64,000 nt of DNA from Macrostomum hystrix. Lineage: Eukaryota; Animalia; Platyhelminthes. The notes under the pieces are model-generated. The model made no database searches. It had not been told where the DNA came from and worked only from the letters and a program-made list of their open reading frames with translations. Every line of letters begins with the position of its first letter. Position 1 is the stretch's first letter. Below are positions 1 through 64,000 of this stretch, in pieces. The position numbers were made by a program, and so were the translations under genes. The stretch spans positions 2,232,001 to 2,296,000 of the forward strand of contig CATNEN010000034.1 of assembly GCA_950097015.1 (NCBI GenBank), read 5' to 3'.

Positions 1-140
1 GTCAGGAAATCGGAGGCTCGTTGCTTGTCTTGTCCGATCAAGACACGGCAATGAGCCAGATGCTCTATAGTAAGCTATTTAATCCTTCTGGTAGGTATTT
101 TTGAAGAAAAGAAGCATTAATGTTCTGATTTTTATTATAG

Positions 141-3100
141 AGCAACTTCACCAATTCCACCGAGGACCGTGGATATTTCTGTACAGCAGCCCAGGTATGA
201 CCAGCCTTGAAACTGAGGACATCCAATGCTGTCCCTAATTACAATTATTTATAACTTTTTAGATAACAAAGTCAGGGGGTTTTCTTCCGGTCTGAGTGGT
301 CCGATTTTCTACTTTACCCTGACTAGCAACCCGGCACACAATCTAGACATCAGCGGTGCAGTTCTAACCCTGGTCCGGACCATATCTTACCCTGTGCTCT
401 GCCAGAAGCGTGAGTTGCACTGCAGATGTTTTTTAAAAACAGTTTTCCCAAATCAAACTTCTCGCTAATTCTTGCGAGGCAAACGTTTCTTTCAGCTGAC
501 AACAGCAGCGCGTACAGCCCTCTTGTGTCCAGTGCAGTCTATACAGGTGCGAATATCATGCAAACAAAGCTTTTAGCATATCTACTCGTTGTACTCATAG
601 TAGCGTGTAACATTAATTCAGACAAGTGTTTTTGCGCCGTGGACTACGCCTATTACGGTCGGGCCCTCACAGATGAGGTCTGCTCCACTCCGTGCACGAC
701 AAGTTTGGCCGAGTGCCGCAACTTCACAGCTCGCGTGCATCGGACCTGGAGTAAGAGTGGCACTCATATACTTGTATTTATTATTAGACCAAGGTCTTCT
801 GAAACGGAATGAATCACAGAGAGACATTTCTGTAAAACTGCTCCTTCAGATTTGGCCTGCTTTAACATCCCTGTTGTTATGAATGCGAGTCTGGTTGGCC
901 CCTCACCGCCCCACCTGCGGGTCGGCGAGACAGTCCAGATGGCCTGCGCCTACGGCTACGAGTTTCTGCCGGATGTGATAGACGTCCGAAAATACACCTG
1001 CGATCAGACTGGAAGGTTCGCTTATGTCATCGGCAGTTCATGGTTCTATGAGAAGGATGTAGACGCTTGCGCTAGTAAGTTCTGCAATTTAGCACGCATT
1101 GAACTTCAAAATTTTCTTGGAGACTAAACAAATAATTTTTTTTAATAAAAAAGACGAGGTTGTTGAAATCAGTCTCTGTTATTGGAGAGCGTGATTACCA
1201 AAGCGTCATTTGCTGGCCCTTTTGCCAAATTGAATATTCCATAGAATCACAAGCTCTTAGACTACTCGAGTAGTACACAGGGTTCCGTATAGTGTGAACA
1301 TAAAACACGTGTGCAAGTACTTTAGTACGAGTACTTGCATAACGTGTTAAACCGACTGAAATTAAACCACCTCCGACGGGAGAGCGGTAGTGGCAGAGCG
1401 GTTATCGCGTTTGCCTCTAGCACCAAGGTCCCTGAGCTCGATTCCGCGGCGAGGCCAAATTAATTTGAGGGCGCAGCCGTATAGAGAAGGCTTAGCGGCT
1501 TGTCCCGCAATTTACACTTGTGAGGTGACAACATATACAACACAGTGAAAGTGTACACAGCCTGACGATGAGAAAGTAAGGGCAGATGTACACACCTGTT
1601 TGAGTGTTTGCCTGCGTACAGTATCTGTGTGCGTAACTACATAATGGCACAAGACGATAGGGAACCACTGAAGCTAAAGCAAAGTATTTGAAGTACACAT
1701 AGAAATCTCTAAAATAGGGGAACAGCTGCCCTGAAGCTAAACGTTAAAGGATATATATTTATTTTTTTATTCCTGGCGTCCCTTGTGCTTTTGATGCTCT
1801 TACTTTTAACACCTTTGCTCTTCCCTTCCCAGCTCAATAGTTAATTCTTACAAAACTACGTTTACTTTTGTCGAGTAAAATATTGTCAGAAAATATAAAT
1901 AAAGAAGTCAGCACCCATACGAGCGTAGATGGCGTGTGCGTTTTATTAATAATAACAATAATAGCGTGTGTGCTCAGGAGTCAGCGAAATGGGCAGAATT
2001 GCCTCCTCGCTTGCTGTGGGTCTAGTGTCACCAAATGGTGTGCCATTGCTTGCAGCCCTCCTGCAATTATTTTTATTAACCCCTACGACAACAGTCAAAC
2101 GCTGTCCGGTGCTTGTCAACACCACGAAATGGTTGAACTCGACGGAACTATCTTCGTCGGGAACCTGGCAGAGTACCCGTCGTCGATATCCGGATGTCTT
2201 CTACTACTATGACACGGCGGACAATTACAGCAATGCCTTCAACTACACTGCGCTAAGCCTCTGCGGTCCGGGCTACCTTCCTGAGGCGGAGAGAACATTC
2301 ACCTGCCTAAATTCAAAGAACTGGTCCAATAGTCTACCAAATTGTTACCGTAAGTCTTCAAAAAAATGTAATGCTGACAACAAGTTACTAGCTCAAAAAA
2401 TAGAAAATTGAGGTTGTCAAGAAAATGGTAAAGAAAATGGGATTGGAAAGTTCCTTTTCAATGTAAATCCTTATGTATTTCCTTTTTAAGAAAGACAAGC
2501 CGACTCAACGCTGAAAGCGCTGAATTTCATAAAATCATTAATTATGGCTTCCCCTCAATTCCAACAGGTAAAGGTTGCGCAGCTCCTCCAGAGATTCCGA
2601 ACGCCTACCTGCACCGGCAGTTCAACAACTCCGCGAGCGAGCCCTGGTCCTTCATGGACTTCGCTGTCTACAGGACGGTGCCCGGCTACGAATTCTTCTA
2701 TCTGCCTGGCGCCACTGACGGACTCAGCGAATGGCGAAGTGTGTGCCTAGAGAACGGATCATGGGCCTACATACCACTGCCTGAGAGTGAGTTTCACCCG
2801 AATTTTGCTGCACTATCTAAATTAAACCAGTTTCGGAGAAGCATATGAGAAGCGCTGAAGACCTTTTTCCAAGTTATGACGAATTATTTCTAGTGTTTTG
2901 ACGGCTTCATTGTCATCATTGCTTAATATTTTAAACATTTTTTAAAGGAATCTACTGCAAACTGACGGACCAGAACCTGACAGCCATAGCCAACGTGACG
3001 GTGCCGTACCAAACGGGTCGGCGCTACCAGGACAACGCTTCGCTGGTCTGCTTCAACGCGACAACGCACGAGTTCGCACTGAGAAACAGTCAGCTGCGAT

Positions 3101-6100
3101 TTGATATCACATGTCAGGCGGACAAGCGTTGGACAGACGAAATTCCCGGAGTGTGGTTGGCTGGATGTAGAAGTAAGTCTAGTTAAACAGACACAAATGC
3201 AGCGCTTACCGGTCGGAACGCAGGATGGCAGGATGACAATATTTCGGTGCATTTGTATGCAATAAATTGACCCTTCGCAGTGAGAGACCGTCTTTACGGC
3301 TCGAATGTTAAAGTTCACGCGCGCGAGTGCAAGAGAGGTTGGCCCGGCACTGGCAGATAATGACAAACAAATTGGGCAGCTGCTTGGGGGAGGGGGGGAG
3401 ACAAGGGGAGGCGGTGCACAAACGAAGTCAAGCCACCAGCGCGCAGGGAGGGGTAGGGTTGTACACGCTGGCAAAGCTACCCAGAGCTAATTGGCGGGTG
3501 GGGCAAAGCCACGCAGGGCTGGGTTAAGGGTTGACAGACTGTGCCCACGCCCGGCCAATCAGATGGCGGAACGGGGCAACCTGAACACGGGACGGGGGTA
3601 GGAGGGTAAGAAAGGGCAAGGCCAAAGCCGAGCCAACCAACAATGGCCTTTGCGAGCAGACGACCTAAAAAACACAGGCACTAAAAGCCTTTCATATAAA
3701 TTGCGAAAAAAAAATTAATTATTGACGTAGAAAAACTGTATAAATTATGTGTTAAAAACTTTCCAACACCATACTGTCATCATTTTCAGTTAAAATGTGC
3801 CCGCGGCCGCAAATACCAACTGAGCAGTACCAAATTGTAAACCAGACTTCAAATATGAGCATAAGCCTGGCAACTGTTTTGACAGTGCCGCCAGTAACTG
3901 GGCAGCAAATCGTCTTCACTGAGCTCGGTGTGACTTGCCGGGATGGTTTCTGGCTCCCTGCTGCTGCGCCTACGACGATACTATGCCAGGACAACAAAAA
4001 CTGGACCGCCTTCGAGGCCTGCAAAAGTGAGACGATAATTCCAAAGTTCCGAAATCCTGCTTTATTGAAACTAGTATGTTATATGTGAGAAGCTGAACTC
4101 TTCACTAATAGGATACGCTTGCCGCGAGCCACCTGCTGTGGAGCACACAAGAATTTATCAAAACTTCTCCAACATTCCTGGCGAGCAATTTCGGGTGTTC
4201 GACACTACATATTACATTGCCGATCCCGGTTACCGGTTCTCAGTAGTGGCCAGATCCTGGCACTTTTCCAGCTGCTTATGGAACTCAACTTCAAACAGCA
4301 CTTACTGGACTGAGCTGTACCCAATGGAGTGTGAGTTGTATGTTTTGTGGTTACTTTTTCGCTACCTTTTATCGCAGTCGCACGTTTTAAGTGATTGTAA
4401 AAATACTGTTTCAGTGCGTAGATGCCCTCTACCGAGCGTAGCTACTGCCACTTACACAATTCCTAACTGGAATTCTACCACTAACCAGCGACTCAACCAC
4501 ACAAAAGTTGTGAGCTTGACGGTGCTTCCACCGAACATTTCACTGGACTGCTTCAGTTGGAATAACATCACCTGCGAGGAGGGTCACTTGATGCCGAGTG
4601 GTGTTGATTCCATCCAGTGTCAGCCATCTCAGAACTGGACTGAGTATAGCAGCTGCATCCGTGAGCTTTTACTTCAGAATCAAAATCTTTTGGCCTTTAT
4701 CATAAACTCAGAGATTTTATTTATGATAACTTAAGATAGATAGTATGATGGGGGGTCGGTGGCAGAGCGGTTATCGCGTTTGCCTCTCGCACCACGGTCC
4801 CTAAGTTCGATTCCACGGCGAGGCCACATTTATTTGGGGTGCAGCCGCGGAGAGAAGGCTTGGGGGCTTGTCGCAGAATTTACGCCCTTGAAGACCAACC
4901 TCCAAGGCACAGTGAAGTGTACACTGCCTGACGATGAGAAAGTCAGGGCAGATGTACGCACCTGTGTGAGCGTATGACTGCGTACAGTATTTGTGCGCGT
5001 GTGTGCTCAGGAGTAAGCGAAATGAGCAGAATTGCTCGCTGGCTGCGGGTTTAGTATCACCAAATGATGTGCCATTGCCCGCAGCCCTCCTGCAATGATT
5101 ATTATTATTATTATTATAGTATGACCTACATTCTTGGTTAAATTCAACCTTAGGCTACAACTGCAGCAAGCCGCCCATTGTGGCTAATGCAAGCGTTTAC
5201 ACTGCAGTCCGTCAGAATGGTGGCAGCTCTGATCCCAACATCGGGGACTGGCGACTCTACGACTTTGCTGTGTACAAAACTGAGCCGGGCTTCCAGTTTG
5301 CAGGAGTAAACAGCTCCACGTGGCTAAGCCTCTGCCAGTGGCATGCGGAAGCGTCAACCACTCAGTGGACTGCGTTGCTTCCTGTTATGCGTGAGAAGCA
5401 TTATCTTACTGAGAGTTATAATTATTAGAAATAAGGAAAGTGAATGCGTGAGAACATCAGTGCTTTTTTATTTTTTCTTATGCTTTGGTTGCTTTTTTGC
5501 AGGAATACAATGCAATTGGACTCAAGCTCAATTGCAGGCCTTACCAAAAGTATCCACAACATTTTTGGACACACCTGGGGATCTGTTTAGCGATCAGGTG
5601 AAGCTGAAATGCTCCAACAGCACAACGGAAGAGTTTGTGCTGGCACCGTCTGTTGTGGAGAGTCTGGCAGTGTGCCAGGCTAACGGAACATGGACAAATG
5701 AGAGTGTATGGCGCTCTGGTTGTCAAGGTCAGATTCAAAGCGTCTAAAAGCTACTCTCAATAGAGAACCCTGAAGCCCGAACTGTGCTTTCTAATGCTCT
5801 AATTGAATTTAATGTTGTAGATAAGCTCTGCCCAATCCCGGTCAACCCAACCAGCTTTGTGTACTCTTCCAAAACTTTCGACAGTACTAACGGAGCTTCT
5901 GCCAACATTAGCGTCTCAGTGCAGCTAGTCAACATGACCCCAGTCATTAGCACACAGGCGGCAGTGTTCACTGCATCGCAACTCTCATGTCCGTTTGGTC
6001 ACAGGCTGCCCTCGAGCAGCCCGCAAACAATTACATGCTTGCCAAATAAAACTTGGAGTGCCTATGCGGTGTGCCAGAGTAAGTTTTCAACTAGAATGCG

Positions 6101-9100
6101 GACTAAAACTGTCTGTTATCTCGTCAGGTGTCTGTTATAAAAAAGCAACCAATATAGGCATTGTACAAGTGTATTTCTGTTCACAAAATTTCATCATCAT
6201 ATTAGCGATAATTTTTTTATATTGTTATTATTTATGTTATTAATTACGGTCATTCGGTTTGGAAGCTATCGCGAAGTTGTTGAAGTTGTTTTAAAGAAAT
6301 CAGTAACACTTGCGGAAGATACAGGTTATAAATAACTATTTTGCATACTCTATGTTCCTGGATTTTTAAAGGGCATCAGTGCACGGATCCGCCAGTTCTC
6401 GACAATGCAACACTGCAGAACAGCTATCAAAACATTCCAACTGAGAATTGGGGAGTCTACGATTGGGTGAAGTATGGGACTGAGCCAGGCTTCCGATTCT
6501 CTGTGCTCAATATAACAAAGTGGATAGCGATTTGCGAGTACAATGCATCGAGCAGCTCGACACAATGGAGCATTATATATCCGATTGAAAGTGAGTAAAT
6601 AATAATATTGAAACAGCGAGTGTACACACAAATTATCCTCAGTTTCCACATTTTATTCAATTCACGTTACCTTTCAGAAGTGCCTTGCAACGAAACTCGA
6701 AGCAATCTACTGTCCCTACCCATGATCAGCGTATCGTTTTCGAACTTTCCTGGGGACAGGTACACTGACACAATCAGCCTCTCTTGTGCAAACACGACTA
6801 CGCAAGAGTTTGTGTGGGCGCACAGTGTCACAGCGGTAACAGCAGTTTGCAACGCTGACACAACTTGGACGAACCAGAACATGTGGGGAGCCGGATGTCA
6901 AGGTTCGCTTTGTAGTTAACAATGAAAAATTTTAGCGAGCTCAAACAAAGACACTTAAAATGGTTATTTCATCGTTTATTATGTTCCTAGGGGGTCGGTG
7001 GCAGAGCGGTCGGCGCGTTTGCCTCTCGCCAAGGTCCCCAAGCTCAATTCCGCGGCGAGGCCACATTTATTTGGGGCACAGCCGCGGAGAGAAGGCTTGG
7101 GGTTTGTTGTGCAATTTACGCCCTTGAGGGCCATGACGATGCCCTTCACGATGATAGAGTCAGGGCTGATGTACACACCTGTATGAGTGTGCGCCTGCGT
7201 ACAGTATATGTGAGAGTGTGTGCGCAGGAGTCAGCGAATGGGCAGAATTGCCTATTGGCTGCGGGTCTTGTGTCACTAAATGGTGTGTCATTTCCCGCAG
7301 CCCTCTCGCAAATATTATTATTTTTATTATTATTGAATATCGTCCCGCAGCTAAAATGTGCCCTGCGGCTCAAAGTCCGCCAAGCCAAACCTACCAAACA
7401 GAGGTCTTTAATTCAACTACTTCGACATTCTACAAGCAAAACATGACAGCTCAGCTGGCCATTCTGTCGCCTTCGCCTGTATTTACCACCGTGCCTGTAT
7501 TTACTCGGCTGCAGCTGTTGTGTCCTGTAGGCCACAAGGTTCCTACAGGCAGCCCGACAGAAGTGATTTGCCAGCCAAACAAAACGTGGAGCGCTTTCCA
7601 GCTCTGCGAAAGTGAGTTGCGCTTCCGCTTTAATAGTAACTAGGCAATAACTCGTTTAGTTACTTATTACTTCACCACCCAGATTTGTATATACTGATAG
7701 AAATATTTTATCGTATCCAATCGGCGCTCGCTGCTTGAGTGTAAACATGCACCCAGACACCCACCCCGCCGCCTAGAGGTGAGTTGTATTCAGCTGCGTG
7801 GTGTGCATTCTTTGGTGTTTAGAATTAGAAGATCAATAGTTCATTCTTCATCCATTTTCATTGAGTGTATCCACAAACAGTGTGATAAATGCAAATGCTT
7901 AAAATGCTCCGACACACTCCAACAGGATATCAATGCGGCCAGCCACTATTTCTCAGCAACGCATCAATACAGGACAGCTTGCAAAATTTTCCAACTGAGA
8001 ATTGGAGAGTGTACGACTGGGTGAAGTACGGAACTCAGTCAGGCTTCAGATTCTCAGTATTGAACACTACATCATGGACAGTAGTATGCGAGTACAATGC
8101 AACTAACAATTCCACCCAGTGGAGCAGTATATTTCCTATTGAAAGTGAGTCCTTTATATTCGATTAGATCATTACTCGTATCGATTCATGTTTTTTTAGT
8201 TTTAATAATTCTTATCAAGGACTGCTAGGCGTAGAAGAGCGGCAAACTACGTTTCTTAGAAACACTTTAGGAGGCTGGTTTTCGACAAAAAATACATAAT
8301 AGAGATAAAAAACTTTCCCTTTTCTACATAAATTTTATTTCTCTGTTTTCCTGGCGCGCCAAGGTCCCTGAGCTCGAATCCGCGGCAAGGCCACATTCAT
8401 TTGGGGTGCAGCCGCGGAGAGAAGGCTTGTGGGCTCCAAGCTCCAAGGTACAGTGAAAGTGTACACTGCCTGACGATGAGAAAGTAGGGCAGATGTACAC
8501 ACCTGTGTGAGCGTGTGCCTGCGCACATTGTCTGTTCGCGTGTGTGCTCAGGAGTCAGCGAAATTGGCAGAATGGCCTTCTAGCTGGCTGCGGGTCTAGT
8601 GTCACCAAACGATGTGCCATTGCCCCGCAAGCCTCCTGCAGCTATTTTTATATTGGAGGCGGATTAAAGGCTCATATTTGATATAATTTTCCTATTTACG
8701 GCTCCATAATTTTCTGTCAAGCTTTATTAGTGTGAGCGATTTCATACTTCCCAGTGACTTAAAATGCATGAAGCTCCTGAAACAATAAAGCCACCCAGAA
8801 ACAAGCTTTTTGTTTTCTCAATTATTGATAAGCGATAATTTTTTATTACTCTCTAGAACCTTTATGACTTTGACCTTAGTTAATGTTATTAATATAGGTC
8901 TAGTAATGAAAACTGTTTAAAATATAAGTTTTTAGAATAAAGCTTCTTAAAAATCGTTGGAGCTACAAAGTTATGTGAAAAGAAGAGATTTGGTCCTGCT
9001 TCAAATATAACCATTACTGTTTATAAGTGAAAGCGCTGAAATTTTACATAGCTCCATTGTGCATTTTTCGGTGAAATCTAGCCTCTTCAATTTTTCAAAC

Positions 9101-12100
9101 AAGCTTAGTTTCCCGTCCTTTCACTCCCAGTGGTCCTTGATTCTTGAATAATCAGTGTATTTTGCTTTTATTTAGGAGTGCCGTGCAATCAGACCAGAAG
9201 CGACCTTCTAGCTCTGCCCCTGACAAAGGTCACCTTCTCGAGCTTTCCTGGAGACAGGTTCATGGATACAGCCGACTTCTCTTGCGCAAACACAACAACG
9301 CACGAGTTTGTGTTGGCACCGAATGTCACATCATCGACAGCGGAGTGCACAATTAATACAGTCTGGTCAAATAAGCACATCTGGGGTGCCGGTTGTCAAG
9401 GTAAACATTTTTATCTTGTCGGTATCCCATATTATAGAAGTAATGTTCGATATTGTTCTTCTTTTACAGCCAAGCTGTGTCCGGTGCCTCCCGTGCCACT
9501 GAGTCGGACCTATCAAACTGAGATTTTCAACTCTACTGGCCTGAGATTCGGAGCGCACAATGTCACAGTTCAACTTGTTTCTATGTCGCCAATGCCAGCT
9601 TCTTCCGTTTACGTATTCACGCAACTAACTCTGTCATGTCCCCTGGGACACACTCTGCCTCCATCTAGTGCGACAGAAATGCATTGTCAGCCCAACAAAA
9701 CATGGAGTGCCTATCAGTTGTGTGAACGTAAGTTTGAGAACTGAGAACTTTATATCGACTACTGCAGATCCAAGTTCTTAATACGAATTCTAAAACTGCT
9801 TATCACACAATAGCAAGCGTGTTATACTACCGCTAAATCGAATTTAAAGGTTTGATTTGCCCAGCACCGCCTCTAGTAGCCAACGCGAGTCTAAACGGCA
9901 GCCTCCGCAACGACCCGGCGAATGCCAGTGTATGGAGAATTCACGATGTGGCCTACTACCTGGCGGGCAAGGGAATGTACTTTGTAGAGTCAAGAACCAA
10001 ATTCTGGTCAAGTGTATGTCAGTACAACAGTACCAACGGCTCCGTGTACTGGACGGCTGTTTCAAGTATGCAAAGTGAGTGCCCTTGTCGAAATATCGGT
10101 TTTGAGTGACGCAGGCTTACTTTTAGACATTTGCCAAGTTGATACTTGCGATGCCGAAAATTGTTATTAGGAGCAGCCTGTCAGCGCAACCAGTCCAGCA
10201 TTGCCTCCATCAACCAGCTGGTGATCGCCTCCAGCACGGGCGACCAGTTCGCTGACACCGCGCACCTGCAGTGCAGTAACACCACTGGGCTGGAGTTCGC
10301 CGGAGCTCCCGGCATCAGCGAGCTGACAACAGAGTGCCTGGTCAACGGCTCCTGGTCGGATGAGTGGAAATGGACCGCCGGCTGCCAAGGTTAGCTGCCT
10401 CTTTAAAAGCCCCTCTTTAAACTAAACATTTCAAATCGTTTACATTTTTTTGCTTTGTGCGCAAAGGATGCTGTGTTTTTGACTTGTTGACTTTGATTGT
10501 TAATAGCATACCTTGGTTGATGAAATCAGTGCATGGAACTACTCAAAAGGCAAAGCTTTTTTGTACCTTTCCACGTGAAACTTACAGTGAAGTTCTGCCC
10601 CAGTATAGCACAACCGCAGCCGGTCCAGTTCAATGTGCAGCTGCACAGCGACAGTGTGGCTTCGGTTCGCAACGAGACCCTCTCAGTACAGACCATCCAG
10701 TTTGCTAGCAACTTCTCCGCACCTGTCTTCACCGAGGTGTCGCTGTCATGCCCGCCAGGATTCCAGCTGCCAATTGGCTCACCTAGAAAGGTGTCGTGTC
10801 TACCAAGCAAGAACTGGTCGGACTATCAGCTCTGTATCCGTGAGTAGTTGTGAAAGCCGCATTACCGTACTTACTAAACTGCAAAGATAAACACAGAAGC
10901 TTTTTAATTCACACAGCTCTCGATTTTTTCCTCGATTTCAATCGTCTCTTTACCTACCTGACAGGAATGCCATGCCCAGATCCACCCAGACCATATGCTG
11001 CCAACATTGTGAGAAACAGAACAAGCCAAGCAGGAAGCCAGTTCTACCTCTATGACTCTGTGTATTACGCCACCGCTGTTGGAGCCATTTTCACGGAGGT
11101 TAACACCACCTGGTGGTTCAGCACCTGCCTGTGGAATGCTACTGACGCTGGGGAAACCTACTGGACGCCTGTTTTTCCAGTTGATGGTGAGTTTCAACCG
11201 TTTATCCGAGTTAATAATCAAAGCTAGATAGTTGAGAGTACACCTATCGCAGTGATTCCGGCCTTCTCTTTCAGCTGGCGAGTGTCTGCAAAATATCGAG
11301 ACTCTCCGCTTGATTCCAAACATTATAATTGATGGAAACTCGAGTCAGCTGAACCATAGCATCACTGTTCAGTGTGTTAACAGCACCGGTCAGGAGTTCG
11401 TTGACGCTCCGTCAGTTGTAAAGTTTGACTCGGTGTGCCAATTCAACGGACAATGGTTAAACTATAGCCAATGGGCAGCGCGGCTGCTCCGGTAGGCGAA
11501 ATGCACAGAAGCATGCTCGTTGCTTCTAGCTCGTTTTTTATTTCTCACTTTTCAACACTTTTCTTCGTTTCATAGGGAAGACCTGTGACCCACCGGACCC
11601 TCGTGTGCAAGAAAAAAACATTACCGAATTCGACCCAGTTACTATGGAAACTTGGCGACGTCAGGTTTCATCAGTGGGAGCAAACTTCACGCCAAGTCCA
11701 AACACGTCACTTCCTGCTGGCAGCATCATCAGCATCTCCTGCAGTCCGGGAACCGAGCTGCCTCTGGGAGCACCAAATTTTACTGTCTGCCAACTAGATC
11801 GCACCTGGTCGCCATTTCAGTATTGCTTGCGTGAGTGCCAAACGCATTTACTTTGACATTCGAGTCGTCTACAGTCCGAAATTTCCTTCAAAAACTCGGA
11901 TCCAGTTTTGGAAAGAACTTTTAATAAAGAGCACGCGTCGCGTCGAATGTGATAATAATTGCAGGAGGGCTGAGGACACTAGCACATCATTTGGTGACAC
12001 TAGACCCGCAACCAGCAAAGAGGAAATTCTGCCCGTTTCGCTGACTCCTGAGCACACACTCACACAGACAATGCACGCAGGCACACGCTCACACAGGGTG

Positions 12101-12591
12101 TGCACATCTGCCCTGACTTTCTCCTCATCAGGCAGTGTACACTTTCACTGTGCCTTGAAGTCTGGTCCTCAAGGACGTAAATGCACGACAACCCCCAAGC
12201 CTTCTCTCCGCGGCTGTGCAATAAATTAATGTGGCCGCACCACGGAATCGAGCTCAGGGACCTTGGTGCGAGAGGAAAACCGCTTAACAGCTCTGCCACT
12301 CAGCCCCTCTCGTAGCCTTTGAACTTGAAACGTCAAGGTTTATTGATCATTCTCTCTCTGAAGGTCAAGCGTGTCGCCTGCCGTCGAATCGTATCCACTC
12401 GACCGTGTCAGACTTTCACACCCTGGTGCCAAGCGAGCGCTACCGGGTGCGCGATGTTGTGCGCTACGCGGCAGACTGGAACTACCGCTTCCGCGTGACC
12501 AATACCAGCGTAGTCTACTCGGTCTGTTTGCCCAAGCCTGGCTACCAATACGGAGACTGGAGCTCCATTCCCGATGCCTACTTGTTTGATG
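141..12591 (+). CDS. Large multi-exon sushi/CCP-repeat protein, heavily N-glycosylated, with N-terminal lectin-like and WSC-like exons; partial (start probably upstream of the window, 3' end unresolved)
   Basis: 23 one-module exons, all with phase-1 GT-AG introns: 850-1074, 2095-2349, 2568-2786, 2948-3172, 3790-4026, 4112-4330, 4415-4660, 5154-5390, 5503-5727, 5821-6078, 6372-6590, 6678-6902, 7351-7611, 7926-8144, 9176-9400, 9470-9727, 9850-10074, 10171-10389, 10588-10839, 10965-11186, 11275-11491 (1-nt frameshift), 11576-11830, 12364-12591. They show the sushi pattern C...C-x-x-G-(F/H/Y)...C...W...C. Less certain upstream exons lie at 141-194 and 263-~408 (ends ...YPVLCQK, C-type-lectin-like) and ~630-750 (CFC...C...C...VHRTW, second half of a WSC-like domain). 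Confidence 0.8.
1376..2078 (+). mobile_element. SINE family A copy (tRNA-derived), split by a ~330-bp insertion at 1635-1963
   Basis: A-box TGGCAGAGCGG and B-box-like GCTCGATTCC, followed by the body shared with 13 other copies. The body stops at 1634 and resumes at 1964, ending in an ATT-rich tail. Confidence 0.85.
4750..5115 (+). mobile_element. SINE family A, full length
   Basis: tRNA-like head (TGGCAGAGCGG...GTTCGATTCC), (ATT)n tail, and a 9-bp target-site duplication ATAGTATGA at 4740-4748 and 5116-5124. Confidence 0.9.
6990..7334 (+). mobile_element. SINE family A
   Basis: Same head, body and tail as the 4750 copy; the tail ends ~16 nt before the acceptor at 7350. Confidence 0.9.
8355..8652 (+). 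mobile_element. SINE family A, 5'-truncated
   Basis: Matches the family body from CCAAGGTCCCTGAGCTCG to CCTCCTGCA plus tail. Confidence 0.85.
11951..12307 (-). mobile_element. SINE family A
   Basis: Reverse-complement match to the family, from TAATAATTGCAGGAGGGC to CTCTGCCAC. Confidence 0.9.
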
Positions 12592-13426
12592 GTAAAGTGG
12601 CTTTAGCTTGGTTTAAATGTGATTTTGTTCGAGAAATCCATATAAGAAATTGTAGGATTCAGAGGATTGGCAACTGCATCTCGGCTACTGAGTGAGAGCA
12701 AGTAAGTACATGGATTTTTACTTTTTTTCTAATTGAATTCTTTAAGGGTGCGATTGAAAGGTAAGTGGCAGGTAGTTTTCTATATTTTGTTATATATTAG
12801 CGTTGCTATGATACTGCATGTTTGCACTTTTCTGACCTCTATGCTTGCTGTACTTCGATAATGACAAGGACTTCATCCCACGGAATATATGCACCTGTAC
12901 CACCAGTACTTATCTTGTCCGTGTATTTAATTCACTTCAAATCGCAATTTGCTAACACTTTTAGAAACTCAAAAGCTTTGGTTGAAGCAAATACATATGA
13001 CATCGACTGACATGCAATTGGTTTGTCGTAAGGCAGCTGTCGCTTCAAGATTATTGGCGTTAAGTGTTTACATGTACTTTTAGATCGAAACGCGAAGTTA
13101 CTTCAAATATGTTAGTTAATTTGCTTAGGGGACTTATTTTACCTTGTCAAGTATCGAGTTGGGAAGGACCATCGACTCCCACTCTTAAGATGAGAAGAGG
13201 ATATTTGGTTCGTTCCGATTGGGACGCACTTAGCAGGAGGCGTGAGCCATCAGGATCTCAGTCATGTCACTTAGTTACCGCTGTGGATACACTCGTATCT
13301 TTATACGAGTGTCACATTTAGTTGTCTATTTTGTAATCTTATTCACTGCATTCGCATCGATGGAAATAAATATCGAATTTATTTATAATTTTATTTTGGG
13401 GATGCACCCCAAATGTCGAATGCACC

Positions 13427-13900
13427 AAGTACACCTAAGTAGAGCTTTTAAGCACCTGACAGCTTTCAAGTACACCTGAGTAGAGCTTTTAAGCACCTGA
13501 CAGCTTTCAAGTACACCTGAGTAGAGCTTTTAAGCACCTGACAGCTTTCAAGTACACCTGAGTAGAGCTTTTAAGCACCTGACAGCTTTCAAGTACACCT
13601 GAGTAGAGCTTTTAAGCAACTGACAGCTTTCAAGTACACATGAGTAGAGCCTACTAGTACACCAAATTAGAGGTTCCTAGTACGCGTGTCAGCATTCTGT
13701 TTTAAGTATACCTGAGTATAGCTATGAAGTACACCTGAGTATAGCTATGAAGTACACCTGAGTATAGCTATTCAGTACAGCTGAGTAGAGCTTTCTAGTA
13801 CACCTAAGTAAAGATTTTAGATAGAGCCTACTAGTACATTAAAGTTTAGGTTCCTACACCTGAGTAGAGCTTTCTATTACAACTTAATAGAACCTTGTCG
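13427..13900. repeat. 41-bp minisatellite (~5.5 clean copies) decaying into shorter GTACACCTGAGTAGAGC derivatives
   Basis: Unit AAGTACACCTGAGTAGAGCTTTTAAGCACCTGACAGCTTTC starts at 13427, 13468 and onward; degenerate copies continue to ~13915. Confidence 0.9.
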
Positions 13901-14190
13901 TACACCTGAGTAGACCTTTTACGATGCTCCACCGAACATGAAGACTGAGGTACATACAAATTTGTATATTGCTTGACTATATTTTTGGTGTCAAAAGTCC
14001 TTGAGTTAGCATGAATTTTCCATTATAGTCCAATTGCTTTAACTGATGACTCGACAAATTTCACCTGTGTTTCGAGGCCTGTCCAATCAAGATTGAGGAC
14101 AAGGGTGGCTGGACTGTATAAGGGGAAAAGGGAATGAGAAATTGTTGCCATATTCGTGTCTTCAACTAGAAAATCAGCGGAGACCTAGTT

Positions 14191-16768
14191 ATGGATTCAA
14201 ACAGGTAAGAACCAATATATTGTTTAGAAAGCACTCCGGAAGCAGCAAATAAGAGCTTTTTCACCTATCTGAGAACTGCCTCTTGTTGACATAGCTCGTA
14301 ATTCTTACATATTCAAATACTCACATGTTTTGCTTTTTTATCGACTTATTTTTTCTTCTAGCATGAAGACATGAACTGGAAGCACATTCGTAACACCTCA
14401 ATATCGACTATTCTAATAAATTCAAACGTCAAAATTGAATAGTTTGTCTTCTTTAATACAGTGCAGCGAGTTAGTTTCCCACATAACCAATCGGTGCTCA
14501 GGTTGCATTGAATGATTTTGCTGAGCAAAATCCGGGTGACACAATCCCACGCTCCAGACTGCGACAATTTTTATTTCTTGATTCAATGGAATGAAGTACA
14601 ATATAATGGAATGGTTGTGATGCCTGTACTTCTGTGGAAATAAATCTTGGTACCGATGTGAGTCGGAGTGACTTTCAAAAACGGAACATTGTGTTGAACG
14701 CAGGCTCCATTCCTATTTTCCGTCGACCATTGAAAATATCTAATCGGATGAACGAACGACGATTATCAATTTATTGTACATTTAAATAGCTTCTGTCTTT
14801 ATTTTGCCTTTGTTTGTCTTTACTTTGAAGATAAGTCATTACAGTTTATAGAGTTTTATAAAGTCGTATAATCACTCAACTTGGGTGAAATTTGACGAAG
14901 CAGTATATTTACCGTCGGAGTTTATCTTCTCGCTCACTGTTGTTTGAGTATTGTTCGTCAGTGACTGCGAGCCTTTGTAAACTAAATTTTTTGTTCTATT
15001 AGCTTGACCAAATTACCCCCCACCAGCAGCCTGGATGGTGCTGTCACCACAAGCAACTCATATCTGTCGAGCATTCAGGTGGTTCAGCTCACGATGGAGT
15101 TAATAATCGCAGTAGTTGCTGTCCTCGGCAACTCGCTCACAATTGCCGTCGTATTGCTGGATCGTTCTATGCGCAAGGCGACCAACTTTCTGGTGGCCAG
15201 TCTAGCAGCCACCGATCTTCTCGTCGGCTCGGTGGCGATTCCGTTGTCTCTAGCCGAAGCTGAAGGATTTCCAAGGTAACTAGGATTTGAAATTAAGCGC
15301 TACTGTTGCAAGCTCGTGTAGATTCCCAGGAAATGATTAGAAGCGTCTTATAAAACGACCATTTGCTAACGTCGCGTTTGCTAACAGGTACATTGTACTT
15401 TTAAAAATCAACTGCTGACTAAGTGACGAAAATAGTTGGGCGAGGACAAACTTCGCTGCCTATGTTAATTATACCCTCTGGGGATTTCTGCGGATTCGCA
15501 ATCCCATTGCTGCTCGAGCACGCCTCATAAGCTGGAACTTTGATCGCGAGTAGGCTTAGCCTGTGGAAGGATTTGATAAATCACACGTAGGTGTGTATCT
15601 TAAGCTGATCGATAGTATTCTGAATAGGGCAGGTTTTTATTATTTAGTCCTTGGTATTCCAACACAGAAAGAAAGCGAATAAAGAAATATAATCTTCAAA
15701 TCCGATTGTAGCTTATAAAAATGTTGTACGTCAACTATTTTTTAGCAAAGTAGCTCATAGAATTGACTTTATCTAAAGAAAATATTTAAATGGTGAAATA
15801 TTTAATGAAAATGCTACCTTAACCCACAGATACTATAATAACAGTTATTATAGTTATTATAGTTATTAACAGTTATTATAGTATCTGTGCCTTAACCTAG
15901 CTTTAAGGATTTAAACTATATTACATCCTTCAAATCATTTTAGTTTCAATGAGATACATTTAAGCAATGAGAGTAACCTTTTCTTTTATTACCAGTAAAA
16001 TGACAAACCATGCTTTATAGTCAGCTTTCTTGTCAACGCGACATAAACTAAGCTTCTCCCAACCGCATTGCCAGGAACAACTTCACAGCCTGCTTGGCTG
16101 TAAACTCGCTAATCGTAGGCCTCACTCAGGTGAGCATTTTTGGCCTCCTGGCCATTTCGTTGGAGCGATTCGTGGCCGTGAGATTCCCACTGCGGTATAG
16201 GGGCCTGTGCGAAAATCGGTGCGTCGCTTTAACCTGTTTTGTTGTCTGGACATGCGGAGTCACGGTGGGTTGCGCGCCTCTCATGGGCTGGAATCTGGGC
16301 CCACCGCCTGATGGTCGTTGCAGCTTCGTCGGTGTTGTTGACATGAAGTACATGGTGTACTTCAACTTCTTCATTTGTGTGCTGCTGCCCCTGCTGGCCG
16401 TTGGTTGCGTCTATGGATACATTTTTCGGACTCTTCTGTTTCGATCGATTCACTTGTCGAGTGGGGCGTCTGCTGACGAGCGCCGGGCTGCGCGCAGTCT
16501 GGCTCTAGTTGTGCTGCTGTTTGCAGCCTGCTGGCTGCCGCTGCACGTGCTGAACAGCCTCAGCCTGTTGTGCGGAAGCCGCTGCGGCTTCCCTTACGAG
16601 TTGTTGGTGTTCGCCATCCTGCTCAGTCACGCAAACAGTGCCGTTAATCCTTTCGTCTACGCCTTCACTAATACGCAGTTCCGCGAGGCCTATCGTCGGC
16701 TGCTGCTCTGCCGCAGATGCCGTGATGTGTCGCCGCTCGTGCCACGAGGCGTCTCCACAGCTGCTTAG
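14191..16768 (+). CDS. AdoR: Adenosine-receptor-like class A GPCR (3 exons)
   Basis: Exons 14191-14204 (ATG GAT TCA AAC AG|gtaag), 15003-15275 and 16075-16768 join in frame. Motifs TNFLVASLAATD, SIFGLLAISLERFVAVRFPLRY, PLMGWN, YMVYFNFF, CWLPLH and LSHANSAVNPFVY match the adenosine receptor family. Confidence 0.88.
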
Positions 16769-17547
16769 AGACGGTTGATGACTCTCTAAACTCTACTGAA
16801 GAGCTGGGATCGTACGCATGAGACAATTATCCCAGAAAATATTCTATGTGTAGTTACTTCAAACTAGGGACACGAATGTACACGTACGAATATGTTGCTT
16901 GATTAGATGAAACAGAGCAAAATTACAGTGTCTAGACTGCAAGGCAAACTCCTAGATTGACAGCTTCCATCCAGCAAAAAGGCTAAAAAACTTATAGAAA
17001 AATGACCTCTATCTCACTTTAGAAGCAAGACAAATTATGAAGCATCTTTCAAAACCTGTACTTTTTTCCTGAAGTGACTACAATTCGTTAGGAAGTGAAA
17101 TTTGTAATCATCATTTTTGCAAAGCCATTTTCGATTAGCAAGAATTCAGCTTGTCTAATCAAAGACTACCTTTGCTGCATCATTTCTCAGGTCTTTTCAA
17201 GAGAGAAATCGAGACAGTAAATCGATTTGACGAAAGTTCTTTGATATTGATGTAGAAGCTACAAGGTCAAATGAATCCATTGGATAAAATTGTTGAGACT
17301 ATGGAGCGATAGTATTATTTTATTATTACTATTTCTATAAAAACATACGTAGCTCGTAAATGCTCGTATGTGAGATTAAAAAAGAAGCAGTGCTAATTCT
17401 AAACCGAGTTAAAAAACTTTTTATATAATTCTACGTCAATTCTTTAATAGTTGACTTTCAGATATTGGTACTCTAGTAAATAGAATGGTTGAAAATTCTG
17501 CTAATAAAAAAAACTGAGAGTTGATTGTGCTGTTACTGTATATCAAT

Positions 17548-20500
17548 CTAATCCACTGGTTTGGACTCCTGAAATCCGGCCATTATAAGTCGAACAAAAC
17601 CGCGAAAATCAACGTCGCCTTCATCGGAGCCACCTGTCATCGATTCGGCAAACATTTGGCGGGCCTGCAACTCAAGCGTCGGCTGGCCGAGACTCGTCAG
17701 GCAAGCGGCCAGCGACTTTGCGGACCAGACGGTGTCGCCGTCATCGTCAACAAGAAATTGGAAGGCGAGCTGCAGGTTGCGGTGACGTTCGCGGCACGAC
17801 TGATTTTTGAGACCACGACACACCAGCGTAACGAACTCTGGATAGCCAAGTTTACCAGAATTTCCGTTTCTAGCGATCTGAATAGTCTCCTATAAATGTT
17901 AGAGATTTGTTAGAGACTCATAATTGAGAAAAATTATCATTTGAATGGGCATCATTTCTAAATCAAAAGACCACAGAATGTTTTCCTTAAAATATGCTAT
18001 CCCTTCTCCTGTCTAGTTGTAGTAGTAGGTTGTTGAAATTTACACCACATTACTTTATATCCCAAAAACTTTTAAATTTCCTAGTACTTGGCTCGTAATG
18101 TACTCGTTATTCTGACTGACATCTAAAAGCTGCTACTAAAAATATCTAAACTTCAAATATTTCAGTTGAATGAAATAATCATTTGACTATCAAATGTTTC
18201 ACTTTCTCTCCGTGAATTTTCCATTCGGCTCACGAGCACGCGCATCAAAAATACTGTTTTCGTAATCAGTACAGTTTTATCCTTATTCTCTTATTCTTGA
18301 GTACTAAACTGACGGACCAGATATGAATTCAAACACGAAGAGAAGTGTAGCCATACATTTTTTTTCAACTATTCTGTATCTAGTATTCCATGACAGCAAA
18401 ACTTGGTTTCCTACATTCAGCCTTACGAAATAATACGACAGAGACTGTTCGGTTTGGTAGCACCTGGTCGGTTCGGGTCCTGGTCGGTAACGCCCTGTGC
18501 GTGATCTCCTACCCGAATTTATAGTGTATTACTTTTCCGATACGATTGGACAACTACAAAGACCACAACTTCCTCAACATGTGTGCTTAACAGTAGAAAT
18601 ACCACGCTATTTTAAATACCCCACAACTACAAAGACCACAACTTCCTCAACATGTGTGCTTAACAGTAGAAAAAGCACGCTATTTTAAATACCCCACAAC
18701 TACAAAGACCACAACTTCCTCAACATGTGTGCTTAACAGTAGAAATACCACGCTATTTTAAATACCCCACAACTACAAAGACCACAACTTCCTCAACATG
18801 TGTGCTTAACAGTAGAAATACCAAGCTATTTTAAATACCCCACTGCCTACTTCCCGATAGCTCCCAAACCGAATGACAGATTTTTGTGAAGGTCAACCAC
18901 ATCGATTCAAATTCCCCCCCTTTACGATGAACAGACTTCCAAAGCCATCCAGCGTCAGCATCGTCGAGTTGTTCAGCGATTCTTGTCGAAGACCCTGGTG
19001 ACAATGACAACTAACATTGCTGTATAAACGTCTATGGCAAATCCATATTGGTTAAAAAAATATAATCATTACAATATAGTCAGAAATAATACCCGAGGAC
19101 ATGATTACGTAATAAAATTTGTGAGCAGATAAAATTATGCCCATATTGGTTATTTTTGCCAACAGACACCCGAAGCGAATCATTGAATGTCTCACATATT
19201 TCGATGCCGATGTTTTTTCTGGAAGTTGTTTCATCAGATGGAGCGAAAAAATTTTGCCCGTGTTCTGGATATTCATGGCGATTGGTTGAATATTTTAGGA
19301 GACATCGAAAAAATATGGGCATTCATAATACCCCAGGTCTTTCTCTGCGACAAATTGGACGCACAATATTGATTTTCTACTTTTGCTAACGAAAAAAAAT
19401 CGGACGCGCTGATGCTGCTGCTCTGCTACATTCACTCGCGCATCTCTGTAACTGAGGACGTCGACGTCGTGTGCAGAGAAGCTTCAATCACTTATGAAGT
19501 TTTGGGTGTTTGAGAACACTTCTCTCAGGATGGCAGATCGGATCAGCCCTACATTTCTCAATGAGAGAAGTCCATTTGGTATTGATTTGCGACAACAGAA
19601 CGCTGCCCAAAAATAGGGTAAATAGCCTTACGAGGTACTGATTGTAGGATATTCCGCTAATTAATTTTTTTGTCTCTTCCTGAGGAGGTTGTAGCCTAGT
19701 TGTTAGAGAGTTTCGACTCACGGCTTGAAGGTCGAGGGTTCGATTCCCAAATCTACTGGAACAATTTGTGTCCTTTAGCAAGACACTTAACTCTGCATTG
19801 CTTCAGTTCACCCAGCTGTTAAATGGGTATCAGCATTAGTTAGGGTCATTGAGGCTGGGTGTCCCACCAGTCCATGGACTGAACAGCCGTACGCAGCCTT
19901 CAGATGCACCGCGCAATAGCTGCGGTCGTGCTGTCGGTTGCACATCTGGCCCGATTGGGGCAGGTGTAATCAATTATTTTTATTATAATGAGTTTTCCAC
20001 AGTTAGCTTAGTTCCTGCGTGTAATTAACTAATTAGTCATCCACAGAGACGCCGATGAGCACTAAATCATCATAAATGATTGTGGCTGTCTGTTTGATCT
20101 ATAAAAACACCCGATCTATCATTCACAACCGAGCAAAAGACAGCCAGCTGTGTTCCATGACCATAATCCATGATAGGAAGGAGCTGAAGCTGTGTTCTAA
20201 AGTTGACTCTATGAAAATATTGTGAGTTATAAATAACAAATTAAACACATCTATTTAGGCAGTCGTGTCTTGAGTTCTGACTCCTGGCCCCAGCTATGCA
20301 AAAGGTATTCATCGATTCTAAGAAAAGCATTATACGGCATCGTCATTTGTGCATAAATACCGTAAGTCAACTGTAATTTCTGTCGCGAATTTCAGCTCTG
20401 TGGGGGTAATTAGTTCTCTGCTGCTGGGGGGGGTTAGTTCTCTGCTGCTGGGGGGGGATTAGTTCTCTGCTGCTGGGGGGGATTAGTTCTCTGCTGCTGG

Positions 20501-21619
20501 GGGGGAATTAGTTCTCTGCTGCTGGGGGGGAATTAGTTCTCTGCTGCTGGGGGGGAATTAGTTCTCTGCTGCTGGGGGGGATTAGTTCTCTGCTGCTGGG
20601 GGGGATTAGTTCTCTGCTGCTGGGGGGGATTAGTTCTCTGCTGCTGGGGGGGATTAGTTCTCTGCTGCTGGGGGGGATTAGTTCTCTGCTGCTGGGGGGA
20701 TTAGTTCTCTGCTGCTGGGGGGGATTAGTTCTCTGCTGCTGGGGGGGATTAGTTCTCTGCTGCTGGGGGGGAATTAGTTCTCTGCTGCTGGGGGGGATTA
20801 GTTCTCTGCTGCTGAGGGGATAGTATTCACATGTACCTCAGTAGCATTAAGCTGAGTTGTATCAAACGTAAGTTGCTTGTGTAATTTTGCCCCAATGGGG
20901 CTCTTGGTGTACAGACCGGATGTCTCAGAATGTATTCAAGCTCAGACTGACTATTTTTGTATTTAGTGAGAATTCTAATTCTCTTTGATTCGCAATCAAG
21001 TATATTCGCAATCAGGGAAATTAATACTGACGAAATGAGTTTTCGTTTTTGTTTCTTTCATGTGTGTTTTCTCCTTCTGCATTGCACAAGATTTTTTGTC
21101 TGACCAGTAGTGCTCCCCGAAGGGGGGCAAAACTTGCTAGTCCTTTCTCTCTCGTTGTCGCTGCACGCGGCTGATCTCTCATTCTCTCTCCCTTACTCCT
21201 TCCTGATTGGTCGCCACCTCACCCCAACTGCTAAACGTTCTTATTCACTAACCCTCTTTCTTACACCCAAGTGTCTGTATGTGCCTACCCCAACTATTTC
21301 TCTACCAGTTGGTTATTACATATATATATCGCACATTTTCAGTATCCTCTCTCTTAAAGAAGTAGCTTTTTACTATCGTACTTGTGCTCATGCATAGCTA
21401 GAAGCCTCCAAAAAATCAGCATTCTCCAACGTTCTCACTAACCTTCGCCAAGTCCTCAGAAGCGCCGGGCACGCGAAAGGCCCGCATTGCCGCCAGCAAG
21501 TCTCGCTCGCCAATCTGACCGTCACCGTCCTGGTCCAGGTAACCGAAAGCTTCCTGCAGCTCGACCGCCAGTTGTGCATCGATGCCCGTCACAATGTCGG
21601 ACAGTCCGCCGTCTCCCAT
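17548..21619 (-). CDS. Calmodulin / myosin regulatory light chain-like four-EF-hand protein (~168 aa, 2 coding exons)
   Basis: Exon 21443-21619 (ELQEAFGYLDQDGDGQIGERDL) joins exon 17548-17877 in phase 0 (GKLGYPEFVTL...LQLAFQFLVDDDG...GDVDFRGFVRLI) with canonical GT/AG. Confidence 0.8.
18550..18842. repeat. 73-bp tandem repeat x4 spanning a MITE end and its flank
   Basis: TTAACAGTAGAAA occurs at 18587, 18660, 18733 and 18806, an exact 73-bp period. Confidence 0.92.
18810..19360 (-). mobile_element. TTAA-flanked MITE (family M) with a single 42-bp unit
   Basis: Begins TTAA|CAGTAGAA and is a reverse-complement homolog of 42120-42565. It contains one GCCCGTGTTCTGGATATTCATGGCGATTGGTTGAATATTTTA unit near 19257-19298. 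The far end is degraded. Confidence 0.75.
19687..19989 (+). mobile_element. SINE family B (tRNA head plus a central domain resembling the MetaSINE-type core)
   Basis: Head GTAGCCTAGTTGTTAGAG...GGTTCGATTCC; core GTGTCCTTTAGCAAGACACTTAACTCT...CACCCAGCTGTTAAATGGGTA; AT-rich tail. Homologous to 24876-25190. Confidence 0.85.
20410..20818. repeat. ~24-bp G-run minisatellite, (ATTAGTTCTCTGCTGCTG6-8)n, ~17 copies
   Basis: Read directly from the sequence; unit length varies with the G-run. Confidence 0.95.
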
Positions 21620-22837
21620 CACCTATAAACCGGCGGTTTGAGACCAGCCGGCTCACTCACGCCTTTGCTGCTTCGCTAGAGTTAAACTGCTTTTTAATAT
21701 TTCTGCAAGTGGTTTGCTTTTTAAATTTAATGGCAAGCCCAAGCGGAAATTGAATGAGAAAAAGTGACGCTTGGCCAGCCACCCCTTCGGCCCTCCCCCC
21801 CGACGCCACTTCCTTTCCTTTCATGGACGCAGCATTTTCAGGCCTCGCTTTTTTAAGTAGTGCGACTGAATTCAGAGTTTGAGCATAAGCAGAGTTTAAT
21901 CTTATATAGTTTCTTTCACTTTTTTATAAGCCTGATGGTTGAGTGCAAAACTGCACAGTCAGTAAGTTAATATTTGCCGACACTGGCGTGTTAACAAGTT
22001 ACGCATTACAGAATTATATTCACGAAAAACAGCAAAGAGTACTTCAATGAAAGTCAACGAAGCTTTCCAGAAAGCTTGACATTCTAATAGTTAATGTGAG
22101 ACTAGTCGGTCTTATTGTTTTTCATTTTTAAATATATAATATCTTTATGCACCATGCCTTCTTTTCGCCTCAGTTTCTTGATGCATGGATAAAGTATTGC
22201 TTGCTCTTTTTCTGAGAACAATGCGGCCCTACGAGTATAAAATCTCCGAAATTTGTGTATTACGATGCTCACTTTGAATCGACGGCCCGATTCGAAAGTT
22301 CAGTCCATCTTTGTGAGTCCAATCTCTGCAAAAACTTTGGCATGGCATATACTGTGTTCAACGGATGTATTAAGTGTGCTTTACTCGTTTATATTCGTGC
22401 CCTTAACGATTTCCTGATACCACTGTACCTTAAGTGTACCCTAGCCTAAGTGTAAGACCAAACGTACCCCTCCCTCACCTTCACCCAATGCGAACTGTTT
22501 AGGCTCCATGCCGGTCACTAGGACCTAGACTTCAACCACGGACCTGAGGAGTCCCAGGTAATTACTGTATTGTACCTTTCGCATTGCCTTCATTCCTAGT
22601 AATAAATTTATATTGATAACAACAAAGTTTACTGAAGGACATTAGATTTAAGTAGATTTGTAATTGTTAAAGCGATGCTAAATCAGCCTGCCGAGCAGAG
22701 CCGATGAGGTTTGATGTATTTTATTAATAATTTAGTGCTCAATCAGCTACGATTTTGTGCTGCTAACATTGACGAACGCAATGAGTCTGTGGAACACACG
22801 GTCTTTGACTCTTAGTCTATCTCGCTATGCTGGCGCG

Positions 22838-23591
22838 CTATTCTCGCCCGCGCACTCCCACTTGGCTCATCAGCGAGTCCACCTGTCGCTCGAGATCGTC
22901 CAGTTGCCGTTCGACGGCATCAGAGCGGTCGTTGATGCGATCCGCGGTGACGCCGAAGCTGCCGATTAGCGTCTGCAGAGCCGAGGCAATCTGACAAGGC
23001 AGACAGGGGTACCGTTCAGGAAGGGTTAGCTTATTTAACTGAGCAACCAATGCATTTCGTCCTTCTGGTCGTTCTTCCGCTCGTTCATCGAGATTTGACG
23101 TTGTTCGACAATCGAAATTCAATGGAAGACATCAAAGAATGCCCAGCAGCCACTATTTTTGGAAGGCTTATGGTTAAGCCTAAGTTTATAAGTTGCAGTC
23201 TGTTTTGGAAGCATTCTACAAGGCGCCTCATCACACTAACTGGCCACTTTGGTGACGCACAACCACGCCACGTATACCAATAAACTTTAGGAGCTAAACT
23301 CTAGGAGAAAGCGGTTTTCCTTGGTTAGTCGATCGCTAATTTCTTTAAAAGCTAAGTAATCTTCGATGTATCCATGGCAATTCTAAAATGTCAAAATACA
23401 CGTACATGCGCCTGCAGCTCATCCACCGATTGTGGGTCACAGCTGCCAAACTGCCGCTGCTGCTGCTGCTGCTGCTGGTGGTGCTGGTGCTGGTGCTGGT
23501 GCTGGTGCTGTTGTTGCGGCAGTTGCTGGCTATACAAACCACTGCTGCCAAAGGCACCGCCGTTAAGTCGCATTGATGGCGCGTCCATCAC
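22838..23591 (-). CDS. HSBP1: HSBP1-like coiled-coil protein with a Gln/His-rich N-terminal extension (112 aa, 2 exons)
   Basis: Exons 23406-23591 and 22838-22990 join in phase 0. DPQSVDELQAHIASALQTLIGSFGVTADRINDRSDAVERQLDDLERQVDSLMSQVG aligns by eye with the HSBP1 family pattern DPKTVQDLT...[33 protein letters not shown]. Confidence 0.75.
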
Positions 23592-23714
23592 TTAAATGCG
23601 ATAAAATATGGGCAATCAAAGGTGTCTAATGCTCTGAAACAGATTGTACGAGTATGTTCTTTATTGATTGATATTCGCAATGGACTAAGCTCGTTTTCCC
23701 TCACAATAGAGCCG

Positions 23715-23723
23715 CTTTATATA
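23715..23723 (-). promoter_or_regulatory. Candidate TATA box for the HSBP1-like gene
   Basis: TATATAAAG on the minus strand, ~125 nt upstream of the ATG; motif match only. Confidence 0.3.
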
Positions 23724-24875
23724 GTGGCCATCCCAAAAGCTCAGCTTTCAAGTAGATGAGGAGCTTCATTCATTTTTGTTCCCATTCTGTCGCTTCTCTC
23801 CCGTCCCTCTGCCTGAATTGACGAGGAGTGCGGGAGCCTGACTAGACCCGGCCAGTAGAGGCAGATGAGGATTGGCGGGTAGCGGGCCACTGGCGCACGC
23901 ACTGATGCTGGGGAGAATGAGAATCTGAGTCGAGACAGCGAGGAGGCTGGATTCAGCGGGGAGGAGAGGACAATGGAAGAGCGGAAGAAGGCGGCACCGG
24001 CACGCGAAGTTGAGGCTGGGCAGCTGAGAGAGGATCTGGGTGAGGACTGAGCTTGTAGCGCAGGCGTCTCAATTGCAACAATTGTTTGTTGCTTGCTCCC
24101 AGCACAGCGGGATGCAGCGGGAAGGCAGATTCCTGCTCCTAATCCTGGCACCCTGGCAACCAACTGATTGCGCATGCACTGTTTGGGATAAAACTGATGG
24201 AGTGGCAGGGGAAATTATGGCAGGGAGCTAGAAATTTTGGGAAGGATGGGAAACAACCATTTTTGGGAGATTTATTGCCTCCATCTAATATAATTTTCGA
24301 CTCTCCTATTGTCTATCTGCTTGTACAGTGAATTAAAAATCTAACTGGAGAATTGATTTTTCTGGGCGTGTATCCGGTCTAGAACTTAAAAACAACGCCA
24401 TAGATACTACTGGATAGTAGGCAATCTTTTCGTAAGAGTATTACTTTGTTCAATATAAAATTTGACCAGTGAGCGTGTTCTTTCGTATCAGCGGACTTAA
24501 CTCGCAGCACAGGTAGCCCAGTGCAATCGGGACGATTGGTCTCTACTTGTAGGGAGTGGTGACTTTTCAACATCGCATGCAGTGGCTGCTTTTAATTTTT
24601 CTAAATTTACTTCATTTAGCATGGGAACCGGGTAATTAACAGGGTTCATCCCGCATTTGCATTTATAATACAGTTACCCGGCTAAATTATTTTTAATTCT
24701 GAGTGTTGCTTTTAAATTACTCTAGATTCCAGTGCCTGATCTCGTTAGAAGTACAGTGAGTAAAAATAAATTGTTACATTGTCGCAAGTCTGAAGAAGAC
24801 TAGATATTATGGAGCAAATTGTCACACAGTCGGTAAAAGGAGATTAGCACTTGACTCCTATATTAAAACACTGTA

Positions 24876-25190
24876 ATAATAATAATTAAATTAATAATAA
24901 TTGGTTACACCTGTCCGATTGGGCCAGATGTGCAGCCGACAGCACAGCCGCAGCTATTGCGCGGCGCATCTGAAGGCTGCGTACTGCTGTTCAGTCCATG
25001 GACTGGGGGGACGCCACACCCACCTTCAATTATCCCAGCTAATGCTGGTACCCATTTAACAGCTGGGTGAACTGAAACAATGCAGAGTTAAGTGTCTTGC
25101 TAATGGACACAAGTTCTTCCAGTGGAGTCAGGAATCGAACCCCCGACCTTCAAGTCGTGAGTCCGACGCTCTAACCACAAGGCTACAACC
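24876..25190 (-). mobile_element. SINE family B
   Basis: Reverse-complement homolog of 19687-19989 with an intact tRNA-like head (GTAGCCTTGTGGTTAGAGCG...GGTTCGATTCC). Confidence 0.88.
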
Positions 25191-25481
25191 TCTGGTTGGC
25201 TACAACCTATGGTTGTAAAACACTGCAAAATATCAGTGTACCGGTAGGGTTCCGGTGGTGAAACAAAAAACGCGAATGAAATTCAATATAAATGAACGGA
25301 GGGTATTGCGAATCAGAACTATCTCGCAGCAATAAGAATGTATTTGACAAGATTAAGCATAAAAACTTTCAGTGAATTCACGAAATTCACAGACAATTAC
25401 TCGTGAATACTAGTATTTATGGTTATTCTTTAACGGCTTTTTCGATATTTTGAGACGCAGTAAAACTAGTTGTATTAAGCA

Positions 25482-28400
25482 TCACGACGACTGTCCCGCC
25501 CGCAGACGCTGGGCCCTCAGCAGAGACCACACGCACAGCGGTCGCATGTAGCCTAGCGAGCGGTAGCGCCTGTCGTCAAACACCGCTTCGGGAGTCTGGT
25601 AGGCCAGCCCAAAGTCCTCCCACACTGTGCGGTAGGTGCCTTCGGCGCAGGCCAGTCCTTCGCGCACGAGGCCCTCCGAGAGCAGCAGCGAAGACACACC
25701 GTACGAGACTCCGATCCAAGACTCTTCGGCCTGCACGGAGCGGATGTCCTTGCCGCGATAGTCTGTCAGGCCGCCGTTAAACAGCCCCATGCGGCCGCCG
25801 CGACCTTGACTGAGGCAGTTGCAACGGTAGACTGTCTCCAGAGTCCGCTGAACAGTTTCTCGAGGTAAAAACTCCAGCGAGTCGGCCGCTTCAGAGCTAT
25901 CCTGAGACAGTCTCAGCATCCAGTGACCGAACAGCTGGTCCGACATCACCGCATCGTTAAATCGACCTCCGGTGTCGAAGCGAAACTGCTCGCCAGTCCA
26001 CAGTCGGTCTAGATAGGTCGATCGGCCTCGTTGATAAACTCGGCGCCAGCGTTCCGCAGCCTCAGGCTGGCCGGTTGCGTCCAGCATCTCGGAGGTGGCC
26101 AGTGTTGCGGCTAGCCAGAGGCCCGCACAATAGGCTGAGACGCCAGTCATTGGCCATGCGTCATAGGTCTGGTCGGCGTGCCCTAAATCGAGTCATTGCT
26201 TTGAAAATTTAAAATTTAATCCACTTAATGTGGGGGATGAGTGTTAGAGCGATCTAACGCGTTTGCCTCTCGCACCAAGGTCTTTGAGCTCGATTCCGCG
26301 GCGAGGCCACATTCATTTGGGTCGCAGCCGCGGAGAGAAGGCTATTGGACTTTTAGTGCAATTTACGTCATGAGGGCCACCTCTCAAGGTACAGTGGGAG
26401 TGTACACTGCCTGACGATGAGAAAGTCAGGACAGATGTACACACCTGCGTGATCGCGTGCCTGCGTACGGTATCTGTGTGCTTGTGTGCTCAAGAGTCAG
26501 CGAAATGGGCAGGATCGCCTCCTCGCTGTCTGCGGGTCTAGTGTCACAATGGTTATGTGCCATTGCCGCAGCCGACCTACAATTATTTTAAATAAGTTCT
26601 ACAATTAATATTAATATATTTCGCTGGAAGTACGAGTTAAGTCTAGGTTTGTGAAACTAATTTCCAAATTTGGCTCACTGGCAGTTCACCTGTATTTTCC
26701 ACAAGTCCGTCGTCATCTGTATCCCAGGCCAGGCAATAGTTCATTAACCCCACTACCGTAGGTAGCAGGTCTGTTAGGTACTCGGCATTGTGCCAGGGTA
26801 GCAGCTTCCAGTCTCGGTACACCGACAGGACGAATTTCGGATTGAGGTCGCGCCACTCGGAGCTGCTCATCATTTCGTAGCAGTTGACTCGGGTGAACGG
26901 TTCGTCCTCTGTGGTGAACCATTTTACGCAGAATATTAATAGGTTTACAACTGTCAAGCATTAAGATTTTGTGATGAAGGCAATAAATGTACTTAATCCT
27001 GGTACATATTCCTACGTAATCTTTTTTGTAACATCGAACAAAGCTGCACGACATTTTCTTATGTTCGAGATAAATTATGACTCATTTCGTTCTTTAAATC
27101 TGATGTGGTTAAGATGATTGATTACGAGTACGTAGAGAAAATGGACAATGATCCTGTGTTACACATGTATACGTAATATAAACTAATATATATATAAACT
27201 AATATATATTAATTTAAACTCAGTAACTCATAATTTCATATTCAGATTTTATTTTCTATTTTAGATCTGTACGAACTAAAACTACCCATCACTAACAAGG
27301 CTTTATGATGGTTCCATATTAGTTAGTTTAATATAAAAAATTTCTCGTAACTAAGAGAATACGTCTACTTTAACCGGGGCACGCCTTGTGGGTCTAGACA
27401 AGTCATTTGTGAACGAGCCTTACCCACGCCCCTACTGCAATGAGTCCTCCCCTCAGACCCTGGCACTGTATCCGTACCTGCTCATGTGCTCTGTTCTCGC
27501 AGAATGACTCACTTCTTTCACTTCACAGTATGAAATTAATACGCAAGTATCTTGCTACGTACAATTAGAAAAGAGTAAAAGAGACGAGAAAGTATGCACA
27601 GACGCAAGTGTGAGTGAGTGGGTGTGCGCTTCAGCGATAACACGCAGAAGCCAGCATGAATCGTCTGCGGAGTACTTGCGTCTCATCTAGTCATTCAGAA
27701 CACGTACACTGTAGAATTTCAAGCTTGAGAGTTTCAACTGGTCGCACTGCCTCTATTCTGTTACAACACAAGAGCAACAAAAAACTTGGGCTAAGAGAAA
27801 ACTGCAGCCAACAAACAGTTGGTTAGCTGGAGGCGCTGCGTTTTTAGCAAGCAATTCCGTTTTCGCTTTAAAATGAAAATATTCTGACTACTCATGGATT
27901 TTCTCGCGAACTTTGAAATAATCAAGAGTCTCGGTCAAGGTGGCTTTGGATCCGTACTGCTAGTGTCAGAAAAGCAATCCAAACAGGAATATGCAATTAA
28001 ACTCATTCCATTGCGACAATCAAAAGAAATAGAAACGAACAAAGTAGACAAAGTAGTTCGAGAAGTAGAAAATCTCGCTCAAATGTCCAAAATCGACGGC
28101 GTTGTGAAGTATCATCATTCCTGGTACGAGCACTTCGAAACGCCCGACAGCTTTGCCAAGTTCTCTGAGAAAATCGAAGACACACTGCACAGATCCATTC
28201 ATCTATCAGAATGCATGAGCTCTGGATCGTCAGACTGTCGCATTGGAGTCGATAAGATTACTGTGCTCTTTATTAAAATGGAATATTTTCCTGGAGTTAA
28301 TCTAAAGGAGTGGCTTCGTTCACTGTGCAGTTTGCAGGAACAAAAAAATGAAAATACTATAGCCGAGCCGAGTCCGTGGGTTCACGGACAGATACTGCTG

Positions 28401-31400
28401 GCCTTCCACAAGGTTTTATCGATTGTTCATCAAATTCACACGATGAAAATTCTTCATCGAGATCTGAAGCCTGAGAACATTCTGTTCAAAGAACCGTATG
28501 ACGTGCGAATATGTGACTTTGGACTTTCAAAGTGCGATTCCAGCAATAATCATAATCCTGGCGGAGGATCGAGCCAGGCGCAACACACTCACGACATTGG
28601 TACGACAGCATACATGGCGCCTGAACTACTAAAAAATCCACCACTTCCGCACAGCCGAAATTCTGATGCTTACGCACTCGGTCTAGTGTTTTTGGAGATG
28701 CTGACCATTTTTTGGAAATGATTCAGAGTCAGAGAAAATTGAAATTTTCCAGTTTCATCGAGAAGGAAAGATTCACAAGAAGGCAGAAATGTTCAAGGCT
28801 GAAACGGAGCTTATACAGAAACTGCTTTTCGAAGATCCAAAAAGGCGTCTCAGCGTTGAGGATGCATTGAAACATGAGCTGTTCTACACAGTACAATTGC
28901 CCTGTAACATTTGCTGTATTTCTTGCAAGGGAATCGAGGTCCTAAAGGAGCATCTATCAGGAAAGATGCATCAAAATAATCTTAAAAAGTGGAAATCAGA
29001 CGCAACCAGCGGGCCTCAGGCGGAGTCTCGAGAAACAACAGTCCCACGTCATGTCGCTAAGAGGGATAGTAACAATTACCATCAGATTGACACTACCGAG
29101 CAACTCGACTCTGACGCTCATTTAGTCGCAAGAAAGAAAGACAAAGAAAAAAAGACAATACAGAAGCTTCAAAGGCAACCTGCCGATGCCTTCCAGCAGC
29201 AACCTGTGCAGGAGTTGCCGGTAAATCAAGTACCAAAAAAATGTGACGAAGAAATAGAAAGTACTACAACAGAAGAATTCAATACGGTTCGTGCCGATGT
29301 TGAAGATCTGAAGACAAGAATGACGCAAATCGAAACGAAGCTTGATCAAATTCTGGCTCTTTTAAAACCGAAGTAAATACTGAAACCGAACAGCGAATTA
29401 CTGATTCTAAGTACTGTACTTTAGTTTTTCTCGAATTAGGGCGTACTTATGGTCAGCTGACATTGCTTTTTACATTAATTTTTTAATATAGTAAAATATG
29501 TTTTTCTCTATCATTTTCTCTAGACCATTTCCTGGAAAGTACATTTCCATTTCCTGAAAGCACTGTCTACTAGAATGATTAATAAATATAAGCAACTTTC
29601 GTGATAAGGAGTGTTACGAGCACTTTTAGTTCCAAACAGCGTCGATCATTGCCCAAACATGTATCTAAGATTTAGCCCGATTCTAAGAAATGACGACGAA
29701 GCTATCAAATCGGCAGCTCACCTGGATCGCCCAGATCATGCGGCATGGCCATTTGGTGATTGCGCTGCGATTTGGTCCCAGTAACTAGCCAGTACACCTG
29801 AGTGACGTCCTCCTCTGCTGCTGCCTTGGCTGTGGTCAATAATTATTATTGAGTTTTATTGATTATTGATGTGTGTTCAAGGACTTAAAATAGTACATCT
29901 AGGTAATTTAATCGGCTACATCAACTATAGCTCGGAGATTACAAACCGATTGTTATGAGGGCTAATTAATCAAGCATCGCAGAATTATAATTATTATACA
30001 AGTCTGTCTGAGAGCACAAAAGTGCACGAAGCCTGCATCTGCTAAAGAGGGTTATTCTGAATTCACTAAAAGCAAATTTACTAGTATATTAGCTAATTAC
30101 TCACGAGAGCTTCTATGCTTGAGTAAAATAGAGCAGATGCAGACTCAGAGCAAATAGAGCAATAGCTCACCGAAATCGTATTGCACCGCCACCTGCAGTT
30201 TGGGAAAGTTGGCCAATAATGCCCACGCAGCGTACGCGTGCACATCGTAGGTTGTAAACATCCGGTATTCGTGGCCCTCCAGGTAGGCAAAGGTGCCCAT
30301 TTCCTCGCGCACGGGGCAACGCCAGGACTTTAGCCGGTGCCAGTCAGCTGTCTGAGCCCCGTCATCAAGCCAGACGCTGCCTGAATCACTCAGGTAGTAA
30401 GCCTCGTTGAGCAGGGCCGACTTGAGCCAGTTCGGCAGGCTGGCGGGATCTTCATTGAGTATCGGCGCCTGCCACTCGTCGATGCGTTGCTGCCAGGACT
30501 GCGAGCTGGCGAAGGCGTGACGGGCCAGGTCGATGCTGGCAGCAGTTTGGTCGCCGGGAAACCAGCGCACATGACGACTGAAATGTTCATAAACTGACTT
30601 TAGTTAATTTTAATTCGAAGTACGCAGTCAAACTCTCCGAACCCACCGAGTGTAAGTATTCTCCGCAGCGCGAAAGTGAACTCTCGGCATGTGCCAGCTT
30701 AGGCAGAACCCGATGCCGTCAGCGTGCGATCCAGCTGCAACAACTCTTCCAGCGCAAACAGCCACAGCCAGGTGCTCGCCTGATTGAGTCACCTGCGCGG
30801 CTGTCTCGGCCGCCTCTGCACAAACGTCGGTTGGAGGACGGAGGCCGCCGGTTCGTTCGAGGCTGCGCCAAATTCCAGCAGCTGCCTGCCGGTCTGTCTT
30901 CGGGTTAAATCGTGGCCACAATGTCACAGTAACCTATAGATGGTTTGTGAGTTAGATGATTAGATTTTTTAAATAGTGTATAACGCAAAACGGACTTAAA
31001 AGAGGGCTATACGTAATGTTATTAGGGCTCAAAATATTGTTTGCTAACATTTGACACCCTTGATATTAGTCTAATGAATGTGATATTAGTCTAAAAAGCT
31101 TACGTTGCTACTCTGAACTGCCGAGATACCATAGGTGCACGGCATGTCGCCCCGAAACGTCTGGTGAATGAGACTACCGGCAATGCCTGACTCCGGGCAG
31201 CGGAAAGGCTCCACCGCGGCTCCGGCTGCGAGACTCTTCGGGGTTCCGTCACCATTCTGGAAGCAGAAGGTCACACTGACCTGCAAGTCCGAATCGGTAT
31301 CGTTCCAGACTGTCCACTCAAATAGGGTCAGTGGAAGACACGAGTCCTGAAAGGCGAAACGATTGAAATATCAGCAAAAAATGCACTAAGACTTTCAATA

Positions 31401-32137
31401 ACTACTCAATGCGGCATTTCCCATTATTATATTATTAAACATACCTTGTAATCGTGCGCTATAACGGGAGAAGTCTGTCTGCACAGCAGCCGCAGCCCCG
31501 GCACCAGATGGTAGACTGTCCAGCTCCTGGGATAGAGCCCATGGTAGGCACAGTCGGTCTCTTGAAGTCCCCCGGGATCTGAGCAGCAAAGCCACTCGCG
31601 ACGAAGAGCATTGAGCTTTTTAAACGGCCGGAACGCCAGTACTCGCTGCAACACTGGCGCCTGGGCGCCATCGCAACAACGTCGGACTGAAACAATGAAA
31701 CAATCAGCCTCCGGGATGGCGTACTCGTACAGTCCAGGCAGCATTTGAAAGCGGCAAAATTCTCCACGAAAACCGCGTCCGATACTTCCACAGCCGATGC
31801 CGCCTAGAGGGACACCGTAGATTGGCCGGTAAGGCTCCTGGTGCAGACAGTCAATGAATGGCCGACGTCTCTGTAGAAGACGCTTACGCAGGTAGAAGCG
31901 GAACAGGTAGCGCAGCGAAGCGCCCAGATACTCCAGGCACTGGCGAGGCCGGGGGCTTTGAAAGGGACGGCAGGGGGCAAAGCGCTTTGCCATTGTAAGC
32001 CGCCACCCGGCTTCGGGAACCTGTAGTTTGGCGAAAAGAGCGTCAGCTCGGTTTGGCGCCTCCGTAGCGGTATTGTTACCTTCCTCGGACGAGTTATTTT
32101 CATCAAGTAGCTTGCTCCAATAGTTCGCCGCTGCCAT
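25482..32137 (-). CDS. GBA2: Non-lysosomal glucosylceramidase (GH116), 885 aa, 7 exons
   Basis: Exons 31445-32137, 31104-31346, 30647-30933, 30171-30577, 29722-29829 (MPHDLGDP; absent from the ORF track), 26690-26908 and 25482-26182 join with consistent phases (2658 nt). Motifs GVPLGGIGCGSIGRGFRGEF, YLEGHEYRMFTTYDVH, WRDLNPKFVL, DQTYDAW and FQ/YQTPEA...YRSLGYMRPL match GBA2. Confidence 0.95.
26232..26592 (+). mobile_element. SINE family A in GBA2 intron 6
   Basis: Full family match with an ATT tail. Confidence 0.88.
27894..29376 (+). CDS. Intronless eIF2-alpha-kinase-like protein with a C-terminal matrin/JAZ-type zinc finger and coiled coil; ~493 aa if a 1-nt frameshift at 28708-28713 is corrected; nested antisense in GBA2 intron 5
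   Basis: Kinase motifs GQGGFG, YAIK, VREV, VKYHHSWYE + Ser-rich insert + LFIKMEY, HRDLKPEN, DFG, HTHDIGT..YMAPE and YALGLVFLEML. Removing one T joins ORFs 27894-28721 and 28789-29376 without a gap and completes the C-lobe (LIQKLLFEDPKRR). Zinc finger at 28903-28971; heptad repeats at 29278-29364. Confidence 0.8.
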
Positions 32138-33159
32138 CTGAAATTTTTTATCGGCGCATCTTATTATTTGTGCTTTCTTTAAGACGAGTAGTATTACAAA
32201 CAAAAGGGTATTTGTCAATCGAAAAAAATATTATGTTTGTGATGAACGAAAAGGAATTTCAATATCGTACTCGTATTATTTGTTGCTTAAGATGTAAGAA
32301 TTGTTCATTTCTTACTTTTCTCGAGTTGAACCTTGTAAGTTAGTTTACTATGAGCAGTGCCAAGAAACTTTAAAGAATTCTAATGTCAACGCTTGCCTTT
32401 TAGCATTTCAGTACTGAAGTGTCCTGTAGACAGAGCTCTAGTCCCGATTGCCACACTCCCTCTGGCTAGCCTTCGCTGCGTTCTCTAACTTCACATTTTA
32501 TGCATTTAACTCAGAATGCCGCATTTAGCAGTGGGTAGGGCACAAACGCTTGAACATTATAGACAGACATACAAGCCTGCATGATTTTCCGAGTATGTGC
32601 AAGACCTATGTATTGGTCATGCTGCCTCGATTGGCTCTTTGCACTCAGTGCATACACTGCCATCATGGCCAAGCCTATAGACACACCCAGTGATGCAAAG
32701 GATAGGAAAGCATTCTATACGAGTGCTCACGGCCACCCCTCGGTGCAGCTGAGCAACACGTCTGAGCAGATTCTAGCCCCTCTGCCACTATCACATTCTT
32801 TATTCATTACATTCGGTGTACATCCCGTGTCTCTACCTTCCTCCCACCCCGATTGTCATGTAAAGCTGCAAGTTTGTTCAGGCTTCTCATGCCTGGCCAC
32901 TACTGCCTGTTGTCCCTACATTAATCAATTTTTCAACAGCTTATTCTAGGCTATTTTTTACTTCTGTCATCATTGCACTTTCAACAATTATTCATATTGA
33001 CTGCAGTCGACAGTTAGCAATTGGATTTAGGATTTTAAGATTTAAGATTTAATATTAATACTGCGATCAGCAAGCATAGACCAGCAGATCAGCTGCCAAG
33101 AACATCAACTTTGAGGTAGTGTCTTCCAACACAGCAGAGACTCACTGCTAATCGATTAA

Positions 33160-36100
33160 CAGTAGAAGGACAACGGGGTGTTTCAAAGAACCAAAATTTT
33201 TCTTTTTCTGTAACTCCCAAAATATTCCACCAATCGCCATGAAAATCCAGAACACGGACTAAAATATTCAACCAATCGCCATGAAAATCCAGAACACGGC
33301 CTAAAATATTCAACCAATCGCCATGAAAATCCAGAACACGGACTAAAATATTCAACCAATCGCCATGAAAATCCAGAACACGGCCTAAAATATTCAACCA
33401 ATCGCCAGGAAAATCCAGAACACGGCCTAAAATATTCAACCAATCGCCATGAAAATCCAGAACACGGCCTAAAATATTCAACCAATCGTCATGAGAATCC
33501 AGAACACGGCCTAAAATATTCAACCAATCGTCATGAGAATCCAGAACACGGCCTAAAATATTCAACCAATCGCCATGAAAATCCAGAACACGGCCTAAAA
33601 TATTCAACCAATCGCCATGAAAATCCAGAACACGGCCTAAAATATTCAACCAATCGCCATGAAAATCCAGAACACGGCCTAAAATATTCAACCAATCGCC
33701 ATGAAAATCCAGAACACGGCCTAAAATATTCAACCAATCGCCATGAAAATCCAGAACACGGCCTAAAATATTCAACCAATCGCCAGGAAAATCCAGAACA
33801 CGGCCTAAAATATTCAACCAATCGCCATGAAAATCCAGAACACGGCCTAAAATATTCAACCAATCGCCATGAAAATTCAGAACACGGGCTAGAATATTCA
33901 ACCAATCGCCATGAAAATCCAGAACACGGCCTAAAATATTCAACCAATCGCCATGAAAATCCAGAACACGGCCTAAAATATTCAACCAATAGCCATGAAA
34001 ATTCAGAACACGGCCTAAAATATTCAACCAATCGCCATGAAAATTCAGAACACGGCCTAAAATATTCAACCAATCGCCATGAAAATCCAGAACACGGCCT
34101 AAAATATTCAACCAATCGCCATGAAAATCCAGAACACGGCCTAAAATATTCAACCAATCGCCATGAAAATCCAGAACACGGCCTAAAATATTCAACCAAT
34201 CGCCAGGAAAATCCAGAACACGGCCTAAAATATTCAACCAATCGCCATGAAAATCCAGAACACGGTCTAAAATATTCAACCAATCGCCAGGAAAATCCAG
34301 AACACGGCCTAAAATATTCAACCAATCGCCATGAAAATCCAGAACACGGCCTAAAATATTCAACCAATCGCCATGAAAATCCAGAACACGGTCTAAAATA
34401 TTCAACCAATCGCCAGGAAAATCCAGAACACGGCCTAAAATATTCAACCAATCGCCATGAGAATCCAGAACACGGCCTAAAATATTCAACCAATCGCCAT
34501 GAAAATCCAGAACACGGGCTAAAATATTCAACCAATAGCCAGGAAAATCCAGAACACGGCCTAAAATATTCAACCAATCGCCATGAGAATCCAGAACACG
34601 GCCTAAAATATTCAACCAATCGCCAGGAGAATCCAGAACACGGCCTAAAATATTCAACCAATCGCCAGGAAAATCCAGAACACGGCCTAAAATATTCAAC
34701 CAATCGCCAGGAGAATCCAGAACACGGCCTAAAATATTCAACCAATCGCCAGGAAAATCCAGAACACGGGCTAAAATATTCAACCAATCGCCAGTAAAAT
34801 CCAGAACACGGGCTAAATTATTCAACCAATCGCCAGGAAAATCCAGAACACGGCCTAAAATATTCAACCAATCGCCATGAAAATCCAGAACACGGCCTAA
34901 AATATTCAACCAATCGCCAGGAAAATCCAGAACACGGCCTAAAATATTCAACCAATCGCCAGGAAAATCCAGAACACAGGCTAAAATATTCAACCAATCG
35001 CCATGAAAATCCAGAACACGGGCTAAAATATTCAACCAATCGCCATGAAAATCCAGAACACGGCCTAAAATATTCAACCAATCGCCAGGAAAATCCAGAA
35101 CACGGGCTAAAATATTCAACCAATCGCCAGGAAAATCCAGAACACGGGCTAAAATATTCAACCAATCGCCATGAAAATCCAGAACACGGCCTAAATTATT
35201 CAACCAATCGCCAGGAAAATCCAGAACACGGCCTAAAATATTCAACCAATCGCCAGGAAAATCCAGAACACGGGCTAAAATATTCAACCAATCGCCATGA
35301 AAATCCAGAACACGGCCTAAAATATTCAACCAATCTCCAGGAAAATCCAGAACACGGCCTAAAATATTCAACCAATCGCCAGGAAAATCCAGAACACGGG
35401 CTAAATTATTCAACCAATCGCCAGGAAAATCCAGAACACGGGCTAAAATATTCAACCAATCGCCATGAAAATCCAGAACACGGCCTAAAATATTCAACCA
35501 ATCGCCATGAAAATCCAGAACACGGCCTAAAATATTCAACCAATCGCCATGAAAATCCAGAACACGGCCTAAATTATTCAACCAATCGCCATGAAAATCC
35601 AGAACACGGGCTAAAATATTCAACCAATCGCCATGAAAATCCAGAACACGGCCTAAAATATTCAACCAATCGCCATGAAAATCCAGAACACGGCCTAAAA
35701 TATTCAACCAATCGCCAGGAAAATCCAGAACACGGCCTAAAATATTCAACCAATCGCCATGGAAATCCAGAACACGGCCTAAAATATTCAACCAATCGCC
35801 ATGAAAATTCAGAACACGGCCTAAAATATTCAACCAATCGCCAGGAAAATCCAGAACACGGCCTAAAATATTCAACCAATCGCCATGAAAATCCAGAACA
35901 CGGCCTAAAATATTCAACCAATCGCCATGAAAATCCAGAACACGGCCTAAAATATTCAACCAATCGCCATGAAAATCCAGAACACGGCCTAAAATATTCA
36001 ACCAATCGCCATGAAAATCCAGAACACGGCCTAAAATATTCAACCAATCGCCATGAAAATCCAGAACACGGCCTAAAATATTCAACCAATCGCCAGGAAA

Positions 36101-39100
36101 ATCCAGAACACGGGCTAAAATATTCAACCAATCGCCATGAGAATCCAGAACACGGCCTAAAATTTTCAACCAATCGTCATGAGAATCCAGAACACGGCCT
36201 AAAATATTCAACCAATCGTCATGAGAATCCAGAACACGGCCTAAAATATTCAACCAATCGCCATGAAAATCCAGAACACGGCCTAAAATATTCAACCAAT
36301 CGCCATGAAAATCCAGAACACGGCCTAAAATATTCAACCAATCGCCATGAAAATCCAGAACACGGCCTAAAATATTCAACCAATCGCCATGAAAATCCAG
36401 AACACGGCCTAAAATATTCAACCAATCGCCATGAAAATCCAGAACACGGCCTAAAATATTCAACCAATCGCCAGGAAAATCCAGAACACGGCCTAAAATA
36501 TTCAACCAATCGCCATGAAAATCCAGAACACGGCCTAAAATATTCAACCAATCGCCATGAAAATTCAGAACACGGGCTAGAATATTCAACCAATCGCCAT
36601 GAAAATCCAGAACACGGCCTAAAATATTCAACCAATCGCCATGAAAATCCAGAACACGGCCTAAAATATTCAACCAATCGCCATGAAAATTCAGAACACG
36701 GCCTAAAATATTCAACCAATCGCCATGAAAATTCAGAACACGGCCTAAAATATTCAACCAATCGCCATGAAAATCCAGAACACGGCCTAAAATATTCAAC
36801 CAATCGCCATGAAAATCCAGAACACGGCCTAAAATATTCAACCAATCGCCATGAAAATCCAGAACACGGCCTAAAATATTCAACCAATCGCCAGGAAAAT
36901 CCAGAACACGGCCTAAAATATTCAACCAATCGCCATGAAAATCCAGAACACGGTCTAAAATATTCAACCAATCGCCAGGAAAATCCAGAACACGGCCTAA
37001 AATATTCAACCAATCGCCATGAAAATCCAGAACACGGCCTAAAATATTCAACCAATCGCCATGAAAATCCAGAACACGGTCTAAAATATTCAACCAATCG
37101 CCAGGAAAATCCAGAACACGGCCTAAAATATTCAACCAATCGCCATGAGAATCCAGAACACGGCCTAAAATATTCAACCAATCGCCATGAAAATCCAGAA
37201 CACGGGCTAAAATATTCAACCAATAGCCAGGAAAATCCAGAACACGGCCTAAAATATTCAACCAATCGCCATGAGAATCCAGAACACGGCCTAAAATATT
37301 CAACCAATCGCCAGGAGAATCCAGAACACGGCCTAAAATATTCAACCAATCGCCAGGAAAATCCAGAACACGGCCTAAAATATTCAACCAATCGCCAGGA
37401 GAATCCAGAACACGGCCTAAAATATTCAACCAATCGCCAGGAAAATCCAGAACACGGGCTAAAATATTCAACCAATCGCCAGTAAAATCCAGAACACGGG
37501 CTAAATTATTCAACCAATCGCCAGGAAAATCCAGAACACGGCCTAAAATATTCAACCAATCGCCATGAAAATCCAGAACACGGCCTAAAATATTCAACCA
37601 ATCGCCAGGAAAATCCAGAACACGGCCTAAAATATTCAACCAATCGCCAGGAAAATCCAGAACACAGGCTAAAATATTCAACCAATCGCCATGAAAATCC
37701 AGAACACGGGCTAAAATATTCAACCAATCGCCATGAAAATCCAGAACACGGCCTAAAATATTCAACCAATCGCCAGGAAAATCCAGAACACGGGCTAAAA
37801 TATTCAACCAATCGCCAGGAAAATCCAGAACACGGGCTAAAATATTCAACCAATCGCCATGAAAATCCAGAACACGGCCTAAATTATTCAACCAATCGCC
37901 AGGAAAATCCAGAACACGGCCTAAAATATTCAACCAATCGCCAGGAAAATCCAGAACACGGGCTAAAATATTCAACCAATCGCCATGAAAATCCAGAACA
38001 CGGCCTAAAATATTCAACCAATCTCCAGGAAAATCCAGAACACGGCCTAAAATATTCAACCAATCGCCAGGAAAATCCAGAACACGGGCTAAATTATTCA
38101 ACCAATCGCCAGGAAAATCCAGAACACGGCCTAAAATATTCAACCAATCGCCATGAAAATCCAGAACACGGCCTAAAATATTCAACCAATCGCCATGAAA
38201 ATCCAGAACACGGCCTAAAATATTCAACCAATCGCCATGAAAATCCAGAACACGGCCTAAATTATTCAACCAATCGCCATGAAAATCCAGAACACGGGCT
38301 AAAATATTCAACCAATCGCCATGAAAATCCAGAACACGGCCTAAAATATTCAACCAATCGCCATGAAAATCCAGAACACGGCCTAAAATATTCAACCAAT
38401 CGCCAGGAAAATCCAGAACACGGCCTAAAATATTCAACCAATCGCCATGGAAATCCAGAACACGGCCTAAAATATTCAACCAATCGCCATGAAAATTCAG
38501 AACACGGCCTAAAATATTCAACCAATCGCCAGGAAAATCCAGAACACGGCCTAAAATATTCAACCAATCGCCATGAAAATCCAGAACACGGCCTAAAATA
38601 TTCAACCAATCGCCATGAAAATCCAGAACACGGCCTAAAATATTCAACCAATCGCCATGAAAATCCAGAACACGGCCTAAAATATTCAACCAATCGCCAT
38701 GAAAATCCAGAACACGGCCTAAAATATTCAACCAATCGCCATGAAAATCCAGAACACGGCCTAAAATATTCAACCAATCGCCAGGAAAATCCAGAACACG
38801 GCCTAAAATATTCAACCAATCGCCATGAAAATCCAGAACACGGCCTAAAATATTCAACCAATCGCCAGGAAAATCCAGAACACGGCCTAAAATATTCAAC
38901 CAATCGCCATGGAAATCCAGAACACGGCCTAAAATATTCAACCAATCGCCATGAAAATTCAGAACACGGCCTAAAATATTCAACCAATCGCCAGGAAAAT
39001 CCAGAACACGGCCTAAAATATTCAACCAATCGCCATGAAAATCCAGAACACGGCCTAAAATATTCAACCAATCGCCATGAAAATCCAGAACACGGCCTAA

Positions 39101-42100
39101 AATATTCAACCAATCGCCATGAAAATCCAGAACACGGCCTAAAATATTCAACCAATCGCCATGAAAATCCAGAACACGGCCTAAAATATTCAACCAATCG
39201 CCATGAAAATCCAGAACACGGGCTAAAATATTCAACCAATCGCCAGGAAAATCCAGAACACGGCCTAAAATATTCAACCAATCGCCATGAGAATCCAGAA
39301 CACGGCCTAAAATATTCAACCAATCGCCATGAAAATCCAGAACACGGGCTAAAATATTCAACCAATAGCCAGGAAAATCCAGAACACGGCCTAAAATATT
39401 CAACCAATCGCCATGAGAATCCAGAACACGGCCTAAAATATTCAACCAATCGCCAGGAGAATCCAGAACACGGCCTAAAATATTCAACCAATCGCCAGGA
39501 AAATCCAGAACACGGCCTAAAATATTCAACCAATCGCCAGGAGAATCCAGAACACGGCCTAAAATATTCAACCAATCGCCAGGAAAATCCAGAACACGGG
39601 CTAAAATATTCAACCAATCGCCAGTAAAATCCAGAACACGGGCTAAATTATTCAACCAATCGCCAGGAAAATCCAGAACACGGCCTAAAATATTCAACCA
39701 ATCGCCATGAAAATCCAGAACACGGCCTAAAATATTCAACCAATCGCCAGGAAAATCCAGAACACGGCCTAAAATATTCAACCAATCGCCAGGAAAATCC
39801 AGAACACAGGCTAAAATATTCAACCAATCGCCATGAAAATCCAGAACACGGGCTAAAATATTCAACCAATCGCCATGAAAATCCAGAACACGGCCTAAAA
39901 TATTCAACCAATCGCCAGGAAAATCCAGAACACGGGCTAAAATATTCAACCAATCGCCAGGAAAATCCAGAACACGGGCTAAAATATTCAACCAATCGCC
40001 ATGAAAATCCAGAACACGGCCTAAATTATTCAACCAATCGCCAGGAAAATCCAGAACACGGCCTAAAATATTCAACCAATCGCCAGGAAAATCCAGAACA
40101 CGGGCTAAAATATTCAACCAATCGCCATGAAAATCCAGAACACGGCCTAAAATATTCAACCAATCTCCAGGAAAATCCAGAACACGGCCTAAAATATTCA
40201 ACCAATCGCCAGGAAAATCCAGAACACGGGCTAAATTATTCAACCAATCGCCAGGAAAATCCAGAACACGGGCTAAAATATTCAACCAATCGCCATGAAA
40301 ATCCAGAACACGGCCTAAAATATTCAACCAATCGCCATGAAAATCCAGAACACGGCCTAAAATATTCAACCAATCGCCATGAAAATCCAGAACACGGCCT
40401 AAATTATTCAACCAATCGCCATGAAAATCCAGAACACGGGCTAAAATATTCAACCAATCGCCATGAAAATCCAGAACACGGCCTAAAATATTCAACCAAT
40501 CGCCATGAAAATCCAGAACACGGCCTAAAATATTCAACCAATCGCCAGGAAAATCCAGAACACGGCCTAAAATATTCAACCAATCGCCATGGAAATCCAG
40601 AACACGGCCTAAAATATTCAACCAATCGCCATGAAAATTCAGAACACGGCCTAAAATATTCAACCAATCGCCAGGAAAATCCAGAACACGGCCTAAAATA
40701 TTCAACCAATCGCCATGAAAATCCAGAACACGGCCTAAAATATTCAACCAATCGCCATGAAAATCCAGAACACGGCCTAAAATATTCAACCAATCGCCAT
40801 GAAAATCCAGAACACGGCCTAAAATATTCAACCAATCGCCATGAAAATCCAGAACACGGCCTAAAATATTCAACCAATCGCCATGAAAATCCAGAACACG
40901 GCCTAAAATATTCAACCAATCGCCATGAAAATCCAGAACACGGCCTAAAATATTCAACCAATCGCCATGAAAATCCAGAACACGGCCTAAAATATTCAAC
41001 CAATCGCCATGAAAATCCAGAACACGGCCTAAAATATTCAACCAATCGCCAGGAAAATCCAGAACACGGGCTAAAATATTCAACCAATCGCCAGGAAAAT
41101 CCAGAACACGGGCTAAAATATTCAACCAATCGCCATGAAAATCCAGAACACGGCCTAAATTATTCAACCAATCGCCAGGAAAATCCAGAACACGGCCTAA
41201 AATATTCAACCAATCGCCAGGAAAATCCAGAACACGGGCTAAAATATTCAACCAATCGCCATGAAAATCCAGAACACGGCCTAAAATATTCAACCAATCT
41301 CCAGGAAAATCCAGAACACGGCCTAAAATATTCAACCAATCGCCAGGAAAATCCAGAACACGGGCTAAATTATTCAACCAATCGCCAGGAAAATCCAGAA
41401 CACGGGCTAAAATATTCAACCAATCGCCATGAAAATCCAGAACACGGCCTAAAATATTCAACCAATCGCCATGAAAATCCAGAACACGGCCTAAAATATT
41501 CAACCAATCGCCATGAAAATCCAGAACACGGCCTAAATTATTCAACCAATCGCCATGAAAATCCAGAACACGGGCTAAAATATTCAACCAATCGCCATGA
41601 AAATCCAGAACACGGCCTAAAATATTCAACCAATCGCCATGAAAATCCAGAACACGGCCTAAAATATTCAACCAATCGCCAGGAAAATCCAGAACACGGC
41701 CTAAAATATTCAACCAATCGCCATGGAAATCCAGAACACGGCCTAAAATATTCAACCAATCGCCATGAAAATTCAGAACACGGCCTAAAATATTCAACCA
41801 ATCGCCAGGAAAATCCAGAACACGGCCTAAAATATTCAACCAATCGCCATGAAAATCCAGAACACGGCCTAAAATATTCAACCAATCGCCATGAAAATCC
41901 AGAACACGGCCTAAAATATTCAACCAATCGCCATGAAAATCCAGAACACGGCCTAAAATATTCAACCAATCGCCATGAAAATCCAGAACACGGCCTAAAA
42001 TATTCAACCAATCGCCATGAAAATCCAGAACACGGCCTAAAATATTCAACCAATCGCCAGGAAAATCCAGAACACGGGCTAAAATATTCAACCAATCGCC

Positions 42101-42565
42101 ATGAGAATCCAGAACACGGCCTAAAATTTTCCGCTCTTCAACGATACTTTTCAACCGATACGATACAGTACAGAGCATTCAACGATTCTCGCCGGGGTGT
42201 CTGGTGGCAAAACCACCAAAATAGACAAAACATTTTCTGCCCACAATGTTTCATCAGTAGCCATGTCGGCTACTATTTTTGACTATATTCTATTGATTAT
42301 ATATCTAATTTATACGCTTTTAAACCAATGTGGATTCGCCATAGAGGTGAATGCAGAGCAATGGTAAATGCCCTTGTCACAAGGGTCTTCGACAAGAATG
42401 GCTGAATAACTCAAAATTGCTCAATTGGACGGCTTTGAAAGTTAGTTCATCAGACGGGAAATTTTACTTAAAATAGTGGACTTTCACGAAAATCGGTCAT
42501 TCAGTTTGGGAGCTATCGTGAAGTAGGCTGTGCTATTTTAATTACTCCCTGTGTTCTTTCTACTG
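33160..42565 (+). mobile_element. TTAA-flanked MITE (family M, piggyBac-like target site) inflated to 9.4 kb by an internal satellite
   Basis: TTAA (33156-33159)|CAGTAGAAGGACAACGGGG on the left and CCCTGTGTTCTTTCTACTG|TTAA (42566-42569) on the right: imperfect TIRs matching at 16/21. The unique portions are homologous to the ~550-bp copy at 18810 and to the copies near 44050, 51995 and 59366. Confidence 0.8.
33214..42127. repeat. 42-bp satellite array, ~212 units, with higher-order periodicity
   Basis: Unit AAAATATTCAACCAATCGCCATGAAAATCCAGAACACGGCCT. Diagnostic variants recur at offsets of 2688, 2142 and 1134 bp (64, 51 and 27 units). Confidence 0.98.
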
Positions 42566-42608
42566 TTAATAGGGCTTGTTTGGGCTAGAAAACTGCAATC
42601 CGACTCCT

Positions 42609-42975
42609 AATATAAAAATAATAATTGCAGGAGGACTGCGGGCAATGGCACATCATTTGGTGACGATAGACCCGCAGCCAGCGAGGAGGCAATTCTGCCC
42701 ATTTCGCTGACTCCTGAGCACACACGCACACAAATACCGTACGCAGGCACACGCTCACGCAGGTGTGTACATCTGCCCTGACTTTCTCATCGTCAGGCAG
42801 TGTACACTCTCACTGTGGCTTGGAGGTTGGCCCTCAAGGGCGTAAGTCGCACGACAAGCCACCAAGCCTTTTCTCCGCGGCTGCGCCCCAAATAAATGTG
42901 GCCTCGCCGTGGAATTGAACTTAGGGACCGTGGTGCGAGAGGCAAACGCGTTAGCCGCTCTGCCACCGACCCCCT
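42609..42975 (-). mobile_element. SINE family A, full length with a 12-bp target-site duplication
   Basis: AATCCGACTCCT at 42597-42608 and 42976-42987 flanks the head and the (AAT)n tail. Confidence 0.92.
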
Positions 42976-44049
42976 AATCCGACTCCTGTATCGGCTTAAA
43001 AAACTACTCATTTGAAGTGTTTCGGAGAAACCAAACAAACTCTGAAAAGCATTGAAATCGCTGTTGAAATTTCTAGCTGTAAGCCTTCATCAGTTTCCTA
43101 TTATTTTTTATATTGATTCCAGAAGCTCTAAACTAAAACGGCGAAATTTTATAGAAGAGTTGAGGCGCTTGCAGAGCAAAGTGATGCGGTTCCGTTCACT
43201 TTGATACCATGCTCAAGTGGAAGCTTTTCATGGCGCGGACTTCATGCAGGCGTTCAGGTGGGTCCCAGCGATGCATGAGTGCTCAATGGAGCAGGCCTCT
43301 AATAACAAAGTTAGAAATTGCCGTGCAACTTCAAGTGGAAAGTATAATTTTTTCATTCCGCAACAGAGAGGCAGGTAAGAAGCACTTCCTTTTTGTGTTA
43401 ATATTTGGGAACATTTTTGGCTCGAGCTGGCCAGGTGAAATTTTCTGCTACTTCGAAGTAATAAGCGAAGCGTCTTTCTGGAACTTTTCCGACTAATGCT
43501 TTATTTAATCACTAACTGATTGCGGCATATAAAACTCGAAAAAACACGTAACATGGATTTTTAATGCTCAACTTATCTAATTTACATTCTGAATGAGAAA
43601 TACTGTAAAATTATAAGCGACGCACTTGTAAGTATGCAGAACTCAAATATTGAGGAGCAAAATTAAGGTTTCAAAAAGAATTTTGCACTTAATTTTATTG
43701 ATCGAGCGAAAATCGCTGTGCAGAAAAAATCGACTGATTATGAAAAACTTCTTTCGTAATAAAAGGCAGTCTGATGATAAGATGGTTGACAATCGTAAGC
43801 TACTAAAAGTACATTTTTTTTTCATTTTAGATGCATTCGATTTTCCTGAATGAGAAATTATGCTTTTGTTGAATATTGTAAAATTTTTGGTAACCATTTT
43901 CATAGGTAACATTATATTTTAAGTTTAGCTTCGAAACTTTTCGATCAATTCAATCGAGACAATCGAGCGTGGAGTTCGATCAGTATTAGCAGTGGAAAGC
44001 CCACGGGAATATTTCAAGTGGAAGTTTATTTTATTTTATTTAAATAAAC

Positions 44050-44382
44050 CCGCAGTTTATTTTTCTGTTTCCTAAAAAATGCAAGCAATCGTCCTGCAAA
44101 TGCTAAACACATGCAAAAAATTTCCCCTTTATTCGATGAAAGAACTTCCAGAATCACATAATTTCGGCATCGTTGAGATATTAAACGATTCTCGTCGGGT
44201 TTCTGTTGGCAAAAACCAACAACATTTTTCTGCATTAATTTTGATTTGAAAATTTTGATTCACATGGTGGACTTTCATGAAAATGGTCAATCGGTTGGGG
44301 AGCTATCATGATGTAGGCGGTGGGTATTTGAAATCGCACGTGGTCTTTCCCCATGGGGGGAAATAGAGTGGTCCTTCTACTG
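44050..44382 (+). mobile_element. MITE family M copy with a degenerate left end
   Basis: Ends GTGGTCCTTCTACTG|TTAA (44383-44386); a degenerate 42-bp unit lies at ~44072-44112. Confidence 0.72.
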
Positions 44383-44425
44383 TTAAAAAACTGTTTAAAA
44401 AACTATTTTCATCAGTATTTCAATC

Positions 44426-47400
44426 CTAAGCAGAGTTCGGACCTGCATAGGCTCCGGTGGAAGCGGCGGTCGAGTTCGGACCTGCATAGGCTCCGGTGGA
44501 AGCGGCGGTCGAGTTCGGACCTGCATAGGCTCCGGTGGAAGCGGCGGTCGAGTTCGGACCTGCATAGGCTCCGGTGGAAGCGGCGGTCGAGTCCAGTTCA
44601 ACGATGTCCCCAGAAGACTCTCTCCCGAAAGAGCTATTCCGTAGCATCGCTGGATACTGTAGGTCAGTTGGCATTGTCTCAGGCGGCCTTGGAGGCAACG
44701 ATGGTGTCAGCGCCACCACAGAGAGTCGATTATTAGTTTTTCGCTGGTCTGAAACATCTGGATTATCGTATATATTGCTCTGACTATCGTCGTAGATAGG
44801 ATTATCGATGCTGTCAATTTTGCCATCGCTTCGGGCAGCAGATGACAGGCGGCGTGGCAAAGCAAGGAAAATTGACGGCCGCAACCAGAGCAACAGGAGC
44901 ACAACAGCCGCGCACACGATAGCGAAGAAAATGAGGGTGGCGACAGCGGCTGACCCCGAGGGAATGCCGCCGCTTTGACCCAGCGTTTCTGGCATGCAGT
45001 TTTTGCCATGTTTACCTGGCAGACAGAGGCACACATAGCTTCCCCTAAGGTTTTTGCATATCTCATTCTCGCTCTGGCAGGTGTTTTTTCCGTCCTCACA
45101 CTCGTCGATGTCATACTGGCACTGATCTCCACGGAAGCCCGACACACATTGACAGAAAAAACTGCCTGGGCGGTTTTCACAAGTTCCGCCGTTGAAGCAC
45201 AGTTTAGGGCTGGACTGAACGCACTCATCAATATCCTCTGAGCAGTTTCTTCCCCGCCATCCTGGGCCACAGACGCAGCTATAGTTGCCAACTAAGTTCA
45301 CGCAAACACTGCCATTCCCAAAACACGGCGAGCCTGATCGGCCATCGGCAGCTTGAACTTCGCACTCGTTGACGTCATGTTGACACTGTTTACCATGAAA
45401 TCCTATGGGGCAGTGGCACTGGAAGCCTCCAGGATTATTCTCACACGTTCCACCATTCAGACACACCGATGAGTTGGTCACAATAAGGTCGTCGACTGCT
45501 CCGTGGCTGTCGCATTCGTTCACATCCTCAGTGCAATTCCGGCCTTGCCACCCAGCACCACAAATGCAGCTGTAGTTGCCGGCCAAATTCTCACAGATGC
45601 TATCGTTTCCGAGACAAGGAGAGCCCACCGGTCCTCCTTCAATGCCCAGAAACGCACACTCATTAATATCTTCTTCGCAGCGTACGCCTCGAAATCCCAA
45701 CGGACAGTTGCAGGTGAAGTCGCCTGGAGAATTCACACAGGTTCCATTGTTCTCGCAAGTCAATCGGCCAGTCTGCTCGCATTCGTTTATGTCCTCCGTA
45801 CAGTTTCGGCCTTGCCAGCCCGCACCGCACTGGCAGAGGTAGGTGCCGAACGAGTTCGTGCAGATGCTTCCGTTTCCGTGACAGGGCGATGTCAATTGGC
45901 ACTCGTCAACATCGAGCTCGCATTCTTCTCCTTGAAAACCAGCAGGGCACTCACAGCCAGCACCCCTGCGACAAGTGCCACCGTTACGACAGGGCTTGTG
46001 ATGCATGCAGGGCGTGACGGGAACTGTACAATTCTCACCTGGGTAGAAAGACATGAGACTGGTTTTAGGGTAAAAGTTCAAATGAACTGAATGACTTAGA
46101 AGGATATTCAATGCATTCGAAAAGTCTGTTTTACTGCAATCGCAGTGTGATTTTATTTGCTCGCCAATCCAACTTTCCTACCCTAGCTGGTACCCAATCA
46201 CAGCTGGACGAACAAAATGGAATGCGTAATATTTCGTTACCTTCAAAAAGCGGAGGGCAGATGCAATAGAAACCAACAGGCCGAGGTATGCAGGTGGCAG
46301 CATTGTGGCACGGCTGGCTGCCGCAGTAGGTCTGTTGGCAGTCGGTCGTTGGGTCGTAGGCTTAAAATGAAAATGAATTCAGAATCATCTTTGGGGCCGG
46401 GAAGAAAATAAGGGAAAAATAAGGGCGAAAGTGAGGACGCCGCTACGGTCGCTTTGCGTCTCTGGCTGTAACCGCATCAATTTTTATACATAATTTACTG
46501 CGAATTGTTTATACGCCTACTTTTGTAACTTGCTTAGATTAGATACGAGTACATACACCATTTCCCAGTTAGGAGGGGATGAGTTGCAGAGCGATTAACG
46601 CGTTTGCCTCTCGCACCAAGGTCCATGAACTCGATTCCGCGGCGAGGCCACATTCATTTGGGGCGCAGCCGCAGAGTGAAGGCTTGTTGGATCGTCGTGC
46701 AATTTACGGCCTTGAGGTGCTAAATGATGTGCCATTTGCCTACAGCCCTCCTGCAATTATTACTATTATTAGCCCAGTTGGATCAGATGTTCTGCTTCAA
46801 AAGGCTGTGCAGAGCAGTTTTATTCGTGGACTGGTGGGATCGGCTGCACCTACCCAAATTTCTAACCCAGCGGACGCGGCATGGTACCCATTTTACGGTG
46901 AACTTTAGGGCTTGCGAAAGATGATGTCCTTACTACCCCAGTTAAAGTTTTTCGTATTATCATATTAGCATTCTCAGCCTCGCCTAAAAGTTCTATTAAA
47001 CGCGCTTGACAGCTCAGAATGTTCAGGGCCATTCATTTTCTCGCTTACTTGGCTCGCAGATTCTGTCTCCGTTCCAGTTGCATCGGTAGTGACCAGGGCC
47101 TCTATTTGGCTCGCAGAACTTCAAGCAGCCGGATCCGTAATAGTGGTCATTGCACCGGACTGATACCTGCATAATCAGCCTGCAAATAATCAGAAGGAAA
47201 AAATGTAAACTAGTCCAACAAGGATCCATATTCACGAAACTATCAGTGTGAGCTGTCTGGTATAATGTCAAGACTAGAATTATAAGAACAATGAAAGCTG
47301 TGGGCACTGCCACATCTTTTGGTGACACTAGACCCGCAGCCCTGAAGGGCGTAAATTGCACAACAAGTACCCAAAGCCTTCTCTCCGCGGCTGCGCCCCA

Positions 47401-48622
47401 AATGAATGTGGTCTCGCTGCAGAATCGAGCTCATGGACCTTTGTGCGAGAGGCAAACTTGTTAACCGTTCTGCCACTCAACCCATGTCTCGAAAGTATTG
47501 TTCGTGGCTCGTAAAAAAGGGTACAATTAGTTCATTAACTCGGTGGTAAAATCCAGACATGAGCAGCAGACTCACTCGGACTGAGCTTTGCCATTGTCTT
47601 TAAGCGTAACAGTATTTGCGCTGTCGTCACCGAACGCCTTCGCACGGGCTGAATAGCGATAGTAGAAGGTCCCGATGTAATCGTGCGACGTGATTGAGTC
47701 GTAATCATCGACGCGAACCGTAACATCCACGTGGCCCTTAATTCCGATATTAAAGAACGAAATAATTCAATCACAGCTTAAGAATGTTGGAATCAGTGGA
47801 GCCAAGTGGAGCTTGGAGTGAGCCAAGGTCACTGAGCTCGATTCAGCGGCGATGCCACATTCATATGGGACGCAGCCGCGGAGAGAAGGCTCGGGGGCTT
47901 GTAGTGTAATTTAGGCCTTTGAGGGCCAACCTCTATGGGAACAGTGCGAGTAGACACTGCCTCTGACAATGTGCTGCAGAGTCAGTCAGGGGAGATTTGC
48001 AAACCATTGTGAGTGTGCGTATGTGCTCAGAACTCAGTGGAATGGGTAGAATTGCCTCGTCCCTAACAGCAAATGAAGTACCGTTGCCCACAGTCGTCCT
48101 AAAAATATCAATATTTTTATACGCCAAATGATTTTCGAAAAGCTGAGGTAATTTCATTTCTGATCTATAGTTTCTAGGATGTCTTAAGAAATAATTAGTA
48201 TGTTACTGAATTGAAAATCGAATCGGATGGTTCGGTGTAAACTTACAGTGTACTCTGCTACCGTGTATACCAGCGGGTTGTTAATGTTGACAATTTTTTT
48301 GCGAAACTCCAGTGAGTTCATTTCACTTGCCCGATTAGTTACAACTCGGAAACTTTCTCTGCAAATGCAAATACCATCACATGAGTGGTTGCTGTCATTC
48401 TAATTGATGTCATAATTACTAGTAATAAACGAAAAGTGTCGATTCGAGTCTTTGCTCTCACCCGCCAGAGCTAATCCTAATTGTAAAGAATGGATCGCAG
48501 TGTCTATTTTTGAAATAGTAACCCGGGTCGCATCTGCGACCGTTGAACTGCAGGCCCGAGGGATTGGTGTAGTACATGAGCCGAACTCTGACCACAGAGG
48601 AGCAGTTCGCTGAGGCCGCAAA
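44426..48622 (-). CDS. Delta/Serrate-type (DSL) Notch-ligand-like protein A: C2/MNNL - DSL - 9 EGF - TM - cytoplasmic tail; signal-peptide exon not resolved
   Basis: Exons 48462-48622, 48247-48358, 47576-47736, 47049-47179 (CNDHYYGSGCLKFCEP...GHYRC), 46241-46360 and 44426-46038 join in frame. The EGFs carry calcium-binding D(I/V)(N/D)EC starts; TM segment VATLIFFAIVCAAVVLLLLWL. Confidence 0.85.
44433..44588. repeat. 39-bp coding minisatellite x4 (STAASTGAYAGPN) at the C-terminus of DSL-A
   Basis: Four identical units GAGTTCGGACCTGCATAGGCTCCGGTGGAAGCGGCGGTC. Confidence 0.95.
46574..46771 (+). mobile_element. SINE family A, internally deleted
   Basis: Head and tail are present but the middle is missing; CCCAGTT occurs on both sides (46564 and 46773), a possible target-site duplication. 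Confidence 0.8.
47278..47484 (-). mobile_element. SINE family A, internally deleted
   Basis: GGTGACACTAGACCCGCAGC joins directly to GAAGGGCGTAAATTG; the head ends at CTGCCAC. Confidence 0.8.
47815..48075 (+). mobile_element. SINE family A, degenerate
   Basis: GAGCTCGATTC...GCAGCCGCGGAGAGAAGGCT...GGGTAGAATTGCCTC. Confidence 0.75.
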
Positions 48623-48769
48623 CTGGAATGAAGGCTCAGTTAGACCGGTTTATGAGTATCTCGCACTAAAGGACCATTAGGAGTAGAATGACAGGAAATT
48701 ATACTTCTTACACTTTTTTCGATTATCACAGAAAAATACAAAGGTCTTCTATTGATACAACTATATAAA

Positions 48770-49130
48770 ACTTATAATAATAATAAGAATACTTGTACTT
48801 GCCAGAGGGCTGTGGGCGATGGCACGTAATTTGGGGATAGTTCCCCACAGCAAGCGAGCAGGCATTTCTGTCGATTCCACTGATTCCTCACATGCATACA
48901 GATACTGTCACAGGTATTCGCTCACACTGGTGTGAACATCTGCCCTGACTTTCTCATCGTCAGGCAGTGTACATTTTCAGTGCGCCTTGGAGTTCGGCCC
49001 TCAAGGGCGTAAATTGCTCGACGATCCAACAAGTCTTGACTCTGCGGCTGCACCCCAAATGAATGTGGCCTCGCCGCGGAATCGAGCTCATGGACCTCGG
49101 TGCGAGAGGCAAACGCGTTAACCGCTCTAA
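48770..49130 (-). mobile_element. SINE family A
   Basis: (AAT)n tail at ~48775 and reverse-complement body up to GGCAAACGCGTTAACCGCTCT. Confidence 0.85.
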
Positions 49131-49946
49131 GTTACTAAGCTCTTTTAGGCACAAAGAGCAAAGGAAAAAATAAATTCGAAATTTCCACAGCTAATGCTTC
49201 ACAGAAATCAATGAATGTATCAATAAGGAAAAATATCTAAATATGAGCCTTCAATCTGCCTCCAATCAAACTAAGCCACTAAATTTTAGCAGAAAAATAT
49301 GTGAAAATTCTCCATCTCCGTTGTATCTCCTAAACGTTTTCTAAGAAACTTAATTTCCCGCCCTTCCACTCTTCGTGGTCCTTGTTCTAGTGGTGTATTT
49401 ATATTCCTATTGACTTACCATTAGACACAGGGCTATCAGAACTGTGTACCCTCGCTGTGTGTCCATTGTTAGCGTTACACAGAATGCGAGCATCTGCTAA
49501 CGGTTCGCAGTACGAAGGAGTTGTGCTACTGATTTTCTGAAAATTAAGTTCTTTCCACATGCCAAGAACTTATTCATTTTCTCTCTTAATTACTCAACGA
49601 CAGCACAGGTGTAGGAACAGGTGAAATACAAAATCGCAAAACCCCGAAAGCACTGCGACCAAATTAGCATGGCCACATTGGCTGGCTAGATACATCAGCA
49701 TTGTAGCAAAAATCTGAATCCAATATGAGGCAGAAACCGTGGCATGTAAGCAGTCCTCAAGACTAAATCTTGCATAAAATTGACGAAACTTTAACATCTT
49801 GTTAGAGCTCGGATATTTAAAACTGGACTAATAAAACTGTGATACAATTGTATTATGCAATGTGTATGATACAATTTTAGTGAGCTCGACGATGCGATAA
49901 GATTTCAACCTGAAAATTTGTGATAGAAACTCCAAAAACGGTTGCG

Positions 49947-51771
49947 TTGGTTCACTATACAGTCTGTTGGTTCACTATACAGTCTGTTGGTTCACTATAC
50001 AGTCTGTTGGTTCATCACTATACAGTCTGTTGGTTCACTATACATTCTGTTGGTTCATCACCATACAGTCTGTTGGTTCATCACCATACAGTCTGTTGGT
50101 TCACTATACAGCCTGTTGGTTCACTATACAGCCTGTTGGTTCAGCACTATACAGTCTGTTGGTTCACTATACAGTCTGTTGGTTCACTATACAGTCTGTT
50201 GGTTCATCACTATACAGTCTGTTGGTTCATCACTATACAGTCTGTTGGTTCACTATACATTCTGTTGGTTCATCACCATACAGTCTGTTGGTTCACTATA
50301 CAGCCTGTTGGTTCACTATACAGTCTGTTGGTTCATCACTATACAGCCTGTTGGTTCACTATACAGCCTGTTGGTTCAGCACTATACAGTCTGTTGGTTC
50401 ACTATACAGTCTGTTGGTTCATCACTATACAGCCTGTTCGTTCATCACTATACAGCCTGTTGGTTCACTATACATCCTGTTGGTTCACTATACAGTCTGT
50501 TGGTTTACTATACAGTCTGTCGGTTCACTATACAGCCTGTTGGTTCATCACTATACAGTCTGTTGGTTCACTATACAGTCTGTTGGTTCATCACTATACA
50601 GCCTGTTGGTTCATCACTATACAGTCTGTTGGTTCACTATACAGTCTGTTGGTTCATCACTATACAGCCTGTTCGTTCATCACTATACAGCCTGTTGGTT
50701 CACTATACATCCTGTTGGTTCACTATACAGTCTGTTGGTTTACTATACAGTCTGTCGGTTCACTATACAGTCTGTTGGTTCACTATACAGTCTGTTGGTT
50801 CATCACTATACAGCCTGTTGGTTCATCACTATACAGTCTGTTGGTTCATCACTATACAGTCTGTTGGTTCACTATACAGTCTGTTGGTTCATCACTATAC
50901 AGCCTGCTGGTTCATCACTATACAGCCTGTTGGTTCATCACTATACAGTCTGTTGGTTCATCACTATACAGTCTGTTGGTTCACTATACAGTCTGTTGGT
51001 TCATCACTATACAGCCTGTTGGTTCATCACTATACAGTCTGTTGGTTCACTATACATCCTGTTGGTTCACTATACAGTCTGTTGGTTCACTATACAGTCT
51101 GTTGGTTCACTATACAGTCTGTTGGTTCACTATACAGTCTGTTGGTTTACTATACAGTCTGTCGGTTCACTATACAGTCTGTTGGTTCACTATACAGTCT
51201 GTTGGTTCACTATACAGTCTGTTGGTTCACTATACAGTCTGTCGGTTCACTATACAGTCTGTTTGTTCACTATACAGTCTGTTGGTTCACTATACAGTCT
51301 GTTTGTTCACTATACAGTCTGTTGGTTCACTATACAGTCTGTTGGTTCACTATACAGTCTGTTGGTTCATCACTATACAGTCTGTTGGTTCACTATACAG
51401 TCTGTCGGTTCACTATACAGTCTGTTTGTTCACTATACAGTCTGTTGGTTCACTATACAGTCTGTTGGTTCACTATACAGTCTGTTGGTTCATCACTATA
51501 CAGCCTGTTGGTTCACTATACAGTCTGTCGGTTCACTATAAAGTCTGTTGGTTCATCACTATACAGCCTGTTGTTTCACTATACAGTCTGTTGGTTCACT
51601 ATACAGTCTGTTGGTTTACTATACAGTCTGTTGGTTCACTATACAGTCTGTTGGTTCATCACTATACAGTCTGTTGGTTTACTATACAGTCTGTCGGTTC
51701 ACTATACAGTCTGTTGGTTCATCACTATACAGTCTGTTGGTTTACTATACAGTCTGTTGGTTCACTATACA
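49947..51771. repeat. 20/23-bp minisatellite, (GGTTCA[TCA]CTATACAGTCTGTT)n, between the two DSL paralogs
   Basis: Read directly; two length variants are interspersed. Confidence 0.97.
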
Positions 51772-51994
51772 CTATTTAATATCTTACCTGTTAAAATGCG
51801 ACGAATGACACTCTAAGAAAAAACTAAGTAAAAAACAACACTTTAATTGGGCTTTATCAAGCAATAGTAGTTCTCGGTTAATTTTTTTTCTAATTACGTA
51901 CAATCAAACGCCTTGTAAGAAGTATTAATGACTATTGAGGATATTGTAGATATTGAGGATATTGAGAATTTCAATATTACCATCTTGGAATATA

Positions 51995-52426
51995 TAAAAA
52001 GTAGGGCTGTTTCAAATACACAAATTGTTCCTTTTGTGAACCTCTAAAAATATTCAACCAATCGCTATTTAAATCCAGAGCAAGGGCCAAACTTTTCCGC
52101 TCTATACGAAGAAAAAATTTCCAGAATCACAAAACATCGGCATCGTCGAGATATTCAACGGTTCTCGTCGGATGTCTAGTGATAAAAACAACTATACAGG
52201 CATAAATTTTCAGCTCACAAAATACAGAGCATTGTTAGTTGTCCTTGTCACCAGGGTCTTCGACAAGAATCGCTGACTAGGACGGCTGTGAACATTTCGA
52301 TCTAAATGGTGGATTTTCAGGAAAATCGGACATTCGGTTTTGGGAGCTGTCGTGAAGTAGGCAGTGGGTATTTGAAATACCTCCCGTGGTCTTTCCCCAG
52401 GGGAGCACAGCGTGGTATTCCTACTG
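51995..52426 (+). mobile_element. MITE family M copy
   Basis: One diverged 42-bp unit at ~52045-52087; ends TGGTATTCCTACTG|TTAA (52427-52430). Confidence 0.78.
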
Positions 52427-52498
52427 TTAAGCACATAGTACTGCACAGTAAATTTCTGCTATCAGTAAAACAAATTCAGTGACTGCACTGGCAACAAA

Positions 52499-55208
52499 CT
52501 AAATTCCCGGCCCGACATAACCATCGGCTGCAGCAGCAACTTCTTCCTTGATAGCCATCGCCTGATATTGTAGAGCAACCGATGGCTCATCCAGTGACCG
52601 CGGCGGCAAAGGCGGCGGCGGCGGCGGCGGCGGCGGCTCTATGCTGCCGCTCTTGGCCTGTTCCGAGGCAGCCGCATTCTCTAGCGGCTCTTCGTAGAGG
52701 GAAACTTCTATTCCATTGTCGGCATCGTAAACGTCATTAACGTCCATCTGGTACGTAGGATTGTCTTGCGCTGTCCTTTCCCTGCCATCGCTCATAGAAC
52801 TGGTTGACTTGCGCAATGCACAGCGTAACGAACAGAAGGACGTACGCCAGACTAGCACCAGTGACAAAATAGCTGTCATGATGACGGCAATGGCAATCAC
52901 TGGAGTCCACCACGAGATTTCTGCGTTATCGGAAAGTCGCGATCCGTTCGTGCTATCGAAATCGCTTTGAGAGATGCAGGCGAACCCGCCCCACAGGTTC
53001 TGGCACACCTGTGTCTCATTCAAGCAATGACCACTCCCTGCCTCGCATTCGTTGACGTCTTCCTGACACCGCTGGCCACGAAAACCCGACGGGCAGTGAC
53101 AGATGAAGCCGCCTCGAGTGTTCACGCAGGTTCCGTTGTTTTCACACTTTGAAGAAGCCGCCTCTGCGAACTCATTCGCGCATTCGTCAATGTCCTCGTC
53201 GCATACACGACCGCGCCATCCAGCGCCGCAGAGACAGGTGTAGGTGCCTAACCAGTTCTCGCAGACGCTTCCATTTCCTACGCATGGAGCGTCGATGCAC
53301 TCGTCATAATCGAGCTCACAGGCGTCTCCGTGAAATGCAGCCGGACAGGCGCAGCCGTGGCCCGACTGGCAGGTCCCTCCGTTGCGACACGGCTTGCCTT
53401 TCTGACACGGTACGAGAATGTCGGTGCACTTGGCGCCTACGCAGTGAGTTCGATTTGTGGTCACATAATTACGAGGGTCCAATTACGACCGCCTTTTGTT
53501 TAGTTTCTTGAGACCCAAAATATTTTTGCCGGAATTCTGCTAACGCATTTCTAACTGAACCCTCTTGAAAAACGACTCCAGACAATAACATTAAACTTGC
53601 TCACCTCCGTACATCTGCTGGCATTCGCAGAAGAATCCACCAGGTTGGTTGATACACGTGCCACCATTCTTGCAAGGCTGACTTGAGCAGAACTTCTCAC
53701 GGCAATTTGTTGCTGGGTCATATTCTGTCAATTGCATGACGGGAAGTGTTTTTGGATGCTTTCGAATCAAACCAAATCAATAAAAATAGGATAGTGGCTG
53801 AGAAATAATTTTTTCAGTATGCAACACACACCGGGCTCGCAAAACATGCTCCCGTTTGAGAGGCACACGTAGTGACCATTTCGACTGTCGCTTTTGGGCT
53901 GACAGAACCTGTCACATTCTCTTCCGTAATAGTGGACTTCACATTGGACCGAGATCTGTAGAGATAATCTAAAAGATGCGAAATACAATGAGAATTAATT
54001 ACGTCTCTGAAAAATATCCGTGGTTCCCGGCTCGAGAGTGTGAGTCATGTGCAATCTTGCGGCAGGGATCTATGAAACTGGGTTATTTACCATTATTAGC
54101 TGTGTCATAGAGCCTAGCTGACTATTCGACACCACATTTTTTGTATTAGTGCCTAAAAAATCCGAAATCATCTTGTAACCTCGAGTACTCGCTCCGACCG
54201 AGGACAAAAAAATGTGTCGCTGTCGCAAGCGATATTGCCCGTACCTTGAGCTATGTACATGCAAGGCTAATGCACAACACTTACTTAGAGGCTGCCATGC
54301 CATCGTCTACAAGCAGAAAGTCGCGAGGTTCGCTTGAATCTCCAAATGGCCGAGCAGGTGCAGAATAGGTGTGGCGGAATGCCCCAATGAAATCGTGAGG
54401 GCCCCAAGGGTCAAAGTCGTCAACGCGCACAACTAATGATACGATGCCCTGAAAGCAAGCGCTATTTAGTCAGCTCTCCGTTTTTTAAGTACTATTGATA
54501 CTATTTTTCTAGAAGTATTATCTTTTATCTATCTACTATTTGGTGATACTAGACCCGCAGCCAGCGAGGCATTTCTGCCCATTTCGCTGACTCCTGACAC
54601 GCACACAGATACCGTACGCAGGCACACTCTCCCACAGGTGTGTACATCTGCCCTGACTTTCTCATCGTCTGGCAGTGTACATTTCATGGTGCCTTCAAGG
54701 TTGGCCCTCAAGGGCGCATATTGCACGACAAGCCCCCAAGCCTTCTCTCCGCGGCTGCGCCCGAAATAATTGTGGCCTTGCCGTGGAATCGAACTTAGGG
54801 ACCTTGATGCGAGAGGCAAACTTGTTAACCGCTGTGCCACTCACCCCCTTGCTATCCAGCTTACCTTGTAGTTCTTAGCTCGGATGACAATCGGATTGTC
54901 AATGTCGATGATTCTGTTGTAGAACCACATGGTGTTTTTTTCAGAAGCTCGCAATGTCTTTGCGTGGAAATGTTCCCTAAAAATGGTTGGAGGCTCAGCA
55001 CATTATTGAAAATTAACATTTTTATCAGAGCTGTGAAACAAACATACCCGCCAGCAGCGATGTCTATGGTAAAGTACGGGTCGCAGTGTCTTTGTTTAGC
55101 AAAATATCTCGGGTCGCATGAGTGTCCATTGTACTGCAGCCCATTGTGATTAATGTAGTACACAAATTTAACTTTCACCACAGCATAACAGTCTGCACTT
55201 TTGACGAT
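52499..55208 (-). CDS. DSL Notch-ligand-like protein B: C2/MNNL - DSL - 4 EGF + 1 truncated EGF - TM - tail; first exon not resolved
   Basis: Exons 55048-55208, 54865-54976, 54285-54448, 53832-53968 (CEVHYYGRECDRFCQP...GHYVC), 53605-53724 and 52499-53436. Exon sizes (161, 112 and 120 nt) and phases match paralog A. Confidence 0.85.
54520..54848 (-). mobile_element. SINE family A
   Basis: Reverse-complement family match inside a DSL-B intron. Confidence 0.88.
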
Positions 55209-55689
55209 CTACAAGTACATGTGTTTAATACATCATTGCTTCGGAAGATTCTACGTCGTAGTAGCGCATACTTCATTACAATTAATCTGATTTACTTACC
55301 CAAAAACACAGAAGCACCAAACTCGTTAGAAAGCCGTGTTGGCAAGACATTTCCCTTCAGAATTGTTTTAGCTCAAGAATTATCACAATTATCACTCTCT
55401 CCTTCAGGTGTGAAAATGCTCCATGCTTTATACTAATTAGAATAGCGCGTTAGTACACCAATATAGTCGAAACTCACCTGATGTTTAGTCACACGCAAAT
55501 TACTTCATTTGGTTTCAGCTTTCCATAGTCTAAAAATGTAGCTCTTGCTGATTCATGTGTCTAAAATATGTAATTACTCAATTTTGTTTTCGATACCTTA
55601 ACAGCAGCTCTGGGAAAGGTAAGCCTTGTAAATACTGTAGTTGCTAGCAGGTAAATGCGAGCAAGTGGTCGATAAAAATAGACAAAATA

Positions 55690-56061
55690 GACTGACTGAC
55701 TGACTGACTGACTGACTGGCTGACTGACTGACTGACTGACTGACTGACTGACTGACTGACTGACTGACTGACTGACTGACTGACTGACTGACTGACTGAC
55801 TGACTGACTGACTGACTGACTGACTGACTGACTGACTGACTGACTGACTGACTGACTGACTGACTGACTGACTGACTGACTGACTGACTGACTGACTGAC
55901 TGACTGACTGACTGACTGACTAACTGGCTGACTGACTGACTGACTGACTGACTGAAAAGGACTGACTGACTGACTGACTGACTGAAAAGGACTGACTGAC
56001 TGACTGACTGAAAAGGACTGACTGACTGAAAAGGACTGACTGACTGACTGACTGACTGACT
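55690..56061. repeat. (ACTG)n microsatellite with AAAAGG interruptions
   Basis: Read directly from the sequence. Confidence 0.97.
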
Positions 56062-56291
56062 GAAAAGGATATTTCAGTCAGTATTTCTTTGGGTTTTCTC
56101 GTGAGAAGCAATTAACTATTGCACATTTTCATTGTTATTTTAATCTGCAAGGTTAGCGTTTAATGAAAAAATCTTTTTCCTCAGATGAGCGCAGACAAAA
56201 TCTAGAACTGAATATAAAATCTCGAATCACTGCTTTGAACAAGTTTATTTTAGGATTTTTTATTGAATTATAGCGGCCGGTAGCTCAGTTT

Positions 56292-59200
56292 TCATTGTCG
56301 AGTAAGTCGAAAAATTTCTTGTGCCAGCGGTGGCGCTAGCGGCCAAGTCTCGAGCGATCCAGCGCATCTCCGTCGAACGCTGCCGTCTGCCTGGATCACC
56401 AGCAGGCAAACTCGTTGATGCTTCTCGCAGGTCATCAGGTTGTTCAAGAAGTTGTTCTCGAGCTCCGCTGTCGCCTCGTCCAGCAGCAGCACTAGCGGAC
56501 CCGGCGCCGAGCGGGCCTCGCTGGGCACGAATGAGCGCGCTAGCCTCAGCAGACGGAGTCCTGCCGACCCGGACTGAACCAGGCGCGGCAGCAGCGCACG
56601 GAGGGCGGGTCCGGACACCAGGAGGCTGCCGTCAAGGGCGCATGCTTCTCTGCAGACTGCTTCTCGAACGGGGCTGTAGGCCACCGCTTCAGAGTCGGAA
56701 GTTGAGGATGGCCGCCTAACACGACGGCGACCGCATCCGACAGCTTCAGGAGAGTGAGATTAGATATACAGTTGAGACAGTGAGATTAGATATCCAGATT
56801 AGACAGTGAGATTAGATATCCAGATGAGACAGTGAGATTAGATATCCAGATGAGACAGTGGGATTAGATATCCAGATGAGACAGTGAGATTAGATATCCA
56901 GATGAGACAGTGAGATTAGATATCTAGATGAGACAGTGAGATTAGATATCCAGATGAGACAGTGAGATTAGATATCCAGACGAGACAGTGGGATTAGATA
57001 TCCAGATGAGACAGTGAGATTAGATATCCAGATGAGACAGTGTAATTAGATATCCAGATGAGACAGTGAGATTAGATATCCAGATGAGACAGTGAGATTA
57101 GATATCCAGATGAGACAGTGAGATTAGATATCCAGATGAGACAGTGAGATTAGATATCCAGATGAGACAGTGAAATTAGATATCCAGATGAGACAGTGAG
57201 ATTAGATATCCAGATGAGACAGTGTAATTAGATATCCAGATGAGAAAGTGAGATTAGATATCCAGATGAGACAGTGAGATTAGATATCCAGATGAGACAG
57301 TGAGATTAGATATCCAGATGAGACAGTGAGATTAGATATCCAGATGAGACAGTGAGATTAGATATCCAGATGAGACAGTGAGATTAGATATCCAGATGAG
57401 ACAGTGAGATTAGATATCTAGATGAGACAGTGAGATTAGACATCTAGATGAGACAGTGAGATTAGACATCTAGATGAGACAGTGAGATTAGACATCTAGA
57501 TGAGACAGTGAGATTAGACATCTAGATGAGACAGTGAGATTAGACATCCAGATGAGACAGTGAGATTAGACATCTAGATGAGACAGTGAGATTAGACATC
57601 TAGATGAGACAGTGAGATTAGACATCTAGATGAGACAGTGAGATTAGACATCTAGATGAGACAGTGAGATTAGACATCTAGATGAGACAGTGAGATTAGA
57701 CATCCAGATGAGACAGTGAGATTAGACATCTAGATGAGACAGTGAGATTAGACATCTAGATGAGACAGTGAGATTAGACATCTAGATGAGACAGTGAGAT
57801 TAGACATCTAGATGAGACAGTGAGATTATACTGTGAGATTATATGGCGAGATGGACACTTAAAGACACCTCAATTTCATGACGCACTCATCTAAGAAGCC
57901 TCAAAAACAGCACTTGATTCTCACCAAGAACTCCTAGGAAGCAGACAATGCAGAAACCTGCGCCCATTGCGAAGACCGTCAGCGTGCGGCTGCTCGGGTC
58001 CCGGCCGCTCCCGCCGTCCCGCGCTCCCGATACAGGAAGGGGCACCGCCGGCTTGTCCACTAGGTCGGCTAAGGAGGTTTTCGAAGAGGAAAGAACTATG
58101 CATTTGAATCAGTTGAATTACTGATCAGATTGAACTCATAACAGTAAATTCGTCCTGCTTACCTGATACCTTCCACCAGACATACCGCCTTCGTAGGTAT
58201 TTCACTGGAAATACGAACTAAGGAGGGAAAAATATTTTTTGGTAGGTTGGTGGGTGGCATATCTAACAAAAATTGTTTTTTCACAGACCTCAAAACTGGT
58301 TTGCAGAGCTCTTGCAAGCTCCTCTGCGCTGCCGCCTCCGTTGAAGACTGACTCGACAAGGCTGAAGCGGCACCAACTGCTGCCGCAGACTGGTCCAACC
58401 TGTGGGTCACGGAAGCAGAGTGACTGGAGAACCCATCTAGCAAACACTGCCACTGTACTGTGGCGGCCAAGCCCGCACGGAGCGCCCTCTGCGGTGCAGT
58501 TGCACTCAAACCCGGGCCGCCTAGCCGAGGGGTGGGTGCACCGCGCTAAGCCGGGGGGTGTTTTGACTCCCGCCACGCTCTCGCACCTCCCCACGCTCAA
58601 TACGCTCCTATATAAAGAACTTTTGATAATAAATTAGTGTAGGCATGTTTCTCGCCGCATTTCATTTTGCGAGACGCTAAAGTACCCATAATATTAATCA
58701 TATTTGCAAGAGGGCTGCGGGAAATGACACGTCATTTGGTGACACTAGACCCACAGCAATCGAGGTGGCAATTATTTCACATGACTCCTGAGCACATACG
58801 CACACTCACACAGGTGTGTACATCTGCCCTGACTTTGTCATCGTCAGGCAGTGTTCACTCCCAATGTATTTTGTATGTTATCACCTCACAGGTGTAAATT
58901 TTATGACAAGCCGCCAAGCCTTCTCTCCACGGCTTGGCTTGGCCAAAATGAATGTGGCCTCACCGCGGAATCGAGCTCAGGGACCTTGGAGCGAGAGGCA
59001 AACGCGTTTGACCGTAAGACCTGCCACTCACCACCTCTCTCTGCTCATAGTATTGGGGATTTCAACTCACAGTGGCCGTGTTGTTCCCAAGCTTCGTCTC
59101 AACACGAAGCTGAGCTCTGGTTGTATCGTCTCCAGGGTCAGTGACAAAGGCCACAAGGTCTGTGAGCTGGAGTGCACTAGAATTGGCCCTTGAATTAGCT

Positions 59201-60850
59201 GCTCTGCTAAGCGTCAGCTTGTAGCCGATCCAAGGCGTCCAGCGTCTTTCATCGGCCAATCGGATCTGTCAATTATAAAAAAGAATATTCTTAATCTGCT
59301 ATCCATTTTCAAAGTGAGACAGTGAGCACTTTCACTCAACCATTTGGCCACTCTCACACCAATAACAGTGGAATGACCACATTTTCCGTATCTCCTAAAA
59401 TATTCAACCAATCGGCATGAAAATCCTGAACACGGCCGAAAATTTTCCGCTCTTTTCGACGAAACAACTTCCGGAATCACTAAAAACATCGGAATCGTTG
59501 AGATATTCAACGATTCTCGTCGGATGTTTGCGGCTAAACCACGAAAATTGACATAATTTTACTGCTCACAAAGGTGGCAGATTAGGTAAGTACATTTTGG
59601 GTATTAAATATTTATTATGTTAATTTTTTCTGAAAGTTATTTAATCGGAAAATTTTGATACATATGGTGGACATTCACGAAAATTATTAGTTTAAGTATT
59701 TCGTCTTACACCAAGCGAAGCAGCGATTTCCGCACTGGGCATCCATCCAGTACATGGTGATTCTCGACCCGGCGGTCACTCGAATGTAGATCGCGCTCGA
59801 TAGCATCACGAGCTTCGGTAGAGGAACCGCCAGATGCAGTATAAGGCTCGTCAGGTTGGCGCCTCTACGGCCAGGCAGGAGCTCATACTGAGCACCCTTC
59901 AGCGACCTGCCGGAGCTTGAGAACACCGAAACTATCAATGGCAGCGGCAGCGGCGAGTCCACAGGTGCAAACAGGTGTAGCGTGTAGGCATTGTGGGGCT
60001 CCGGACAAATCAGATACTCGGGCAGGCCAGCAGCGTCAGCTGGACCGTGGAATTCAAACTGGTCCAATCGCTGCTGTGTCTGTCGGAGGGTGCGGCTTTG
60101 ATTCGTGAGTCGAGCGGCGCATCCAAAGGATGAGTACAGCTGTTCGGTCCACGGACTGGTGGGCCGCCAAACCAACCCGAATTTCCATCCCAGCTAATGC
60201 TGGCACCCATTTTACAACCGAGTGAACTAAACTTAATAGGGAATCCAGTGTCTAGCTCAGCAATACAAACTGTTTGCTGTGAGCACAGATTTGAACTCTC
60301 GACCTCTTAGTTAGGAGTCAAACTTGTCACAATCAAGAGCCAATAATATTTTTTATCTGCAGGAGGGCTGCGGGCAATGGCACATTATTTGGTGACACTA
60401 GACCCTTAGCCAGCGAATAGTCAATTCTTCATATTTTCGCTGACTCCTGAGCACACACTCACGCAGGTGTGTACATCTGCCGTGAATTTCTCATCGTCAG
60501 GAAGTGTACACTCTCACTGTACCTTGGAGGGTGGCCTTCTGACGTAAATTGCTCGTCAAGCCACCAAGCCTTCTCTATGCGGCTGCGCCCCAAATAAATG
60601 TGGCCTCGCCGCGGAATCGAGCTCAGAGACCTTGGTGCGAAAGTCAAACGCGTTAGACCTCTCTGCCAGTCAGCCCCATTTAAGAGCCAAGACTTCTGCA
60701 GCAATTAAAGCCGAGTTTCCAGTCCCTCTGACTTACCACCGGTGCGTAATTCGCAGCTCTGCAGCTAGAGGGTTCCGGGTGATGCAACCTCAACAGGTGA
60801 GCTGCACAGGCCGTGAGGCACAGAAGCAGACAGGTGGCTCTAGGTAGCAT
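56292..60850 (-). CDS. Orphan single-pass type-I membrane protein (~530 aa, 7 exons): signal peptide, Cys-containing ectodomain, TM, alpha/beta cytoplasmic domain
   Basis: Phase-consistent model: 60737-60850, 59710-60058, 59071-59206, 58289-58607, 58163-58217, 57925-58095 and 56292-56743. Signal peptide MLPRATCLLLCLTACAA; TM TLTVFAMGAGFCIVCFLGVLAVGC followed by GRRRVRR. The exon 2 and exon 3 acceptors are the least certain. Confidence 0.6.
56754..57830. repeat. 26-bp minisatellite (~41 copies) filling an intron
   Basis: Unit GAGACAGTGAGATTAGATATCCAGAT; the ACATCT variant dominates the right-hand block. Confidence 0.97.
58690..59033 (-). mobile_element. SINE family A
   Basis: Reverse-complement family match. 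Confidence 0.85.
59366..59684 (+). mobile_element. MITE family M copy, truncated on the right
   Basis: ATAA|CAGTGGAA start and one near-perfect 42-bp unit (CCTAAAATATTCAACCAATCGGCATGAAAATCCTGAACACGGCC). Confidence 0.75.
60100..60325 (-). mobile_element. SINE family B, degenerate
   Basis: CCCAGCTAATGCTGGCACCCATTT and downstream body similar to 24876-25190. Confidence 0.65.
60345..60676 (-). mobile_element. SINE family A
   Basis: Reverse-complement family match from TGCAGGAGGGCTGCGGGC to CTCTGCCAG. Confidence 0.85.
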
Positions 60851-60920
60851 TTCAGAGACAGGTCGAAACTGATGAAAAAACTGAAAGGCAAAAGCACGCT
60901 TCACTTGATGGCGCTCAACT

Positions 60921-60958
60921 TATTTATACCGATCCATGGCGCCCGCAATCTGGCCAAT
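60921..60958 (-). promoter_or_regulatory. Candidate core promoter (TATA plus CCAAT box) of the orphan membrane protein gene
   Basis: TATAAATA on the minus strand at 60921-60928, ~70 nt upstream of the ATG, and a CCAAT box at 60954-60958. Confidence 0.45.
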
Positions 60959-61358
60959 GAGAATGCAGCTATTTTCGTTGAGTACCTTCCACTGAGCAGC
61001 TCAGATAAGCAATTAGGCGAGTCGCTATCCGGATTTACCCAGAGTTCTTCCAGCAGCCAAGGCCGCAGCCCTGATAAGAGAGGAGCAGCTCAAAGGAAAA
61101 CTCGCTAGACGAGATATGCTATTTTATTGCCAGATAAGATTATTCAGATTCCATGGCAGCTTCCGCAATGGGCAGTTATAAAACAGGTTTTTAAAAAGGC
61201 TTTGCTGTCATCCTCATAAAAGAATCAAAAAGAACTCGATTTTTTCGTTTTATTGCGTCGGGAAAAGCTTCTATACCATAACAACTTGTTTATGCAACTG
61301 AAAAATCTTGGTGGCCGTCCACACATGTTACACACGAGAGATCGGATGATAATGATGA

Positions 61359-61474
61359 TAGTTAGTTAGTTAGTTAGTTATTTAGTTAGTTAGTTACTTA
61401 GTTAGTTAGCTAGTTAGTTAGTTAGTTAGTTAGCTAGTTAGTTAGTTAGCTAGTTAGTTAGTTAGTTAGTTAGC

Positions 61475-61525
<51 letters not shown>

Positions 61526-61526
61526 C

Positions 61527-61561
<35 letters not shown>

Positions 61562-61710
61562 CTAGTTAGTTAGCTAGTTAGTTAGCTAGTTAGTTAGTTA
61601 GTTAGTTAGTTAGCTAGTTAGTTAGTTAGCTAGTTAGTTAGTTAGTTAGTTAGCTAGTTAGTTAGTTAGTTAGTTAGTTAGTGAGTTAGTTAGTTAGTTA
61701 GTTAGTTAGC

Positions 61711-61745
<35 letters not shown>

Positions 61746-61758
61746 CTAGTTAGTTAGC

Positions 61759-61822
<64 letters not shown>

Positions 61823-61850
61823 GAGTTAGTTAGTTAGTTAGTTAGTTAGC

Positions 61851-61882
<32 letters not shown>

Positions 61883-61910
61883 GAGTTAGTTAGTTAGTTA
61901 GTTAGTTAGC

Positions 61911-61969
<59 letters not shown>

Positions 61970-61970
61970 C

Positions 61971-62009
<39 letters not shown>

Positions 62010-62022
62010 CTAGTTAGTTAGC

Positions 62023-62074
<52 letters not shown>

Positions 62075-62102
62075 GAGTTAGTTAGTTAGTTAGTTAGTTA
62101 GC

Positions 62103-62161
<59 letters not shown>

Positions 62162-62162
62162 C

Positions 62163-62201
<39 letters not shown>

Positions 62202-62214
62202 CTAGTTAGTTAGC

Positions 62215-62249
<35 letters not shown>

Positions 62250-62250
62250 C

Positions 62251-62281
<31 letters not shown>

Positions 62282-62282
62282 C

Positions 62283-62321
<39 letters not shown>

Positions 62322-62334
62322 CTAGTTAGTTAGC

Positions 62335-62390
<56 letters not shown>

Positions 62391-62422
62391 GAGTTAGTTA
62401 GTTAGTTAGTTAGTTAGTTAGC

Positions 62423-62473
<51 letters not shown>

Positions 62474-62474
62474 C

Positions 62475-62513
<39 letters not shown>

Positions 62514-62514
62514 C

Positions 62515-62592
<78 letters not shown>

Positions 62593-62620
62593 GTTTGTTT
62601 GTTTGTTTGTTTGTTTGTTT
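61359..62620. repeat. (TTAG)n microsatellite, ~1.2 kb, with CTAG/TGAG variants, ending in (TTTG)n
   Basis: Read directly from the sequence. Confidence 0.98.
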
Positions 62621-63158
62621 CGAAGTTCGTTTTTTTTTATTTAAATTCAGCTTCAGTGAAGGAAAGAAAAGAAATGAATACAAAGAGTCGAACGGGCAGA
62701 AGAAAGTTTCATTTGCAATCTGGTCGTCAAATTCTGTCGGCCATCGTACGCAATGATTTTCAGAAACGGCCTGCAACACGCAAACCGAATAGATAGGGAT
62801 TATTTTTGGAACGCAAAATAGGATAAACAAGTTGAAACGGGGGGATAGAAGGTCTTGCCTACACGATGGTCCACTGATGCGCAGTAAGTGCTGGGCAACC
62901 AGAATCCGTTGGACCGGATCGGGCAGAGAGATAGAACGGCTGCGTACATCTGCGCACAGTTTCGACCCGAATGGGAAGCAACAGTCCTGTGCCGCGGCGC
63001 GTTGAAAGCGTTAAAGCTTTTAGTTTTCGTGGGGCGGAGCGAATTGCTGCCGAATCTTCTTGGACTTCTCTTTTATTCGGCCCAAAAGAATCTGACTTGA
63101 AGGAGCGAATCCGAATTCCGATTCCGAGGCAGTGGCAGCAATTCAACAGAATTCGGCA

Positions 63159-63224
63159 ATGTCTGAAACCGCCGGCCAACTCGACATTGACAAATGCGCG
63201 GATGAGGAGGCGCTGTCAAAACTG
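63159..63224 (+). CDS. Probable first coding exon of a smoothelin-domain protein (partial)
   Basis: ATG...MSETAGQLDIDKCADEEALSKL|gtgagt with a strong phase-0 donor. It resembles the smoothelin N-terminal motif (LDEGALRKLL), but only 22 aa are visible. Confidence 0.4.
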
Positions 63225-63235
63225 GTGAGTAAGAC

Positions 63236-63990
63236 TGTGAATCTGTGAACCTGTGAATCTGTGAATCTGTGAACCTGCAAATCTGTGAATCTGTGAATCT
63301 GTGAATCTGTGAATCTGTGAATCTGTGAATCTGTGAACCTGCAAATCTGTGAATCTGTGAATCTGTGAATCTGTGAATCTGTGAATCTGTGAATCTGTGA
63401 ACCTGCAAATCTGTGAACCTGTGAATCTGTGAACCTGTGAATCTGTGAATCTGTGAATCTGTGAACCTGCAAATCTGTGAACCTGCAAATCTGTGAATCT
63501 GTGAATCTGTGAATCTGTGAACCTGCAAATCTGTGAATCTGTGAATCTGTGAACCTGCAAATCTATGAATCTGTGAATCTGTGAATCTGTGAATCTGTGA
63601 ATCTGTGAACCTGTGAATCTGTGAATCTGTGAATCTGTGAACCTGCAAATCTGTGAATCTGTGAATCTGTGAACCTGCAAATCTATGAATCTGTGAATCT
63701 GTGAACCTGTGAATCTGTGAATCTGTGAATCTGTGAACCTGTGAATCTGTGAATCTGTGAGTCTGTGAACCTGTGAATCTGTGAATCTGTGAACCTGCAA
63801 ATCTATGAATCTGTGAATCTGTGAACCTGTGAATCTGTGAATCTGTGAATCTGTGAACCTGTGAATCTGTGAATCTGTGAGTCTGTGAACCTGTGAATCT
63901 GTGAATCTGTGAGTATGTGAATCTGTGAATCTGTGAATCTGTGAATCTGTGAATCTGTGAATCTGTGAATCTGTGAACCTGTGAATATGT
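63236..63990. repeat. 8-bp minisatellite (TCTGTGAA)n with CCTGTGAA/CCTGCAAA variants
   Basis: Read directly; it starts 12 nt after the donor at 63225. Confidence 0.97.
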
Positions 63991-64000
63991 GATTTTATAA

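What the first reader, a model, noticed from the sequence alone, without database searches (positions are those of the whole stretch)
27894..29376. Candidate invertebrate PKR analogue: eIF2-alpha-type kinase + JAZ/matrin zinc finger + coiled coil
Seen: an intact kinase with eIF2aK hallmarks, namely a DF..NF start, KYHHSWYE followed by a ~45-aa Ser-rich insert and LFIKME, and the activation loop HTHDIGT (compare HRI HTSRVGT, PERK HTGQVGT). An in-frame stop at 27885 excludes any N-terminal sensor. After the kinase come C-NI-C-x12-H-LSGKM-H (28903-28971) and four clean a/d heptads (F,V,V,L,M,I,L,I,L; 29278-29364). Established: C-x2-C-x12-H-x5-H fingers with HxxGKxH are the matrin/JAZ (ZNF346/ZNF385) type, several of which bind dsRNA. 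PKR uses N-terminal dsRBMs and dimerisation, and PKR, PERK, HRI and GCN2 do not have this layout. Inference: an RNA-sensing, oligomerisation-activated translation shut-off kinase with a C-terminal sensor, possibly antiviral.
Basis: partly seen in the sequence, partly recalled or inferred. Interest (0 to 1): 0.88.

Follow-up and report, generated by a model that had tools for sequence, protein, structure and literature searches.

The report
Flatworm eIF2-kinase with RNA-type finger
A Macrostomum flatworm expresses an intact, intronless kinase of the family that shuts down protein synthesis under stress, carrying an RNA-type zinc finger and a short coiled coil at its tail instead of any known sensor domain; this layout is found nowhere else, but whether it senses double-stranded RNA as vertebrate PKR does is untested.

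Summary
The frameshift is not in the RNA. Four transcriptome assemblies, from two studies and two species labels, each give one unspliced, polyadenylated mRNA (about 27741-29604) that has one T fewer in the T-run at 28708-28713. This restores a 493-aa ORF.

The kinase belongs with the eIF2-alpha kinases. Its best matches are PERK, HRI, GCN2 and PKR, by sequence and by predicted fold. It has the beta4-beta5 insert, the beta4/beta5 motifs and the HT..GT activation loop. In trees it is sister to all other eIF2-alpha kinases rather than inside any of the four classes, and AU tests leave its position open.

The finger passes Pfam's zf-met cut-off. The four heptads are conserved in M. lignano, and AlphaFold2 predicts a confident helix there for the window's own tail. 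The M. lignano gene sits in the same intron of a GH116 (GBA2-like) gene. It carries a second finger that passes the JAZ dsRNA-finger cut-off; that finger has decayed in this species.

No other protein in the searched databases has this layout. RNA sensing, eIF2-alpha phosphorylation and antiviral function remain inference. I rate it a new variant of a known kind, of moderate-to-high interest. The scan had not noted it before on other DNA.

The parts
27741..29604 (+). Unspliced, polyadenylated mRNA of the kinase gene. The 5' end lies at or upstream of 27741 and the poly(A) site follows 29604.
   Evidence: single contigs cover 27741-29501 (X6), 27804-29604 (X5), 27841-29443 (X8) and 27876-29575 (X2). 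X5 has a loose end of about 24 A after 29604. No joints fall inside. Depth is zero in the flanking intron (26923-27627).
27894..29376 (+). Coding sequence. It gives 493 aa once the extra T of the assembly is left out, as in the RNA.
28708..28713 (+). Run of six T in the window. All four transcriptome assemblies have five. This is the only break in the ORF.
   Evidence: table 4: 28708 'left out 1' in X8, X6, X2 and X5. X2 is otherwise identical to the window over 1699 nt.
27894..28890 (+). Protein kinase domain (residues 1-332) of eIF2-alpha kinase type, starting at the first residue.
   Evidence: Pfam Pkinase 4e-38. PDB phmmer best hits are PERK 6e-24 and HRI 8e-23. Motif alignment.
28131..28262 (+). 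Ser-rich insert between beta4 and beta5 (residues 80-123), at the position of the insert in eIF2-alpha kinases.
   Evidence: the beta4-to-beta5 stretch is 68 residues here, 26 in the PDK1/AGC rows, 49-57 in the PKR rows and 61 in the Pomacea row. AlphaFold2 confidence is low for part of this region in the M. lignano counterpart.
28584..28625 (+). Activation segment HTHDIGTTAYMAPE, with Thr at the position of the family's HT..GT motif.
   Evidence: it aligns with PERK HTGQVGT and HRI HTSGVGT.
28711..28767 (+). alphaG region FGNDSESEKIEIFQFHREG. It has an S/T-E-x-E-K motif like the T-E-M-E-R of HRI, preceded by a 2-aa insertion.
   Evidence: alignment; residue 277 is Thr in X8, X6 and X5.
28903..28971 (+). 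zf-met (matrin/U1-type) zinc finger CNIC-x12-HLSGKMH, residues 337-359.
   Evidence: Pfam zf-met 24.2 bits against a cut-off of 21.2; zf-C2H2_jaz 13 bits, below its cut-off of 22.6. Coordinates.
29077..29154 (+). Decayed second finger (YHQIDTTEQLDSDAHLVARKKDKEKK) and a basic cluster. It aligns with an intact JAZ-type finger in M. lignano.
   Evidence: alignment to L001 ORF 7092-7706; the M. lignano finger scores zf-C2H2_jaz 23.0 against 22.6 and zf-met 22.4 against 21.2.
28972..29277 (+). Low-complexity, probably disordered linker between the finger and the coiled coil.
   Evidence: AlphaFold2 pLDDT is below 50 here, with no secondary structure from residue 97 to 187 of the 223-aa piece. It has no conservation with M. 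lignano outside the finger relic.
29278..29364 (+). Four-heptad coiled-coil segment FNTVRADVEDLKTRMTQIETKLDQILALL, residues 462-490.
   Evidence: 9/9 a/d positions hydrophobic, reached by 64 of 20000 shuffles. Conserved in M. lignano. AlphaFold2 predicts one helix with pLDDT 80-93.
29581..29586 (+). AATAAA poly(A) signal, 18 nt before the poly(A) site.
26689..30577 (-). Part of the host gene, a GH116 (GBA2-like) glucosylceramidase. Its exons are 26689-26908, 29722-29829 and 30171-30577, and its 2813-nt intron holds the kinase gene on the opposite strand.
   Evidence: Spliced joints 26908>29722 and 29829>30171 with CT..AC ends. Pfam DUF608/GH116 at 4.6e-20 and 5.5e-13.

Best explanation
This is a functional, lineage-restricted fifth type of eIF2-alpha-family kinase in Macrostomum flatworms. 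It is an intronless gene nested in an intron of a GH116 gene.

Its 493-aa product is a bare eIF2-alpha-kinase-type catalytic domain with no N-terminal regulatory region. The domain is followed by one U1/matrin/JAZ-type zinc finger (ancestrally probably two), a disordered basic linker and a four-heptad coiled coil.

Most likely mechanism (inferred). The coiled coil holds two or more kinase domains together, replacing the dimerising regulatory domains of PKR, PERK, HRI and GCN2. The finger tethers the kinase to structured or double-stranded RNA, which raises local concentration and allows trans-autophosphorylation on the HT..GT loop. The active kinase then phosphorylates eIF2-alpha and lowers translation.

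Shown: the gene is expressed, intact and conserved; the family of the kinase; the finger type; the heptad helix.

Inferred: RNA binding, dimer-driven activation, the substrate, and any antiviral role.
For: Expression and intactness:
- Four runs each give one unspliced poly(A)+ contig without the extra T, and the ORF is 493 aa.
- Within and between close species there are 5 synonymous and 4 non-synonymous differences and no disruptive ones.

Conservation:
- The M. lignano counterpart (P0001, 65% identical over the kinase) lies between the same GH116 exons.
- Its identity to the window is similar to that of the flanking GH116 exons, 60-70%.

Family of the kinase:
- PDB sequence hits are PERK 6e-24, HRI 8e-23 and GCN2 5e-18, matching both lobes.
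- The best single-domain hits in 1.8 billion representatives are HRI, PERK, PKR and GCN2-type proteins.
- The eIF2-alpha-kinase-specific beta4/beta5 motifs, the insert and the HT..GT loop are present.
- The tree puts the pair with the eIF2-alpha kinases at 100/100 against PDK1/AGC rows.
- The AlphaFold2 model of the M. lignano counterpart (pLDDT 83.8) matches PKR, GCN2, HRI and PERK first.

Finger:
- zf-met is above Pfam's cut-off in the window, and JAZ plus zf-met are above cut-off for the M. lignano second finger.
- The nearest solved fingers are all RNA-associated: REH1, ZMAT2, Bud20/ZNF593, ZFa, ZNF346, PRP9, Star-PAP. Their E-values are weak, 0.01-2.

Coil.

From my own knowledge, not tested here: forced dimerisation is sufficient to activate the isolated PKR kinase domain (Ung et al. 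2001). Domain shuffling onto an EIF2AK made PKR and PKZ (PMC11305385).
Against: - The Arg/Asp pair of the SR[YF]xxDF motif at the start of the domain is D2/N6 here and D2/D6 in M. lignano. I recall this pair as the PKR back-to-back dimer salt bridge.
- The alphaG motif has a 2-aa insertion, plus 3-4 more residues in M. lignano, and K or A where all compared eIF2-alpha kinases have Arg. Docking of eIF2-alpha may therefore be altered.
- In the best tree the pair lies outside all 40 other eIF2-alpha kinases on a long stem (0.86). With only one outgroup family, the tree alone cannot prove membership.
- The window's finger is below the JAZ cut-off and has Cys where the conserved aromatic residue usually stands.
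- As I recall, a single finger of this class binds RNA weakly in the studied cases.
- A constitutive coiled coil would predict a constitutively active kinase unless something else restrains it.
- No expression or induction data were found.
Confidence: 0.5

Rival explanations
1. A true convergent PKR analogue. The finger or fingers bind viral or other long dsRNA, binding activates the kinase, and translation is shut off as an antiviral response.
For: The finger class includes proven dsRNA binders (ZFa, ZNF346/JAZ). The M. lignano second finger passes the JAZ 'dsRNA-binding' Pfam cut-off. A mollusc (Pomacea) carries an eIF2-alpha-type kinase with a C-terminal dsRBM, so C-terminal RNA modules on such kinases do occur in spiralians. 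PKR and PKZ arose by comparable domain gains.
Against: - There is only one canonical finger per species.
- The window's finger fails the JAZ cut-off.
- Divergence between species is no greater than for the neighbouring housekeeping gene, unlike the fast-evolving PKR.
- The gene is single-copy, with no sign of an arms-race expansion.
- No induction data exist.
Confidence: 0.2
2. A ribosome- or RNP-docked stress kinase. The finger binds a cellular RNA duplex (rRNA or snRNA), as REH1, ZNF593/Bud20 and ZMAT2 do. The kinase would monitor the state of the translation or RNA-processing machinery rather than foreign RNA.
For: The closest solved fingers to the window's finger are REH1, ZMAT2 and Bud20, which sit on pre-60S particles or the spliceosome. 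The basic cluster RKKDKEKK follows the finger relic. GCN2 shows that eIF2-alpha kinases can work on the ribosome (PDB 9f58 among the hits).
Against: Those finger matches have E-values of 0.1-2 and rest on the generic finger consensus. No other ribosome-binding element was recognised.
Confidence: 0.15
3. A neofunctionalised kinase that descends from an eIF2-alpha kinase but no longer targets eIF2-alpha. The finger and coil would serve localisation or protein partners.
For: The alphaG region is altered in length and lacks the family's Arg. The N-lobe Arg/Asp pair is lost. The branch is long and lies outside the four classes.
Against: The Thr/Ser-x-x-Glu core of alphaG and the following hydrophobic and Arg-x-Gly positions are retained, and residue 277 is Thr in the other isolates and in M. 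lignano. All catalytic motifs and the activation-loop Thr are intact.
Confidence: 0.13
4. A decaying retrocopy or pseudogene, frameshifted in the genome.
For: The gene is intronless and nested in an intron. The window has a frameshift. The M. lignano annotation also ends early in a repeat.
Against: The frameshift is absent from all four transcriptome assemblies, including one otherwise identical to the window. The ORF is intact over 493 aa. Position, kinase, finger and coil are conserved between distant Macrostomum species.
Confidence: 0.02

Closest known systems
PKR (EIF2AK2) and fish PKZ
   Same: An eIF2-alpha-type kinase domain joined to small nucleic-acid-binding modules. It has the kinase insert and the HT..GT-type activation loop. 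PKR kinase domains are among the best fold matches.
   Different: PKR and PKZ carry N-terminal dsRBMs or Z-alpha domains, whereas here the module is a C-terminal zinc finger plus a coiled coil. The kinase does not group with PKR in the best tree (AU p 0.088). The N-lobe Arg/Asp pair is absent. PKR is reported to have arisen in jawed vertebrates (PMC11305385).
HRI, PERK and GCN2 (EIF2AK1, 3, 4), the eIF2-alpha kinases known in invertebrates
   Same: They are the best sequence matches (PERK 6e-24, HRI 8e-23). They share the beta4/beta5 motifs, the insert position, the activation loop and the alphaG core.
   Different: There is no haem-binding N-terminus, no luminal domain or membrane span, and no RWD, pseudokinase or HisRS-like region. 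The insert is much shorter. The kinase lies outside each class in the tree.
Pomacea canaliculata 'EIF2AK1-like' XP_025115876 (P0067)
   Same: The kinase domain stands at the N-terminus with no upstream sensor, and an RNA-binding-type module sits at the C-terminus. It comes from a spiralian invertebrate.
   Different: Its module is a dsRBM (Pfam dsrm 1.1e-8), not a zinc finger, and it has no coiled coil. The two are not shown to be sister lineages (AU p 0.14).
JAZ/ZNF346, Xenopus ZFa, ZMAT2, REH1, ZNF593 (U1/matrin/zf-met fingers)
   Same: The C-x2-C-x12-H-x5-H spacing with H-x2-G-K-x-H. Pfam zf-met is passed, and JAZ is passed by the M. lignano second finger.
   Different: Those proteins are non-enzymatic RNA-binding or assembly factors, usually with several fingers. 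Here one finger is appended to a kinase. The window's finger has Cys at the usual aromatic position.

Membership tests
eIF2-alpha kinase (PEK) family | Complete catalytic kinase core (Gly loop, VAIK Lys, HRD, DFG, APE) | tested here: met
   LGQGGFGSV, YAIK, HRDLKPEN, DFG and MAPE are all present. Pfam Pkinase 4e-38.
eIF2-alpha kinase (PEK) family | Insert between beta4 and beta5, flanked by the [IV]xRY[YH]xxWxE and L[YF]I[QK]ME motifs | tested here: met
   VVKYHHSWYE, a 44-aa insert, then VLFIKMEYF. The AGC outgroup rows lack the insert and both motifs.
eIF2-alpha kinase (PEK) family | Activation-loop Thr in the H-T-x-x-x-G-T context (which I recall as the PKR T446/T451 positions) | tested here: met
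   HTHDIGT aligns with PERK HTGQVGT and HRI HTSGVGT.
eIF2-alpha kinase (PEK) family | alphaG substrate-docking motif F-x-T-x-x-E-R at fixed spacing | tested here: inconclusive
   S/T-E-S-E-K is present (Thr in three other runs and in M. lignano). It follows a 2-aa insertion, and Arg is replaced by K here and by A in M. lignano.
eIF2-alpha kinase (PEK) family | N-lobe Arg/Asp pair of the R-[YF]-x-x-D-F motif, recalled as the back-to-back dimer salt bridge | tested here: not met
   The protein starts M-D-F-L-A-N-F, with Asp at the Arg position and Asn at the Asp position. This bears on the activation mode rather than on descent.
eIF2-alpha kinase (PEK) family | Kinase domain groups with known eIF2-alpha kinases in phylogeny | tested here: inconclusive
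   The pair sits with the 40 eIF2-alpha kinase rows at 100/100 against PDK1/AGC rows, but as sister to all of them (99/98), and only one outgroup family was available. AU tests do not reject union with PKR, PERK, HRI, GCN2 or Pomacea, with p from 0.06 to 0.19.
eIF2-alpha kinase (PEK) family | Phosphorylates eIF2-alpha on Ser51 | not testable with these tools
   This needs a biochemical or yeast assay.
PKR (EIF2AK2) | N-terminal dsRBM(s) | tested here: not met
   A stop lies 6 nt upstream of the ATG and the kinase starts at residue 1. Pfam finds no dsrm.
PKR (EIF2AK2) | Kinase domain inside the PKR clade | tested here: not met
   The PKR rows form a clade with the PERK rows (97/96) that excludes the pair. 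Forcing the union costs 22.5 lnL, with p-AU 0.088.
zf-met / U1-matrin-type zinc finger (PF12874) | C-x2-C-x12-H-x5-H spacing and a score above Pfam's gathering cut-off | tested here: met
   CNIC-x12-H-LSGKM-H scores 22.7-24.2 bits against 21.2.
zf-C2H2_jaz dsRNA-binding finger (PF12171) | Score above Pfam's gathering cut-off | tested here: not met
   The window's finger scores 13 bits against 22.6. The M. lignano second finger does pass, 23.0 against 22.6, but its counterpart in the window has lost both Cys and one His.
zf-C2H2_jaz dsRNA-binding finger (PF12171) | Binds A-form dsRNA | not testable with these tools
   This needs a binding assay.
Coiled coil | At least four uninterrupted heptads with hydrophobic a/d positions in a helix | tested here: met
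   9/9 a/d positions are hydrophobic, reached by 64 of 20000 shuffles. The same nine are hydrophobic in M. lignano. AlphaFold2 predicts a helix at residues 188-220 of the 223-aa piece with pLDDT 80-93. Oligomeric state was not tested.

The most novel reading that the evidence does not exclude
Macrostomum flatworms independently built a PKR-like innate sensor. An eIF2-alpha kinase is made RNA-duplex-responsive by C-terminal JAZ-type fingers and a dimerising coiled coil. dsRNA-triggered translational shut-off would then have evolved at least twice in animals, with unrelated RNA-binding modules placed at opposite ends of the kinase.
Probability: 0.2. Interest if true: 0.85.

Novelty: new variant of a known kind. 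Interest (0 to 1): 0.58.

Why it matters
Animals outside the vertebrates are thought to have only HRI, PERK and GCN2. PKR is reported to be an invention of jawed vertebrates, made by adding dsRNA-binding domains to an existing eIF2-alpha kinase (PMC11305385).

Here a kinase of the same family has a different RNA-type module and its own dimerisation element. It is expressed and conserved in a flatworm genus that is, as far as I recall, open to RNA interference and transgenesis. If it phosphorylates eIF2-alpha in response to RNA, it would be a second, independent case of the same molecular tinkering. It would also offer a handle on antiviral or RNA-quality sensing in an invertebrate without interferon.

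If it does not, it is still a natural experiment on how much of the regulatory apparatus of these kinases a simple coiled coil can replace. It also shows that the frameshift in this assembly is a homopolymer error, and that the M. lignano protein model is probably truncated.

Tried and rejected
- Pseudogene reading: rejected. The frameshift is absent from all four runs and the gene is conserved in position and sequence.
- Specific kinship with vertebrate PKR: not found, though not formally rejected.
- Specific kinship with the Pomacea kinase-dsRBM protein: not found, and not rejected.
- Search for relatives of the C-terminal 160 aa: 20 candidates, none significant.
- Protein-atlas search with the 223-aa tail: only scores of 0.71 or below, uninformative.
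- Word-indexed search with the M. lignano protein: swamped by generic kinases, with nothing close but itself.
- Motif scan of all 269 fetched proteins for C-x2-C-x10-18-H-x5-H: only the M. lignano counterpart.
- Other copies in the window: none.
- Literature search for the M. lignano gene id: no paper.
- Literature searches for an eIF2-alpha kinase with a zinc finger or coiled coil, or for invertebrate PKR-like proteins with dsRBDs: nothing relevant.
- Single-sequence AlphaFold2 of the tail: gave a usable result only for the last helix.
- The bacterial-type promoter scan is irrelevant to a eukaryotic gene and is not used.
- Long multi-kinase hits at the top (P0002-P0006 and others) owe their scores to repeated kinase domains. 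The six that were scanned are not GCN2.

Full report
**What is there**

The + strand carries an ATG at 27894, preceded by an in-frame TGA at 27885. A 275-aa ORF runs to 28721. A second frame, one base over, is open from 28705 to 29376.

Pfam finds a protein kinase domain in the first piece (4e-38). In the second piece it finds the last kinase subdomains (residues 18-60) followed by a zf-met finger. The finger scores 22.7 bits, or 24.2 when the tail is scanned alone, against a cut-off of 21.2. The related JAZ model scores only 13 bits against 22.6.

**The frameshift is not in the RNA**

I laid Logan contigs of four public runs on 26500-30700. All four behave as transcriptomes:
- depth is zero over the intron flanks (26923-27627);
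- there are spliced joints with CT..AC ends (26908>29722, 29829>30171, 30577>30647), which belong to a minus-strand gene.

In each run a single contig covers the kinase gene without any joint: 27741-29501, 27804-29604, 27841-29443 and 27876-29575. In run X5 the contig ends in a poly(A) tract after 29604, 18 nt past an AATAAA at 29581.

In all four runs one letter is left out at 28708, inside the run of six T at 28708-28713. Run X2 is otherwise identical to the window over 1699 nt, so the same strain expresses the five-T form. With five T the ORF is continuous and encodes 493 aa.

The break is therefore most likely a homopolymer error of the assembly.

The other differences seen in the runs are 5 synonymous and 4 non-synonymous changes (S277T, F287L, M299R, C450W), none disruptive.

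**Genomic setting and conservation**

The gene lies on the opposite strand inside a 2813-nt intron of a GH116 (GBA2-like glucosylceramidase) gene.

The only close relative in a library of 1.84 billion representative proteins is P0001. It is 65% identical over residues 1-273 and is a 'hypothetical protein' of Macrostomum lignano. Its locus, L001, has the homologous GH116 exons on both sides, on the opposite strand. It is therefore the positional counterpart in a different Macrostomum species.

This fits notes of earlier agents that this genome is a Macrostomum flatworm. The flanking GH116 exons are 60-70% identical between the two loci. The kinase is thus about as conserved as its housekeeping neighbour.

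In M. lignano the annotated protein ends inside a tandem repeat. A further ORF in another frame (L001 7092-7706) follows. It encodes a canonical finger, CSVC-x12-HLAGQKH, which passes both the JAZ 'dsRNA-binding' model (23.0 against 22.6) and zf-met (22.4 against 21.2). It ends in ELNSIRSDVDGLKARMYNMETKLNQILALLQQQ.

That tail aligns with the window's EFNTVRADVEDLKTRMTQIETKLDQILALLKPK, with all nine a/d positions hydrophobic in both. The M. lignano second finger aligns with the window's YHQIDTTEQLDSDAHLVARKKDKEKK, which has lost both Cys and one His.

Conversely, the first finger of M. lignano has a 4-aa insertion and no longer matches Pfam (E 0.34). The ancestral gene therefore probably had two fingers, and each species keeps one canonical finger. 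Whether the M. lignano pieces form one ORF is not settled.

**What kind of kinase**

Sequence evidence:
- Against all PDB sequences the best hits are PERK (6e-24, 6.7e-24, 5.3e-23) and HRI (8.3e-23), each matching both lobes. Then come PDK1 (4e-18, C-lobe only) and GCN2 (5e-18). Human PKR scores 7e-15.
- In the exhaustive library search many top scores belong to proteins with several kinase domains. Rescoring single domains with the full 335-aa kinase puts other proteins first.
- Source names or Pfam show these to be lamprey HRI, crayfish PERK, frog and fish PKR, an RWD-bearing GCN2 and unnamed relatives.

An alignment shows features shared with those kinases and absent from the PDK1/AGC rows:
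- beta4 VVKYHHSWYE;
- a beta4-to-beta5 stretch of 68 residues, against 26 in the outgroup;
- beta5 LFIKMEYF;
- the activation loop HTHDIGT;
- an alphaG core S/T-E-S-E-K-x-x-[IV]-[FL]-x-x-x-R-x-G.

Residue 277 of that core is Ser in the window but Thr in the three other runs and in M. lignano.

Two family features are not kept:
- The domain starts M-D-F-L-A-N-F, so the Arg and Asp of the SR[YF]xxDF motif are Asp and Asn. From memory, these form the back-to-back dimer salt bridge in PKR.
- alphaG carries a 2-aa insertion, longer in M. lignano, and K or A in place of Arg.

Tree evidence:
- The careful tree has 53 rows and 303 columns under LG+C20+F+G4.
- It joins the Macrostomum pair with 40 eIF2-alpha kinase rows at 100/100 against 11 PDK1/AGC rows.
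- It places the pair as sister to all 40 (99/98) on a long stem.
- The PKR and PERK rows are sisters (97/96).
- AU tests do not reject uniting the pair with PKR (p 0.088), PERK (0.094), GCN2 (0.063), lamprey HRI (0.19) or the Pomacea protein (0.14).
- With only one outgroup family, the tree alone cannot prove membership. The motifs and the search rankings carry that claim.

Structure evidence:
- An AlphaFold2 model of the M. lignano counterpart (residues 1-365, 35-row alignment, pLDDT 83.8, pTM 0.86) matches PKR, GCN2, HRI and PERK first in Swiss-Prot models. In the PDB it matches PERK 3qd2, PKR 6d3k and GCN2 1zxe first.
- The alignment given to AlphaFold2 consisted of eIF2-alpha kinases, so this is not fully independent.

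**The tail**

Single-sequence AlphaFold2 of the last 223 aa is poor overall (pLDDT 48.9). It does predict one confident helix, at pLDDT 80-93, over residues 188-220 of that piece, which covers the heptad stretch. It predicts no structure in the roughly 90-aa linker.

Nine of nine a/d positions are L/I/V/M/F, and only 64 of 20000 shuffles of the protein reach that.

The tail has no detectable relatives beyond M. lignano.

The nearest solved fingers are all RNA-associated U1/matrin-type fingers:
- for the window's finger, REH1, ZMAT2 and Bud20;
- for the M. lignano second finger, Star-PAP, ZMAT2, ZFa, PRP9, ZNF346 and ZNF593.

Their E-values are only 0.01-2, so these are leads, not tests.

**How it most likely works**

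Shown: an expressed, intact, conserved gene. Its product is an eIF2-alpha-kinase-type catalytic domain with no N-terminal sensor, a zf-met finger, a disordered basic linker and a four-heptad helix.

Inferred:
- The coiled coil supplies the dimerisation that regulatory domains supply in the four known classes. From my own knowledge, heterologous dimerisers can activate the isolated PKR kinase domain.
- The finger tethers the kinase to structured RNA.
- Clustering allows autophosphorylation on the HT..GT loop.
- eIF2-alpha is then phosphorylated.

I put about 0.5 on this general mechanism and about 0.2 on the specific antiviral dsRNA-sensor version.

Rivals:
- Docking on cellular RNPs such as ribosomes.
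- Loss of eIF2-alpha as substrate, suggested by the altered alphaG region and the lost Arg/Asp pair.
- A pseudogene reading, which the RNA evidence and conservation all but exclude.

**Comparison with what is known**

It is not PKR. It has no dsRBM, it is not in the PKR clade, and PKR is reported to have arisen in jawed vertebrates by gain of dsRBDs on an EIF2AK (PMC11305385). An earlier survey also found EIF2AK2 only in chordates (PMC5851622). It lacks the defining regulatory domains of HRI, PERK and GCN2.

The nearest parallel in layout is a Pomacea canaliculata protein annotated 'EIF2AK1-like'. It has the kinase at the N-terminus and a Pfam-significant dsRBM at the C-terminus. By the one search I could run, that protein too is restricted to its genus.

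I found no paper describing an eIF2-alpha kinase with a zinc finger or coiled coil, and none naming the M. lignano gene.

**Verdict**

It is a new variant of a known kind: an orphan eIF2-alpha-family kinase with a new regulatory architecture. Its interest is moderate to high, because the key claims can be tested directly in a laboratory flatworm.

Noticed in passing
P0067 / P0273 / P0277 (Pomacea canaliculata XP_025115876 and isoforms; not in the window): An apple-snail protein annotated 'EIF2AK1-like' has an eIF2-alpha-type kinase at the N-terminus and a Pfam-significant dsRBM (1.1e-8) at the C-terminus. This is a PKR-like domain pair in reverse order in an invertebrate. A search with its tail found it only in Pomacea. 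I found no paper on it.
   Followed up: partly
L001:7068-7430 (M. lignano NIVC01000067.1): A tandem repeat of about 54 nt, which reads KVQLRQTRRQLRRRSPKP in the annotated frame, lies between the first finger and the second finger plus coil. It is open in three frames. The annotated 426-aa protein ends inside it, so the M. lignano gene model is probably truncated by a frame error or a real shift.
   Followed up: partly
window 26689-30577 (- strand): The host gene is a GH116 (GBA2-like) glucosylceramidase. The nesting of the kinase gene in the same intron is conserved between this species and M. lignano.
   Followed up: yes
window 28333-28614: Depth in the RNA runs rises three- to six-fold here, with loose ends at 28453, 28485 and 28489. 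Contigs of other kinases match the conserved HRDLKPEN catalytic-loop region, so this is cross-matching and not a feature of this gene.
   Followed up: partly
window 33000-42500: A long stretch has constant composition and extreme strand skew (GC skew about -0.34, AT skew about +0.45), consistent with the 9-kb satellite that another reader noted (s1-355521).
   Followed up: no
window 26500-26547: Word depth is very high (141-1113) in all four RNA runs over about 48 nt, with many short contigs carrying 3-4 mismatches. It is probably a fragment of an abundant repeat or a highly expressed RNA.
   Followed up: no
window 27804 (run X5, species label B): The contig of the second species label carries 13 unmatched letters (CGCAGGGTTGGGG) upstream of 27804. 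This could be 5'-UTR divergence or a leader. The in-frame stop at 27885 means it cannot extend the ORF.
   Followed up: no

Follow-up and report, generated by a model that had tools for sequence, protein, structure and literature searches.

How does a tandem satellite array begin? As a rule the birth of a satellite has to be reconstructed in retrospect, from a source element that is already in decay. In the flatworm Macrostomum hystrix a 42-bp tandem array lies inside a small TTAA-flanked MITE, other copies of which are found nearby, and the locus raises the question of whether the array was derived from the MITE itself and by which route it grew. The window analysed is a stretch of 64,000 nucleotides (contig CATNEN010000034.1), to which all positions refer unless another contig is named. 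The reading favoured below is that the array very probably grew in situ from a 42-bp stretch in the left arm of an old TTAA-flanked MITE copy, by slippage followed by block duplications, as a neutral by-product.

Structure of the array and of its host element

The array was delimited with Tandem Repeats Finder at 33219-42131 (period 42, 212.2 copies, 96% matches, no indels). When the unit was searched for with up to 3 mismatches, 214 matches were obtained against 0 expected by chance; 213 of these lie inside the array and one at 19255-19296. The motif TTAACAGTAGAA was found at 33156 (+) and at 42558-42569 (-), and these sites form the outer limits of the array together with both arms. The preliminary description, which had placed the array between TTAA duplications and matching terminal repeats and had estimated that some 545 bp would be left once the extra units were subtracted, was borne out on both points, 543 bp remaining when the 33156-42569 copy was collapsed to a single unit. 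The left arm joins the array, and the array joins the right arm, exactly at the points predicted from the family consensus, and the consensus unit of the array is identical to that of the family at 41 of 42 positions. Immediately past the array, some ~45 bp at the start of the right arm could not be aligned, the sequence there having diverged too far or been lost.

Consensus positions 64-105 are covered once by each of the four siblings in the window. The single unit is free of gaps at 19255, 52047 and 59397, and near 44075 it is visible in a gapped alignment only; with that qualification the earlier count of exactly one unit per sibling was confirmed. The copy originally given as 18810-19360 and proposed as the unexpanded counterpart does hold one unit, but its far end is decayed and without a TTAA; its bounds are given here as 18807-19344. 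All features are collated in Table 1.

The flanks of the array-bearing copy are unique in the genome, and a genome-wide comparison of them returned no paralogous empty site. Its neighbours are an EGF-repeat gene and, at a distance of about 1 kb, a gene of the GH116 (GBA2-like) type. The length of the array is known from one assembly.

Table 1. Positions of the array, its host element, internal blocks, siblings and expanded copies (units of the array are counted from 0).
Feature	Position	Strand	Remarks
Left flanking TTAA, presumed target-site duplication	33156..33159	.	From TTAA-outside-terminus statistics of the family
Left arm of MITE with terminal inverted repeat CAGTAGAAGGACAACGGGGTGTTTCAAAGAACC	33160..33218	+	59 bp; with TTAA = consensus 1-63 at 84%
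212 whole 42-bp units, consensus AAAATATTCAACCAATCGCCATGAAAATCCAGAACACGGCCT	33219..42122	+	= MITE consensus 64-105; 23 unit variants
AAAATTTTC, right-hand member of the unit-bracketing direct repeat	42123..42131	+	Left member AAAATATTC begins every unit
Right arm of MITE, terminal inverted repeat ...TTCTTTCTACTG at end	42123..42565	+	443 bp; 84.5% identity to consensus 171-569
Right flanking TTAA	42566..42569	.	
Block A, units 7-63	33513..35906	+	Source pattern of internal block duplications; from unit-type string
Block A', units 71-127	36201..38594	+	Near-identical repeat of A; offset 64 units (2,688 bp)
Block A'', units 143-178	39225..40736	+	Unit types identical to units 28-63; lowest mismatch at offset 115 units
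Block A''', units 186-205	41031..41870	+	Unit types identical to units 44-63; offset 142 units
Unexpanded sibling	18807..19344	-	One unit at 19255-19296; 81% identity to consensus 9-569
Sibling with internal deletion	43986..44386	+	One unit; consensus ~218-457 absent; right TTAA present
Sibling	52004..52430	+	One unit at 52047-52088
Partial sibling	59382..59684	+	One unit at 59397-59438
Expanded copy	C34:2.72 Mb		46-48 units
Expanded copy	C2		29 units, mixed 42/39 bp
Expanded copy	C24		22 near-identical units, both arms kept; arms 70-79% identical to consensus
Expanded copy	C1		13 units, both recognisable TTAA/TIR ends
Expanded copy	C3		6 units
Two expanded copies			2 units each
Expanded copy			Three 32-bp units

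The host MITE family

With the right arm as the query, at least 2,430 first-look candidates (74-81% identity) were obtained from the 220-Mb genome. The family consensus is non-coding and 598 bp long (569 bp in a short-end form). No Pfam-bearing ORF was found within the MITE and no RNA-family match for the element, the lone hit (E = 0.63) being a chance one. A common architecture, including a terminal repeat of ~33 bp (consensus CAGTAGAAAGACCACGGGGGTATTTCAAATACCC), was present in 21/21 aligned sequences: 19 copies from other parts of the genome, a single sibling from the window, and the array element reduced to one unit. The terminal repeat lies within a degenerate palindrome of ~215 bp. The family thus combines the small size, lack of coding capacity, high copy number and terminal inverted repeats of a MITE. 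It is old. A chance pair of inverted SINEs was considered and rejected: every copy has the full architecture, there are consistent differences between its two halves, short internal-deletion derivatives (L055, L059 and L060) retain both ends, and the RNA-family search was negative.

Of 28 family termini that could be recognised, 15 have TTAA as the adjoining outer sequence, compared with a background of 0.5%, and on these family statistics TTAA is presumed to be the true target-site duplication. The tetranucleotide is palindromic. Since it is invariant in the family, matching TTAA flanks cannot prove a single insertion; it is the architecture of the element that supports one.

The assignment to a superfamily was approached through the termini and through a putative autonomous partner. 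Next to TTAA the MITE begins CAGTAGAAAGACC and the piggyBac of Trichoplusia ni begins CCCTAGAAAGATA, with the core TAGAAAGA at the same offset; this core is the only part of the MITE end that resembles T. ni piggyBac. The first three bases are CAG in the MITE and CCC in T. ni, so that the terminal CCC/CCY...GGG feature of piggyBac is lacking, and the MITE terminal repeat differs further in being part of a long degenerate palindrome. TTAA is also the target of Kolobok elements (PMC6004289). The purine-purine (AG/GG) ends that accompany TTAA in Kolobok are likewise absent, the first base after TTAA being C, with AG at positions 2-3.

A total of 112 matches to PF13843 (DDE_Tnp_1_7) was found in the genome. 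In the best 12 of these loci neither TTAACAGTAGAA nor similarity to the MITE was detected (BLAST against MITE copies). Where piggyBac transposase loci of this genome were read by scanning for TTAA-flanked inverted ends, the ends begin with CC; two young families end CCTCTTCC.../CCACGAGAAGAC... or CCCCGAAAACCC..., and neither resembles the MITE. Pairing of 90 near-perfect 23-nt termini yielded no plus/minus pair a few kb apart, and the search for an autonomous transposase with the same terminal repeats, which the preliminary description had suggested, was therefore negative for the best 12 loci and the 90 termini. The piggyBac label given there is unproven, as TTAA is not exclusive, the ends read CAG rather than CC and the best 12 transposase loci provide no link. 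The host family is probably of piggyBac type, an assignment treated here as putative.

Expansion at other loci

The same stretch is expanded in at least seven other copies, with a period of ~42 bp in six of them (2 to ~48 units) and of 32 bp in one. Altogether at least 8 loci carry two or more units (~15 kb in 220 Mb in sum), and every one of them adjoins a MITE arm; the largest arrays at other loci reach 2 kb. The search was performed with near-consensus units and is biased towards arrays with similar units. Expansion is rare: among 29 copies sampled by their right arm, one unit was found in 16, none in 13 and two or more in 0. When copies with arrays are compared, their arms resemble one another no more than they resemble the consensus, and the near-identical units between the much-diverged arms of the C24 copy indicate that expansion happens in old copies.

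As expected of a satellite derived from a transposable element, the monomer forms a long head-to-tail array here and occurs singly inside other copies of the element. Abundant multi-locus arrays independent of the MITE were not found, all arrays located keeping at least one arm, and the earlier proposal accordingly withstands this comparison. With a unit size of 42 bp the array is of the minisatellite class and at an early stage.

Origin of the unit and growth of the array

The unit corresponds to consensus positions 64-105. A diverged, inverted version of it is found in the other arm, as part of the long degenerate palindrome. In the consensus the unit is bracketed by the direct repeat CTAAAATATTC / CTAAAATTTTC, which matches at 10 of 11 positions and has a spacing of exactly 42 bp; no such direct repeat accompanies the right-arm counterpart. 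This 42-bp-spaced repeat is a slippage substrate. The origin of the satellite from a MITE-internal unit with both ends retained, as first proposed, is upheld by the unit in the consensus and by the joins between arms and array.

The starting point would have been a non-coding, TTAA-flanked inverted-repeat element of ~570-600 bp with one unit in its left arm. Slipped-strand mispairing or microhomology-mediated repair between the 11-bp direct repeats may have produced the first duplication. From two copies onward, replication slippage and unequal sister-chromatid exchange could have enlarged and homogenised the array, and a few very recent multi-unit block duplications (up to 2.7 kb) would then have raised the count from ~64 to 212 units. 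The anatomy, the direct repeat, the recurrence at other copies and the block structure are observed directly in the assembly; the molecular steps are those that this pattern suggests. Late growth took place via near-identical multi-unit blocks of up to 2.7 kb, with only 2 of 57 units differing between blocks A and A'.

The only long ORF of the element, of 3,029 aa, runs through the array on the minus strand. A coding repeat was rejected: 3 of 6 unit frames are open, variant sites are synonymous in 3 cases and non-synonymous in 13, and the ORF is a by-product of the 42-bp period. For annotation, the 3,029-codon ORF should be regarded as an artefact and the 9-kb block as one old transposon copy between two genes. 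The array itself is most likely a neutral by-product between these genes rather than a functional module.

Mobilisation of the array-bearing element as a block, envisaged in the preliminary description, was not supported. Between its own terminal repeats no more than 20 of 34 positions agree, and the family is an old one; movement as a block today is unlikely because the ends have decayed.

Alternative explanations

The arrays may not all be independent, array-bearing MITEs or array DNA having moved between loci by transposition of an expanded MITE, by ectopic recombination or by re-insertion. This is an unlikely explanation, for which several unit variants are relevant. A CC-to-GG double change occurs genome-wide only in the C1 array, the C3 array and one single-unit copy on C29, and a G-to-A change just downstream of the array is common to C1 and C3; the rare GG variant in both arrays hints that not all arrays are independent. 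The arms of C1 and C3 are nevertheless 82.6% identical, which is about the value for two independent family members. Among arrays, the CAGG unit variant (101 exact hits) is restricted to three, the one at 33219-42122 among them, but it also occurs in the single-unit copy L008. Exact matches to the 34-nt probe were obtained for just 12 single-copy first units; with so small a baseline little weight attaches to the lack of CAGG in these units, and relatedness of the arrays via CAGG was dropped as an argument. Consensus units of the arrays are nearer to the family consensus than the host arms are, although a near-consensus query favours the finding of arrays with similar units. At the locus studied, the match at 41 of 42 positions despite an arm divergence of 12-18% tells against the favoured reading and points either to early expansion or to exchange with other copies; had the unit aged like the arms, such a match would have a chance of P ~0.01 at 15% divergence and ~0.07 at 10% (own calculation). 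If arrays did move, a traceable series would lead from the single unit via an array in an intact MITE and arrays with one arm to a satellite in dispersal, for which MITE copies in their thousands would serve as landing pads; the family would already behave as a dispersing satellite and not as a collection of local expansions that arose independently.

That the array is real but its 9-kb length inflated or otherwise misassembled is quite unlikely. Assemblers have difficulty in counting repeats such as the blocks of 57, 36 and 20 units, whose copies are identical or nearly so; against this, distinct unit variants mark the block bounds and follow one another consistently, a contig of 7.8 Mb in an assembly of 42 contigs suggests long reads, and arrays of up to 2 kb are carried by other loci.

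Very improbable is a role of the unit as a subterminal protein-binding (transposase-binding) motif whose function favours or drives its multiplication, a possibility raised in the preliminary description. The unit does lie ~60 bp from the end, the usual place of such motifs in many DNA transposons, and the same stretch was expanded repeatedly. Its conservation, determined in the aligned copies other than the array-bearing element, is average for the element (0.80 vs 0.785 for the whole; rank 237 of 523 windows), so that the binding motif gained no support and a conserved functional motif was rejected. Moreover, the counterpart in the other arm is strongly diverged, and no autonomous element with the MITE ends was found in the loci and termini surveyed above. 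The 42-bp-spaced direct repeat explains the recurrence without any function.

It is hardly credible that the two ends belong to different MITE insertions flanking, or recombined around, a pre-existing or captured satellite: the invariant TTAA makes the flank match uninformative and the right arm is rearranged over its initial ~45 bp, but the left arm stops at consensus 63, the units are 64-105 and the right arm continues from 106 without foreign sequence in between, the arms are correctly oriented to each other and similarly diverged, and no array of the unit without a MITE arm was found among those located.

Comparison with known systems

The proposed amplification in place from the MITE's own arm was compared with three published systems. 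Xmix/Xstir of Xenopus belongs to the T2-MITE family of the Kolobok superfamily, with TTAA as target site, and MITE, composite and array forms coexist there (PMC6004289, PMC12628747). In both systems an internal segment of a high-copy TTAA MITE was amplified in tandem. The ends of T2-MITEs begin AGGRR and were assigned to Kolobok, whereas those of the present family begin CAGTAGAAAG; Xstir is a large genome-wide repeat family, in contrast to the small total of array DNA in M. hystrix; and Xstir has been proposed to arise through excision of stem-loops between adjacent elements, where slippage at direct repeats is proposed here.

The miDNA4 element of Xenopus, a Tc1/mariner MITE with a satellite, was described in the model of Scalvenzi and Pollet (PMC12628747). 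Its internal repeat occurs singly or in arrays of variable length, as here, and its monomer lies between short direct repeats proposed as drivers of copy-number change (PMC12628747). The arrays of miDNA4 are predicted to lose their MITE ends over time (PMC12628747); complete, one-armed and decayed array stages are all present in the M. hystrix genome. The target site is TA there and TTAA here, and the superfamily differs. A further difference concerns direction: for miDNA4, capture by the MITE of a repeat that already existed is suggested (PMC12628747), whereas the present unit is part of the MITE's own palindromic body, which sets the direction as from MITE to array.

DTC84, pearl and DINE-1-type elements of bivalves and insects are likewise non-autonomous and have a central tandem repeat related to satellites (PMC3879986). 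Their core repeats number up to ~5 and are joined by a microsatellite, the target duplication is AA, and a relationship to Helitrons is probable; in the present family one unit is standard, and expansion is rare and locus-specific, with up to 212 units.

The route from MITE to satellite has thus already been published for Xmix/Xstir and miDNA4, and the array described here adds a clean example and no new mechanism. Flatworms are not named in the MITE/satellite literature compared here. A single assembly shows the source MITE with its two ends, the bracketing direct repeat by which the 42-bp period is set, siblings that did not expand, and a gradation of smaller and one-armed arrays, which makes Macrostomum hystrix a good teaching or test case of the MITE-to-satellite model.

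Structure of the array element and its host family

The window (C34:2232001-2296000; C-numbers denote contigs, L-numbers loci elsewhere) belongs to an assembly of 220 Mb in 42 contigs. Tandem Repeats Finder placed one array at 33219-42131 (period 42, 212.2 copies, 96% matches, no indels), and 214 matches to the 42-bp unit were obtained in a window search with up to three mismatches (0 expected). The array lies within a TTAA-flanked MITE, both edges of which were read directly; collapsed to one unit, this element measures 543 bp, in agreement with the ~545 bp of the preliminary description, and it is a real, unusually clean case of a MITE-internal array. The window contains eight instances of TTAACAGTAGAA, against 0.45 expected. 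Because the terminal repeats of the array element agree at only 20 of 34 positions, its mobilisation as a block, previously envisaged, is unlikely today.

With the right arm as query, 2,430 first-look candidates were obtained genome-wide, the best other copies being 74-81% identical. An alignment was made of 21 sequences: the array element reduced to a single unit, one sibling (another MITE copy in the window) and 19 copies from elsewhere. All share one architecture, and a 598-bp consensus was derived from them, with TTAA flanks, a ~33-bp terminal inverted repeat (CAGTAGAAAGACCACGGGGGTATTTCAAATACCC) and a long body that forms a degenerate palindrome: reverse-complemented, its right ~215 bp align with its left ~215 bp. 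TTAA stands immediately outside 15 of 28 recognisable termini (background 0.5%), the remainder being mostly one-base variants. Three copies (L055, L059 and L060) are short internal-deletion derivatives with both ends kept; these derivatives, the constant architecture and the lack of an RNA-family match speak against two inverted SINEs. Copies diverge from the consensus by ~20%, and the genome has no more than four perfect 23-nt termini and 90 near-perfect ones, so the family is old; it is also abundant and real.

The 42-bp unit corresponds to consensus positions 64-105, and the right arm holds its diverged inverted counterpart, as expected for a piece of the palindromic body. In the array element, consensus position 63 closes the left arm and position 106 opens the right one, with no foreign DNA between. 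Since the unit is native to the consensus and the arms rejoin exactly at 63/106, the direction was from MITE to array and not the capture of a pre-existing satellite. Matching TTAAs alone cannot prove one insertion, because TTAA is present at every copy; it is the exact architecture that supports the derivation of both ends from a single insertion. The earlier observation of one unit in each window sibling was borne out: all four cover positions 64-105 once, a gap-free single unit being seen at 19255, 52047 and 59397.

Features of the array element, the window and other expanded loci
Feature	Position	Strand	Details
Left TTAA	33156-33159
Left arm			59 bp, left TTAA to array; starts CAGTAGAAGG
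Whole 42-bp units	33219-42122		212
Right arm			443 bp, array to right TTAA; starts AAAATTTTCCGCTC, ends CTTTCTACTG
Right TTAA	42566-42569
ORF, 3,029 codons	33089-42178	-
Sibling	18807-19344	-	81% identical to consensus
Sibling	43986-44386	+	internal deletion
Sibling	52004-52430	+	near full length
Sibling	59382-59684	+	partial
Rhodopsin-type GPCR	16094-16768	+	Pfam
GH116 (GBA2-like glucosidase) gene	25482-32218	-	Pfam
Protein kinase, then zf-met finger	27894-29376	+	Pfam
EGF/EGF_CA-repeat gene	44426-53482	-	Pfam at 44426-46111 and 52499-53482
Tandem array	13426-13810		41/23 bp
Tandem array	20401-20819		24 bp x17
Tandem array	44433-44592		39 bp x4; just after MITE copy ending 44386
Tandem array	49946-51771		20 bp x87; just before MITE copy at 52004
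Tandem array	55690-56063		GACT x91
Tandem array	56753-57828		26 bp x41
Tandem array	61359-62619		TAGT x315
Tandem array	63235-63992		16 bp x47
Expanded locus	C34:2.72 Mb		46-48 units; right arm and terminal repeat kept, left arm lost
Expanded locus	C2:7.106 Mb		29 units, mixed 42/39 bp; only part of left arm kept
Expanded locus	C24:0.845 Mb		22 almost identical units; both arms kept
Expanded locus (L063)	C1:6.734 Mb (C1:6733841-6734347)		13 units; both TTAA/terminal-repeat ends kept
Expanded locus (L062)	C3:1.335 Mb (C3:1335338-1335598)		6 units; only right arm kept
Expanded loci	C39 and C12		2 units each; portions of both arms kept
Expanded locus	C12, second locus		three 32-bp units; left end and its TTAA kept, array followed by start of right arm

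Growth and recurrence of expansion

Rewritten as a variant string, the 212 units comprise 23 variants. Units 7-63 recur at 71-127 (offset 64 units, 2,688 bp) with 2 of 57 units differing, and units 28-63 and 44-63 recur identically at 143-178 and 186-205, respectively. Because such large blocks recur identically or nearly so, a diversified array of ~64 units probably tripled very recently through multi-unit duplications. Blocks recurring in this way bear the hallmark of unequal exchange, or perhaps of miscounting during assembly.

On the consensus, CTAAAATATTC leads into the unit and CTAAAATTTTC leads out of it; the two agree at 10 of 11 positions and bracket the unit at a spacing of exactly 42 bp, and a comparable direct repeat is absent at the right-arm counterpart of the unit. 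A pair of this kind is the textbook substrate of slipped-strand mispairing or microhomology-mediated duplication; either process, acting between the bracketing repeats, could account for the expansion, the spacing setting the 42-bp period.

That other arrays might have no MITE ends was not found to be so: some are without one end, none without both. The arms of array-bearing copies resemble each other no more than random family members do. At the C24 locus the units are almost identical, yet the arms around them match the consensus at only 70-79%, which shows that expansion takes place in copies that are old and immobile. It is a rare event in the family: among 29 copies sampled by the right arm, 16 had one unit, 13 none recognisable and 0 two or more.

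The consensus of the array and that of the family agree at 41 of 42 positions, with host arms 12-18% diverged; for a unit that aged like the arms, one difference or fewer has P ~0.01 at 15% divergence and ~0.07 at 10% (our calculation), so that such closeness is unlikely under equal ageing. This leaves some room for a transfer of array DNA or of expanded elements between MITE copies, as do two variants of the unit. A CC-to-GG change was found genome-wide in the C3 and C1 arrays and otherwise only in one single-unit copy (L081, C29:6604148); both arrays also have a G-to-A change just downstream in common, although the arms of the two are no more than 82.6% identical. CAGG, a further variant with 101 exact hits, is restricted among arrays to three, including that of the window, but it is also carried by a single-unit copy (L008), and its absence among exact single-copy units is weak evidence because exact probe matches number just 12 among single-copy first units. 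Such a transfer is considered improbable, and expansion within old, immobile copies is the preferred reading.

Superfamily assignment

The T. ni piggyBac end is TTAA-CCCTAGAAAGATA (PMC3078864) and that of the MITE TTAA-CAGTAGAAAGACC; both carry the 8-bp core TAGAAAGA at the same offset, but the MITE does not share the terminal CCC. TTAA is likewise targeted by Kolobok elements and the T2-MITEs belonging to them, with ends that begin with two purines (PMC6004289), whereas the first base of the MITE is C. The genome contains 112 PF13843 (piggyBac transposase) matches; no autonomous partner was found, the best 12 of the 112 loci sharing neither ends nor similarity with the MITE. The piggyBac label of the preliminary description was drawn from TTAA and from the resemblance of the terminal repeat; the MITE is probably, though unproven, of piggyBac type.

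Two young piggyBac families were also encountered (L069, L071, L072 and L078 on C2, C39, C7 and C38; L075, L076 and L080 on C1, C34 and C10), with elements of ~2.64 and 2.78 kb, copies 99.5-99.9% identical, mostly intact ORFs (601 aa in 5 of the 7 named copies) and TTAA flanks in most. Each family has strongly asymmetric ends (CCTCTTCC.../CCACGAGAAGAC... and CCTCTTCAAACC.../CCCCGAAAACCC...) that have nothing in common with the MITE, and both families look recently active.

Function, coding potential and genomic setting

A proposed role of the unit as transposase-binding motif found no support, its conservation (0.80; rank 237 of 523 windows) being no better than that of the whole element (0.785). 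The 3,029-codon ORF spans the whole array (peptide repeat GRVLDFHGDWLNIL; 3 synonymous and 13 non-synonymous variant sites). It was rejected as a coding repeat: it is an artefact that arises because 42 is divisible by 3 and three of the six unit frames are open, although gene-prediction software is likely to call it.

The array is located between the start of the GH116 gene, ~1 kb upstream of its first coding exon, and the end of the EGF-repeat gene, in gene-rich surroundings with many further tandem arrays. The window is unusually array-rich, and two arrays (44433; 49946-51771) lie 47-230 bp from MITE copies. At 18550-18843 a 73-bp unit is repeated four times (97% alike), each made up of 37 bp of flanking DNA, TTAA and the first 32 bp of the sibling's terminal repeat; it is a tandem duplication straddling a transposon boundary, so in this area such duplication is not restricted to the 42-bp unit. 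Just to the right of the array element, ~218 bp (42697-42913) are 91% identical, reversed, to DNA within MITE copy L068 (C12:2590500-2594800) and represent a second repeat family associating with MITE copies; the C2 array has a related stretch (window 42648-42766) upstream of it.

Comparison with known systems

The Xenopus TTAA T2-MITE Xmix gave rise to Xstir arrays, and in miDNA4 an internal monomer between short direct repeats occurs singly or arrayed, the arrays being predicted to lose their MITE ends over time (PMC12628747, PMC6004289). A less close parallel is offered by MITE-like elements of bivalves and insects that contain core repeats (PMC3879986). The MITE-to-array route has already been described, and the window array is a further instance of it.
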